From the NCBI RefSeq assembly GCF_032444005.1, contig NC_091289.1:92132001-92196000 (forward strand): a stretch of 64,000 bases of DNA, given 5' to 3'. Positions 1-64,000 of the stretch are shown here, in pieces. Positions within the stretch are counted from its first letter, which is position 1. Every line of letters starts with the position of its first letter. The notes under the pieces were generated by a model, which was not told the DNA's origin, ran no database searches, and saw nothing but the letters and a program-made list of their open reading frames with translations. Position numbers and translations under genes: made by a program. The stretch is from Ranitomeya imitator (taxonomy: Eukaryota).

Positions 1-1878
1 ACTGCACATGATGCTCCATACTGTATAATGGCCACACATGATGCTCTATACTGTATAATGGCTGCACATGATGCTCCATACTGTATAATGACCGCACATG
101 ATGCTCCATACTGTATAATGACCGCACATGATGCTTCATTCTGTATAAAGGCCACACAGTGCTCCATACTGTATAACGACCCCACATGATGCTCAATACT
201 GTATACTGGCCACACATGATGCTCCATACTGTATAATGGCCACACATGATGCTCTATACTGTATAATGACCGCATCTGATGCTCCATACTGTATAATAGC
301 CACAAATGATGCTCCATACAATACAATGACTGCACAAGATGCTCCATACTGTATAATGACTGCACATGATGCTCCATACTGTATAATAGCCACAAATGAT
401 GCTCCATGCTGTATAATGACCGCACATGATGCTCCATACTGTATAATGACTGCACATGATGCTCCATACTGTATGACTTTACATGATGCTCCATACTGTA
501 TAATGACCGCACATGATGCTCCATTTTGTATAACGACCCCACATGATGCTCAATACTGTATAATGACTGCACATGATGCTCCATTCTGTATAATAACCAC
601 ATATGATGCTCCATACTGTATAATGACCGCACATGATGCTCCATACTGTATAATGACCGCACATGATGCTCCATACTGTATAATGACTGCACATGATGCT
701 CCATACTGTATAATTGCCGCACATGATGCTCCATGCTGTATAATGGCCACACAGTGCTCCAGACTGTATAACGACCCCACATGATGCTCAATACTGTATA
801 ATGGCAACACATGATGCTCAATACTGTATAATGGCCCACATGATGCTCAATACTGTATAATGACCCCACATGATGCTCAATACTGTATAATAGCCGCACA
901 TGATACTCCATACTGTATAATTACCGCACATGATGCTCTATACTGTATAAGGGTCACACAGTGCTCCATACTGTATAACGACCCCACATGATGCTCAATA
1001 CTGTATAATGGCCACACATGATGCTCAATACTATATAATGACCACATATGATGCTCCATACTGTATAATAGCCACAAATGATGCTCCATACTGTATAATG
1101 ACTGCACATTATGCTCCATACTGTATAATGACTGCACATGATGCTCCATACTGTATAATAGCCACAAATGATGCTCCATACTGTATAATGACTGCACATG
1201 ATGCTCCATACTGTATGACTTTACATGATGCTCCATACTGTATAATGACCGCACATGATGCTCCATTTTGTATAACGACCCCACATGATGCTCAATACTG
1301 TATAATGACTGCACAATGCTCCATACTGTATAATGACCGCACATGATGCTCCATACTGTATAATGACCGCACATGATGCTCCATACTGTATAATGGCCAC
1401 ACATGATGCTCCATACTGTATAATGGCCGCACATGATGCTCCATACTGTATAATAGCCGCACATGATGCTCTATACTGTATAATGACCGCACATGATGCT
1501 CCATACTGTATAATGACCGCACATAATGCTCCATAATGTATAATGACTGCACATGATGCTCCATATTGTATAATGTCCACACATGATGCTCAATACTGTA
1601 TAATAGCCGCACATGATGCTCTATACTGTATAATGACCGCACATGATGCTCCATACTGTATAATGACCGCACATAATGCTCCATACTGTATAATGGCCGC
1701 ACATGATACTCAATACTGTATAATAGCCGCACATGATGCTCCATACTGTATAATAGCCGCACATGATGCTCCATACTGTATAATGACTGCACATGATGCT
1801 CCATACTGTATAATGACCGCACATGATGCTCCATACTGTATATTGGCCGCACATGATACTTCGTACCGTATAATGGCC
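1..1878. repeat. 30-bp minisatellite, consensus about CACATGATGCTCCATACTGTATAATGACCG; runs off the left edge of the window
   Basis: Unit is directly visible about 60 times; six-frame ORFs show 10-aa periodicity (MTAHDAPYCI). Confidence 0.97.
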
Positions 1879-4800
1879 ATACATAGCTACTCCTACACAC
1901 ACGGCTCCTCTCCGTACCCATGGCTCCACTCCATACATTTCATACACACAAGGCTCTGCTCCATACACCTCGTGCGCATTCAGCTCTTACAAATTCAGCT
2001 CCGCTCCATATATCTCGTACACACGGCACTACTCCGTACACCTCGTACATACACGCTGCTCCGCTCCGTATACCTTGCACACACATGGCTCCACTGCGTA
2101 CACCTCATACACAAACGGCTCCTCTCCATACATCTCGTACACACACGGCACTACTCCGTACACCTCATACACACACGGCTCTGCTCTATACACATTTTAC
2201 ACGCTGCTCCGCTCCGTATACCTTGTACATGCATGGCTCTGCTCTGCACACCTCGTACACACGTGGCTCTGCTCTGTACACACGTAGCTCCGCTCCGTAC
2301 ACCTCGTACACATGTGGCTCCGCTCCATACACCTTTCACACTCTGCTCTGATCCGCACACCTCTTACACACACAACTCCGCTGCATACACCTTTCACACG
2401 CTGCTCCACTCCGTACACCTCGTACACTCGCGGCTGTGCGCCGTACACGCAGTTCCGTACACCTCTTACACACGACTCCGCTCCGTACACCTTTCACATG
2501 CTGCTCCGCTCCGTACACCTCGTACACACGCGGCTGTGCTCCGTACACCTCGTACACACGCGGCTGTGCTCCATACACCTCTTACACACGGCTCCATACA
2601 CCTCTTACACACGACTCCGCTCCGTACACCTTTCACATGCTGCTCTGCTCCGTACACCTCGTACACATGCGGCTGTGCTCCGTACACCTCTTACACACAC
2701 GACTCCACTCCGTACACCTTTCACATGCCTCTCCGCTCCGTACACCTCATACACACGCGGCTGTGCTCCGTACACCTCTTACACACGACTCCGCTCTGTA
2801 CAACTTTCACGTGCTCCTCCGCTCCGTACACACGCGGCTGTGCTCCGTACACCTCTTACACACGACTCCGATCTGTACACCTTTCACATGCTGCTCCGCT
2901 CCATACACCTTGTACACATGCGGCTGTGCTCTGTACACCTCTTACACACACGACTCCACTCCGTACACCTTTGACATGCTGCTCCGCTCCGTACACCTCG
3001 TACACACGCGGCTGTGCTCCGTACACCTCTTACACACGACTCCGCTCTGTACAACTTTCACGTGCTCCTCCGCTCCGTACACACGCGGCTGTGCTCCGTA
3101 CACCTCGTACAGACGGCTCCATACACCTCTTACACACGGCTCCATACACCTCTTACACACGACTCCGCTCCGTACACCTTTCACATGCTGCTCTGCTCCG
3201 TACACCTCGTACACATGCGGCTGTGCTCCGTACACCTCTTACACACACGACTCCACTCCGTACACCTTTCACATGCCTCTCCGCTCCGTACACCTCATAC
3301 ACACGCGGCTGTGCTCCGTACACCTCTTACACACGACTCCGCTCTGTACAACTTTCACGTGCTCCTCCGCTCCGTACACACGCGGCTGTGCTCCGTACAC
3401 CTCTTACACACGACTCCGATCTGTACACCTTTCACATGCTGCTCCGCTCCATACACCTTGTACACATGCGGCTGTGCTCTGTACACCTCTTACACACACG
3501 ACTCCACTCCGTACACCTTTGACATGCTGCTCCGCTCCGTACACCTCGTACACACGCGGCTGTGCTCCGTACACCTCTTACACACGACTCCGCTCTGTAC
3601 AACTTTCACGTGCTCCTCCGCTCCGTACACACGCGGCTGTGCTCCGTACACCTCGTACAGACGGCTCCATACACCTCTTACACACTACTCCGCTCCGTAC
3701 ACCTTTCACATGCTGCTCCGCTCCGTACACCTCGTACACACGTGGCTGTGCTCCGTACACCTCTTACACACAACTCCGCTCCATACACCTTTCACATGCT
3801 GCTCCGCTCCGTACACCTCGTACACACGTGGCTGTGCTCCGTACACCTCTTATACACGACTCCGCTCCGTACACCTTTCACATGCTGCTCCGCTCTGTAC
3901 ACCTCGTACACATGCGGCTGTGCTCCGTACACCTCTTACACACACGACTCCACTCCGTACACCTTTCACATGCTGCTCCGCTCCGTACACCTCGTACACA
4001 CGCGGTTGTGCTCCGTACACCTCTTACACACGACTCCGCTCTGTACACCTTTCACGTGCTCCTCCGCTCCATACACCTCGTACACATGCGGCTGTGCTCC
4101 GTACACCTCGTACACACGGCTCCATACACCTCTTACACACTACTCCGCTCCATACACCTTTCACATGCTGCTCTGCTCCGTACACCTCGTACACACGTGG
4201 CTGTGCTCCGTACACCTCTTACACACGACTCCGCTCCGTACACCTTTCACATGCTGCTCCGCTCCGTACACCTCGTACACACGTGGCTGTGCTCCGTACA
4301 CCTCTTACACACGACTCCGATCTGTACACCTTTCACATGCTGCTCCGCTCCATACACCTCGTACACATGCGGCTGTGCTCTGTACACCTCTTACACACAC
4401 GACTCCACTCCGTACACCTTTGACATGCTGCTCCGCTCCGTACACCTCGTACACACGCGGCTGTGCTCCGTACACCTCGTACACATGGCTCCGTATACCT
4501 CTTACACACGACTCCACTCCATACACACGCGGCTGTGCTCCGTACACCTCGTACACACGGCTCCATACACCTCTTACACAGTACTCCGCTCCGTACACCT
4601 TTCACATGCTGCTCCGCTCCGTACACCTCGTACACACGTGGCTGTGCTCCGTACACCTCTTACACACGACTCCGCTCCGTACACCTTTCACATGCTGCTC
4701 CGCTCCGTACACCTCGTACACATGCGGCTGTGCTCCGTACACCTCTTACACACACGACTCCACTCCGTAAACCTTTCACATGCTGCTCCGCTCCGTACAC

Positions 4801-5940
4801 CTCGTACACACGCGGCTGTGCTCCGTACACCTCTTACACACGACTCCGCTCTGTACACCTTTCACGTGCTCCTCCGCTCCGTACACCTCGTACACACTCG
4901 GCTGTGCTCCGTACACCTCATACACACGGCTCCATACATCTCTTACACACTACTCTGCTCCGTACACCTTTCACATGCTGCTCCGCTCCGTACACCTCGT
5001 ACACACGTGGCTCTGCTCTGTACACCTCTTACACACGACTCCGCTCCGTACAGCTTTCACATGCTGCTCCGCTCCGTACACACGTGGCTGTGCTCCGTAC
5101 ACCTCGTACACATGGCTCCGTACACCTCTTACACACAACACTGCTCTGTACATCTTTCACATGCTGCTCCGCTCTGTACACCTCGTACACATGCGGCTGT
5201 GCTCCGTACACCTCGTACACACGGCTCCATACATCTCTTACACACTACTCCGCTCCATACACCTTTCACATGCTGCTCCGCTCCGTACACCTCGTACACA
5301 CGTGGCTGTGCTCCGTACACCTCTTACACACGACTCCGCTCCGTACAGCTTTCACATGCTGCTCCGCTCCGTACACCTCGTACACACGTGGCTGTGCTCC
5401 GTACACCTCTTACACACGACTCCGCTCTGTACACCTTTCACGTGCTCCTCCGCTCCGTACACCTCGTACACACGCGGCTGTGCTCCGTACACCTCGTACA
5501 CATGGCTCCGTACACCTCTTACACACGACTCCGCTCTGTACATTTTTCACATGCTGCTCCGCTCTGTACACCTCGTACACACGTGGCTGTGCTCCGTACA
5601 CCTCGTACACATGGCTCCGTACACCTCTTAAACACACGACTCCGCTCCGTACACCTTTCACATGCTGCTCCGCTCCGTACACCTCGTACACACGCGGCTG
5701 TGCTCCGTACACATGGCTCCGTATACCTCTTACACACGACTCCGCTCCGTACATCTTTCACATGCTGCTCTACTCCGTACACCTCGTACACACGCGGCTG
5801 CGCTCCGTACACCTCATGCACACGGCTCCGTACACCTCTTACACACACGACTCTGCTCCATACAACTTTCACACGCTGCTCCGATCCATACACCTCGTAC
5901 ACACACGGCTCTGCTACATCCACACTGTAAACACCTCCTG
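1879..5940. repeat. C/A-rich compound minisatellite built from three related 28-30 bp monomers, containing an internal 548-bp tandem duplication
   Basis: Monomers ACACCTCGTACACACGCGGCTGTGCTCCGT, ACACCTCTTACACACGACTCCGCTCCGT and ACACCTTTCACATGCTGCTCCGCTCCGT alternate; diagnostic variants recur at +548 bp (2864/3412; 3112/3660). Confidence 0.95.
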
Positions 5941-5958
5941 ACCTCACACATACACTGA

Positions 5959-6345
5959 GGGTATGTTTCCACGGTCAGGATGGCCGGCGGTATCGCCGGA
6001 GCGGCTTAGCCGCTCTGCGGTAGCCCCGCCCCCTTTCTGGGACGCGATGATGCCGGATGTGTTCACAGCATACATCCGGCATCATCGCTCCCCACCATAG
6101 GGCCCTGTGCTATATCTTGCGGCGACGCTGCGTCGCCGCAAGATATACGGACATGCTGCGATCTGAAAAGACGCGCAGCATGTCCGGAGTCGCAGGGCCG
6201 CCGCGTGCGTGTTACCACGCATAGTGGAGACGGGATTTCATTAAATCCCCTCCACTATGCTGTAACATCTGGACGCTGCGTGTCTGACGCTGCGGCTCTA
6301 TGCAGCGTCAGACACGCAGCGTTTCCTGATCGTGGAAACAGACCC
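5959..6345. mobile_element. Non-autonomous MITE, PIF/Harbinger-like
   Basis: TIRs GGGTATGTTTCCACGGTCAGGA / TCCTGATCGTGGAAACAGACCC; flanked by TGA/TTA (TWA-like); internal perfect 21-bp hairpin at 6273-6322. Confidence 0.75.
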
Positions 6346-6642
6346 TTACCCTCCTCCGGCGCCATGGCAACCAGCAGAGTCCTGTACACGGATGTCCTTC
6401 CGATCATGTGACCCCTGACTCCTCCCATCCTGTGACCTCATCACAGGTCCTGTGCGCACAGAGCAGCCATTATGTGGTGTGCTGCTGTGCGGGCCGGGTG
6501 AAGGGACTCGGGGAACTCTCAGCTGACCGCGTGATATACACACCTCCCAACCAGTGCGGGACAATTAATGTCTGCACGGGATCGCGGGGCTGACTGTCAA
6601 AATCAGGACAGTCCCGCTGGATCTGGGACGGTTGGGAGGTAT
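6346..6642. mobile_element. Probable right end of a non-autonomous DNA element that may host the upstream minisatellites
   Basis: Ends in GGGACGGTTGGGAGGTATG, with an inverted partial copy CACCTCCCAACC near 6540; a matching left end is not seen in the window. Confidence 0.4.
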
Positions 6643-6779
6643 GCCGACAGACTCGTGTGAAAGTAGCCTTAGCCAGGTCATGAAGAGGTGGTGGGGTAGA
6701 TTGACCACTCAGGTATGCAAGGAAGAAGCAAGAGGAGTGAAGTACATATTGATAGAAAATAATGGGTAAGCAAAGAATT

Positions 6780-6911
6780 CCAGGTGGAGATTATATGCAC
6801 TTCATATAGACAGACATAGCAGGAAAAGCTGAGTAGATGAGCATACCAGATGGAGATTATATGCACTTCATATGGACAGACATAGCAGAAAAAGCTGAGT
6901 AGATGAGCATA
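6780..6911. repeat. 66-bp tandem duplication (2 copies)
   Basis: CCAG(G/A)TGGAGATTATATGCACTTCATAT...GATGAGCATA occurs at 6780 and 6846. Confidence 0.85.
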
Positions 6912-7225
6912 CCATATCATATCATTGCTTTCAGATCAGATTGGAGCTTTTGTCTCAGGGACTTCAGCAAAGCCTCCATTATTTTTTTGTGTAAGGGGGA
7001 TATCTGTCTGTGCTTCCTCACCCCTTTCTCAGACTGCTGCATGTGAGCCCCCCTTGATGAGCAGGAAGAAGGAGCTGGGGAAGGAGAAGCTGCAGCCATT
7101 TTAGAGGCTGCACTTAGTATCTGGTCCTGGGAGAAATATGCAGTCACCTTTCTTGCGGAGCTCCTTCTCACTGACTTGCACCGAACCATTCGGATCACTG
7201 TGTCCTCAGGTCACCAGGTAACTTA

Positions 7226-7607
7226 AGGTACCGTTACACTAAGCGACGCTCCAGCAATATAGACAACGATCCGACCTAAACTAGATCGCTGGAGCGTCGC
7301 TGTTTAGGTCGCTGTAGAGACGTCAAACAGAACGATGCAGGAGCGATCCAGTGACATAACGGCGACTCACTTATCATTCACGCTCCATATAAAAACGTTG
7401 CTGGCGTCGTTGCTTTTGATGTCAAACACGACGATACACGCCGATCTAACGACCAAGTAAAGTTCTGGATTTCTAGCTCCGACCAGCGATATAACAGCGG
7501 GATCCAGATCGCTGCTGCGTGTCAAACACGAGATCGCTATCCAGGACGCTGCAACGTCACAGATTGTTGTCGTTCTCGTTGCAAAGTTGCTGAGTGTGAC
7601 GGTACCT
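7226..7607. mobile_element. MITE with a TTA target duplication (Harbinger-like)
   Basis: TIRs AGGTACCGTTACACT / AGTGTGACGGTACCT; TTA on both flanks (7223-7225, 7608-7610). Confidence 0.8.
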
Positions 7608-7867
7608 TTATTTAGGGCTTCTCAGAGTGATTTTTCACCTTGTTGTGCTGAGTTGATGCCACTCTCTGCTGGAGCTCCTGCTCTAAGCAGCCAGTGCCAT
7701 CCAAAGCTTGGTCACGCAGCCTATTCTTTTTGTTCTTAATCCTGCAAATTGTTCTGAGCAGGGAAATATTATACACCATTTTTACTGTGGCAGTTGTGCA
7801 TCCAAAGCATACAGCTAGACTTAGTTGTATCGCCATTGCATTGCTATATTTATACTGCAGTCTCATA

Positions 7868-9314
7868 CAGTGGGTATAGAATGTAAAGTGCTGCAGAATA
7901 TGTTGGTGCTATATAAATAAAAAATATTATTATTAATGTTTTCATAAACCTTTAAATTTTTCACTTTGTTTCATTGCAGCCATTTGGTAAATTCAAAAAA
8001 GTTCACTTTTTTCATAATAATGTACACTCTGCACCCCATCTTGAATGAACCCCCCCACCCAAAAAAAAAAAAAAATGTAGACATTTTGCTAATTTAATTA
8101 AAAAGAAAAACTGAACTATCACATTGTGATAAGTATTCAGGCCCTTTTTTTCAGACACTCATATTTAAGTCACATGCTGTCCAAATGAGAATCATGAGAT
8201 AAAAGGAACTGGCCAAGGAGCTGAGAGACAGAATTGTGGCAAGACACAGATCTGGCCAAGAATTTCTGCAGTACTCAAGGTTCCTAAGAGCACAGTGTCC
8301 TCCATAATTCTTAAATGGAAGAAGTTTGGGACCACCAGAAGTCTTCCTAGACCTGGCCGTCCAGCCAAACTGAGCAATCATGGGAGAAGAGCCTTGATGA
8401 GAGAGGTAAAGAAGAACCAAAAGATCACTGTGGCTGTACTCCAGAGATGCAATAGGGAGATGGGAGAAAGTTCCACAAAGTCAACTATCACTGCAGCCCT
8501 CCATCAGGCCTTTATGGCAGAGTGGCCCGACAAAAGGCTCTCCTCAGTGAAAGCCCGCATAGAGTTTGCTAAAAAACACATGAAGGACTCCCAGACTATG
8601 AGAAATAAGATTCTCTGGTCTGATGAGATGAAGATAGATCTTTTTGGTGACAATTCTAAGTGGTATGTGTTTTTCAGCTGCAAGGACAGGATGACTGGTT
8701 GTAATTGAAGGAAACATGAATGCGGCCAAGTACAGAGATATCCTGGATGAAAATGTTTTCCAGAGTGCTCTGGACCTCAGACTTGACCAAAGGTTCACCT
8801 TCCAACAAGACAATGACCCTAAGCACACAGCTAAAATAACAAAGGAGTGGCTCCAGAACAACCATGTGACCATTCTTGACTGGCCCAGCCAGAGCCCTGA
8901 CCTAAACCCAATTAGGCATCTCTGGAGAGAGCTGAAAATGGCTGTCCACCAACGTTCACCATCCAACCTGACGGAACTGGAGAGATCTGCAAGGAAGAAT
9001 GGCAGAGGATCCTCAAATCCAGTTGTGAAAAACTTGTTGCATCATTTCCAAGAAGACGTGTGGTTGTACTTGCTCAAATGGGTGCTTCTACTCAATACTG
9101 AGCAAAGGGTCTGAAAACTTATGACCATGTGATACTTCCGTTTTTCTTTTTTAATAAATTTGCAAAAATTACTACATTTCTGTTTTTTCAAGTCAAGATG
9201 GGGTGCAGGGTATACATTATTGAGAAAAAAAAATGAAATGAACTTTTTTGAATTTACTAAATGGCTGCAATGAAACAAAGAGTGAAAAAATTTAAATACT
9301 TTCCATACCCACTG
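7868..9314 (+). mobile_element. Tc1/mariner DNA transposon with a degenerate DD34E transposase
   Basis: TA flanks; long TIRs (CAGTGGGTA...CCTTTAAATTTTTTCAC / GTGAAAAAATTTAAA...TACCCACTG); ORF pieces 8295-8708 and 8716-9114 carry WSDE, FQQDNDPKHT and WPSQSPDLNPI motifs. Confidence 0.93.
7878..7937 (+). mobile_element. Short L2-type 3' tail inserted in the left TIR of the Tc1 element
   Basis: TGTAAAGTGCTGCAGAATATGTTGGTGCTATATAAATAAAAAATATTATTATTA matches the L2 tails at ~59010-59047 (+) and ~30080-30135 (-); it interrupts the TIR relative to the right TIR. Confidence 0.7.
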
Positions 9315-9699
9315 TACATCCATCTCAAATGGGCAAATTTGCCTGGCATTGTAATGCAGCAATTTTTTTGAGCAGTGAAATTTTATACAGCATTTAGCAT
9401 GCTACAGTTGTTCCTCAAACCCCCAGCCTCCAAAAAAATTGTAAAAACATTGTATTGCTATATTTATACTGCAGTCTCATATGTCCGTCTGAGGTGTGTA
9501 AATTTGGCGGCCATTGTAATGCAGCCTTTTTTTGAGCTGTGACATTTTATATGGAATTTATCATGCTAGAGTGGACCTCAAAAGCATCCTCCAAAAAAAT
9601 CTTTGTTAAAAAATAAATCACATTGCTATGTTGATACTATAGTCTTATACGTCCATCTGTATGACTATATCATCAGGAATATATCATACGTAATTTAAA

Positions 9700-11935
9700 A
9701 TGGGAAATGTGCACGGTAAGGGATAGGAAAGTGGATGTGATGCTGATGGTGAGCAAAGAGGCTGAGGACGTGGGCAAGGTGAAACGGTGCATGCCACGCG
9801 AGCACAACAAACGCATCTAACTTCCCGTCTCACTTTATAAGGGTCGCGGATCACCACTCTTGAAGCCAGATCCATGTGAAAAGGTTGTTCGATGGCAAAG
9901 TGATTGGAAGAATTATTTGCTATCCAGCACCACCCTTATCTAGCACATGGTCCAATCTCAGTTGCCGTAATTCTGGACCATATAATGCTCATCCTGATCC
10001 TCCTTCCTCCCACCATGCCAGTGCCCGGAGACAAGTGATCCCATACTTGGACACTCCGAAGAGCTGTTCACATTTCCATTTATAGATTCTGGCCTCTCGC
10101 TCTGCCCGTTCCAACTAGCAAATGAGGAGATTGAATGTAGCGATGCTCAAATATTTGAGCAAACACTATCACAATAAGGCGACTGTGGGAAAATGCCTCA
10201 AGAGCTGGATTATGATGAGATGCAATTGTCAGCAAGTGGTGCTGTTACGTCAGGAGGATTACCAGGGTGCAGAGTGGAGACGAGGTGTTGGATGAAGTCA
10301 CTGACCAAACCTGGGAAGGTGACATGCAGAGCTATGACAGCAGCGCACAGGGGGAAGGATCTGCAGCACCACAACAGGCAGGAAGTGGCAATGGGGTGGC
10401 CAGAGACACAAGGTGGGCAACTGATCCCTAGAGCACCAACACGGGTGAAGTTGCCAAGCCAAAGTTTAGGTGCTCATGAGTCTGACTCTTTTTAAATACA
10501 GTCCAGCTAATCCAAAAAAGGCCATTTGCAACATCTGCCATGCCAGCATCAGTAGGGGCAGCACAACTACCTATCTGGCCGGCACCAGCATGCTCAGGCA
10601 CATGCAAAGCACTCGACTACTTGGGCTGAAAACCAGGGTCCAGAAACTATGTCTGCGGGTGACACCACTTCCTCTTCCCCTATTCTACGTGCATGCCAAT
10701 ACCCTGTCCATGACTTAGGCGGAGATGCCTCCCACCCTTTACCTATCGTTGCACATTCACAACCACTGTCAGGAATCAAGACTACGACCTTGTCTCAGCG
10801 CTTTCAGCTGTACCTACCACAGTCCTTGGAACACAAGTGTAAATACGCAGCCACCCACAGGCTACAATGCTAAACGGCCACATTTTCAGACTGCTAGCCC
10901 TGAAAATGTTGTCGTTTAGGCCTTTAGAGACGGAACCTTTCAAAAGCCTCATGGCAGTGGCCGTCCCTCTGTACTCGGTCACCAGCCGCCATTATTTCTC
11001 CTGGTGTTCTGTGACCAACGCTGTGACTGGGAAGATCCACTTAACCACGGACACCTGGACAAGTGCTTGTGGTCAGGGATGCTACATTTCTTTGATAGCA
11101 CACTGGGTAAACATTGTGTAATCCAGAACTCAGTCGGACCCTGGAATATGTGCTACCGATCAGGGTTGCCCCTATTTTATAAAGCACACACTGCACCTCC
11201 TCCTCACCATCCATCTCAACAAATGTCAACATCAGTCACAAGCTGGAAGCACTGCAGGTCTGTCGCACTGCCTCAGCCAAGCGTCAACAAGCACTGCTGA
11301 AGCTAGTCTGCTTGAGTGGCAAACTGCACACAGCCGCACTGATCTGTGTCTATCGCCCCTGAATCTGCAACCAGACATGGTAGTGTGTGACAATGGCCAT
11401 AACCTGTTGACAGCTCTAAAGGATGGTAATCTCGCACACGTACCATGCTTGGCCCATGTGCTCAATTTAGTGATTCAGCTGTTTCTCAAAATCTACCCAG
11501 ATCTGCCTGAATTACTTGTGAAAGTACACCATGTGTATGCCCATTTCCACAAGTCAACTGCAGTTGCCGCTGCCCTGGTAGTGCTGCAGCAGCAGTACCA
11601 AGGCCTTGATGAGCAAGGTACTCTGATAATGAGGGAAACGTTTTGGAAGATGCTGAAGGAGTACCTTACCCAACCATACCAGCATTCTCCGTGATTCCTC
11701 TGTGTCTTACAATTATTGGGTAGGCAAGCTAGATACGTAGCATGACCTGTCTCCCTATGCCTTGAAAGTCCTGGCCTGCCCTGCTGCGAGTGTTTCATCA
11801 AAATGGGTTTTCAGTGCTGCTGGGTGTATTATAACTGATTGGCACATCTGCTTGTCTACTGAAAATTCTGACAGACTGACTTATCAAAATCAACATGGGC
11901 TGGATTGGACGAGACTTCTGTGCACCACCAGATGA
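9700..11935 (+). pseudogene. Degenerate hAT transposase (BED zinc finger, catalytic core, hATC dimerisation domain)
   Basis: Fragments in shifting frames: KAICNICHASISRG...SMLRHM (BED), IHLTTDTWTS...YISLIAHWV, VVCDNGHNL...HVPCLAHVLNLVIQ, LKVLACPAASV...VFSAAG...LSTENSDRL; many stops, frameshifts and deletions. Confidence 0.88.
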
Positions 11936-12469
11936 CAGCAGCAGAACATACACTCAAATTCAGTGTTTGTTTTTTTCTGGTCTACTTTTCTCTTCTGCAC
12001 CTCTTCCCACCCAAACATGGGTATACGCCTCAGGATTTCATCTTTTTTGTAGCACGCTCCTCCACCACCATCATATCAGGGTGATCACACTATCCTCACT
12101 ATCACTTTTTTAAGAGTGTTTATGACGCCCGCATTAACAATGTTTAGATGTCTACCTTGAACATTTATTTATATAATATACCCACATGGGTAAAAAATTT
12201 TCAGCCCATGCACTTAGTGCATGGGCGTGACCAGTCTAGGATACTCACACCTTAATGGGGAAAAAAAGTTTTCTGAGGCCCTCCTTTCCTCAAGGGAGTA
12301 TTGGAGTGTCTCCTAATTTTTGGCACTTAGTGAATCTGCTTTACAAGTGAAGGTGACCCACTCCTTAACAATGGTAAAAAAATGCTTTTATGTTTATCCA
12401 CCTTCCAGTTGAGAGAAAAAAAAATTGAAACCGAAAGAGTTGATGGGTCGTTGACGTGACGTGATAGGA

Positions 12470-12620
12470 AGTTCTCACACTGCATACAGGATTTCACAGC
12501 GGGGACAGGAGAGTTTGTACAGTAAATGCAGAAGATCCTGGTGTCCTCCATATCAGTCTAAGTAGATGTGAAATGATCCATTATATTTCCCAACAGGGTT
12601 AATGAAGTAACAGTCCTTGA
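12470..12620 (-). pseudogene. Fragment of a TRIM25/TRIM39-like E3 ligase gene (RING-to-B-box linker plus start of B-box1)
   Basis: In-frame translation TLLGNIMDHFTST*TDMEDTRIFCIYCTNSPVPAVKSCMQCE resembles the amphibian TRIM motif NITLCNIVENFLST...TGIFCTYCIxSPVPAVKSCLxCE (from memory); internal stop; truncated on both sides. Confidence 0.65.
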
Positions 12621-12626
12621 TGCTGC

Positions 12627-12968
12627 TAGTGATGAGCGAGTGTACTCGTTGCTCGGGTTTTCCCGAGCATGCTCTGGTGATCTGAGTATTTGTAAGTGCT
12701 CGGAGATTTAGTTTTCATTGGGGGAGCTGAATGATTTACAGCTATTAGTCTGCTTGATTACATGTGGGGATTCCCTAGCAACTAGGCAACCCTCAATATA
12801 CTCAGCCTGGCTAGTAGCTGTAAATCATTCAGCTGCCATGATGAAAACTAAATCTCCGAGCAGTCATAAATACTCGGAGGTCACCCGAGCGTGCTCGGGT
12901 AAACCCGAGCAACGAGTACACTGCGTGCTTGGGTAAACCAGAGCAACAAGTACACTCGCTCATCACTA
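12627..12968. mobile_element. hAT-type MITE
   Basis: TIRs TAGTGATGAGCGAGTGTACT / AGTACACTCGCTCATCACTA; 8-bp flanks GATGCTGC / GCTGCTAC match at 6 of 8 positions. Confidence 0.82.
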
Positions 12969-12979
12969 GCTGCTACATC

Positions 12980-13944
12980 AATTATGGAAACAGGAACACA
13001 TGGGCTACTTGCACAGTGAACAAGTCTGTATGATCATGTTCACAAACCACCAAGAAACCTGAAGACACAAAAGAGAATAGTAAAACCAAAAACACTCAGT
13101 TTGAAAAAATGTTGCAGTAATCCGCAAGTGCTAGTAAAAGATGTAAAAAACAGGGTATTTGGTTGATACGTTTTTTGCAAAAAATGTATACTAAGCTGCT
13201 CTACCAATCTTCACGGTATACCCTTATCAGAGCAGTCCTAACTAATGTATGCAATCCCTATCTGATGTATTTAAAAACCTGATCATCTGTATATAACCTG
13301 TGTGAACAGGGTTCAGAGAGGAAAAATCCATGTGTGCATACAGGGTAGAACAGCTTTTGTGCAGATAGCCCAAGAGGAGTGGTGGAACTCCCCAGTCTTG
13401 TAGACACAAGAGAACAATTATGGAAACAGGAACACATGGGCTACTTGCACAGTGAACAAGTCTGTATGATCATGTTCACACACCACCAAGAAACCTGAAG
13501 ACACAAAAGAGAATAGTAAAACCAAAAACACTCAGTTTGAAAAAATGTTGCATGTGCAAGTAGCCCATGTGTTCCTGTTTCCATAATTGTTCTCTTGTGT
13601 CTACAATACTGGGGAGTTCCACCACTCCTCTTGGGCTATCTGCACAAAAGCTGTTCTACCCTGTATGCACACATGGATTTTTCCTCTCTGAACCCTGTTC
13701 ACACAGGTTATATACAGATGATCAGGTTTTTAAATACATCAGATAGGGATTGCATACATTAGTTAGGACTGCTCTGATAAGGGTATACCGTGAAGATTGG
13801 TAGAGCAGCTTAGTATACATTTTTTGCAAAAAACGTATCAACCAAATACCCTGTTTTTTACATCTTTTACTAGCACTTGCGGATTACTGCAACATTTTTT
13901 CAAACTGAGTGTTTTTGGTTTTACTATTCTCTTTTGTGTCTTTA
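12980..13944. repeat. Insertion made of a 436-bp unit in partial tandem followed by its inverted copy (390-bp arms), flanked by a 15-bp direct repeat; probably derived from a Penelope pLTR
   Basis: Unit starts at 12980 and 13416; arms 13062-13451 and 13553-13942 are reverse complements (one mismatch seen); TAGCTGCTACATCAA at 12967-12981 and 13943-13957. Confidence 0.85.
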
Positions 13945-14285
13945 GCTGCTACATCAAACAAATCGCTTTTTTCAGGGCTAATTCAAATAGATTCTTTTCT
14001 GTCATAATAATACCCCTCTGGTCTGCAATTCGTGTAGGGTAAGATGTGGCAGTAGCGTATCACAGGCATCTAGTCAGGGATTATTGTCTCATAAATTGTA
14101 AGCCTTGCTGCGGTTTTTCTCCCATGCACTTAATGACTAATTCATGTTTTTTAGTTATCTGTACTCCGTAAAGCTGGTAGTAACATAGTAACATAGTTAG
14201 TAAGGCCGAAAAAAGACATTTGTCCATCCAGTTCAGCCTATATTCCATCATAATAAATCCCCAGATCTACGTCCTTCTACAGAAC

Positions 14286-17066
14286 CTAATAATTGTATGA
14301 TACAATATTGTTCTGCTCCAGGAAGACATCCAGGCCTCTCTTGAACCCCTCGACTGAGTTCGCCATCACCACCTCCTCAGGCAAGCAATTCCAGATTCTC
14401 ACTGCCCTAACAGTAAAGAATCCTCTTCTATGTTGGTGGAAAAACCTTCTCTCCTCCAGACGCAAAGAATGCCCCCTTGTGCCCGTCACCTTCCTTGGTA
14501 TAAACAGATCCTCAGCGAGATATTTGTATTGTCCCCTTATATACTTATACATGGTTATTAGATCGCCCCTCAGTCGTCTTTTTTCTAGACTAAATAATCC
14601 TAATTTCGCTAATCTATCTGGGTATTGTAGTTCTCCCATCCCCTTTATTAATTTTGTTGCCCTCCTTTGTACTCTCTCTAGTTCCATTATATCCTTCCTG
14701 AGCACCGGTGCCCAAAACTGGACACAGTACTCCATGTGCGGTCTAACTAGGGATTTGTACAGAGGCAGTATAATGCTCTCATCATGTGTATCCAGACCTC
14801 TTTTAATGCACCCCATGATCCTGTTTGCCTTGGCAGCTGCTGCCTGGCACTGGCTGCTCCAGGTAAGTTTATCATTAACTAGGATCCCCAAGTCCTTCTC
14901 CCTGTCAGATTTACCCAGTGGTTTCCCGTTCAGTGTGTAATGGTGATATTGATTCCCTCTTCCCATGTGTATAACCTTACATTTATCATTGTTAAACCTC
15001 ATCTGCCACCTTTCAGCCCAAGTTTCCAACTTATCCAGATCCATCTGTAGCAGAATACTATCTTCTCTTGTATTAACTGCTTTACATAGTTTTGTATCAT
15101 CTGCAAATATCGATATTTTACTGTGTAAACCTTCTACCAGATCATTAATGAATATGTTGAAGAGAACAGGTCCCAATACTGACCCCTGCGGTACCCCACT
15201 GGTCACAGCGACCCAGTTAGAGACTATACCATTTATAACCACCCTCTGCTTTCTATCACTAAGCCAGTTACTAACCCATTTACACACATTTTCCCCCAGA
15301 CCAAGCATTCTCATTTTGTGTACCAACCTCTTGTGCGGCACGGTATCAAACGCTTTGGAAAAATCGAGATATACCACGTCCAATGACTCACCGTGGTCCA
15401 GTCTATAGCTTACCTCTTCATAAAAACTGATTAGATTGGTTTGACAGGAGCGATTTCTCATAAACCCATGCTGATATGGAGTTAAACAGTTATTCTCATT
15501 GAGATAATCCAGAATAACATCCCTCAGAAACCCTTCAAATATTTTACCAACAATAGAGGTTAGACTTACTGGCCTATAATTTCCAGGTTCACTTTTAGAG
15601 CCCTTTTTGAATATTGGCACCACATTTGCTATGCGCCAGTCCTGCGGAACAGACCCTGTCGCTATAGAGTCCCTAAAAATAAGAAATAATGGTTTATCTA
15701 TTACATTACTTAGTTCTCTTAGTACTCGTGGGTGTATGCCATCCGGACCCGGAGATTTATCTATTTTAATCTTATTTAGCCGGTTTCGCACCTCTTCTTG
15801 GGTTAGATTGGTGACTCTTAATATAGGGTTTTCATTGTTTCTTGGGATTTCACCTAGCATTTCATTTTCCACCGTGAATACCGTGGAGAAGAAGGTGTTT
15901 AATATGTTAGCTTTTTCCTCGTCATCTACAACCATTCTTTCCTCACTATTTTTTAAGGGGCCTACATTTTCAGTTTTTATTCTTTTACTATTGATATAGT
16001 TGAAGAACAGTTTGGGATTAGTTTTACTCTCCTTAGCAATGTGCTTCTCTGTTTCCTTTTTGGCAGCTTTAATTAGTTTTTTAGATAAAGTATTTTTCTC
16101 CCTATAGTTTTTTAGAGCTTCAATGGTGCCATCCTGCTTTAGTAGTGCAAATGCTTTCTTTTTACTGTTAATTGCCTGTCTTACTTCTTTGTTTAGCCAC
16201 ATTGGGTTTTTCCTATTTCTAGTCCTTTTATTCCCACAAGGTATAAACCGCTTACACTGCCTATTTAGGATGTTCTTAAACATTTCCCATTTATTATCTG
16301 TATTCTCATTTCTGAGGATATTGTCCCAGTCTACCAGATTAAGGGCATCTCTAAGCTGTTCAAACTTTGCCTTCCTAAAGTTCAATGTTTTTGTGACTCC
16401 CTGACAAGTCCCCCTAGTGAAAGACAGGTGAAACTGCACAATATTGTGGTCGCTATTTCCTAAATGCCCAACCACCTGCAGATTTGTTATTCTGTCAGGT
16501 CTATTAGATAGTATTAGGTCTAAAAGTGCTGCTCCTCTGGTTGGATTCTGCACCAATTGTGAAAGATAATTTTTCTTGGTTATTAGCAGAAACCTGTTGC
16601 CTTTATGGGTTTCACAGGTTTCTGTTTCCCAGTTAATATCCGGGTAGTTAAAGTCCCCCATAACCAGGACCTCATTATGGGTTGCAGCTTCATCTATCTG
16701 CTTTAGAAGTAGACTTTCCATGCTTTCTGTTATATTTGGGGGTTTGTAACAGACCCCAATGAGAATTTTGTTACCATTTTTCCCTCCATGAATTTCAACC
16801 CATATGGACTCGACATCCTCATTCCCTTCGCTAATATCCTCCCTTAAAGTGGACTTTAGACAAGACTTTACATAGAGACAAACCCCTCCTCCTCTCCGAT
16901 TTTTACGATCCTTTCTAAACAGACTGTAACCCTGTAAGTTAACTGCCCAGTCATAGCTTTCATCTAACCATGTCTCGGTTATTCCCACTATGTCAAAGTT
17001 ACCTGTAGATATTTCTGCTTCTAGTTCTTCCATCTTGTTTGTAAGGCTTCTGGCGTTTGCGAGCAT
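14286..17066 (-). CDS. CR1 ORF2: AP endonuclease plus reverse transcriptase, 926 aa, uninterrupted
   Basis: NARSL..K, GITETWL, GDFN, SDHN (APE motifs); YLDFSKAFD, GVPQGSVLGP, FADDTKL (RT motifs); the frame is open upstream to 17300, overlapping the end of ORF1. Confidence 0.97.
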   Translation of the reverse strand: MLANARSLTNKMEELEAEISTGNFDIVGITETWLDESYDWAVNLQGYSLFRKDRKNRRGGGVCLYVKSCLKSTLREDISEGNEDVESIWVEIHGGKNGNKILIGVCYKPPNITESMESLLLKQIDEAATHNEVLVMGDFNYPDINWETETCETHKGNRFLLITKKNYLSQLVQNPTRGAALLDLILSNRPDRITNLQVVGHLGNSDHNIVQFHLSFTRGTCQGVTKTLNFRKAKFEQLRDALNLVDWDNILRNENTDNKWEMFKNILNRQCKRFIPCGNKRTRNRKNPMWLNKEVRQAINSKKKAFALLKQDGTIEALKNYREKNTLSKKLIKAAKKETEKHIAKESKTNPKLFFNYINSKRIKTENVGPLKNSEERMVVDDEEKANILNTFFSTVFTVENEMLGEIPRNNENPILRVTNLTQEEVRNRLNKIKIDKSPGPDGIHPRVLRELSNVIDKPLFLIFRDSIATGSVPQDWRIANVVPIFKKGSKSEPGNYRPVSLTSIVGKIFEGFLRDVILDYLNENNCLTPYQHGFMRNRSCQTNLISFYEEVSYRLDHGESLDVVYLDFSKAFDTVPHKRLVHKMRMLGLGENVCKWVSNWLSDRKQRVVINGIVSNWVAVTSGVPQGSVLGPVLFNIFINDLVEGLHSKISIFADDTKLCKAVNTREDSILLQMDLDKLETWAERWQMRFNNDKCKVIHMGRGNQYHHYTLNGKPLGKSDREKDLGILVNDKLTWSSQCQAAAAKANRIMGCIKRGLDTHDESIILPLYKSLVRPHMEYCVQFWAPVLRKDIMELERVQRRATKLIKGMGELQYPDRLAKLGLFSLEKRRLRGDLITMYKYIRGQYKYLAEDLFIPRKVTGTRGHSLRLEERRFFHQHRRGFFTVRAVRIWNCLPEEVVMANSVEGFKRGLDVFLEQNNIVSYNY

Positions 17067-17203
17067 GCAGTTTAGAGGATTTTGTTTTGTTCCAATCTCC
17101 TCACTGTGGATTGTTTTAGAAATGTTCTTACCTCCCTTCTGAGTATGTTTTCCTGGGTCGTCTTTGTTCGAGTCTAATGTTTTTCTTCCCGTCCCCTCTT
17201 CTT

Positions 17204-18157
17204 CTAGTTTAACGCCCTCCTGATGAGTGTAGCGAGTCTTCTGGCGAATGTGTGTTTCCCAGGTTTGTTGAGGTGTAGTCCGTCTCTGGCGAGGAGTCCA
17301 TCATACCAGTAATTCACACCGTGGTCCAGGAATCCAAATCCTTGTTGTCTGCACCATCGTCTTAGCCAGTTGTTTGCATCAAGGATCCTGTTCCATCTCC
17401 TGGTGCCATGCCCATCTACTGGAAGGATAGAAGAAAAAACTACCTGTGCATCCAGTTCCTTTACTTTCTTCCCCAACTCTTCAAAGTCCTTGCAGATTGT
17501 CGGTAGGTCCTTCCTTGCCGTGTCATTGGTGCCAACATGTATCAGAAGAAATGGGTGGACGTCCTTGGAGCTGAAGAGCTTTGGTATCCTATCGGTCACA
17601 TCCTTGATCATCGCACCTGGAAGGCAGCATACTTCTCTTGCAGTTATGTCCGGTCTGCAGATGGCTGCTTCTGTGCCTCTCAGTAGTGAGTCTCCCACCA
17701 CCACCACTCTTCGTTGCTTCTTGGCTGTACTTTTTGCTGTCACTTGTTGCTGTGTGCCCTTTTCTTTTTTGCTTGCTGGTATTGCTTCATTCTTAGGTGT
17801 GCCATCTTCATCCTCTACAAAGATTTGATATCGGTTCTTCAGTTGTGTGGTTGGTGATTTCTCCATGGTCTTCTTGCTTCTTTTGGTCACATGCTTCCAC
17901 TCATCTGCTTTTGGAGGTTCTCTGACACTTTTTGCACCTTCTGTGACCAGTAGAGATGCTTCTGTTCTGTCTAGAAAGTCTTCATTCTCTTTGATGAGTT
18001 TCAAAGTTGCTATTCTTTCTTCCAGACCCCGCACCTTTTCTTCTAAAAGGGCCACTAGTCTACACTTCTGACAGGTGAAATTGGATTCTTCTTCTGGTCG
18101 ATCTGTGAACATGTAGCACATGCTGCAGCTCACCATGTAGGTTGTCACATCTGCCAT
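17204..18157 (-). CDS. CR1 ORF1: N-terminal Cys zinc finger and coiled coil plus SGNH/GDSL esterase domain, 317 aa
   Basis: CSMC...CQKC followed by LLEEKVRGLEERIATL; VVVVGDSLLRG (catalytic Ser), CLPGA, HVGTND, DGLHL (Asp/His); esterase ORF1 is established for vertebrate CR1. Confidence 0.94.
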   Translation of the reverse strand: MADVTTYMVSCSMCYMFTDRPEEESNFTCQKCRLVALLEEKVRGLEERIATLKLIKENEDFLDRTEASLLVTEGAKSVREPPKADEWKHVTKRSKKTMEKSPTTQLKNRYQIFVEDEDGTPKNEAIPASKKEKGTQQQVTAKSTAKKQRRVVVVGDSLLRGTEAAICRPDITAREVCCLPGAMIKDVTDRIPKLFSSKDVHPFLLIHVGTNDTARKDLPTICKDFEELGKKVKELDAQVVFSSILPVDGHGTRRWNRILDANNWLRRWCRQQGFGFLDHGVNYWYDGLLARDGLHLNKPGKHTFARRLATLIRRALN

Positions 18158-18264
18158 GTTGCTCCTAGATCCTGCTGACTTGCTGTGTGTTTTCCTTCTT
18201 GTGTAATCTACTCAGCCAAGCTCTCTTGCAATAATGTCCTACAGGCAAAAATTACGGCGCGCGG

Positions 18265-20713
18265 TTTGGTGATGCTTTCGAAGCAGCTGGTCCCGGCTGT
18301 ACCCAACGATCTTCTAGCTTAGGGAGACTTCGCTTCTCCCAGAAGGCACCTGGAATATGCAAATTAGCCTCCTGAAGCTTGAATCCCTGGTTTGGTGATG
18401 CTTTCGAAGCAGCTGTTCCCGGCTGTACCCAACGATCTTCTAGCTTAGGGAGACTTCGCTTCTCCCAGAAGGCACCTGGAATATGCAAATTAGCCTCCTG
18501 AAGCTTGAATCCCTGGTTTGGTGATGCTTTCGAAGCAGCTGGTCCCGGCTGTACCCAACGATCTTCTAGCTTAGGGAGACTTCGCTTCTCCCAGAAGGCA
18601 CCTGGAATATGCAAATTAGCCTCCTGAAGCTTGAATCCCTGGTTTGGTGATGCTTTCGAAGCAGCTGGTCCCGGCTGTACCCAACGATCTTCTAGCTTAG
18701 GGAGACTTCGCTTCTCCCAGAAGGCACCTGGAATATGCAAATTAGCCTCCTGAAGCTTGAATCCCTGGTTTGGTGATGCTTTCGAAGCAGCTGGTCCCGG
18801 CTGTACCCAACGATCTTCTAGCTTAGGGAGACTTCGCTTCTCCCAGAAGGCACCTGGAATATGCAAATTAGCCTCCTGAAGCTTGAATCCCTGGTTTGGT
18901 GATGCTTTCGAAGCAGCTGGTCCCGGCTGTACCCAACGATCTTCTAGCTTAGGGAGACTTCGCTTCTCCCAGAAGGCACCTGGAATATGCAAATTAGCCT
19001 CCTGAAGCTTGAATCCCTGGTTTGGTGATGCTTTCGAAGCAGCTGGTCCCGGCTGTACCCAACGATCTTCTAGCTTAGGGAGACTTCGCTTCTCCCAGAA
19101 GGCACCTGGAATATGCAAATTAGCCTCCTGAAGCTTGAATCCCTGGTTTGGTGATGCTTTCGAAGCAGCTGGTCCCGGCTGTACCCAACGATCTTCTAGC
19201 TTAGGGAGACTTCGCTTCTCCCAGAAGGCACCTGGAATATGCAAATTAGCCTCCTGAAGCTTGAATCCCTGGTTTGGTGATGCTTTCGAAGCAGCTGGTC
19301 CCGGCTGTACCCAACGATCTTCTAGCTTAGGGAGACTTCGCTTCTCCCAGAAGGCACCTGGAATATGCAAATTAGCCTCCTGAAGCTTGAATCCCTGGTT
19401 TGGTGATGCTTTCGAAGCAGCTGGTCCCGGCTGTACCCAACGATCTTCTAGCTTAGGGAGACTTCTCCCAGAAGGCACCTGGAATATGCAAATTAGCCTC
19501 CTGAAGCTTGAATCCCTGGTTTGGTGATGCTTTCGAAGCAGCTGGTCCCGGCTGTACCCAACGATCTTCTAGCTTAGGGAGACTTCGCTTCTCCCAGAAG
19601 GCACCTGGAATATGCAAATTAGCCTCCTGAAGCTTGAATCCCTGGTTTGGTGATGCTTTCGAAGCAGCTGGTCCCGGCTGTACCCAACGATCTTCTAGCT
19701 TAGGGAGACTTCGCTTCTCCCAGAAGGCACCTGGAATATGCAAATTAGCCTCCTGAAGCTTGAATCCCTGGTTTGGTGATGCTTTCGAAGCAGCTGGTCC
19801 CGGCTGTACCCAACGATCTTCTAGCTTAGGGAGACTTCGCTTCTCCCAGAAGGCACCTGGAATATGCAAATTAGCCTCCTGAAGCTTGAATCCCTGGTTT
19901 GGTGATGCTTTCGAAGCAGCTGGTCCCGGCTGTACCCAACGATCTTCTAGCTTAGGGAGACTTCGCTTCTCCCAGAAGGCACCTGGAATATGCAAATTAG
20001 CCTCCTGAAGCTTGAATCCCTGGTTTGGTGATGCTTTCGAAGCAGCTGGTCCCGGCTGTACCCAACGATCTTCTAGCTTAGGGAGACTTCGCTTCTCCCA
20101 GAAGGCACCTGGAATATGCAAATTAGCCTCCTGAAGCTTGAATCCCTGGTTTGGTGATGCTTTCGAAGCAGCTGGTCCCGGCTGTACCCAACGATCTTCT
20201 AGCTTAGGGAGACTTCGCTTCTCCCAGAAGGCACCTGGAATATGCAAATTAGCCTCCTGAAGCTTGAATCCCTGGTTTGGTGATGCTTTCGAAGCAGCTG
20301 GTCCCGGCTGTACCCAACGATCTTCTAGCTTAGGGAGACTTCGCTTCTCCCAGAAGGCACCTGGAATATGCAAATTAGCCTCCTGAAGCTTGAATCCCTG
20401 GTTTGGTGATGCTTTCGAAGCAGCTGGTCCCGGCTGTACCCAACGATCTTCTAGCTTAGGGAGACTTCGCTTCTCCCAGAAGGCACCTGGAATATGCAAA
20501 TTAGCCTCCTGAAGCTTGAATCCCTGGTTTGGTGATGCTTTCGAAGCAGCTGGTCCCGGCTGTACCCAACGATCTTCTAGCTTAGGGAGACTTCGCTTCT
20601 CCCAGAAGGCACCTGGAATATGCAAATTAGCCTCCTGAAGCTTGAATCCCTGGTTTGGTGATGCTTTCGAAGCAGCTGGTCCCGGCTGTACCCAACGATC
20701 TTCTAGCTTAGGG
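18265..20713 (-). repeat. Tandem array of about 19.5 copies of a 126-bp monomer forming the CR1 5' UTR
   Basis: TTTGGTGATG recurs every 126 bp from 18265 to 20654; I saw only one 5-bp deletion (~19465) and one substitution (~18416). Confidence 0.97.
18357..18364 (+). promoter_or_regulatory. Octamer motif ATGCAAAT (POU-family consensus); first of 19 copies, one per monomer
   Basis: Each monomer reads CACCTGGAATATGCAAATTAGCC; the motif match is direct, function is not shown. Confidence 0.45.
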
Positions 20714-21129
20714 AGTGTTAGCTTAGTGTTACTTGTTACTCTACAGATTCTTACTGCCATGTACAACAATAAAATGAAATTGAGGGCCGATTCAAATCCC
20801 TTCAATATTCTACAGTAATACCACTCTGATCTGCAATTTGTCAATGGTGAGCTGTGGCAGTTGGAATGGCATATGCGAGGCATCTAGTCAAGGATTATTG
20901 TCTTATAATTTGTAAGCCTTGCTACTTGTTTGTTCCATGCACTCATTGACCGATTCATGTTTTTTTTGCGGTGTTCCGTACTCAGAAATTCATCAAAGCA
21001 TGGAAAATTAAGTGATTTAATATGTCCTTTACAGTTTCTCTGTAGCATCTGTATGTAAGAGATAGTGGTGGGAGACTTTATGCTATGTCAGCTGGAATTA
21101 CCACTTCTGAATTCTCTGGTGCTTTGTTT

Positions 21130-21810
21130 CCATCTATTTCTGAGTGGTTATTGAAGTATGTTTGGGGTCAATGTTCTGCTGGAAGACCTACTACGATGCA
21201 AACCCAGCTTTCTGACTACATTGCGACCCAAAATCCTTTGGGAATCTTCACATTTCAAGGCACCCAGGGCCAGAGGCAGCAAAACAACATATCTTTGAAC
21301 CTCCATCATATTTGACTAACTAATGTGTTTTTTATTTGTAGGCCTCATTCCATTTACACTATTCAGTAGAATTATATGCTTTACCAAAAAACTCTATCTT
21401 TGTCTCATCTGTCTACAAGATACCTGCTTGCCATCTAACAATTGAAAGGGCTGCCTGATGGCCTTCTACAAATAGTGATGGCTGGCTGATAGGCCTGGAA
21501 AAATTAAATGACTTTCAATGTGTCTGATCATGTCTCACTTACCACATGACCAGATAAGATATTACAATTATAAAATTACATTTCCTGTGGAATGTTTTTT
21601 TTCACCATTGAAAGCTATGTAAACATGCAGCAAAAACACTGCGTGTGAACATAGCCCAGCCCTAGGTGTGATGGAGCATTTTTTTTTCCTCTTATTAATT
21701 TTGCCTTATATACAAGTTCTTATCATGGAAATAATGTTTCTTAACCTTTTTTCCAGTCAAATCCATTTTAAGTGTGGTTTTGTATGTTTTAATGTCCGTC
21801 CGTAAAAGGG
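21130..21810 (-). mobile_element. Highly decayed Tc1-like fragment
   Basis: TTGAAGTATGTTTGGGGTCAATGTTCTGCTGGAAGACC and downstream text resemble the antisense strand of a Tc1 transposase; no intact ORF. Confidence 0.45.
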
Positions 21811-22953
21811 GAGCAATACTCTGACAACATTGTTTTTAGCACCAACTTGAGATTTAGAGATGCTTCCGGGGGTCTTCCTCATGCTGTTCCCATGCCATTT
21901 CAGCACTGTTTGCATAGTTTATCAATTTTTTTACACCCCCTACAGACCTTCAGAGGTCTGCCACCAGAAAAATGCTCAGGTTTCCCATTGACTTCCATTA
22001 TACTCGTTATTTGAGTCAAGCACCTGAGCATTACGATTTGCACGACTCAAGTAACGACTACCCAAGCATTTTAGTTATTGCTGGTGGACAACTCCTTTAA
22101 GTGTGGGTTGAACCATGAGCTCCTGTGACAAGAACAGGGAAGTAAGACTGTGACCTGTATGAGCTCCAAGTGTTATATACTGAAAGGTGTAATCATCAAG
22201 AACTGCACTAACGCTGTTGTGCAACTAAAGTGCTGTGCAAATTAATTGGGAAAAAGCAAAAAAATTAAATGTTATAATGCACTGTTACATACTAATTCTG
22301 AAAATTATCTTTTTCCACTGGCTAGTTGACCAAGATTTATTATATATTAAAACCGGTTTGAATCACTGACTGGAAACCAACTTACGATTTTACTTAAAAA
22401 ATGCTTTGTCCCAATTAATTTGCACAGCACTGTATTACGTTTGTGCCCTTGTCAAAAGACTTTAACCACTTGTTTCCCTTCCTCACTTTGAGTAAATTTA
22501 TATTCAACTCAACCCTGCTATGTTTGTATCCATCTCACAGTGATTGACTGCAGTGGTAACTTTGAGCACATCATCTGATGGAGTGGTTTCCTAGTTAACT
22601 GACTGCTGCAGCCATTCACATGGTCCTCTGACATCTGAATAGAGCATACAATGCAGAATCCACTCCAGACCCGAATGGGCACTGGAAGCTGAGTATGCCA
22701 CAGGTTATCATAATAGCATACATGGCTGAAATGCATTTATTTTTTTTGCTATACCGAACAAACTTTTTTTATCCTTCAATCTCACTTCAGCTGTTCCTGG
22801 TACCACTATGTTTTCTTCAGAATTCTTCGCAATTTACTTGCCTTTATTAAACTTCTCCGCCTGTAACTGCTTTTGTGTGGAATTCTCTCCTTCATAAAAT
22901 GTAATTGTAAATGTCTTACATATTAAACCGACATTTAATTTCATTTTCCACAG

Positions 22954-23154
22954 GTAAATATTGATCACAAAACAAGAGAGCTTATCTCCCAGAAAATCTC
23001 ACAACCAACAGTTAATTGTTTTGATGATGCTCAACAACTTATCATATGTCTTATGGCAAAGGACTCATTTCCTCGCTTCTTACGATCAGAGCATTATAAA
23101 GAGTTGGTGAAGAAGCAACAAAATAATGGACAAAAAAGATGGCTGTCCTTTTAA
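22954..23154 (+). CDS. rgs21: Terminal coding exon of regulator of G-protein signalling 21 (second half of the RGS domain plus C-terminus)
   Basis: Acceptor TTTCATTTTCCACAG then phase-0 VNIDHKTRELISQKISQPTVNCFDDAQQLIICLMAKDSFPRFLRSEHYKELVKKQQNNGQKRWLSF*; matches the human RGS21 C-terminus from memory (INIDFGTRDLISKNIAEPTLKCFDEAQKLIYCLMAKDSFPRFLKSEIY...KKWLPFL); absent from the ORF track. Confidence 0.85.
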   Translation, partial: VNIDHKTRELISQKISQPTVNCFDDAQQLIICLMAKDSFPRFLRSEHYKELVKKQQNNGQKRWLSF

Positions 23155-23243
23155 AGAACTACAGTAGCAAAGATAATAAGGATGTTTGCTGCTCAAATAA
23201 TTCAATTTAAAAGGTTTCTATTATGACACTGACTGAATACTGA

Positions 23244-23249
23244 AATAAA
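23244..23249 (+). terminator. Candidate polyadenylation signal of rgs21
   Basis: First AATAAA about 90 nt after the stop codon; usage is not shown. Confidence 0.35.
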
Positions 23250-24712
23250 TGGATTTTACACATGAGCAGTTTTTCTGTTTGCATGGCATAATAGAATGTT
23301 TGAATAATTGCCTACAGGCACTACATTTTATCTCTCCTCCTTGCTGATATTGTGATATCTTTGCAGAAAACATTTAATAATTCTAAATATATTTAATTGT
23401 AAATACATATAATTACAAAAAATGAAGATGTCAGGTTTGTTTTTTAACATTTGACTTCAACACTAAAGAGAAACTGTGGCCAGATCAAAAGTGACTTTTT
23501 TCTCTTATTTTATCCCAGCCGAGTATGCTTCTTTTTATGTTTGTTTTTAATCCACCTTGACATTCAAGAGATATAGGCCTTTTTATCTAGTGCTAATTTT
23601 TATGGTTTTGTTACCAAGGGGGTGTCTCTCCTATTTTCTAGGAGCGTTTATTTAGACTGCTCCTCATTGTCACTCTGTGAGCAATGCCACCTTGGTAAAG
23701 ATCATAAAAATTGCCAGTAAAAAACAAAAGGTCTATATCTCTGCAAACATATGGCAGATTTAAAAAAACACACAGTATGTTCAAGAGGACTTTGGGTATA
23801 AAATACGATCAACATTTCTTACCTGGTGGCAGGTCCTCTTCAAATTATGGAATGTTTTAGTGCCAATATTAAAATGTTATTCTCAATTTGAGTGTTCAAC
23901 ACCTTACTCCTGCACAGCCTTTCACTTCTTTATTTCGCCTCCTTGAGTGATATTTTTGGTATTTTTTGCTTTCAGCTTATCTTATCCTGTTACTTTGTTA
24001 CTGCTTGTTTTGAAATCAAAACTGTTATGTCCTAACTAAGCGTTTAGTACTAGAGATGAGAGAATATTTCAATGTTGGGTTCGGATTACGATCGGCAATT
24101 TTGCAATATTCACTGATTTATTAATCGAATATTTGCCGGACATAGCCAAATGTCAATGGAGTAAATGGGAGGCAAAAACAAACATCTAAACACCTCCAAA
24201 TGGGCCCAAAAAATGCAAAATATATCAAACTTGGGGCAGACATTAGGAAAGTGGCCCAGAGTGCAAATTTTAGAATGGCACGACAGTAATCAGCCATGCA
24301 TGAGGTATCAGGGTCTGGGCCAGCATTTACAGCTTTGAGTTGAACTTCACATTAAGACAAAGTGGGTTAGACATTGGTGTAGGCCTGTTTGCTGGGAGCT
24401 CTGATACCACATGTAACAGCTCAACCTGCTTTGATGCTCAGCCACACTCAGGTGGCACAAATATCAGTTTCGTAGACTACTATTGACAGAACAAAGTAAG
24501 GATAGTAACACGGGTAGTTGACTCAAAGGTGGTGGAGGCCTGCCGGTCTTGGAGGTCTACTGCTAGAGGCAACACACATGAAGGAGACCCAACTATGAGT
24601 GTACACATTTCCAAAAATTAGTGGCATACACCACCGAAGTGGAATCAATTTCACTAGAGTAGAACTAGGACCTACACCTCTTCCACTACAGCCAACCCAG
24701 TAGATGGAAACT

Positions 24713-25390
24713 GTAACGGGCTTTGGTGGAACCATTGTGCTGTAGCCCTCGGACAGCCTGTAGGGGTGTAACTAGGTGACCTACCAAATCTAACCTAGGA
24801 TAAGTGGCAGCAGGTGACACCACAAGCCAAGGAGGGACAAGAGGGTGGCACCACGTGCTACACCAGGGCTGACCTACAATTGGTGGCAAATGACCCCCTA
24901 GAGCGAATAGGCTGGTACGGCCTGAAGATTGCAGGCAGGCACTGTAGGGACACTGGAACCACGGGTGCAGATTGGACCGGCTGAGGAACAGAAAAGCACT
25001 GGCAGGTGCGGACTGGCTGTTAGACAGATGAGTACTGGCAGGTGCGGGCTGGACTAGTGTTGAACAGATGGGCCCTAGCAGCAGGTGCAGGTTGGACCGG
25101 GTTTTAGACAGAGCACTGGCAGGTGCAAGCTGGACCAGCTGATTGACAGAAAAGCACAGACAAGTACAAGCAGACGGGTACAGGATAGACAAGCAGACTG
25201 GGGAGCCTGACAACTAGCAGGCATTCAAGGCAAAGTAACAGCATTGCTCAGGCACCTTCATATTGGTGGATTAGCCTTAAATGGAAGGCGTCACCCAGCT
25301 ATTGGCTGGGGACACCATAGGGCGATGCACGCGGTCACTTTAATAGGGAGTGTGCGTGCACCCTAAGCATAGTGCCCAGGCTTATAACTG
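24713..25390. mobile_element. Possible decayed solo LTR
   Basis: Starts TGTAACG; internal short repeats (ACTGGCAGGTGC...) like those of amphibian LTRs; end and TSD not resolved. Confidence 0.35.
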
Positions 25391-25429
25391 GACCTTGGGG
25401 AAAACCGACACATAGGGGGCGAGGTGAGG

Positions 25430-26330
25430 AGGTGGTATGTAAGTGGGAGACACTGAATGTTCTGTCAGGTACGAGGAGATCCAACAAAGGGCCAAGTCTA
25501 TAACGCCAAGAGATCAGATAGTGTGTAGTAAGAGGGAATGGTCCACTATGTCAAAGGCAGATGCTAGGTCCAGGAGGAGGACAAACTAACGTCGCTTGGA
25601 TTTCATGTTAGTAGGTCATTGTTGACTTTAGTCAGGGCAGATTCAGTGGAATGGTGTGGTCAGAAGCCACATTGTAAGTGCTCATAGAGGGAGCGAGAGG
25701 AAAGGAGGGAGGACAGTTCAAAATGGATGTGTTGTTCCAGTAGTTTACAGGCAAAGGGAAGAATTGAGATGGAGCGATATCTAGACACAGAGGATGGGTC
25801 AGGGGAGGGCTTTTTGAGGATGGGTGTGATCGAGGTATGATTGAATCATGAGGGGAAGATAGCAGTTGTTAGTGAAAGGTTGGAGAGGTGGCTTAGGCTT
25901 GTGATAAAAACTGTAGTAAGATTTGGAATGAGGTGGGACGTTATTGGATCGAGTTCACAGATGGAGAGTAAAAAGGAAAGTTGATATTCAATAATTGTGA
26001 AGTTGGTTTTGGAGGAGAGTTGAGTACTTATGAGGGGATGTGGGGACTTTAAGCAAAAGCTTTGCCTAACATTGTCAATCTTCTGCTTTAAGAATGAAGT
26101 CTTCAGCTGAGATGATAGGAGAGGGAGGGAGGGCAGGTAAATGGAGTAGAGAATTGAAAGTACTGAATAGCTGTATAGGGTTGTGACAGGTATGATATGA
26201 GAAATGAGAAGTAGGTTTGTTTTGCTGCAGTGAGCAATTGCACAGCATTTTTGCAACTTCTGTTACTGGACGAGCTGCTCCAAATCCCTTTCTTTGGCAA
26301 TCACATAGCGGTACGCCTTATAGATGAGGG
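25430..26330 (-). mobile_element. L2 LINE ORF2 fragment (linker plus start of RT), degenerate
   Basis: Minus-strand pieces KQKIDNVRQS, CELDPITSHLI...NLSLTTAIFPS, PILKKPSLDP...YRSISILPFACKLLEQHI. Confidence 0.75.
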
Positions 26331-27009
26331 CCAGAAAGAACATGTGCTCCAGTAGATGTCAAGTGCTGCATCACGTGGCCTCTGCTCCTCTTCTTCCACC
26401 TTAACATCACACAGTACAGTCCTCAGAGGTGACACCCCAATTACCCTGGTTTTCCCCTACATCACAACTCTAAAACCACCCAACTGACTTTAGGGAACCA
26501 CAGATGGCTGAGTCTGCAGATCTGTTCACACATTCTATGCAATAGGCATCAGAAGTGTATTCCAAAGATTCAGAGTCAAGAGGAGGATATCATCTGCACC
26601 GATGCCCAAATTTTTTTTCATTTTTATCTAGGGCAGGACAAAGTAGGGTTCGAGCAGAATCCAAACACTCGTCAACAGACGTTAACCCCAGGGGCTGGAG
26701 TTGATCCAGATGAGACTCAGAGGCACATGTGGACTGTACTGTGCTGTAAGGGCAGGAAGGAGGAGCGTGACTCTCAGGGAGAGGAATGGGAGAACAGAGA
26801 GGATGACTATGAGGTAGTAGATCCAACTTGATGTAAACCTAGAGGCATGCAACTGACTAGCTCAGCAGAGGAGGAAGAGCAAGTTACATTGTAGCTTCCC
26901 GCACACAGTTATGCAACCACAAGCACTGCATTCTCAGCCCCAAATATTTCCGTGGCCAGCAGCATTCGCAGATCTGCAGTTGCCTAGCCTGGGTCCTTTT
27001 TTCAGACCG

Positions 27010-27630
27010 AGAAATGAGACGCTTAGCACATAATTTGGCCAATTCATGCAAGCCCATCAACCAACGTCAAGGTGTTCTCAAAACTAATGGGTCCCTACAT
27101 ATCTAATGTAAATATTTCTCTAAGGCTGAAGTCTGAATTCCTGGGTGAATGTGGATACCTCGGTCAGTAAAGCCTGTATTTATGGGTAGGTAGGATCCTG
27201 CTGTGATTAAAACCAACATATGTTGACGGGTGGAGTGCTCGGTCAGAGAGCTAAGATGGAAATAACAAAAAACTGACTGGCACATCCATGCTAGTGTGAA
27301 TAGGTTCATACTAGGAGCAGCCACCTCCATATAAAATATACAAAAAAAAGTTGCCAATGTGAAATATCTGAAATATGAATAGCAATACTGCTTGAGAATA
27401 CTAGGAAAAAATGAGACGCTTAGCACATAATTTGGCCAATTCATGCAAGCCCATCAACCAACGTCAAGGTGGTCTCAAAACTGATGGATCAGTACAATAC
27501 CTCTCTCAGGCTGAAGTCTGAATTCCTGGGTGAATGTGGATACCTCTGTCAGTAAAGCTTGTATTTATGGGTAGGTAGGAACCTGCTGTAATTAAAACCA
27601 CCACATGTTGAAGGAAGGAGTGCTTACTTA
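27010..27630. repeat. Partial tandem repeat of a ~397-bp unit (about 1.6 copies)
   Basis: AAATGAGACGCTTAGCACATAATTTGGCC... at 27012 and 27409; GGCTGAAGTCTGAATTCCTGGGTG in both copies. Confidence 0.8.
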
Positions 27631-27746
27631 CAATAATGGTAGTGTCATTTTGAGGAAATGGGTGGTAGATAAAGGCTGTATGAGGCTTTTGGGTACAGTT
27701 GAGCTTGATAGCAAATTATGTTCAGAGAAGTAGATAATAGGCTATA

Positions 27747-28150
27747 CCGTATTTTAATTTTATGGATTATAAAACGCACGGGATTATAAGGCGCACCCCA
27801 AAGTTTGAGAAAAATAGGAAAAAAAAAACGTTTTTTTCTAATAAAATGGTGGTGCTTCTTATAAATCCATCCATCTTATTGCTTACTGGGGAGTGGTGGC
27901 TGCGGTGAAGTGGGGTCCCGGGGGTCGCTGCTGGAGGAGGCAAGAGTGGAGCGTTACTGCGGTGTGGGATGAGGGCGTCTTCGGATGTTCGCCGCTGTGG
28001 GTGTTCAGGGGTGACATTTTGTGAAAGCCCAGAGCCCCTGCACTTATATGGTTTACTATGCGATGGAAAAATGGCTGCCAGAGGTGGCGCATGCACAGAT
28101 GGAGATCTCGCACCAAGATCTTGAAAGATGAGATCTCAGCGCTGACATAT
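27747..28150. mobile_element. Truncated pogo/Tigger-like MITE (family of 60557-61376)
   Basis: Left end TACCGTATTTT...TATAAAACGCAC; shares GAAAATGGC...GCGCATG..CAGAT..AGATCTC internal sequence with the 60.8-kb copy. Confidence 0.6.
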
Positions 28151-30079
28151 CAGTGGGTTCGTTGGGGCTTGACAGATATGGAGAATCCAATCTTGGGTCG
28201 GCTAAGTAGTTCTGTAGAGCCAGTCTCAATAGCTCAGTATCTGGGACAACTAGAGAATGATGAGACAGGTATGTGTGCGGAGAACTCCAAGGATTCTGGT
28301 GGTATATTGGACTTAACCCTGAGATGCACGGTACTCTCATAATTCATCTCTGTGTCGGTGCGTCTCTATCTAGGCCTTCCATTGATAGCTGGCCACCCTG
28401 CACAAAAGACAGCAGGGGGTCCCAACTATTTTCCTCCTCCCATTAACACGTGGCTTCTAATTCTCTGGCCATACGCCAAGGTCCTGTTCTTTTGAGGAAT
28501 TATTTATTTATCCCATGGGTGGGAGCCACAGTTCAGGAGCAGAGGGAGAGGAAGAAACCTGGATAACATATTGGCCCTGAAACTAATAAATCAAAATGGT
28601 GTCTCCCTCGTCCCCCTCACAGAGCTCCAAACCGAGAAAGATTGGCAAGTCATCTTGTGTTTCCTCCATTTTCTAATAATTGCGCCAACAGTTGTTTTCT
28701 CACCAAGCTGCTTGCCTATTATCCTGTAGCTCATCCCAGCCTTGTGCAGGTCTACAATTTTGTCGCTGGTGTCCTTTGATAGCTCTTTGGTCTTGGCGAT
28801 GGTGGAGAATTTGAAGTGTGATTGATTCAGTGTGTGGACAGGTGATTTTTATACAGGCAACGAGTTCAAACAGGTGCAATTCATACAGGTAATGAGTGCA
28901 GAGTAGGAGGGCTTCTTAAAGAAAAACTAATATGTTTGTGAGAGCCAAAATTCTTGCTGTTTGTAGGTGATCAAATACTTAATTCATGCAATAAAATGCA
29001 ATTTAATTATTTAAAAATCATACAATTGTGATTTGAGGTGAAAATAAGTATTTGGTATACTGATGATTTTCCAAGTTTTCCCACCAACAAGCAATGGAGA
29101 GGTCTGTAATTTCTATCGTAGGTACACTTATACTAAGTTTGAAATACATCTACTCATGATATTAAATTGAAAGGGAAGTTCCAGAATTTTAAGATGGAAA
29201 TTAAATGACCATAGGCTTTCATTGAATTATAGGTGCACAAATAGGGAATGGTGCTCATGGTATCAAATAAAATAAGATAAAAAAAACAACAACATAGAAG
29301 TTCAGTTTATACTCATACATTTTAATTAAACAACCCAGCTTTCACTGTATTGAAGGAAGATATAACATCAATGACAAAGTCCTTTAAAAAGCACATGACA
29401 AATGTTGATTGTTCTCCCACTTTGACTATAGATCTAATTTTCAATTCTAATATTTAAGATCGGGAGCAATTATCGCAAATATGCATCAGCAGGGGGAATT
29501 TAAACAATGTATATACAAAACGAAAATTTAGCAATCTTTATATATTACACTAAATTTCTTGGCAGCTATTTTGTCTTATTTTCCATATTCTATTTCTTTT
29601 CCACTATATTGGGCACGAAAGATTTGTTATTTTGCCTCTTGTAATCTTCTGGTTTGCTTTCCTTTGGCCTAAAACCAAAAACAGTGTTAATAATATGTTG
29701 GAACTAGATTGATGAAATTATTATTATTTTTTTTAATCACTGGACTAAAGTAAACCAACATGAAAACATTGTGGTTATAGTAATATTTTTAAAAATTTAA
29801 CCAAACATTAACCCTTCCTTGCCATCAATTTACTGTGTTGGACACTTGCTGTACATTTATGAAGTCGTCAGTGCCCGCACCATTTGTAGTGACAGGTATA
29901 ATTAACTGGCAAAAACACTGATAAATCCAATCCCAGACGTTTACCAACTTAGACACTGTAGTCTGCATTGGTAGGAGCATCCAAGTGGTTTATGGAAAGA
30001 GAATCCCTCTCTAGCTCCATCAGGTCGAATGGATATTGATGACAGATCATTATTACATTTACATGATGTAAAAGAATAT

Positions 30080-30970
30080 GTAATAAAAAAATATTTATTT
30101 CTATAGCACCAACATATTCCGAGGTAGTTTACATTTTAGAGGGGACTTGTACAGACAATAAAAGACATTACAGAATAACAATGATCACATAAATCACCAG
30201 ATACCAAGGAGAGGGCCCTGCTCGCAAGCTTACAATCTATGAGAAAATAGGGGAGACTCGAAAGGTGGAACGTAGCAATTGCTTTTATTGTATGGTCATA
30301 GGGGAGACTCGAAAGGTGGAAGGTAGCAATTGCTTTTTTTGTATGGTCATAGGGGAGACTCGAAAGGTGGAAGGTAGCAATTGCTTTTATTGTATGGTCA
30401 ACCATCAATGTTAAAATGTTCGCGTTATGCTAAATGAACCAGTCACCAACAATATGTGTACAAGTACAGACACAGAGGGCTGTTAAGTGCATGAGGATGT
30501 TGGAACAGATTATACAAGTCTCCTGATTTGGAAGCAAATTTTGTATGGGAAAAACTGGGATAGTTAGGCAAGTGTGGTGAGGCAATAGGCCAATCTAAAG
30601 AAATGCGTATTAGGACATGCTTAAAACTGTGGGTATTGTGGATTAATCAAAGTGATCTGGGTAATGCGTTCCAAAATATTGGCACAGCATGCAAGAAGTC
30701 TTGGAGGCGGGAATGGGTGGTTCGGAATATTGAGGATTTTAATCTTAGGTCATTAGCAGAAAGGAGGGTATGGGTAGTGTGGTAGACAGACAAGGGAGGA
30801 GAAGTAGGGGGGTGCTGAAACATCGAACACTTTGTGGGTGAGTGATCAGTTTATATTGAACTCTATAGCAGAAGGGTAATCAGTGCAACGACTGACAAAC
30901 AGGAAGAGGTGACAGTGTAGCAGTTGGCAAGGAATATGATCCTGGCTGCTGCATTCAGGACTGATTAGAG
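30080..30970 (-). mobile_element. 3' end of an L2 LINE with three internal 51-bp repeats
   Basis: Reverse-complement tail TAATAAAAAAATATTTATTTCTATAGCACCAACATATTCC; 51-bp unit at 30250, 30301 and 30352. Confidence 0.75.
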
Positions 30971-31327
30971 AGGGGATATTCATTGTTTTTATTGCTTCAT
31001 GGTGTAATTATGATGCCAACATGTCTATTGTAGGATGTTTTCATGTATCATTAGGTGCTATAGTTTCAAATGCAGATAAAACTATGATTTCTCTAAAAAA
31101 AAACAAACAAACAAACAAAAAAATAATTAGACTTACCGGTAATTCGGTTTCTAGGAACATGCCACGACGGCATACAGAGGTTGCCTCTTTGCCCTGATGG
31201 GGAACAGGAAATATGGAGAGGTTAAAAGGCCCTCCCACTTGCCAGTGATTTATAACTGAAAACCATAGCACCGGTTTACCTTTGAATCCCAGATTTTTAT
31301 CCAGGAATATAGGGAGGGAATTAGCGC

Positions 31328-31404
31328 TGTCGTGGAAGGTTCCTAGAAACTGAATTACTGGTAAGTCTAATTCTATTTTCTCTAGTCGCCTTCCACGACG
31401 GCAT
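31328..31404. other. Internal complementary region (ICR) of DIRS-A
   Basis: GTCGTGGAAGGTTCCTAGAAACTGAATTACTGGTAAGTCTAATT is complementary to the left terminus; TTTTCTCTAGTCGCCTTCCACGACGGCAT is complementary to the right terminus. Confidence 0.9.
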
Positions 31405-31429
31405 TCGGAGGAATACCAACTAATTTGGC

Positions 31430-32600
31430 GCTAGGGTGGGAAAACGGCCTGGAGAACTTTCTGGCCGAAGATTAAATCTTTATTGGGCAATATGTCCAAT
31501 CTAAATCTTTGGTGGTGCCCGCTCAACTCTTTTCATTGCAATATGTCCAATCTATAATGTTTGGAGAAAGTATGTAATGAAGACCACGTTGCTGCCCTGC
31601 ATATCTGGTCTGAGGATGCACCTGTTCATTCTGCCCAGTAGACTGAAGTGGATCTGGTTGAGTGGGCCTTGATCCCTACTGAGGGAGATTTATTTTGAGC
31701 AAGATATGCTTCTGCTATAGCTCTTTTAATCCAGTTAGATATAGTGCTCTTCGACACTTTTTTCCCTTTATTATGTCAAGAGAGATGGACAAATAGATTT
31801 TGATCGATTGTGCAAGAGCTGGTTTGCTCTAAGTAATATAGCACAATACGTCTGACATCAAGAGTATGGAATCTCTTTTCTGTTGAATTTGCTGGATTCT
31901 GGCAGAAGGAAGGTAGGACAATTTCCTGGGAAAGGTGGAAATCAGAGACTACTTTTGGGAGAAAGGAAGGGTCAAGATGAAGTACTATTGAGTCATCTCT
32001 GATAAGGTTCTCTTTTTGATAGGGCTTGTAGCTCTCTCCTACTCTTCTTGCCGTGGTTATAGCTACTAAAAAGATTGTTTTGTAAATAAGGTTTTGAGGA
32101 GAACAAGAGGATAAAGGCTCAAATAGTGGACCTGTGAGCCCCTGTAGTACTAAGTTAAGGTCCCATAAGGGAACCATCAACTGTGTTCTAGGGTTCATTC
32201 TGAGGGCTGACATCATGAACCTTTTAATCCAGCGATGACCTGCCAGATCCCGATCAAAAAATAGAGCTGAGGGCGGAGACCTGGACTTTTAAGGTGCTAG
32301 GCCTGAGCCCTATCTCTAAGCCCTTTTGTAGAAAATCTAGGATTTGTGACACATTTGGGTTAAGGGGATCTGGTAGATTACGGAGGCAGAAAGATGAAAA
32401 CCTTTTCCAGACCTTATTGTAGATAGCGTTGATTATTGGTTTTCTGGATTTCTGAAGCATAGCAACTACTGGGTCTGGTAGTCCTTTGCCTCTAAGCACC
32501 TGGGCTTCAGTAACCATGCCGCTAGATTCCACTTCTGGGGATCCAGATGATGAATGGGTCCTTGTAAGAGAGGGTTGTTTTCTACCGGTAACTGAACCAG
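31430..32600 (-). pseudogene. DIRS-A tyrosine recombinase, frameshifted
   Basis: AIYNKVWKRF...GLRPSTLKVQVSALS; WDLNLVLQGL...FLVAITTARRVGE; IKAHSTRS...CRAATWSSLHTFSKHYRLD (catalytic R, HxxR, Y). Confidence 0.9.
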
Positions 32601-32687
32601 GCCGTCTACCTGTAGATCGATAATCAGGTTGAACCAACTCCTTTTTGGCCACAACGGGGCTACTAATATAGTTGGGGATCGTTTTTC

Positions 32688-33092
32688 TCAGATTTTTCGT
32701 AAAACTTTCGCCAAGTTTAGAATTGGTGGGAACGCATAGGCCAGGTGAAAATCCCACTTTTGGGCTAGAGCACCTACTCCTCTGGAGTTGTCCCTGGGGT
32801 TTAGGGAGAAGGCGGCTTCGACCTGCGTGTTTTGACGAGATGCAAAAAGGTCGATTTCTGGTAGACCCCACCTGTCTACCAGCATCTTGAAGTTTCGAAT
32901 GTTCAGGCTCCATTCCCCCGGCTGTAAATCTTGGCGACTCAGTCTGCCTGGGTGTTGAAAGAGCCTTTCAAATGAACTGCTGTCAGTGACAGTAGATGTT
33001 TCTCTGCCCAGGAGCATATTCGGGTGGAGACACTCTTTAAAAATTGTTGAACTTTGTACAACCCTGATGTCCGATATGGCAACTGCAGTCAT
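32688..33092 (-). pseudogene. DIRS-A DNA adenine methyltransferase-like (MT) domain
   Basis: WGLPEIDLFASRQN...ALAQKWDFHLAYAFPP..LAKVLRKI; an MT domain after RNaseH is established for DIRS1 elements. Confidence 0.75.
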
Positions 33093-34359
33093 ATTGTTCG
33101 AATATATTCGGACATGTTGTCCCGTGATAAGATGACTTGCTGCTGAGAAGGGTTTCCTCTACAGCTTTTAATTCTTTGAAGTTGGATGACTTCCTGCTCG
33201 TTGACTGCTCCCAAAGTCCTTGGAACGGGATGTCATTTATCATGGCTTCCCAGCCCCTCTTGCTGGCATCTGATGTAACTGTAGTCAGCGGGACTTGAGT
33301 CCAGCTGACACCTTTGTGAAGATTTTTTAGGTTTATCCACCAGGCCAGGGAGGCTCTGACTCGACCCGGCGTGTGTAGCCTTCTGTTCAAAGAGCTGGGA
33401 TGGCCATTCCAGTTCCCTAAAATATGAGCCTGAAGGATTCTGGAGTGGGCCTGAGCCCAGGGTACTGATTGAATGCAGGCTGTCATGGAACCCAAAAGTG
33501 ACATGCCTTCCCTGAGCGTAGGAGACCTCATGTCTCTGAATCTCTTGACCTTTGTTATTAAGATTTGACGGTGGTCCTCTGGGAGAAAAGGCATTTGTTT
33601 TGCAGAGTCTAGGAGAACCCCCATGAATTTCCTGGATTTGGAGGGCCGGAGCTGGGATTTTTTCATATTCGGGACCCACCCTAGGGATGTTAAAATATCG
33701 AGAGTCTTTGATATGTAAGATTCTAGGACCATCTTGGTGGAGGCCACTATCAGCAAGTCGTCTAGGTAAGGTACTATATAGGTGCCTTGGTTCCGGATAA
33801 AGGACACTACTTCCGCCATTATCTTGGAGAAGACTCTTGGCGCTGAGGAGATTCCAAATGGAAGGACGTTGAACTGATAGTGCTCTATCAGCTGTTCTCC
33901 CTGCACTGCAAACTTTAGATATTTTCTGTGTCTCGGGTGAATTGGAGTATGGAAGTATGCGTCCTTTAAGTCGATGGTCGACATGAATGATTGAAGGCCT
34001 ATCAAAGGAATGGCTGATTTTACCGATTCCATTTTGAATATGCGGTATCTTACATGTTGATTGAGTCCCTTCAAATTTATAATGATACGGGCCTCGCCTG
34101 AAGGCTTGGGTACCAGAAATAGTCGTGAGTAATGTCCCAGATTCCTTTCCGATTCTGGAACTTGAGAGATCACATTTGATCTTGTCAGGTCTCTGAGGCC
34201 TACTAGCAACACTGATTGGTCTCTTGGGGAGGTGACCTTCAGACCCCGTGGAGTGGAGGAAATGAACTCTATTAACAGGCCCTCTTTGATGACATTGAGG
34301 ACCCAGTGGCAATTGGTGATATTTTGCCACTGAGGTACGAATTTTGAGTCTCCCCCCAC
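33037..34359 (-). pseudogene. DIRS-A reverse transcriptase and RNase H
   Basis: YSRLFLVPKP, IDLKDAYFH, YQFNVLPFGISSAPRVFSK, YLDDLL, VTSDASKRGW; reading ends by frameshift within RNase H. Confidence 0.92.
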
Positions 34360-34504
34360 TGGGTCGAAATCACCGCTTCACATGTTGGGACTGCTGTTGT
34401 TGGGGGATAAGAATATTCTTTCCGCCACCTTTTGGATAGCTCCACCTCCCGATTTTCCCTTTTCCCCACTGAGAGGCTTGAGGGACGAAAAATCCTTTTT
34501 TTAA

Positions 34505-37500
34505 CCCCTTCATGACCCAGCCTATTTTGCCCTTAAAGACCTTGCCGTTTTTTGCAATTCTGACCAGTGTCCCTTTATGAGGTAATAACTCAGGAACGCT
34601 TCAATGGATCCTAGCGGTTCTGAGATTGTTTTTTCGTGACATATTGGGCTTCATGTTAGTGGTAAATATAGGTCAATAAATTCTGTGTTTATTTGTGATA
34701 AAAACGGAAATTTGGCGAAAATTTCGCAATTTTCACATTTTGAATTTTTATTCTGTTAAACCAGAGAGTTATGTGACACAAAATAGTTAATAAATAACAT
34801 TTCCCACATGTATACTTTACATCAGCACAATTTTGGAAACATTTTTTTTTTGCTAGGAAGTTATAAGGGTTAAAATTTGACCAGCGATTTCTCATTTTTA
34901 CAACGAAATTTACAAAACCATTTTTTTTAGGGACCACCTCACATTTGAAGTCAGATTGAGGGGTCTATATGGCTGAAAATACCCAAAAGTGACACCATTC
35001 TAAAAAATGCACCCCTCAAGGTGCACAAAACCACATTCAAGAAGTTTATTAACCCTTCAGGTGCTTCACAGCAGCAGAAGCAACATGGAAGGAAAAAATG
35101 AACATTTAACTTTTTAGTCACAAAAATGATCTTTCAGCAACAATTTTTTTATTTGCCCAATGGTAAAAGGAGAAACTGAACCACGAAAGTTGTTGTCCAA
35201 TTTGTCCTGAGTACACTGATACTTCATATGTGGGGTTAAACCACTGTTTGGGCGCACGGCAGGGCTTGGAAGGGAAGGAGCGCCATTTGACTTTTTGAAT
35301 GAAAAATTGGCTGCACTCTTTAGCAGACACTGTCACATTTGGAGAGCCCCCGTGTGCCTAAAAATTGGAGCTCCCCCACAAGTGACCCCATTTTGGAAAC
35401 TGGACCCCCCCAAGGAACTTATCTAGATGCCTAGTGAGCACTTTAAACCCTCAGGTGCTTCACAAATTGATCCGTAAAAATGAAAAAGTACTTTTTTTTC
35501 ACAAAAAAATTCTTTTCGCCTCAATTTTTTCATTTTCACATGGGCAATAGGATAAAATGGATCCTAAAATTTGTTGGGCAATTTCTCCCGAGTACGCCGA
35601 TACCTCATATGTGGGGGTAAACCACTGTTTGGGCACACGGCAGGGCTCGGAAGGGAAGGCGCGCCATTTGACTTTTTGAATGGAAAATTAGCTCCAATTG
35701 TTAGCGGACACCATGTCGCGTTTGGAGAGCCCCTGTGTGCCTATGCATTGGAGCTCCCCCACAAGTGACCCCATTTTGGAAACTAGACCCCCCAAGGAAC
35801 TTATCTAGATGCATACTGAGCACTTTAAACCCCCAGGTGCTTCACAGAAGTTTATAACGCAGAGCCATGAAAATAAAAAATAATTTTTCTTTCCTCAAAA
35901 ATGATTTTTTAGCCTGGAATTTCCTATTTTGCCAACGGTAATAGGAGAAATTGGACAATAAATGTTGTTGTCCAGTTTGTCTTGAGTACGCAGATACCCC
36001 ATATGTGGGGGTAAACCACTGTTTGGGCGCACGGCAGGGCTCGGAAGGGAAGGCACGCCATTTTGGCTTTTTAAATGGAAAATTAGCTCCAATCATTAGC
36101 GGACACCATGTCGCGTTTGGAGAGCCCCTGTGTGCCTAAACATTGGAGATCCTCCAAAAATGACCCCATTTTGGAAACTAGACCCCCAAAGGAACTAATC
36201 TAGATTTGTGGTGAGCACTTTGAACCCTCAAGTGCTTCACAGAAGTTTATAACAGAACAGTGAAAATAATAAATACGTTTTCTTTCCTCAAAAATAATTT
36301 TTTAGCCCAGAATTTTTTAATTTTCCCAATGGTAACAGGAGAAATTTGACCCCAATATTTGTTGTCCAGTTTCTCCTGAGTACGCTGATACCCCATGTGT
36401 GGGGGTAAACCACTGTTTGGGCACACGTCGGTGCTCAGAAGGGAAGTAGTGACTTTTGAAATGCAGACTTTGATGGAATGGTCTGCGGGCGTCACGTTGA
36501 ATTTGCAGAGCCCCTGGTGTGCCTAAACAGTAGAAACCCCCCACAAGTGACCCCATTTTGGAAACTAGACCCCCCAAGGAACTTATCTAGATATGTGGTG
36601 AGCACTTTGAACCCCCAAGTGCTTCACAGACATTTACAACGCAGAGCCGTGAAAATAAAAAATCATTTTTCTTTCCTCAAAAATGATGTTTTAGCAAGCA
36701 TTTTTTTATTTTCTCAAGGGTAACAGGAGAAATTGAACCCCAGTAATTGTTGCGCAGTTTGTCCTGACCATGCTGGTACCCCATATGTGGGGGTAAACCA
36801 CTGTTTGGGCACACGTCGGGGCTCGGAAGGGAGGGAGCACCATTTGACTTTTTGAATAAAAGATTGGCTGGAATCAATGGTGGAACCATGTTGCGTTTGG
36901 AGACCCCCTGATGTGCCTAAACAGTGGAAACCCCTCAATTCTAACGCCAACACACCCCTAACCCTTATCCCAACTGTAGCCGTAACCCTAACCACAACCC
37001 TAACCCCAACACACCCCTAACCCTAACCACAACCCTAATTCCAACCCAACCCTAAGGCTATGTGCCCACGTTGCGGATTCGTGTGAGATTTTTCCGCACT
37101 ATTTTTGAAAAATCCGCGGGTAAAAGGCACTACGTTTTACCTGCGTATTTACCGCGGATTTCCAGTGTTTTTTGTGCGGATTTCACCTGCGGATTCCTAT
37201 TGAGGATCAGGTGTAAAACGCTGCGGAATCCGCACAAAGAATTGACATGCTGCGGAAAATACAATGCAGCGTTTCCGCGTGGTATTTTCCGCACCATGGG
37301 CACAGCGGATTTGGTTTTCCATATGTTTACATGGTACTGTAAACCTGATGGAACACTGCTGTGGATCCGCAGCGGCCATAAGTGTTTCCAGCCATGGCCG
37401 ATGATATTGCAGCATCGGCCATGGCTGGATTGTAATATTTCACCAGTTTTTTAGGTGAAATATTACAAATCGCTGATTGGCAGTTTCACTTTCAACAGCC

Positions 37501-37706
37501 AATCAGAGCGATCGTAGCCACGGAGGGGGGGGAGGGGGTTGGCTAAACTACCTCTCCTCCTGTCCCTGAAGGCCGGGTGAAATTGGAGTTAACCCTTTCA
37601 CCCGGCCTGCAGGAGCCCAATCCGGCTATGACGCATATGCTGCGTCACAGGTCGGAGTGGCACGGGTTTTCATGACGCATACGCTGCGTCAAAGGTCGGG
37701 AAGGGG
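34505..37706. mobile_element. Non-autonomous piggyBac-like element (3.2 kb) inserted into the DIRS-A gag region
   Basis: TTAA at 34501-34504 and 37707-37710; TIRs CCCCTTCATGACC / GGTCGGGAAGGGG; five ~390-bp internal repeats; no transposase. Confidence 0.88.
36950..37055. repeat. Degenerate (CCCTAA)n telomere-like tract inside the piggyBac-like element
   Basis: CCCCTAACCC...ACCCTAACCACAACCCTAACCCC...CCCTAACCCTAACCACAACCCTAA. Confidence 0.7.
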
Positions 37707-37710
37707 TTAA

Positions 37711-38720
37711 GGAGTTTTTGTTCTGGGAGAGCTTTTTTCTTGTCTGTGGCTTTTTCAACGATCTCGTCTAGAGATGACCCAAAGACATAGTCTCCCTTAA
37801 AGGGTATGGCACATAATTTGGCTTTGGAGGTGATGTCACCAAACCACATCTTGAGCCAGAGGGCTTTCCTAGCCGAATTAGTTTGTACATGCGACCTAGC
37901 GGCAACTCTGATGGTTTCCATGGAAGCATCCACCAAAAAACCAGTAGCCCTAAGAAGGCTAGGTAGCGAGTCCAGCAGTTCACCTCCGGAGGTACCCTGG
38001 GATGTGTGAGACTAGCTCCCCTAACCAGCGGGAGAGGGCTCTAGCTACACAGGTTGAAGCAATATTAGCTTTTAAGGCTACCATAGAAGTCTCCCAGGAT
38101 TTTTTCAAGAGACTTTCTATTTTCCTGTCCATCAGATCCTTCAGTTGTGAAGAATCTTCAAATGGGAGCGTGGTTCTTTTTGCAACTCTTGCCACCTGAG
38201 TCGACTTTGGGAATGTCCCACTTGACAGAATCACATTCTATGGGGAATCTGTTTCATCTCAAAGGGAATGCTGAGGCGTTATTCCGGCAGTTCCCACTCC
38301 TGAGAAATCATGTCAAGTATATTGGAATGTACTGGGAATCCTACACGTTTTTCCTTGTTTATCCTACCGAACATTTGGTCCTGGATGGACTGAGGTTCTG
38401 ACTCCTCGTCCAGCCCCATAGTGCTGCGTACAGCAGAAACTAGATCTTCAATCCAATCCTAAGAAAAAAGATATATCCTGATTTCAGAGGCCTTGGGTGA
38501 CATGGGTTCTTCCAGTCTACCAGAGGACGAAGCATAGGAGAGGTCTGATGCGGACTCAGAGTCCTCAACCTGTATCTTCCTTGTAGAAGATGGTGGAGGG
38601 GTAAAAGCCGCCAGGGAAGACTGGACCTCTTGCTTAACTAGTGAGCGGCTCTCTTCCAAGAGGGACGGTTGCTCTGCTCTGACTATTTTGTCAGTACATG
38701 CTTGGCAGAGTTTTTTTATC
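37711..38720 (-). pseudogene. DIRS-A ORF1 (gag-like) fragments
   Basis: VAKRTTLPFEDSSQLKDLMDRKIESLLKKSWE and ARKALWLKMWFGDITSKAKLCAIPFKGDYVFGSSLDEIV are typical of vertebrate DIRS ORF1. Confidence 0.75.
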
Positions 38721-40634
38721 CCATAATGAGGGCAATTTAATATTGCAGATGGCGCACTTTTTCCTAATAGAAGCTTTGGGGGTAGGCTTGTCTCCCTGGA
38801 ACAAGAGGGAGAGCAGTGTCAGATAAGGAGAACCACCTAGGTTTTCTATCTGAGGACCCTATCCCTGCATCACTTACTGTGGCAGGGGCAGCGCTGGGCT
38901 CTGCAGGCACAGGGCGGGTATTACCTTCCATACTGAAGGTATAGCTTACCTTTAGCGTTTTCGAGCAGGTTTTATACTGTATGCAGTAAGTGCCTGCCCC
39001 CCAGCGAAGACAGAGTTCCCTCCTCCTCCTGGGTCTGTGTGTAGAAGAACAGTGTCCATCAGCATGAGGCGCCGCCGGCGGAAGTCAGGTGCACTCCTAA
39101 ACGCAGAGTCCCAGAAGTGACGTGCGCGATACACTTCCTGGACGCCGGCTGAGCTGAGAATGAGACCAGAGAGCTCCAGTAGAACTGGCCTGCTTTACCT
39201 TCGAGGGGGTGCTGGAAGGCCAGGAAGGGGTCCCGAGGTTAACCACCGACAGGAGCAGCAAAGGAGAGGTGAAGCGTGACCGCATGCTGCCCGGCAGAAC
39301 AGGCAAAACCTGTGTAAGGTAACTGTAGTCGCCGGCCATCACAGCACACGGAACCTCTCCTTGTCCCATGGGGAACAGGAAAGACACTGGCAAATGGGAG
39401 GGCCTTTTAACCTCTCCATATTTCCTGTTCCCCATCAGGGCAAAGAGGTAACCTCCGTATGCTGTCGTGGAAGGTAACTAGAGAAAACAGCAACACTATG
39501 TCTGTATATGTATGTCACTGCATGGAATAAATATTTTTTTTTGTTTACAGTAGTAGTCTTCATTGGGGGGACACAGAACCAAGATAGCCTCAAGGTGGCA
39601 GCAGACTAACACTTATTGCATTTAAATAAAATTGGCTCCTTCCCAGAACACTATACCCTATCTACTGGAGTCAGGCTTCTTCAATTGTGTGAGAAAGCAG
39701 TAGGAAATAGAACAGAAAATTATTAAGGAAAGAAAAAACAACTGTGCGCCCAACCGGGCAACAAAGGGAGGGTGATGTGTCCCCCAATGAAGACCACAAG
39801 AAACAGATTTCACAGTAAGTAAAAAATCTATTTTTCTCATTCGTCTCATTGGGCGACACAGAACCATGGGACGTCCTAAAGCTGTCCCTAAGGTGGGATT
39901 AGCATTAAATCTCATACCGCTACCACGTGGTTTTCCTTCATAATTTAAATGGAAATCTGGGCTACTGCCACCTGCAGTATCTTCCTACAAAGACTTTCTT
40001 CTGCAGAGGCAGAATTGTGCAGCCTGTAAAACTTATAAAAAGTATGCACCGATGCTCAAATAGCTGCTTTGCAGAGCTGCAAAGCTGATACCTGATGAAG
40101 AAACATCCAGGAAGACCCCACCACCCACGTAGAGTGCGCTCTAATACTAAATGGGGCCACCCTGGCCTTAGCTTTGTAGGCCTGGTTAATAACAGTCTTT
40201 AACCATTGGGCAATGGTTGCTTTAAAAGCGGCTTGACCTCATCGGCAAACAAGGCAGTGGCTGATAAATAATATCTTACGGCTTTTACTATGTCCAATCT
40301 TTTCAGAGCCTTTTCAATAGGATGAAATGGTGCCGGACGAAAGGAAGGTAAAATATTATATTTATTAAGGTGAAAACTTGAAACTACCTTCGTGAGAAAA
40401 GACGGAACTGGCCTCAACACTACCTTATCCTGACGAAGAATAAAGTAAGGGCACGAGAAGACCGAGCCGCAAGCTCAGAGACTCTCCTAATAGAAGTCAT
40501 GGCTATCAGGAAAGCTACCTTATAAAGAAAGAAAAAGCGCAGCGATGTCTCAGATTGGCTCAAAAGGAGGAGACTGAAGAGCCTCCAAAACAAGATACAG
40601 ATCCCAAGGGTCTAGATGAGCCAAATAGGGTGGC

Positions 40635-41230
40635 TTAACCTCTTTAAGACCTATGATGCATAGGTATGTCATAGTTCGCCTCCCCCTCTTTGATGCAGGC
40701 TACGGCGTTGATCCCACAACTTTTCAGGCACATGACCGCTGATCTGATTAGTCAAGTACCCCTAACCGCTGCGGTGGAATCGTGATCCATGCACAGCTGT
40801 TAACATGTTAATGCCTCGTTCAATCTCTGACAGCGGCATTCAACATACCCACGCCGGAAGAGTGTCACTTAGTCCGCCCATGTCACATGATTGTAGGGCG
40901 CCGTTGGCTTGGCATGACAAACGGGAGTCTGCAGGAGACCTCCGTGTTGGTCATTGTAAATCTGCTATGAGCGCCGCCAAGTGGCTGGCATTCATAGAAG
41001 ATGAGCATTTCATTTGCTTCTATTGAAGTAAGTGAAAAGACAATTTTTTTTTGGTAAATATTAAAACTGTAAAAAGTTCAAATCACTCCTTTTTTGCCCT
41101 ATTCAAAATAAAATAAATACACATTTGGCATCTCTGGATCAAAATATAAACAGAAGTAATCCGATCGGTAAACGGTGTAACGAGAAAGAAATTCAAAACG
41201 CTACTTGATCTAGGCAACAGTACTAGCACT
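40635..41230. mobile_element. Truncated piggyBac-like non-autonomous fragment
   Basis: Starts TTAA-CCTCTTTAAGACC; the right end is not found. Confidence 0.45.
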
Positions 41231-41269
41231 GTCTAACAGAGAAATAGAAAAACGTGCGGCACTCACCGC

Positions 41270-41582
41270 AGAGCTTTATAAGGAGCATCTATGGGGCAAT
41301 AATGAACAATATGGAGCATTATATATGGCACAGCTTTATACAGAGCATCTATGGGGCAATAATGAATGGTATGCAGCATTATATGTGGCACAGCTTTATA
41401 TGGAGCATCTTATGGGGCAATAATGAACGGAGCATCTATTTTTATTTTTGAAATTCACCTGTAGCTGCTGCATTTTCCACCCTAGGCTTATACTCGAGTC
41501 AATAAGTTTTCCCAGTTTTTTTGTGGCAAAAGTAGGGGGATCGGCTTATACTCGGGTCGACTTATACTCAAGTATATACGGG
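41270..41582. mobile_element. Fragment of the pogo/Tigger-like MITE family seen complete at 48740-50065
   Basis: Ends GCTTATACTCGGGTCGACTTATACTCAAGTATATACGG; carries the reverse complement of the same internal minisatellite. Confidence 0.75.
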
Positions 41583-41679
41583 TAGTTAAATTTTTACAAG
41601 GTGTCTGGTAAAAATTGCTTCTACATCCTTAATGTCATTAAGGATGTAGAAGCTATTTTTTAAATTAATTAAATGATCA

Positions 41680-43290
41680 TGTGACTTATAGTTTACTACA
41701 CTACACAAGATTCGTGGATGATATGATAATTTGGGATGGAAGTGAAACAGAATTTAATGAATTTGTAAAATTTTTAAATGCCTCTAATACAGACAACATG
41801 TTATTTACATCATGTTTTCGAGCCAATAGTCTAGAGTACCTGGATGTCAAGATAGAAATCATTAAAGGTGAAATAATAACAAAAGTTTTTAAAAAAACAA
41901 ACCGCAACCAATAATTTGTTGCATTTTGATAGTGCGCATCCTGCACATACCAAGAGAGGACTTCCCTATAACCAAATGGTTAGACTGCGTAAAATAAATA
42001 ACAATAATAAAATCTTTGAGGAGCAAATAAGTGAATTAAAATCTCGCTTTTTAAATAGAGGTTACCCCCCCACAAGTATTGAAAGAAGCTGAAAACCGCA
42101 TCAGTACGTTTTCACAGGGACATTTTCTGAAAAGAAAAAGAAAAAAAGAACCCTCCATGGAGGAAAATAATGATGTAGAGAGATTCTCATTTTGTTTTAA
42201 ACATAGCAATCTGGACAGCGTTCTACATTCATCGATACGAAAGAATTGGCACGTGCTACAAACTGATAAAGATCTTGCGTGTATACACACCAATGCCCCT
42301 AAATTTGCATATAGACGTGCCCATAATTTGTCCGATATGCTAGTGCATAATAGAATTTCAATACCCAGAAGTAGTTGGTTAACTAGTAATACTCTAGTGG
42401 GTAATTACAGGTGCGGTAATTGTAGATTTTGTCATCTTCATATTTCACATAACCCTATTCAACTTGGCTCCATTACACATAAAGTCCAGGATTATATTTT
42501 TTGTAACAGTAAATTTGTAGTTTATGTTTTATTTTGTCCTTGCCGATATTTTTATATCGGAACAACAATAAGACCTCTGGTAACGAGATTCAAAGAACGC
42601 TATACCTCTATAACAACAGGCAAAGGCTGTCTAAGGCTAATCCGGCACATGAAAGAGAAACATAACGCTAATCCTAATTTGCTTAAATTCGCTGGCCTAG
42701 AGATTGTAAAATACCCTCCGCAAGGAGGTGATCAGAATAAATTATTATTACAAAAAGAAGCCAGATGGATACTTAATTCTAACGCGCAAGGTCCGATTGG
42801 CTTAAACGAAAGGCTAGACATGGCGGTATTTTTATACCCAAAACGAACTAAGGTACATAAAAAAGGGTCTGAAACAATGTTTAGAGGTATAAGTCTGTAA
42901 ATTAGAAATGAATACGGGTTATTAATGCACAATCACTAATATTTTTCACCTTTTAAATTAAGTTTTTTGTATGTATGCATATGCATGCACGTCAGAAATC
43001 CTTAAAAAGGAAATTACGTATGGTAATCAATCACCTGGACCCGTCGAAGCACTCACTGTGCGAAACGGCCGTCGTCCTCTCTCCACTCCCGCACCCTCCT
43101 GTATACCTGATGTCCTATCGGATGTATAACATGCTATTTTTCTTCCAATAAAGAGCACGAATCAAACAGCATAAGAAGGGTCAGTGCCGCACGTTTTTCT
43201 ATTTCTCTGTTGGATAATTCAGCTATATGCTCACAGTGCAGAGCACCACATACCCAGCTATCTCGTGACACCTGCAAATCGTTTTTTTCT
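41680..43290 (+). mobile_element. 5'-truncated Penelope-like element (Neptune-like): RT C-terminus, GIY-YIG endonuclease and pLTR
   Basis: YTRFVDDMIIWDG...LEYLDVKI; CGNCRFC linker; VVYVLFCPCRYFYIGTTIRPLVTRFKE...LLQKEARWI...GLNE; AATAAA at 43147. Confidence 0.9.
43037..43077 (+). ncRNA. Minimal type I hammerhead ribozyme relic in the pLTR (two core substitutions)
   Basis: ggac-CCGTCGA-a-gcac-tcact-gtgc-GAAAC-ggcc-GTC-gtcc: stems I and II pair, GAAAC and GUC are intact, CUGANGA reads CCGUCGA. Confidence 0.75.
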
Positions 43291-44389
43291 TAAGAGTCCA
43301 AGTCCATAAGAGTTTGTACTCCTCTGGTGCCATCCCTTTCTATACTTCTGTTTTGTTGGAACTAGCATTGTCTAATTGAACTCTGATCAGCAGCCTTTGG
43401 ACTAAGTGATGACAATGTAAAAGAGCCAGACTGACAGCTCTGAGCTCCAGCATGTTGATTGCGAGAAGTCTCTCCTGCCTGGTCCAAACTGCTTGGATGG
43501 TCAAGTGACGGAAAACTGCTCACCATCCAGACAGGCTGACATCCGGCATGACCACCTGCCAATGAATGGGGCAAAAAGAGAGATGCAGAGTTAACCAGGG
43601 TGAGGTCAACCACCACCTGATTTATTGGTGACAGAAAAGGGGGGAGACGAATAAGCCAATCCGGGCAATGTCTTAATCGGTCCTAAGAGGCTAGGAGCGT
43701 GTTCTGTAGAGGTCTTGACTGAAAATGAGCAAATGGTACTGCCTCGAACGTCGCCACCATCTTTCCCAGGATCCTTGTGCAAGAATGAAGGTAATGACTG
43801 CCCGGTCATCTCAAACTTCTGATGGAAGACTGAAGAGATAATCTATTCTCCTCCAGAAGAAATACCAATGTCTGAATGGTTCCAAACACCATTCCCAGAA
43901 ACCGAAGTCACTGTGTTGGAACTAAAACAGACTTTGGAGCAATTTGATTGGATTGTCAACAGGACAAAGCCTGAAGAATGATTTGTAAGCTCTCTAGAAT
44001 TTGCACAAAGAATGGCTCCTTGACAAGAGTGTCATCCAGATAGAGGAAAACAAAAACAATTATTCAACCGGAGTGTAAATAATGCTATAACCCAGGCCAG
44101 GATCTTTGTAAATACCCTGGGCGTTATGGCCAGTCCAAATGGGAGAGCCCTGAACTGATCGTGATCTTGACTGACCACAAAACAAAGAAATTGCTGATGG
44201 GCTGGAAAAATTGGCACATGCTAATAAGAATCTCACATATCTACTGAAAAACGTTTTCCACTATGACTGCAGACTTATGAATTCCCCCAGTGCACATACT
44301 ATACGCTGTGGGGATTACCTGGTTTCTGACCCAGGACCAGAAGGTATGTATGAGTTATACATACTGTCAAGCCAGTGGGCACAACCTCG

Positions 44390-44986
44390 TGTCAAGTCGG
44401 ACACTGTTCACACTAGGGCGTCCGACAGACAGCGGTAATTCCACATTTGTCCACTATATGCTCAGTGGCGCTGGCTAGATTTTATCCAGGTTATCCAGGG
44501 TTAATCTGGCTGGTAATTTGGTTGGAGGCTGGGTCACGCCCGTGGCCTTTAAATAGTCATTCTGGACTTTGGGCGTCGCCGATTATAGCTTGCGTTTTGT
44601 GCCTGGTGATCTCGGTCTGGAGTGGTGGTCTAGGAGTAGAAGTATCGTATCTGGTGGTGTATTATCCTTTGTCATATTTCTCCTTCCTATATTTGTATTG
44701 CCCTGTGCACATTATAGTGTTTTCCTGTGTGTCTGCGGCTTGGTGCGTTTTTTAGTTTTTCCCTGTCTGTGCTTTCTGTGTAGGTTGGTGTGTGGGCTTA
44801 TCATTGGGTGGCGGGTGGAGGTTTCAGCATAGGGCTGAAACAGAAGTCAGGGTCAGGTCTGGCGGCCCAGACAAGCACACCATCAGTGTAAATTCTGGGA
44901 GAGGGACAGACAGGGTTTTCCCTAGTCTGAGGGATATCGCAGGGGCTCGGGTAATCAGCTGTAGTCTACCCAATACCCCCGTGACA
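44390..44986. mobile_element. Solo LTR, 597 bp
   Basis: TGTCA...TGACA termini with a perfect 5-bp TSD CCTCG (44385-44389, 44987-44991). Confidence 0.9.
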
Positions 44987-45083
44987 CCTCGCTTCCATAT
45001 GCTGATTAGTTGGAAATATCCAGTCCGTTGATTAGCCATAATCTCCTGCCAGTAGAATGGCCGAGCGGCCATGCACATACAGC

Positions 45084-45876
45084 TGTTATGGTCTGGTGAT
45101 TACGGAGCGACATGAGACTAGCTCTGAGCAGGTGGTATCTATACGGACCGCAGACCCTAAGATCAACACACAACTAGAAGCAGCCGTGGATTGCTCCTAA
45201 CGCTCCCTAGGCAACTCGTCACAGCCTAAGAGCTAACTAGCCCTAAAGATAGAAGCAAGAAAACTATCTTGCCTCAGAGAAAATCCCCAAAGGAAAGACA
45301 GCCCCCCACATGTAATGACTGTGAGAGGAGAAGGAAATGACATACGTAGTATGAAACAAGATTGAGCACAGGAGGCCACTTCTAGCTAAAAAGGAAAGTA
45401 CAGAAAAGAGCTCTGTGCGGTCAGTAGAAAAAACTAGAAAAAGTGCACCGCAGAGAAATGCAAAAAACTCCACACCTAACTAAAGGCGTGGAGGGCAAAC
45501 TCTGCTGCCCAGAGCTTCCAGTTTAGCTAAATAGATCCATACTGATAAACTGGACAAATGAGCAAAAAACAAGACAGTACAAAACAACAAGTCCACAATA
45601 ATTGAACTGCAAAGGACATGGAAGGACTTAGCTTTTAAGAACTTGGTCAGAAAGTCAGGACAATCCAAAGAGCAATGACTCCAGGCAGAGACAATTGACA
45701 ACTGGCATTGAATGAGGGCTAAGGCCAGACTAATATAGCCGAGCCCAAAAGACAATCAAAGGAAACAGCTGAGAAGCTAAATCCAAGAAGCAGTCATACC
45801 ACTAAAGACCACAGGAGGAGCCCAAGAGCAGAACTCCCAAAAATACTACTTACAACCAAGAACGGAATTCACAACA
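45084..45876. mobile_element. Solo LTR, 793 bp
   Basis: TGTTAT...ACAACA termini; TACAGC directly repeated at 45078-45083 and 45877-45882. Confidence 0.85.
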
Positions 45877-46128
45877 TACAGCAACCCCTGTAGAGGCCCA
45901 AAAAGGAACATAGGCAGTTGCGCGGCGATGCCTCTCTCCCACCCACCACCAGTCTAAACCTGATCCACTAACGACGAGGGGACCTCCTTGGCGAGCTGGA
46001 TCACCAGCAGCAGCACCTACCCCCTGCACAGCTTCTGGTAACCAACACCCCTAAGGACAGCAGGGAAAGAGTTGACACTGGAAGGAAGAGGAGGAAGGGA
46101 GGGGAAACAGGCTTACAACAAGGTTATA

Positions 46129-47779
46129 CAGTTAGGTCCATATATATTTGGACAGAGACAACATTTTTCTAATTTTGGTTATAGGCATTACCACAATGCA
46201 ATTTAAACAAAACAATTCAAATGCAGTTGAAGTTCAGACTTTAAGATTTCATTTGAGGGTATCCACATTAAAATTGGATGAAGAGTTTAGGAGTTTCAGC
46301 TCCTTAACATTTGCCACCCTGTTTTTTAAAGGGACCAAAAGTAATTGGACAGATTCAATAATTTTAAATAAAATGTTCATTTTTAGTACTTGGTTGAAAA
46401 TCCTTTGTTGGCAATGACTGCCTGAAGTCTTGAACTCATGGACATTACCAGACACTGTGTTTCCTCCTTTTTTATGCTCTGCCAGGCCTTCACTGCAGTG
46501 GTTTTCAGTTGCTGTTTGTGGGCCTTTCTGTCTGAAGTTTAGTCTTTAACAAGTGAAATGAATGCTCAATTGGGTTGAGATCAGGTGACTGACTTGGCCA
46601 TTCAAGAATATTCCACTTCTTTGCTTTAATAAACTCCTGGGTTGCTTTGGCTTTATGTTTTCGGTCATTGTCCATCTGTAGTATGAAACGACGACCAACC
46701 AGTTTTGCTGCATTTGGCTGGATCTGAGCACACAGTATGTCTCTGAATACCTCAGAATTCATTCGTCTGCTTCTGTCCTGTGTCACATCAACAATAAACA
46801 CTAGTGACGCAGTGCCACTGGCAGTCATGCATGCCCAAGCCATCACACTGCCTCCGCCGTGTTTTACAGATGATGTGGTATGCTTTGGATTATGAGCTGT
46901 GCCAAGCCTTTGCCATACTTTTCTCTTTCCATCATTCTGGTAGAGGTTGATCTTGGTTTCATCTGTCCAAAGAATGTTATTCCAGAACTGGGCTGGCTTT
47001 TTTAGATGTTTTTTTTTACCAAAGTCCAGTCTAGCCTTTTTATTCTTGATGCTTATGAGTGGCTTGCACCGTGCAGTGAACCCTCTGTATTTACTTTTTT
47101 ACTTTCATGCAGTCTTCTCTTTATGGTAGGTTTGGATATTGATACGCCGACCTCCTGGATAGTGTTGTTCACTTGGTTGGCTGGTGTGAAGGGGTTTCTC
47201 TTCACCATGGAGATTATTCTCCGATCATCCACCACTGTTGTCTTCCGTGGGCGCCCAGATCTTTTTGCATTGATGAGTTCACCAGTGCTTTCTTTCTTTC
47301 TCAAGATGTACCAAACTGTAGATTTTGCCACTCATAATATTGTAGCAATTTCTAGAATGTTTTTTTTCTATTTTCGCAGCTTAAGGATGGCTTGTTTCAC
47401 CTGCATGGAGAGCTCCTTTGACCGCATGTTTACTTAACAGTTAAACCTTCCAAAATCAAGCACCACACCTCAAATCAACTCCAGGCTTTTTATCTGCTTA
47501 ATTGAGAATGACATAAAGGGATTGCCCACACCTATCCATGAAATAGCCTTGGAGTCACGTGTCCAATTACTACTTGTTTCTTTAAAAACAGGGTGGCACA
47601 TGTTAAGGAGCTGAAACTCCTAAACCCTTCATCCAATTTTAATGTGGCTACCCTCAAATGAAAGCTGAAAGTCTGAACTTCAACTGCATCTGAATTGTTT
47701 TGTTTAAAATTCATTGTGGTAATGCCTATAACCAAAATTAGAAAAATGTTGTCTGTCCAAATATATATGGACCTAACTG
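46129..47779 (-). mobile_element. Tc1-like transposon (1651 bp) with long TIRs and a degenerate transposase
   Basis: TA flanks; CAGTTAGGTCCATATATATTTGGACAG / CTGTCCAAATATATATGGACCTAACTG; GRPRKTT and MAWACM...QMDNDRKH...WPSQSPDLNPIEH pieces. Confidence 0.93.
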
Positions 47780-48739
47780 TACTTACCTGTCATTAAGCTC
47801 TGGATCTCTTTCTTCTGCTCTATGCACAAGTGGCTATTTGGGGCGATGGGCAAGAGCCAATTGGCTTTACCTGTGTCTACTGTGTCAAGGTACCTTTGTC
47901 CGGCCACCCCGACGCAAGAGGATACAGACTGACCAATTAAGGCCCGCATTCTCCGTTGCTATGTGGGTGAAAGAGTGCATAATTACACTCTGTTTTTCGT
48001 CTTTTAGATCGATGTCTCAGGGTAACAAAGCGGTTAGTGCCTAACCTAAGACACATCTGAGACAGACCTCGCCTCTGACACTACAAAAAAAACTGGGTAG
48101 AGCAGCCATGGTATAGTCTGCTGGGGAGGAGCCAATTTTATTTAAATTCAATAATAGTGTCAACCTCCAGGTGGCAGCAGACGATCCCATGGTTCTGTGT
48201 CCCCCAATAAAACGAACCAGAGATTTAAATTGGAAACACTGAATGTAATGTAAAACCATGTGAATAGTCTTATCGTGCTCCGGATGATCAGATGTTTTTT
48301 CCCCAAACAGCAGGTGTAAGTTTTAAAAAGTATTCAATTTCTCACAAAAAAAACAACAAGAGGTAGATAGTAGCTTTTCAGCAAGGTACTTAAAATATTA
48401 TCATAAGAACACAAGTTCATTATTGTGTTTTTCCTGTTATAGTTGAAGAAAATTAATTAAAACATATCAAACAAAATCACAATGTTCCCAATATCAACAC
48501 CAGTCCAATCACAGTCATGGAGGAAAATCATGCCATCATATGACACTTCCCTGGCATAAATTATGATTTTGTCAGCCACGCCACCTTCCGCTAACCTCCG
48601 AACACTTTAATTGGCATTGCTGGAGCAAAAATTTTATTATTATTGAATTTTGCAATATTTCAAACTATTTCATCTCAGAACTCTGTCACAAACTGTTCAA
48701 CGAATCAGCTCAAAGTTGTACTGTTATTTATTGTAACTA

Positions 48740-50065
48740 CCGTATATACTCGAGTATAAGCCGACCCAAGTATAAGCCGACCCCCCTAATTTTGCCACAA
48801 AAAACTGGGAAAACTTATTGACTCGAGTATAAGCCTAGGGTAGAAAATGCAGCAGCTACCGGTGAATTTCAAAAATAAAAATAGATGCTCCATACCGTTC
48901 ATTATTGCCCCATAGATGCTCCATATACAACTGTGCTATATAGAATGCTCTGCACCGTTCATTATTGCCCCATAGATGCTCCTTATAAAGCTGTGCCATA
49001 TAGAATGCTCTGCACCGTTGATTATGGCCCCATAGATGCTCCTTATAATGCTGTGCCATATATGCTCTGCACCTTTGATTATGGCCCCATAAATGCTCCT
49101 TATAATGTTGTGCCATATATGCTCTGCACCTTTGATTATGGCCCCATAGATGCCCCTTATAATGCTGTGCCATATATGCTCTGCACCTTTGATTATGGCC
49201 CCATAGGTGCTCCTTATAATGCTGTGCCATATATGCTCTGCACCTTTGATTATGGCCCCATAGGTGCTCCTTATAATGCTGTGCCATATATGCTCTGCAC
49301 CTTTGATTATGGCCCCATAGATGCTCCTTATAATGCTGTGCCATATATGCTCTGCACCTTTGATTATGGCCCCATAGATGCTCCTTATAATGCTGTGCCA
49401 TATATGCTCTGCACCTTTGATTATGGCCCCATAGGTGCTCCTTATAATGCTGTGCCATATAGAATGCGGCTGCAATAAAAAAAAAAATCACATACTCACC
49501 TCTCTTCTCAGGACGCCAGCGCTTTGAATAATTACCTGCTCCTCGTGCGGCTCCGTCTCCAGCACTGACGCTCAGCAGAGGGCGCGCACTGACTACGTCA
49601 CAGCGCCCTCTAACCTGAGCGTCACTGCTAGAGGACGCTACAGATGGAGCCGCACCGGAGCGAGGAGCAGGTAATTATAGCGCTGCGCTCCCCTTACCTG
49701 CTGCGGCGCGGTCCCTGCAGTCCCTGGCTTCTCCGGCGCTGCAGCTTCTTCCTGTAATTGAGCGGTCACATGGCACAGATCATTTACAGCAATGAATATG
49801 CGGCTCCTCCCCTATGGGGGTGGAGCCGCCTATTCATTTCTGTAATGAGCGGTGCCATGTGACCGCTCAGTACAGGAAGAATCTGCAGCGCCGGAGAAGC
49901 CAGGGACTGCAGTGACCGCGCCGCAGCAGGTAAGTATGACTACACAGCCCCCGCTCCCCCTCCCCTGCCGACACCCGGGTATATGACTCGAGTATAAGCC
50001 GAGAGGGGGACTTTCAGCCCAAAAAAATGGGCTGAAAATCTTGGCTTATACTCGAGTATATACGG
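48740..50065. mobile_element. pogo/Tigger-like MITE carrying a 57-bp minisatellite (about 10 copies, ~48880-49470)
   Basis: TA flanks; TIRs CCGTATATACTCGAGTATAAGCC / GGCTTATACTCGAGTATATACGG; 19-aa periodicity in the ORF track. Confidence 0.9.
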
Positions 50066-52263
50066 TATTTTATTACCCTAGCTATAACCCAAACTATAAC
50101 CCCAACTCTGGACAAGTATGTAAAAACTTTACTATAATGTTAGTTTTAGTTATCTTTTTTTCACAGGGAAGAGGAGACATTTACGACAGCTCCCTTAGCA
50201 GGTCTCTTAGGCTGTGTGCACACGTCGCTAAAATTAAGCATCCTATTAATTAGAATGCAATCCGCAAATTTTGTGCACATACTAAGTATTTTTCCACAGC
50301 AGAAATGATTTGTGGTAAAATACGCAGCATGTTCATTAAATTTGCGGAATCGCAGCGATTCTGCGCCCATAGACTTCTATTGGAGCGCTTGAGTTCCGCA
50401 AATATAAAATTTTTTAGCGGAATTCAAGCGCATTTGCGGCTGTAAAAAATGCGGCATACAGAAAGTGACATGGCCATCCCATCATGCCAGGAGCATCCCA
50501 TAATCCAGGAAGACCAGATAATATCCGTCTTCCTGGATGATGGCTGCCAATATGGACTGGTATGACCGGATGGAGCTGGATGTGCCTTTAATGATTAGTG
50601 TGGTAAGTGTCTATGTGTGTGTCCGTGTGTGTGTTGTGTGTGTGTGTCCGTGTGTGTTTCGGTGTGTGGTGTATATTGTTTATGTGTGTTGTCAGACATA
50701 GGCCGATGAGACTACTACTAGTCCCATCGGCCTATGTCTGTTCCCTATAGTCGCAGCAGGCTCAACTCGATGGGAGCAGTATTTCCCATCAAACTGTTCC
50801 TGCTGCCAAAAAAAAAACAAAAAAAAACTTTGTCCCCGACCCGATATATTTTGCCACCCTCCCCCCCCCCAATTCCCATATTAATTTTGTTTAGGGCAAT
50901 TTCATGTCCCCCAAATTATATATGCCCCTTTTTTTAACCCCCTCCCCAAAAAAAGTTTCTTTTGTGGCCAGTGGATAGTGTCCTGTATTTCCCCCCTCTT
51001 CCCCCCCGCCGAAAAAAAGTTTCATTGGCGGACAGCATCCCGTATTCCCCCCCCCCCAAAAAAAGCTTCATTGGTGGACAGTGTCCCGTGTTTCCCCCAC
51101 CCAAAAAAAAGTGGGGGCTCTAAACCGTGGCCGCCGATACAATGAACGGGATCGTAAAGTGATCCCGTTCACTGTATACTGAGTTCTCCCGAAGGCAGCT
51201 CGCGCTGCTCGGGTGAACTCGTTCGGTTGTCACTGCGGCTGCGCGGACTCCCCGGCTGACCAGAGGTGAACTCTGTAGCGTGGGAAAATTTCCCACGCTT
51301 ATCAGTTCATCTCCGGTCAGCCATGGGAGTGGTTTACAGCGGAGCTGGTTGCATTAGCACCGGTCCCGTTGTAATCTTGTTAACTCATTACAAACGGGAA
51401 ACACGCCAGAACAAGAAACGCTAACCACCGACAGGACATCTGATCAGGGGCCTGGAGGGGGTAAGTTACAGATTATTAATCTGTCAGACTATACACTCTC
51501 GGAATTGGTGATCTCGGTACTCGAGAAAGGTCTCTCTTTTTGCCCTATGGGGGTCTTGATAAATTTACCTTTATTAAGGATGTGAATCTCTTCTGCAGGC
51601 AACTCACCTTTAAAATGCGGTTTCATCGACCTTCAGCCATCGATGATCTACCTGCAGCTGATAGGGGGGGTCCTTAGGGATCTATTGGACCTGCTTGATG
51701 AAGGTGAGGATGGGCTCTGTAGAAGGAGGTTTATGGGGAGACTGCCCTCACAGGCCACCCCTTCTTTTTCATTATTTCCCGCTGTTCAGAGTTTTTTTTA
51801 ATTCAGTTTGCAGAGAGATACACTATCTAAAATTGGACCCCAATAGAGGTAGGAACCTTAGTAGGAATGAGCAATTGGCTATTACCAAACTGGGTTCCAA
51901 CAGGGATTTTGTGATTCGCGAAGCGGATAATGGAGGGAATCTGGTGATCTGGCCAGTATGTCTTTATACCCAGGAAGCAAGACGGCAACTGTCTAATACT
52001 GAGTGCTACCAGGTTCTCCCCTCAGACCCCTCTCGTGTTTTTCAGTTAAAATTACATCAACTGTTGGAAGCTGCGTTTTCCCACAATATCATTAATAAAC
52101 GTGAAAAAGAATTCATGATGGATCTCCACCCCCGCACACCCACGTTTTACATGCTCCCAAAAGTGCATAAGTCGGTCCAAGCACCACCAGGTAGGCCGAT
52201 AGTGTCGGGGATAGGGGGCTCCTCGAACGGCCTTGTATCTATGTAGATTTTTTTCTGCAGCCT

Positions 52264-53547
52264 TTGGTTACATCTCTTGATTCCTTTATTAGAGACTCCA
52301 CGTCCATGATTGTACAACTCCAAGATTTGGTTGTTCCCCCTCATACCTGGCTGGTTACTCTGGATGTAGAATCACTTTACACCTGTATAGGACATCAACT
52401 TGGGATACAGGCGGTCTCGTATTTCTTGGACCTCAACACATCTGGAGATAGAGGACACAATTCTTTTCTATTGGACCTCTTATTGTTCATATTGGACAAA
52501 AATTACTTCATCTTTGACCGTGTCTTTCACAGACAGGTAAGAGGGACTGCCATGTGGGCTCGGTGCCCTCCGGTGTACGCCAACCTTTTTTTAGGTTGGT
52601 GGGAGGTGACGAGGGTGTACCACCTTGAAGAGTTCTCCAAACATGTCGTCAAATGGGTACGGTATATTGACGACGTTCTATTCTTTTGGACAGGCACCAA
52701 GGCGGAATGTCAAGAATTCATTGGGATATTGAATGATAATCCCTGGAATGTTCATCTTACGTCACCATTTTCACAGACAGAAATTGAATTTTTGGATTTG
52801 AAACTATCTCTACAAGGCCCTAGGGTTACGACTTCCCTCTATCGTAAACCCACGGCAACGATTAGTCTATTGCACTTTGCCAGCTTTCATCCCCAGCATC
52901 TCAAGAAGGGTATCCCCAAGGGTCAGTTCTACAGAATCAAAAGAAACTGTTCCCATCAGGCGGACTTTCTCAGAGAATCCCGGGAACTTACCTCAAGATT
53001 CCGTGAGAGAGGCTACCCTAAAAAGGTAATCACGCAGGCCTTTGTGTCAGTGAGGGATAGGAGAAGGGATAAGTTGTTACAACCACAAGGCAGGGTGCGT
53101 GACAGGCCCTTGGGCATCGTCACATCATTTAATAATCAGTGGGAGGACATACGGGGTATTTTGTCTAAATATTGGGGTATACTCTTGGGGGAGTCCAAGT
53201 TACAATCCTTTATTTCTACAAGGCCCAATTTAATCTCACGAAGGGCCAGAAATCTCAGAGACTGCCTTAGTCACAGTCATTTTCAGCGACCAGTTAAACA
53301 ACTAAACAGAGGGACTAAGCTTTGGGGTACGTTTCCATGCGGCAGTTGCAACATCTGTCCCTTTACTGCCGGTAATGATCTACCATCTCCTCTTCCACAG
53401 ATGTCTATCAGAATGTATTTTAACTGCAAATCAAGACACCTGGTCTATGCCCTGATATGTCCATGCCCCAAGGTGTACGTTGGACAGACAACTCAAGAAT
53501 TGAGGAAACGAATTCAACAGCATTTTTCTAAAATCACGACAGCTTGA
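52264..53547 (+). pseudogene. Penelope-like RT plus N-terminal half of the GIY-YIG endonuclease (largest open segment)
   Basis: 427-aa open frame, bounded by a frameshift upstream and a stop at ~53545. Confidence 0.9.
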
Positions 53548-55497
53548 AATGACAGCATCAAGGGAAAGACTTTGACTTTGGTTGCCGCACATTATCTGGA
53601 GGCACATGGCGCTCAATGGAAAGGAACCAAGATCATGGGACTGGAAGGGATTCGGACAAACATCAGAGGTGGAGACATGTCTTTGGAGCTCCTGAGGCGG
53701 GAATCCAAATGGATCTATGAACTAAACAGTGTCAGACCACTAGGTCTGAATGAGGACTTGCTCTTTACGGGCTTTTATAAACAGTTGTAAATGTCTCTGC
53801 CATATGCATGTTCTCCTCTGTTTACCCCCCCTTTTTTCATTTATTTTTTTCATCTACTTTTCATCGCCGTTGCCTATATGTATATGGACATCACCCTGGT
53901 ATTGTGATTCTGTGAGTCCTCTATTTCCATGTGGTACAGGATGACAATTGGTCCCGTTAAGCCAGTTAATAGTTATTTTAACTACTCGGCTTAGTAGTTA
54001 TGCCTCTTGATATGTGGTTTTGTCAAAGACCTAGTGCATGATAGTTAAAATGGGCATCCTAAGGATCTTGATACAGGAATATGCACATATTGTCTTTCTC
54101 GTTATACATTTTTGAGTCTGCTGTTACAGGCTCATTAAGAGTCCACCTTGGCACTATACTCATTAGGAGTCCACCTTGGCACTATGCACTTTATTGTATA
54201 CTATTTCCATAAAGGTGGTTTTTTTTTCTCTTTTGTTCCAGGTCACCGTATTATTGCCCCAAAGGGGCCTGTGTTAGTAGTTAGTCTCTAACCTACAGTA
54301 TTGGTTACTATTGTGACTACTAGTAGTGTGCTAACCCTGGCGAGAGGACATACAGCCCCAATGGTTAATATCCCATTTTCCCGAGGTGTTCTAGCCTTTG
54401 ATTAAAAGAAAAAAGCTTTTGGTATTTCTATATGTAGGTGGGCAGTGTTTTATACATCTTTTTCGCCAGTTATTTGGGGGAGCAAAATATCTTCCCATAC
54501 ATACGGGAGTCCTATGTTATCACAATAAAAATTGGCAGTTTACCATCATTAATTTTGCCAGTACTCCTTGTTCATTATGTTGGCTTTTTTTTTAGCAGAC
54601 ATTGTGTTCGGCTAACTCCTGCTGGGCGCCTAAATTATGACTGGTGTTACCAACTAAATCGGGCCTAATGTTTGGCTGGACTTATATGTGATATTCATTC
54701 GCAGCTTTAGGACTTCACCGTTGTAAATGCGTATGTGGGTTTGCATCTTTGTCAGGGTTTATCAACTTTCTTGTAGATGGAAATGTCTTTTGCGCCAGCA
54801 CATATTTCGGACATTTCTATCTTTATTACCAACGCATTGCTCCGATGTAATAGTGCATTCTCTCTGTCATGTCCTAGTTAGGCGATATTCGGCCTTTCAT
54901 CTCCTTATGGGGGGGTTAATTGTATTCTTGCGTCCCTCTCTCAGATTTGGCGCCGCCCCCTTCCCCATCTACACCTTCCCCATTGTCTATGTTTATAGTA
55001 CCATCATTACAGCCCAGTGTACAGGCACTGGTTACGCCTGCGCATTACCGTCCAAATAAGGAATCATTATGTTCCGACGTTCTATTCTAATACGCAGGCG
55101 CTGCTTCAGCTGTATACATGGGGTTACTATGGTTTCACGGTACAGGGCAGGCATCTGAGATGCGTGCGCAGCAAAGCTCCTTTGTATTCACACAGCGCCA
55201 GTGTCCTGGTCTATCGCAAGACAGGCACTGATCGCGCCTGTGTCATACCATCAAATAGAGGAAACAGTGCGCATTGACACTCCACCTTAATATGCAGGCA
55301 CTGCCTCAATACTTTACTGGTCTACGCTGAGTTACCATGGCACCCTGTATGGGGCGGGCATAGCTCACACTTGCGCAGTTCTATTGGCAACCAGGAAGTG
55401 CTTCATTGAACTCCACACGCGACGGTCTGCACACAGCTGCAACCAGGAAAGATATCATGAAACTTGTATTTAAGGTAAAGTTCACACAGCGGTAGGC

Positions 55498-55539
55498 ACC
55501 CCTGACGAAGCCTCCTGAGTGGGACGAGACGCGACGGGT
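55498..55539 (+). ncRNA. Degenerate minimal hammerhead ribozyme relic in the pLTR
   Basis: accc-CTGACGA-ag...c-GAGAC-gc-GAC-gggt: stem I and CUGANGA intact; GAAAC reads GAGAC, GUC reads GAC, stem II is imperfect. Confidence 0.65.
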
Positions 55540-56179
55540 CTCCGCTTCGCCTCTTTTGACTAAGTCACCCACGCTTGGCCCATGGTATCGTATCTGCAGG
55601 GCTATATATGGGGCTCCTTGTAATTTTACTTGCATTCAGCTTTATGTGGTGATGCAAGTTAGGATCATTGCTTTTGTGCAGTGCCGGATAGGGACATGTC
55701 TTTACTAAGGGGCAGTTTTCACGGCTGCATCAGTGACTGTATTAACTGTATTATGTGATACTCTGGTAAGATTGCCCTTTACTCTGTCATTTGTTACACA
55801 TATTATGGGCTTGCTTTATTGAACTGTGTGTGCATTTATGGTGATGTCCATATAGGTATTGCCCCAGTAGGTATTGACCTATGGTCTATGGCGCCGGTGT
55901 TTGCCCTATTTCGGGCTGTATTCATAAGGGACAAGAATGTTGCCTTTTTTAATTGTTTTTAAGTGTGTGTTCACTTTATTACTTGTTTCATGTGTACTGT
56001 AGTGTACTAATAAAAATTGTGTATATTTTTGCCGAATCCATGATGTGGTGATCCCCATTTGTATGACCTTCACTTTTTCTCTTGTGTCTTCTGGTTACGC
56101 ATATGCTGTAGGTCAGGGTGACCCCACTTTGCAGACTGTGGTGCCCCCTCAACATATACGTTCAAACGTTTACAGGTAC

Positions 56180-56353
56180 CACTGCCAGAGCCGGCCGCGC
56201 AGCGTACCAGGAACCTCTCCATGCCCCATGGGGAACAGGAAAGACACTGGTTAATAGGAGGTGGGAGGGGTTTTTTAACCTCTTGTGCTTCCTGTCCCCC
56301 ATTAGGGTATGGAGACAACCTCATGGGCTGTCGTGGAAGGCAACTAGAGAAAT
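56180..56353 (-). mobile_element. Isolated terminal fragment of a DIRS-A-related element
   Basis: GGAACCTCTCC...CCCATGGGGAACAGGAAAGACACTGG...GCTGTCGTGGAAGGCAACTAGAGAAA resembles 39343-39487. Confidence 0.75.
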
Positions 56354-57829
56354 GGCGGACGCGACGCACAAAAAATCGTTACATGGAATGGTTTTTTGTG
56401 CCGACGGTCCGCCAAAACATGACGCATCCGTCGCACGACGGATGCAATCCGTCGCTAATACAAATGTATGGGAAAAAAACGCATCCTGCAAGCACATTTT
56501 TTTTTACAATTATTCATTTAAATAATTAAAAATAAGGTATGGGGACCCCTCTATTCTTAATAACCAGCCTTGCTGAAGCTGGCAGCTGAAAGCTGCAGCC
56601 ACCAGCTTTGAGTTTTTCCTGGCTGGTTATCAAAAATACAGGGGAACCTATGCAGGTTTTTTTTTCAATTATTTATTTCCAGCGCAGGAGTGGCTGACGA
56701 ATACTCCCATCCTCACTTATTAGCGGCCGCAGGTGTCAGCTGATTGGAGCTGTAGTCCCATCAGCTGACACCAGTGACGGGAGGTAAACTTTATACCTCC
56801 GATCACAGCTGAGCGCTCACGCTGTCTTTTGACAGCGTGAAATCCGTGACTCTCTGAAAGGCAGGAATAATTTCACTGCCGATCAGAAGCGCTACACCGG
56901 AGTTTCCCACGCTTTCACACAGGGATGCTCATTGCTCACCTAACATTTTCAGTTTGCATAGGTTAACCCCAGAAAACCAAACGCATGAAGAGAACTGGGT
57001 GTGCCACAAGCTAAGAGGGGAGGTCTCAATTGGGTAGATGGACTGATTTGGGCAGAAAGTGGATAGAGAAGCTTCCAGTGTTTGGAAACAACTGCAAGCT
57101 GCAGAAGATAAATGAGGAAAAAAATATAACCAACTCCAAAAAGGCCTAACAAAATAAAACACATATGAAGCAATACACACAAAGAATAAAAAAAAACAAC
57201 TATATATTACAAAAGTGTACATAGTCTTTATGTACACTTCTAACCATCCTACTATTATCACTAATGATTTAACAGACCATACAGAAAAATACATGCTTAA
57301 CCTCCCCAATTAAATAAAGTTAAAAATAGATGTTGACACACATGACCTTCAAAAATACCAAAAGATAATTTGACATACATTGGGCCCAATATACCGTATG
57401 AACATATATTCAATGGAAATAAAAGTATTTACCTTTTCTACTAATGGTATTAACTGCTGATGTTCTGCTAATGTTTTCAACAATTCCATGATGAATGGAA
57501 GGTAGTTGTGCTTCCTTCTGATATTCTCCGTCTGGTTAAAGATGACATACATTTAATATGATTATCTATAGTTTATAAAGACTAGCATGGATATTTTTAT
57601 ATAAAATTAAACTTTACTCATGCTTTCACAAACTATAAAACAAAGTCTAGTCAATTCAAATTGATTTCTTACACTTCTTACTAAACAGCAGGTCTCAAAA
57701 TATTTTTCAAGACTTCCATTTTTATTGTTGCAAGGTTTTTTTTAACTGGTTTCCTTCACAGTACATGTTCCATCTACAATTACAATTAATACAAAATGAC
57801 AAAAATATTACAGTACCTCCTTCATGTTA

Positions 57830-58880
57830 TTATTGAGTAAAGGAATGATGACCATTGAACCCCTCCCCTTGCATGTCACAGCATCTATGTATTTTCTTTC
57901 CCTCTTCTTTGACTCCATTTGCTTGGCCCCATTTGCCTTGTTTTATATATTCTCGGGCGCCCTGTCTGCAGAGGTGCCCGCCCCTTGCTCTGTTCGCGCA
58001 CCTGTGTGTGCGCGCTGAGCTCCGGGCGGCCATCTTGGGACAGGAGGCCCGGACTTCATGCCCTTCACTGCGCAGGCGCTTTGTCGGATCTGGGCGGCGT
58101 GTCCTCTCTGTATGGTGTCCGCCTGGATGGCATTGCGCGGGCGCCGCTTTTGGCGCCTGCGCACTTGCGTCTGGGCGGATGCCTCGGAGTGGGGGCCCTG
58201 GCTCGGCTCTCGCACTGCGCAGGTGCCGGCGTTATCTACACTTCCGGTATTTTCCTGCATTTGCCGCACCCCTGATGCCCTGGTCTCCAGCTGCACCCAT
58301 GGTGTACATCATTAATAAGGTATTTAAGATACGCACTTGTGACACTGATGTTACTGCCCCTGAAGAAGCCAGTTCTCTGGCGACACGCGTTGGGCTTCTT
58401 TGCCCGGTGCCACCCCCGTGTATTGCCATCCTTCATTAATCCTGACTTACCATGCAGGAACGCTACCTAGGAGGCCTGGTCTATGCATGTCAGGTAGTAT
58501 AGGAGGGGTCTTCTGTTTGGCTATTCTTAGCTACAGAGTCCTTACATGTTGGGCTTCACCATATCCCTTTATCTCCTGTACCAGCATTTGTCCTGGTAGT
58601 CTGTGTGTGTGGGGTGACATTGTGGCTTGACCTTATTACAGGTCGTGTTTTCATGCTTGCTTTATGCTGCTATTTTTAGTGTGTTTTTAAATTTTTCTGT
58701 AGTGTACACAAGTGTTGTTTAATAAAATTTGTTATACTTTTCTATATACTTTGTGGTGATCCCTTTATCATACATGCTACCCCTTTTTTCTTTTGTTTTT
58801 GGTTCTACTGTTTTGTAGCATGCTTTAGGTGATCCCCTACGGTGGTGCCGACCTCTTTCTTGTAGTGTTAGCATCTATGT
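57830..58880 (+). mobile_element. Solo Penelope-like pLTR / 3' region
   Basis: Same layout as 55.3-56.1 kb: TATTTAAG, hammerhead motif, TGTAGTGTAC...AATAAAA (58721), GTGGTGATCCC, GTGGTGCC; no coding sequence. Confidence 0.75.
58356..58395 (+). ncRNA. Minimal hammerhead ribozyme relic, one substitution from consensus
   Basis: gccc-CTGAAGA-a-gccag-ttct-ctggc-GACAC-gc-GTT-gggc: stems I and II perfect; ACGCGT palindrome at stem III; GAAAC reads GACAC. Confidence 0.8.
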
Positions 58881-58904
58881 GGTTAGAAGCAAGAGGTGAC
58901 CAGT

Positions 58905-59047
58905 CACCCCATATAGTTTGTAAGCTTGTGAGTAGGGCCCTCACTCCTCTTGCAACTGTTGAACTAGGTGTGTTTTATTGTCTGTAGATATTCCTGCTTA
59001 ATTGTAAAGTGCTACATAATATGTAGGCGCTATATAAATAAATTATT
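58905..59047 (+). mobile_element. L2 3' end fragment
   Basis: TGTAAGCTTGTGAGTAGGGCCCTC...TTGTAAAGTGCTACATAATATGTAGGCGCTATATAAATAAATTATT. Confidence 0.7.
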
Positions 59048-60090
59048 GGATTGCAACGGCAGTCAAGTGTAAAAATGGCTGTCACTCCCCAAATACGCAT
59101 GCCTAGCTAGCACAGCCAAAGGCTGGTTGTCAGATTTACTGCAACAGATCTACCAAATGTTTGAAGAAAAAAAATGCCTTTTCACTTAGAAAGCAAAAAA
59201 ATAAATAAATTAAACTGATATAACCTCATCCCAATCAAAACGTAAAATAAAATAATCTCATTAAGTAATCCTATATATACTCCAAATGTCATCATAATAA
59301 TAATACCAAAACTGCTGTTTTTTCCCCTTTATCCCACCTATGATAAACAATGCAATAAAAAGTAGTCAATCAGTTGTATGGTTGTATGTAATACAATTCA
59401 TCACTAAAAGAAAAAAAAAAAAAGTCTGAATGCAGTGCCACAAGTTATTAAAAAAAAGAAAAAAGGCCCCAATTCATGAAGACCAGAGTAAATGACACTG
59501 GTCTTGAGGGGGAATGTTGGAGTCAGACGCTCCTGATACATCAAGAGATGCATGCCTCTTAATGAATCCAGAGCATCTGAGAAGTAGTGTGTACCGAGTC
59601 ACAAGACTTATTCCAGTCAAGTCATGAATTAGATTGGCTGCAGTGGTGTCACCATCCAGTTTCACCCCTCATCAGCTTATTTTGACAGAGCTGGGCAAAA
59701 ATGCCAAAGTATCACTAATATTTTGGCAAATCATCGTTGTGCAAGTCATCGTTGCGCGACATCATCGAAGTTCCTTCACTCACTGCATTCCTTAGGAACG
59801 GAGGGAGACGCTAGCAGCGCTGTGAGCCAGGAGCCGTCCGAGGGTGAGTATATCCATGTTTTTTATTTTTATTCTTTATATGAATATGGATCCCAGGGCC
59901 TGAAGGAGAGTCTCCTCTCCTCCAGACCCTGGGAACCACACGCCGACATGCAGGATCGTTCCCTGCACACGCCGTACCCGGTGTATAAGACGACCCCCGA
60001 CTTTTGGGATAATTTTTAGGGGTCAAAAAGTCGTCTTATACGCCGGAAAATACGGTAATTATAGAAAGGTTGAACTCCAGAAGAAAGCTA

Positions 60091-60555
60091 CAGGTGCTTC
60101 TCACAAAATTAGAAGATCATCAAAAAGTTAATTTATTTCATTTCTTCAATACAAAAAGTGAAACTCTATATTATATAGAGTTATTACAAACGGAGTGAGC
60201 TATTTCAAGTGTTTATTTCTGTTAAAGCTAATGATTATGGCTTACAGCCAATGAAAACCCAAAATACATTATCTCAGTATATTAGAATACTTTATAACAC
60301 CAGTTTGAAAAATTATTTTAAAATCCGAAATGTTGGCCCAATGAAATGCATGTTCAGTAAATGCACTCAATACTTGGTTGAGGCTCCTTTTGTATAAATT
60401 ACTGCATCAATGTGGCGTGGGGTGGCATGGAGGCAATCAGCCTGTGGCACTGCTGAGGTGTTATGGAAGGTCAGGTTACTCTGATAGTAGCCTTCAGCTC
60501 GTCTATATTGTTGGGTCTGGTGTCTCATCTTCCTCTTGACAATACCCCATAGATT
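60091..60555. mobile_element. Tc1-like terminal fragment
   Basis: TA-CAGGTGCTTCTCACAAAATTAGAA start, followed by antisense transposase-like text (TTGGTTGAGGCTCCTTTTG...). Confidence 0.55.
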
Positions 60556-60556
60556 A

Positions 60557-61376
60557 CCGTATTTTTCGTACTATAAGACGCACTTTTCCCCTCAATTTTT
60601 TGTTTTGGGGGGAAAATTAGGGTGCGTCTTATAGTTGGCATATACTTACCAGTAGGGTGGCGGCAGCAGGAGTTGGGCGCTGCAGGGCAATGATCACACT
60701 TGCTTCCCAGGCTGGTACGGCAGTATTCGGTGGTGCTCAGAGATGTGGGGGCTCCTCTGACATTTTGTGAAATCCTGGAGCTCCCGCACTTCCATTGCTG
60801 TGATGGGTGGCCTCCGGGAAAATGGCAGCTGGAAGCGGTGCAGATTTAGATTTCAGGAAATGAGATCTCAGTGCAGAGATCTCAATCTGCGCATGTGCAG
60901 CCCCGGCGGCCATTTTCCTGGAGGCCACCACATCTCAGCAGTGGATGTGCAGGGGGCTCCAGGCTTCCACAAAACGTCGGCGGAGCCCCCGTACCACTGA
61001 GCACCGACGAGGCTGCCACACCAGCCTGGGATGGGATTTCCCAGATGCCACCGCTTCACAGCAATGGATGTGTGGAGGATCCGGGCTTTCAGAAAATGTC
61101 GGCGGAGCACCCGCACCATAAGCACTGCAGAACCTGCCGCACCAGTCTGGGATGGTAGTCATCTCATCGCTGGACCACCAAACACCCCCTGTGACCATGC
61201 TCCACCAGCGCTGCCGATTTCCCCGGTAAGCTGAATTCGGACTGAAAGACGGACCCCCATTTAACGCATTAATTTTTTCCTCTATTTTCCTTCTGAAATT
61301 TTGGGGTGTGTTTTATGGTCTTAAAATTTGGAGTGTGTCTTATGGTCCAGTGCATCTTATAGTCCGAAAAATATGG
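60557..61376. mobile_element. pogo/Tigger-like MITE
   Basis: TA flanks; TIRs CCGTATTTTTCGTACTATAAGACGCAC / GTGCATCTTATAGTCCGAAAAATATGG. Confidence 0.85.
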
Positions 61377-61649
61377 TAACTTTTTGATATTCTAATTTTG
61401 TAAGAAGTACGTGCATATCATTTATACCACATGGTGAATGCATAAAACAAATAATCTAAATAATTTCTGGGCTTATATACACTGCTCAAAAAAATAAAGG
61501 GAACACTAAATCCCACATCCTAGATATCACTGAATTAAATATTCCAGTTGTAAATCTTTATTCATTATATAGTGGAATATGTTGAGAACAATAAAACCTA
61601 AAAATGATCAACGTAAATCACAACTAATATCCCATGGCGGTCTGGAGTT

Positions 61650-62035
61650 ATTAAGGTTGAAGGAAGACTAAGTCCATCTAGTTCAACCCATAGTCTAACC
61701 TCACATGCCCTAACATGTTGATCCAGAGGAAGGAAAAAAAAACCCATGTGGCAAAGAGTAAGCTCCACATTGGGGAAAAAATTCCTTCCCGACTCCACAT
61801 ACGGCAATCAAACTAGTTCCCTGGATCAACGCCCTATCAAGGAATCTAGTGTATATAACCTGTAACATTATAGTTTTCAAGAAAGGCATCCAGTTCCCTC
61901 TTAAATTTTTGTAATGAATCACTCATTACAAAATCATACGGCAGAGAGTTCCATAGTCTCACTGCTCTTACAGTAAAGAATACGCGTCTGTTATGCTTAA
62001 ACCTTCTTTACTCCAAACGTAAAGGATGCCCCATT
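61650..62035 (-). mobile_element. 5'-truncated 3' end of a second CR1 subfamily
   Basis: GAGTTCCATAGTCTCACTGCTCTTACAGTAAAGAAT parallels CR1 C-terminal coding sequence (compare 14390-14422); the host Tc1 sequence GGAGTT|GGAATG is split here. Confidence 0.75.
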
Positions 62036-62316
62036 GTTGGAATGATGCTCAAAATCAAAGTGGAGAATGAAGTCACAGGCTGATCCAACTTCAGTGGAAA
62101 TGCCTAAAGACAAGGAAATGATGCTCAGTAGTGTGTGTGGCCTCCAAGTTCCTGTATGATCTCCATACAATGCCTCGGCATGCTCCCGATGAGGCGGCGG
62201 ATGGTCTCCTGAGGGATCTCCTCCCAGACCTGGAATAAAGCATCCGCCAACTCCTGGACAGTCTATGGTGCAACGTGACGATGGTGCGAGACATGATGTC
62301 CCACGTGGTCCCATGA

Positions 62317-63542
62317 TGGACCACGGTGAGTCATTGGACGTGGTATATCTCGATTTTTCCAAAGCGTTTGATACCGTGCCGCACAAGAGGTTGGTACACA
62401 AAATGAGAATGCTTGGTCTGGGGGAAAATGTGTGTAAATGGGTTAGTAACTGGCTTAGTGATAGAAAGCAGAGGGTGGTTATAAATGGTATAGTCTCTAA
62501 CTGGGTCGCTGTGACCAGTGGGGTACCGCAGGGGTCAGTATTGGGACCTGTTCTCTTCAACATATTCATTAATGATCTGGTAGAAGGTTTACACAGTAAA
62601 ATATCGATATTTGCAGATGATACAAAACTATGTAAAGCAGTTAATACAAGAGAAGATAGTATTCTGCTACAGATGGATCTGGATAAGTTGGAAACTTGGG
62701 CTGAAAGGTGGCAGATGAGGTTTAACAATGATAAATGTAAGGTTATACACATGGGAAGAGGGAATCAATATCACCATTACACACTGAACGGGAAACCACT
62801 GGGTAAATCTGACAGGGAGAAGGACTTGGGGATCCTAGTTAATGATAAACTTACCTGGAGCAGCCAGTGCCAGGCAGCAGCTGCCAAGGCAAACAGGATC
62901 ATGGGGTGCATTAAAAGAGGTCTGGATACACATGATGAGAGCATTATACTGCCTCTGTACAAATCCCTAGTTAGACCGCACATGGAGTACTGTGTCCAGT
63001 TTTGGGCACCGGTGCTCAGGAAGGATATAATGGAACTAGAGAGAGTACAAAGGAGGGCAACAAAATTAATAAAGGGGATGGGAGAACTACAATACCCAGA
63101 TAGATTAGCGAAATTAGGATTATTTAGTCTAGAAAAAAGACGACTGAGGGGCGATCTAATAACCATGTATAAGTATATAAGGGGACAATACAAATATCTC
63201 GCTGAGGATCTGTTTATACCAAGGAAGGTGACGGGCACAAGGGAGCATTCTTTGCGTCTGGAGGAGAGAAGGTTTTTCCACCAACATAGAAGAGGATTCT
63301 TTACTGTTAGGGCAGTGAGAATCTGGAATTGCTTGCCTGAGGAGGTGGTGATGGCGAACTCAGTCGAGGGGTTCAAGAGAGGCCTGGATGTCTTCCTGGA
63401 GCAGAACAATATTGTATCATACAATTATTAGGTTCTGTAGAAGGACGTAGATCTGGGTATTTATTATGATGGAATATAGGCTGAACTGGATGGACAAATG
63501 TCTTTTTTCGGCCTTACTAACTATGTTACTATGTTACTATGT
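62317..63542 (+). mobile_element. 5'-truncated CR1 copy, nearly identical to the full-length element at 14178-20713
   Basis: Protein from DHGESLDVVYLDF to NNIVSYNY is identical except GTRGH to GTREH; same 3' UTR and (CTATGTTA)n tail; ATGTCCCA at 62296-62303 and 63539-63546. Confidence 0.96.
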
Positions 63543-64000
63543 CCCAGATGTGTTCAATCGTATTCAGGTCTGGAAATGCAGGCAGCAGATCACTCTCTAC
63601 GGCATCTCCAGACTGTCACATCTGTCACATGTGCTCAGTGTGAACCTGCTTTCATCTGTGAAGAGCATAGGGCACCAGTGGCGAATTTACCAATCCTGGT
63701 GTTCTGTGGCAAATGCCAAGCGTCCTGCACGGTGTTGGGCTGTGAGCACAACCCCCATCTGTGGACATTGGGCACTCAGACCATCCTCATGGAGTTGGTT
63801 TCTAACCATTTGTGCAGGCATGCACATTTGTGGCCTGCTGGAGGTCTTTTTGCAGGGCTCTGGCAGTGCTCCTCCTTCCACAGAGGTTGAGGTCTTGCTG
63901 CTGGGCTGTTGCCCTTCTACGGCCTCCTCCACGCCTCCTCGTGTACTGGCCTGCCTCCTGGTAGCGCCTCCAGCCTCTGGACACTACGCTGACAGACACA

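What the first reader, a model, noticed from the sequence alone, without database searches (positions are those of the whole stretch)
18265..20713. Intact CR1 LINE whose 5' end is a ~19.5 x 126-bp monomer array, each monomer with a POU octamer
Seen: the region upstream of ORF1 is a 2.45-kb, almost invariant tandem array. Each unit contains ATGCAAAT next to the E-boxes CACCTG and CAGCTG, giving 19 octamers. Established: mouse L1 uses tandem 5' monomers as an additive promoter, and ATGCAAAT is the POU/Oct consensus site. I do not know such a monomer promoter as a standard CR1 feature. Inference: this CR1 family may carry a copy-number-tunable, POU-responsive promoter active in germline or early embryo (frog Pou5f3). 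It could also act as an enhancer about 2.2 kb from the last rgs21 exon.
Basis: partly seen in the sequence, partly recalled or inferred. Interest (0 to 1): 0.8.

Follow-up and report, generated by a model that had tools for sequence, protein, structure and literature searches.

The report
Frog CR1 with tandem-monomer 5' end
A young, intact CR1 jumping gene in a poison-frog genome starts with 19.5 near-identical 126-base units plus a short unique linker, a layout known from mouse L1; other copies, a second assembly and other species share it, but promoter activity and any POU/octamer control are untested.

Summary
TRF finds a 126-bp array at 18263-20715, 19.5 copies, 99% matches. It is 19 full units plus a 64-nt cut unit, with two private variants. 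Each full unit carries ATGCAAAT, CACCTG and CAGCTG.

The LINE lies on the minus strand, so in its sense the octamer reads ATTTGCAT. Order: cut unit, 19 units, 105-nt linker ("tether"), ORF1 (zinc-finger-like motif plus SGNH esterase), ORF2 (endonuclease plus reverse transcriptase), 3' tail of ACTATGTT repeats.

The array belongs to the family, not only this locus:
- In DNA contigs of two other organisms, one contig runs ORF1-tether-monomer. The monomer is a closed 156-nt (126+30) contig at 4.6x and 5.5x the tether's depth.
- Six Ranitomeya imitator gene models translate 1 to 6 monomers. Two end in the tether, and they show a second monomer subtype.

The sense strand of monomer plus tether has no ATG (P about 0.015), as expected for an mRNA leader.

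This is mouse-L1-like architecture in a CR1, which I found in no paper. Promoter activity, POU dependence and an effect on the RGS gene 2.2 kb away are untested; the octamer is one motif per unit.

This scan noted the same family before on other DNA of this genome, with about 3 to 88 units (unchecked).

The parts
20652..20715 (-). Outermost (sense 5'-most) monomer, cut to 64 nt. The element begins here.
   Evidence: In-register walk of the array. Sequence beyond 20715 no longer matches the unit.
18263..20651 (-). 19 full 126-bp monomers. Each has ATTTGCAT, CAGGTG and CAGCTG on the sense strand. No ATG on the sense strand.
   Evidence: TRF; the repeat finder family D3; motif and ATG counts.
18158..18262 (-). 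105-nt unique linker (tether) between the last monomer and the ORF1 ATG. It has no ATG, and the ORF1 start has A at -3 and G at +4.
   Evidence: No similarity to the monomer or to anything else in the window. The same junction is seen in contigs of organisms B and C, with a 10-nt indel variant. The tether is read through at the end of P0121 and P0122.
17204..18157 (-). ORF1, 317 aa: N-terminal CxxC...CxxC zinc-finger-like motif plus SGNH/GDSL esterase domain.
   Evidence: the ORF listing; Pfam PF13472, 3.4e-09; homologues at 91-99% local identity (55-97% of the query) in Ranitomeya imitator and about 45-50% in turtles and squamates.
17067..17203 (-). Spacer between ORF1 and ORF2.
   Evidence: ORF coordinates.
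14286..17066 (-). ORF2, 926 aa: apurinic-type endonuclease plus reverse transcriptase.
   Evidence: Pfam PF03372 5e-16, PF14529 8.6e-13, PF00078 4.1e-34.
14178..14285 (-). 3' UTR ending in (ACTATGTT)2-ACTA, with no poly(A).
   Evidence: Sequence. The end is defined by the 100% identical second copy (I1). One more 8-nt unit is present in organism B (table 4).
62317..63539 (+). Second copy of the same CR1 family: 5'-truncated, 1223 nt of the 3' end, 100% identical.
   Evidence: the repeat finder inverted pair I1; junctions printed.
22939..23154 (+). Context only: last coding exon of an RGS-domain gene, 2.2 kb from the array and on the opposite strand to the CR1.
   Evidence: Translation; Pfam RGS 2.3e-13, profile positions 65-117 of 117.

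Best explanation
The 2.45-kb array is the monomeric 5' UTR of a young, recently active CR1 LINE family of Ranitomeya poison frogs. The element reads, on the minus strand: cut monomer, 19 x 126-bp monomers, 105-nt tether, ORF1, ORF2, octamer-repeat 3' tail.

Shown: this monomer-tether-ORF1 layout recurs at other loci, in a second assembly and in other species. The number of units varies. At least two monomer subtypes exist. The whole leader lacks ATG on the sense strand.

Inferred by analogy with mouse and rat L1: each monomer carries an internal, TATA-less Pol II promoter. Candidate sites are ATTTGCAT, CAGGTG and CAGCTG. Transcripts could then start inside the array and carry promoter copies to the new insertion. 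Several units would protect the promoter against the heavy 5' truncation typical of CR1. Because there is no upstream AUG, a transcript starting in any unit would reach the ORF1 AUG.

The near-identity of the 19.5 units, against roughly 5 per element by read depth, suggests recent expansion by unequal exchange, replication slippage or template jumping, either here or in the source copy.
For: Anatomy.

Recent activity: intact ORFs, and a second copy 100% identical over 1223 nt.

Family-level architecture:
- In organism C (X12), a 1459-nt contig of depth 86.1 runs from ORF2 through ORF1 and the tether to 30 nt inside the monomer. The monomer is a separate 156-nt (126+30) contig of depth 397.7, a ratio of 4.6.
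- In organism B (X2), a 3073-nt contig of depth 19.9 and a 156-nt monomer contig of depth 110.2 give a ratio of 5.5.
- Depth falls from the 3' end to ORF1 (1504 to 86 in X12), as expected for 5'-truncated LINE copies, then rises again in the monomer.

Independent loci: P0121 has 6 units of a second subtype and ends in the tether. P0122 has 5 units and reads the tether up to the stop 9 nt before the ORF1 ATG. P0123 has about 3 units, P0124 about 2, and P0125 and P0126 one each.

Leader property: no ATG on the sense strand of monomer plus tether, P about 0.0145 in 20,000 shuffles, while the antisense strand has 2 ATG per unit. There is also no AATAAA or ATTAAA in the unit.

Precedent: mouse and rat L1 have monomers plus a tether (PMC5381506). 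Young mouse L1s carry 3-4 monomers on average and monomer 2 enhances promoter activity (PMC9022269). Monomer duplication maintains promoters during truncation-prone retrotransposition (PMC6454616). A chicken CR1-H 5' UTR acts as a transcription start in oocytes (bioRxiv 10.64898/2026.03.19.712899).
Against: No transcription start site or promoter activity has been shown. The RNA-library contigs (X4) have no direction and may come from DNA or read-through. The main X4 contig leaves the monomer after 23 nt into unrelated sequence.

The monomer is not a CpG island (GC 52%, CpG o/e 0.47) and has no TATA, CCAAT or GC box. The two Inr-like matches are what chance gives.

Depth ratios count all monomers in a genome, so a few very long arrays, or arrays detached from CR1, could inflate them. 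The array length at this locus was not checked against raw long reads. DNA of other full-length copies could not be fetched.
Confidence: 0.62

Rival explanations
1. Passenger minisatellite. The 126-bp repeat was picked up at the 5' end of a master copy, by 5' transduction or local duplication, and now travels with the family and expands locally like a young satellite. It has no promoter role; the real promoter lies in the tether or at the start of ORF1.
For: Arrays far longer than a promoter needs: 19.5 units here, against about 5 per tether by depth. Earlier unchecked notes of this scan report up to about 41 and 88 units. The near-identity of units points to local expansion after or apart from retrotransposition. 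The unit has no CpG island or TATA box.
Against: The junction with the tether is at one fixed phase in three organisms. The architecture persists through at least two monomer subtypes. The sense strand is free of ATG and poly(A) signals, which is not expected of a neutral passenger. CR1 copies are so often 5'-truncated (6% reach ORF1 in X12) that a useless 5' extension should be lost quickly.
Confidence: 0.2
2. The octamer would act as a distal element binding Oct-1, and a PSE-like box (TCACC... at the unit boundary) would recruit SNAPc, so that each unit starts transcription in the next.
For: The octamer is the classical DSE motif of snRNA genes (PMC9652321). The sense unit contains TCACCA at positions 117-122, which matches the start of the human H1 PSE quoted in PMC1790723. 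The element here begins at unit position 63, about 70 nt downstream of that box in the preceding unit.
Against: Beyond TCACCA only about 10 of 16 positions match the human H1 PSE, and no frog PSE was available for comparison. The octamer-to-box distance is 85 nt (or 211 nt), not the usual 150-170 nt. snRNA-type Pol II promoters are tied to short, 3'-box-processed RNAs, not to a transcript of more than 4 kb. No Rfam family matches the region.
Confidence: 0.08
3. POU-specific, copy-number-tunable germline or embryonic promoter that also acts as an enhancer for the neighbouring RGS gene.
For: There is one perfect octamer per unit. The peptide ANLHI that spans it is unchanged in all 16 ANLHI-bearing units of the six gene models, including the second subtype. 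The RGS exon lies 2.2 kb away.
Against: One 8-mer in a 126-nt unit is expected to match some known site. The two subtypes differ at only 2 fixed positions, so octamer conservation carries no statistical weight. There are no expression, binding or chromatin data. The CR1 is antisense to the RGS gene and near its 3' end.
Confidence: 0.1

Closest known systems
Mouse and rat L1 (L1Md A, Tf, Gf; L1Rn) monomeric 5' UTR
   Same: Tandem monomers at the 5' end, a unique tether before ORF1, a cut outermost monomer, a number of units that varies between copies, more than one monomer subtype, and a similar mean number of units (3-4 in young mouse L1, PMC9022269; about 5 here by depth).
   Different: A different LINE clade: CR1, with an esterase ORF1 and an octamer-repeat 3' end without poly(A). 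There is no sequence similarity. The unit is 126 bp against about 200 bp (mouse) or 650 bp (rat). The tether is 105 nt against about 250 nt. There is no CpG island (o/e 0.47). Arrays are much longer at some loci. Promoter activity is unproven here.
CR1 LINEs of birds, turtles, crocodilians and Xenopus (chicken CR1-B, -F, -H)
   Same: [quoted passage not shown]
   Different: Described CR1 5' UTRs are unique sequences that differ between subfamilies and are poorly known (PMC4316615). Chicken CR1-H has a CpG-island 5' end. None of the papers I found describes tandem monomers.
Satellites born from transposable elements (for example chicken HinfI and Cen repeats from CR1)
   Same: A piece of a LINE amplified in tandem to kilobases (PMC6947457 and PMC9659126).
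   Different: Those arrays derive from ORF2 or the 3' UTR and are detached from a working element. Here the array sits at the 5' end of intact, mobile copies and is carried along by retrotransposition.

Membership tests
CR1-clade LINE | ORF2 with an apurinic-type endonuclease followed by a reverse transcriptase | tested here: met
   Pfam Exo_endo_phos 5e-16 and RVT_1 4.1e-34 in the 926-aa ORF.
CR1-clade LINE | ORF1 with a zinc-finger (PHD-like) motif and an SGNH esterase domain | tested here: met
   Lipase_GDSL_2 3.4e-09. The CxxC...CxxC motif at residues 10-33 was read from the translation and has no Pfam hit. Homologues are SGNH-esterase ORF1s of turtles, squamates and birds.
CR1-clade LINE | 3' end is an 8-nt microsatellite without poly(A) | tested here: met
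   (ACTATGTT)2-ACTA at 14178-14197. One extra 8-nt unit is present in organism B.
CR1-clade LINE | Conserved hairpin in the 3' UTR | tested here: inconclusive
   Fold of the last 111 nt gives -24 kcal/mol, z = -1.2 against shuffles.
CR1-clade LINE | RT groups with CR1 in a phylogeny of LINE clades | not tested
   No tree was built. Placement rests on domain layout, the 3' end and the taxa of the ORF1 homologues.
L1Md-type monomeric LINE promoter (architecture) | Tandem monomers at the 5' end, a unique tether, then ORF1 | tested here: met
L1Md-type monomeric LINE promoter (architecture) | Present in many copies, with a variable number of monomers | tested here: met
   Depth ratios of 4.6 and 5.5 in two other organisms. 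1 to 6 units in six gene models of another assembly. 19.5 units here.
L1Md-type monomeric LINE promoter (architecture) | Each monomer has sense promoter activity and transcription starts inside the monomers | not testable with these tools
Only undirected RNA-library contigs were available.
L1Md-type monomeric LINE promoter (architecture) | Monomers form a CpG island | tested here: not met
   GC 52%, CpG o/e 0.47, 4 CpG per unit.
L1 clade | L1-type ORF1 (coiled coil, RRM) and a poly(A) tail | tested here: not met
   ORF1 is an esterase type and the 3' end is an octamer repeat. It works like L1Md at the 5' end but is not an L1.
snRNA-type (PSE/DSE) promoter | PSE matching the consensus at a fixed distance from the start, with an octamer DSE about 150-170 nt upstream | tested here: inconclusive
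   The octamer is present. Only the TCACCA core and about 10 of 16 positions match the human H1 PSE. Spacing is 85 or 211 nt. No frog PSE was available.

The most novel reading that the evidence does not exclude
A CR1 family has independently evolved a self-renewing, copy-number-variable monomer promoter. Its units also behave as a nascent satellite. Retrotransposition seeds short arrays across the genome, and these then expand locally to kilobases, forming dense clusters of octamer and E-box sites that act as germline or embryonic promoters and enhancers for host genes such as the adjacent RGS gene.
Probability: 0.12. Interest if true: 0.8.

Novelty: new variant of a known kind. Interest (0 to 1): 0.5.

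Why it matters
Monomer-plus-tether 5' ends are the textbook feature of mouse and rat L1. They are thought to solve a LINE's basic problem: keeping an internal promoter despite 5' truncation. Finding the same layout in an unrelated clade (CR1), in a frog whose genome is about 77% transposable elements (PMC12822217), would be a clear case of convergence.

It would also give the first well-defined 5' UTR of an active amphibian CR1. CR1 5' ends are otherwise hard to define because nearly all copies are truncated (PMC4316615). The perfect arrays also offer a natural series of 1 to many units for testing how promoter strength, methylation and silencing scale with monomer number.

A practical point: public R. 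imitator gene models translate these monomers as protein (P0121-P0126). These are annotation artefacts.

Tried and rejected
1. Fetching other genomic copies failed. The exact ORF1 is not on record. Loci encoding P0001, P0002, P0121 and P0122 are listed without DNA because the assembly files are too large. A scan of metagenome contigs for a 27-nt tether word found nothing.
2. The window has no further monomer or tether copy outside the array.
3. An Rfam scan of 13900-21200 at E up to 1 found nothing, so the unit is not a known RNA gene or derived from a tRNA or snRNA.
4. Reading the array as coding sequence was rejected. The sense frame is open (408- and 476-aa ORFs), but it has no Met, and the Pfam hits are zero-domain noise on a repeat. 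One open frame among six in a 126-nt unit is likely by chance.
5. Core-promoter motifs gave nothing useful: no TATA, CCAAT or GC box, and two YYANWYY matches are the chance expectation.
6. No convincing target-site duplication was found. The flanks share only AGCT-type microhomology.
7. The two flanks share a 190-bp direct repeat at 76% identity. This is too diverged to stem from this young insertion, so I read it as an older repeat into which the CR1 landed.
8. A regex search for upstream RGS exons in the window found none. It is therefore not shown that the CR1 lies in an intron.
9. Literature searches for CR1 or other non-L1 LINEs with 5' monomers returned only mouse and rat L1 work.

Full report
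**Observation**

Tandem Repeats Finder reports one array at 18263-20715: period 126, 19.5 copies, 99% matches, no indels in the consensus, score 4864. Walking it in register gives 19 full units and a 64-nt partial unit at 20652-20715. Only two departures from the consensus unit exist: a G>T in unit 2 and a 5-bp deletion in unit 10. ATGCAAAT occurs 19 times, all in the array and nowhere else on that strand of the window. CACCTG occurs 19 times and CAGCTG 20 times in the array. The finding's coordinates and counts are correct.

**The element**

The LINE lies on the minus strand.
- ORF1 is 18157..17204, 317 aa. It has a CxxC...CxxC zinc-finger-like start and a GDSL/SGNH esterase domain (PF13472, 3.4e-09).
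- After a 137-nt spacer comes ORF2, 17066..14286, 926 aa, with endonuclease (PF03372, 5e-16) and reverse transcriptase (PF00078, 4e-34).
- The 3' UTR ends at 14178 in (ACTATGTT)2-ACTA without poly(A).

This is the CR1 layout described in PMC4316615. A second copy, 5'-truncated, at 62317-63539 (+) is 100% identical over 1223 nt. Together with the open frames, this shows very recent activity.

Between the ORF1 ATG and the array lie 105 unique bases, the tether, which resemble neither the monomer nor anything else in the window. In the LINE's sense the order is: cut monomer, 19 monomers, tether, ORF1. The octamer then reads ATTTGCAT.

The best ORF1 homologues are from Ranitomeya imitator, at 91-99% local identity. 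Next come Dendrobates at 64% and turtles and squamates at about 45-50%.

**Is the array part of the family or a local accident?**

Three lines of evidence bear on this.

(a) I laid contigs of four public runs on 14178-18420.
- In organism C (X12), a 1459-nt contig of depth 86.1 runs from ORF2 through ORF1 and the tether to exactly 30 nt inside the monomer. The monomer itself is a separate 156-nt contig of depth 397.7. Since 156 = 126 + 30, this is what a closed cycle of a 31-mer graph looks like, so monomer-to-monomer junctions exist there. The ratio is 4.6 monomers per tether.
- In organism B (X2), the same pattern gives 110.2 over 19.9, a ratio of 5.5.
- In X12, depth falls from 1504 at the 3' end to 86 in ORF1, the usual 5'-truncation gradient. 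It then rises again in the monomer.
- The pooled DNA of organism A, and an RNA-library run, give ratios of about 3 to 4. Those depths are sums over many variant contigs.

(b) A protein search with the sense-frame translation of the array found six gene models of R. imitator (named by NCBI). The two I looked up, P0121 and P0122, lie on different contigs of assembly GCA_958301615.1.
- P0121 holds 6 units of a second subtype (E for Q, W for S) and ends in the tether.
- P0122 holds 5 units and reads the tether down to the stop 9 nt before the ORF1 ATG.
- P0123 holds about 3 units, P0124 about 2, and P0125 and P0126 one each.
- These are lower bounds, because a gene model takes only part of an array.

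(c) Earlier notes of this same scan describe the same architecture at about nine other loci of this genome, on other DNA. Their array spans correspond to about 3 to 88 units. I could not check those notes.

Together, (a) and (b) show that monomer-tether-ORF1 is the family's 5' end, that the number of units varies, and that at least two monomer subtypes exist. With 19.5 units this copy is well above the mean. Part of its length may therefore come from a recent expansion here or in its source copy.

**How it most likely works**

The layout matches the bipartite 5' UTR of mouse and rat L1, which has monomers carrying transcription signals and then a tether (PMC5381506). In that system, young elements carry 3-4 monomers and the second monomer enhances promoter activity (PMC9022269). 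Duplication of monomers is thought to keep the promoter alive during truncation-prone retrotransposition (PMC6454616).

I infer the same logic here. Each unit would be an internal, TATA-less Pol II promoter, and several units would insure against 5' truncation, which is severe in this family.

One new piece of sequence evidence fits a leader role. The sense strand of monomer plus tether contains no ATG at all, while the antisense strand has two per unit. In 20,000 shuffles this happens with P about 0.0145. The unit has no AATAAA or ATTAAA. The ORF1 ATG has A at -3 and G at +4. A transcript starting in any unit would therefore be translated from the ORF1 AUG.

A CR1 5' UTR can act as a promoter: in chicken oocytes, transcription starts at the demethylated 5' end of a full-length CR1-H.

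**What is not shown**

- No start site, no strand-specific RNA and no binding data exist. The RNA-library contigs have no direction and may be DNA or read-through. The main one leaves the monomer after 23 nt into unrelated sequence.
- The unit is not a CpG island (GC 52%, o/e 0.47) and lacks TATA, CCAAT and GC boxes. Its two Inr-like matches are what chance gives.
- The POU reading rests on one 8-mer per unit. Nineteen copies of one occurrence are not nineteen observations.
- The peptide across the octamer (ANLHI) is unchanged in all 16 units that carry it in the six gene models. But the subtypes differ at only two fixed positions, so this has no statistical weight.
Only TCACCA and about 10 of 16 positions match a human PSE, the spacing is off, and such promoters make short RNAs.
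- The RGS exon 2.2 kb away is real. An enhancer effect on it is pure conjecture. Upstream RGS exons were not found in the window.

**Comparison and novelty**

Functionally and architecturally this is like L1Md. By membership it is a CR1, not an L1: the ORF1 type and the 3' end do not fit L1. Papers on CR1 stress that 5' UTRs are poorly defined because nearly all copies are truncated (PMC4316615). Neither they nor searches for monomeric 5' ends in non-L1 LINEs turned up a CR1 with monomers. Reviews of satellites derived from transposable elements list CR1-derived satellites from ORF2 or the 3' UTR, not from a working 5' end. I therefore class it as a new variant of a known kind. An absence from the held library is not proof that it is undescribed, for instance in Repbase entries.

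**Limits**

Reads were laid on the ORF-tether-monomer stretch. The array length at this locus and its outer junction were therefore not checked against raw reads. No DNA of other full-length copies could be fetched.

Noticed in passing
window 13971-14152 and 20780-20965: The two flanks of the CR1 insertion share a direct repeat of about 190 bp at 76% identity. It is too diverged to stem from the young insertion. It is probably an older dispersed or tandem repeat into which the CR1 landed.
   Followed up: partly
window 13059-13458 and 13546-13945: A 400-nt inverted repeat, 99% complementary, with 87 nt between the arms, lies just beyond the CR1 3' end (I2). The scan also noted it as s1-307461.
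   Followed up: no
window 20716-20745: The first 30 nt beyond the outer end of the array read TGTTAGCTTAGTGTTACTTGTTACT on the + strand. This resembles a CR1 3' tail (TGTTACT repeats) in the opposite orientation, and it shares CTAAGCTA with the start of the cut monomer. It could be a tiny older CR1 fragment or microhomology at the 5' junction.
   Followed up: no
window 1-6000: A large C-rich array with a roughly 30-bp period (units such as ACACGCTGCTCCGCTCCGTACACCTCGT), GC up to 56% and GC skew about -0.45.
   Followed up: no
window 48885-49574 and 41268-41581: A tandem array with a 57-60-bp period (about 10 units). Inverted matches of 85-98% lie about 7.3 kb away (D17, D19, I4-I6, I8, I10).
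   Followed up: no
window 35109-36887: A tandem array with a period of about 390 bp, 5 units, 65-90% identity (D18, D20).
   Followed up: no
window 18254-18255 (tether): Contigs of organism C and of an RNA-library run of organism A carry 10 extra bases here (G, then GCGCCGTAA), so the tether has an indel polymorphism between subfamilies. About 41% of monomer depth in organism A has T instead of C at unit position 74 (18336).
   Followed up: partly
P0121-P0126 and P0002-P0010 (R. imitator gene models): Public gene models fuse CR1 ORF1 pieces, or translated 5' monomers, to host exons (PI3K-like, GPCR, bHLH, amine oxidase and others). These are likely annotation artefacts, or in some cases chimeric transcripts.
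   Followed up: partly
run X4 contig on window 17738-18285: An 853-nt contig of an RNA-library run joins ORF1, the tether and 23 nt of monomer to 295 nt of unrelated sequence (TCTAAGTTTTCC...). It may be a truncated copy inside a host transcript.
   Followed up: no
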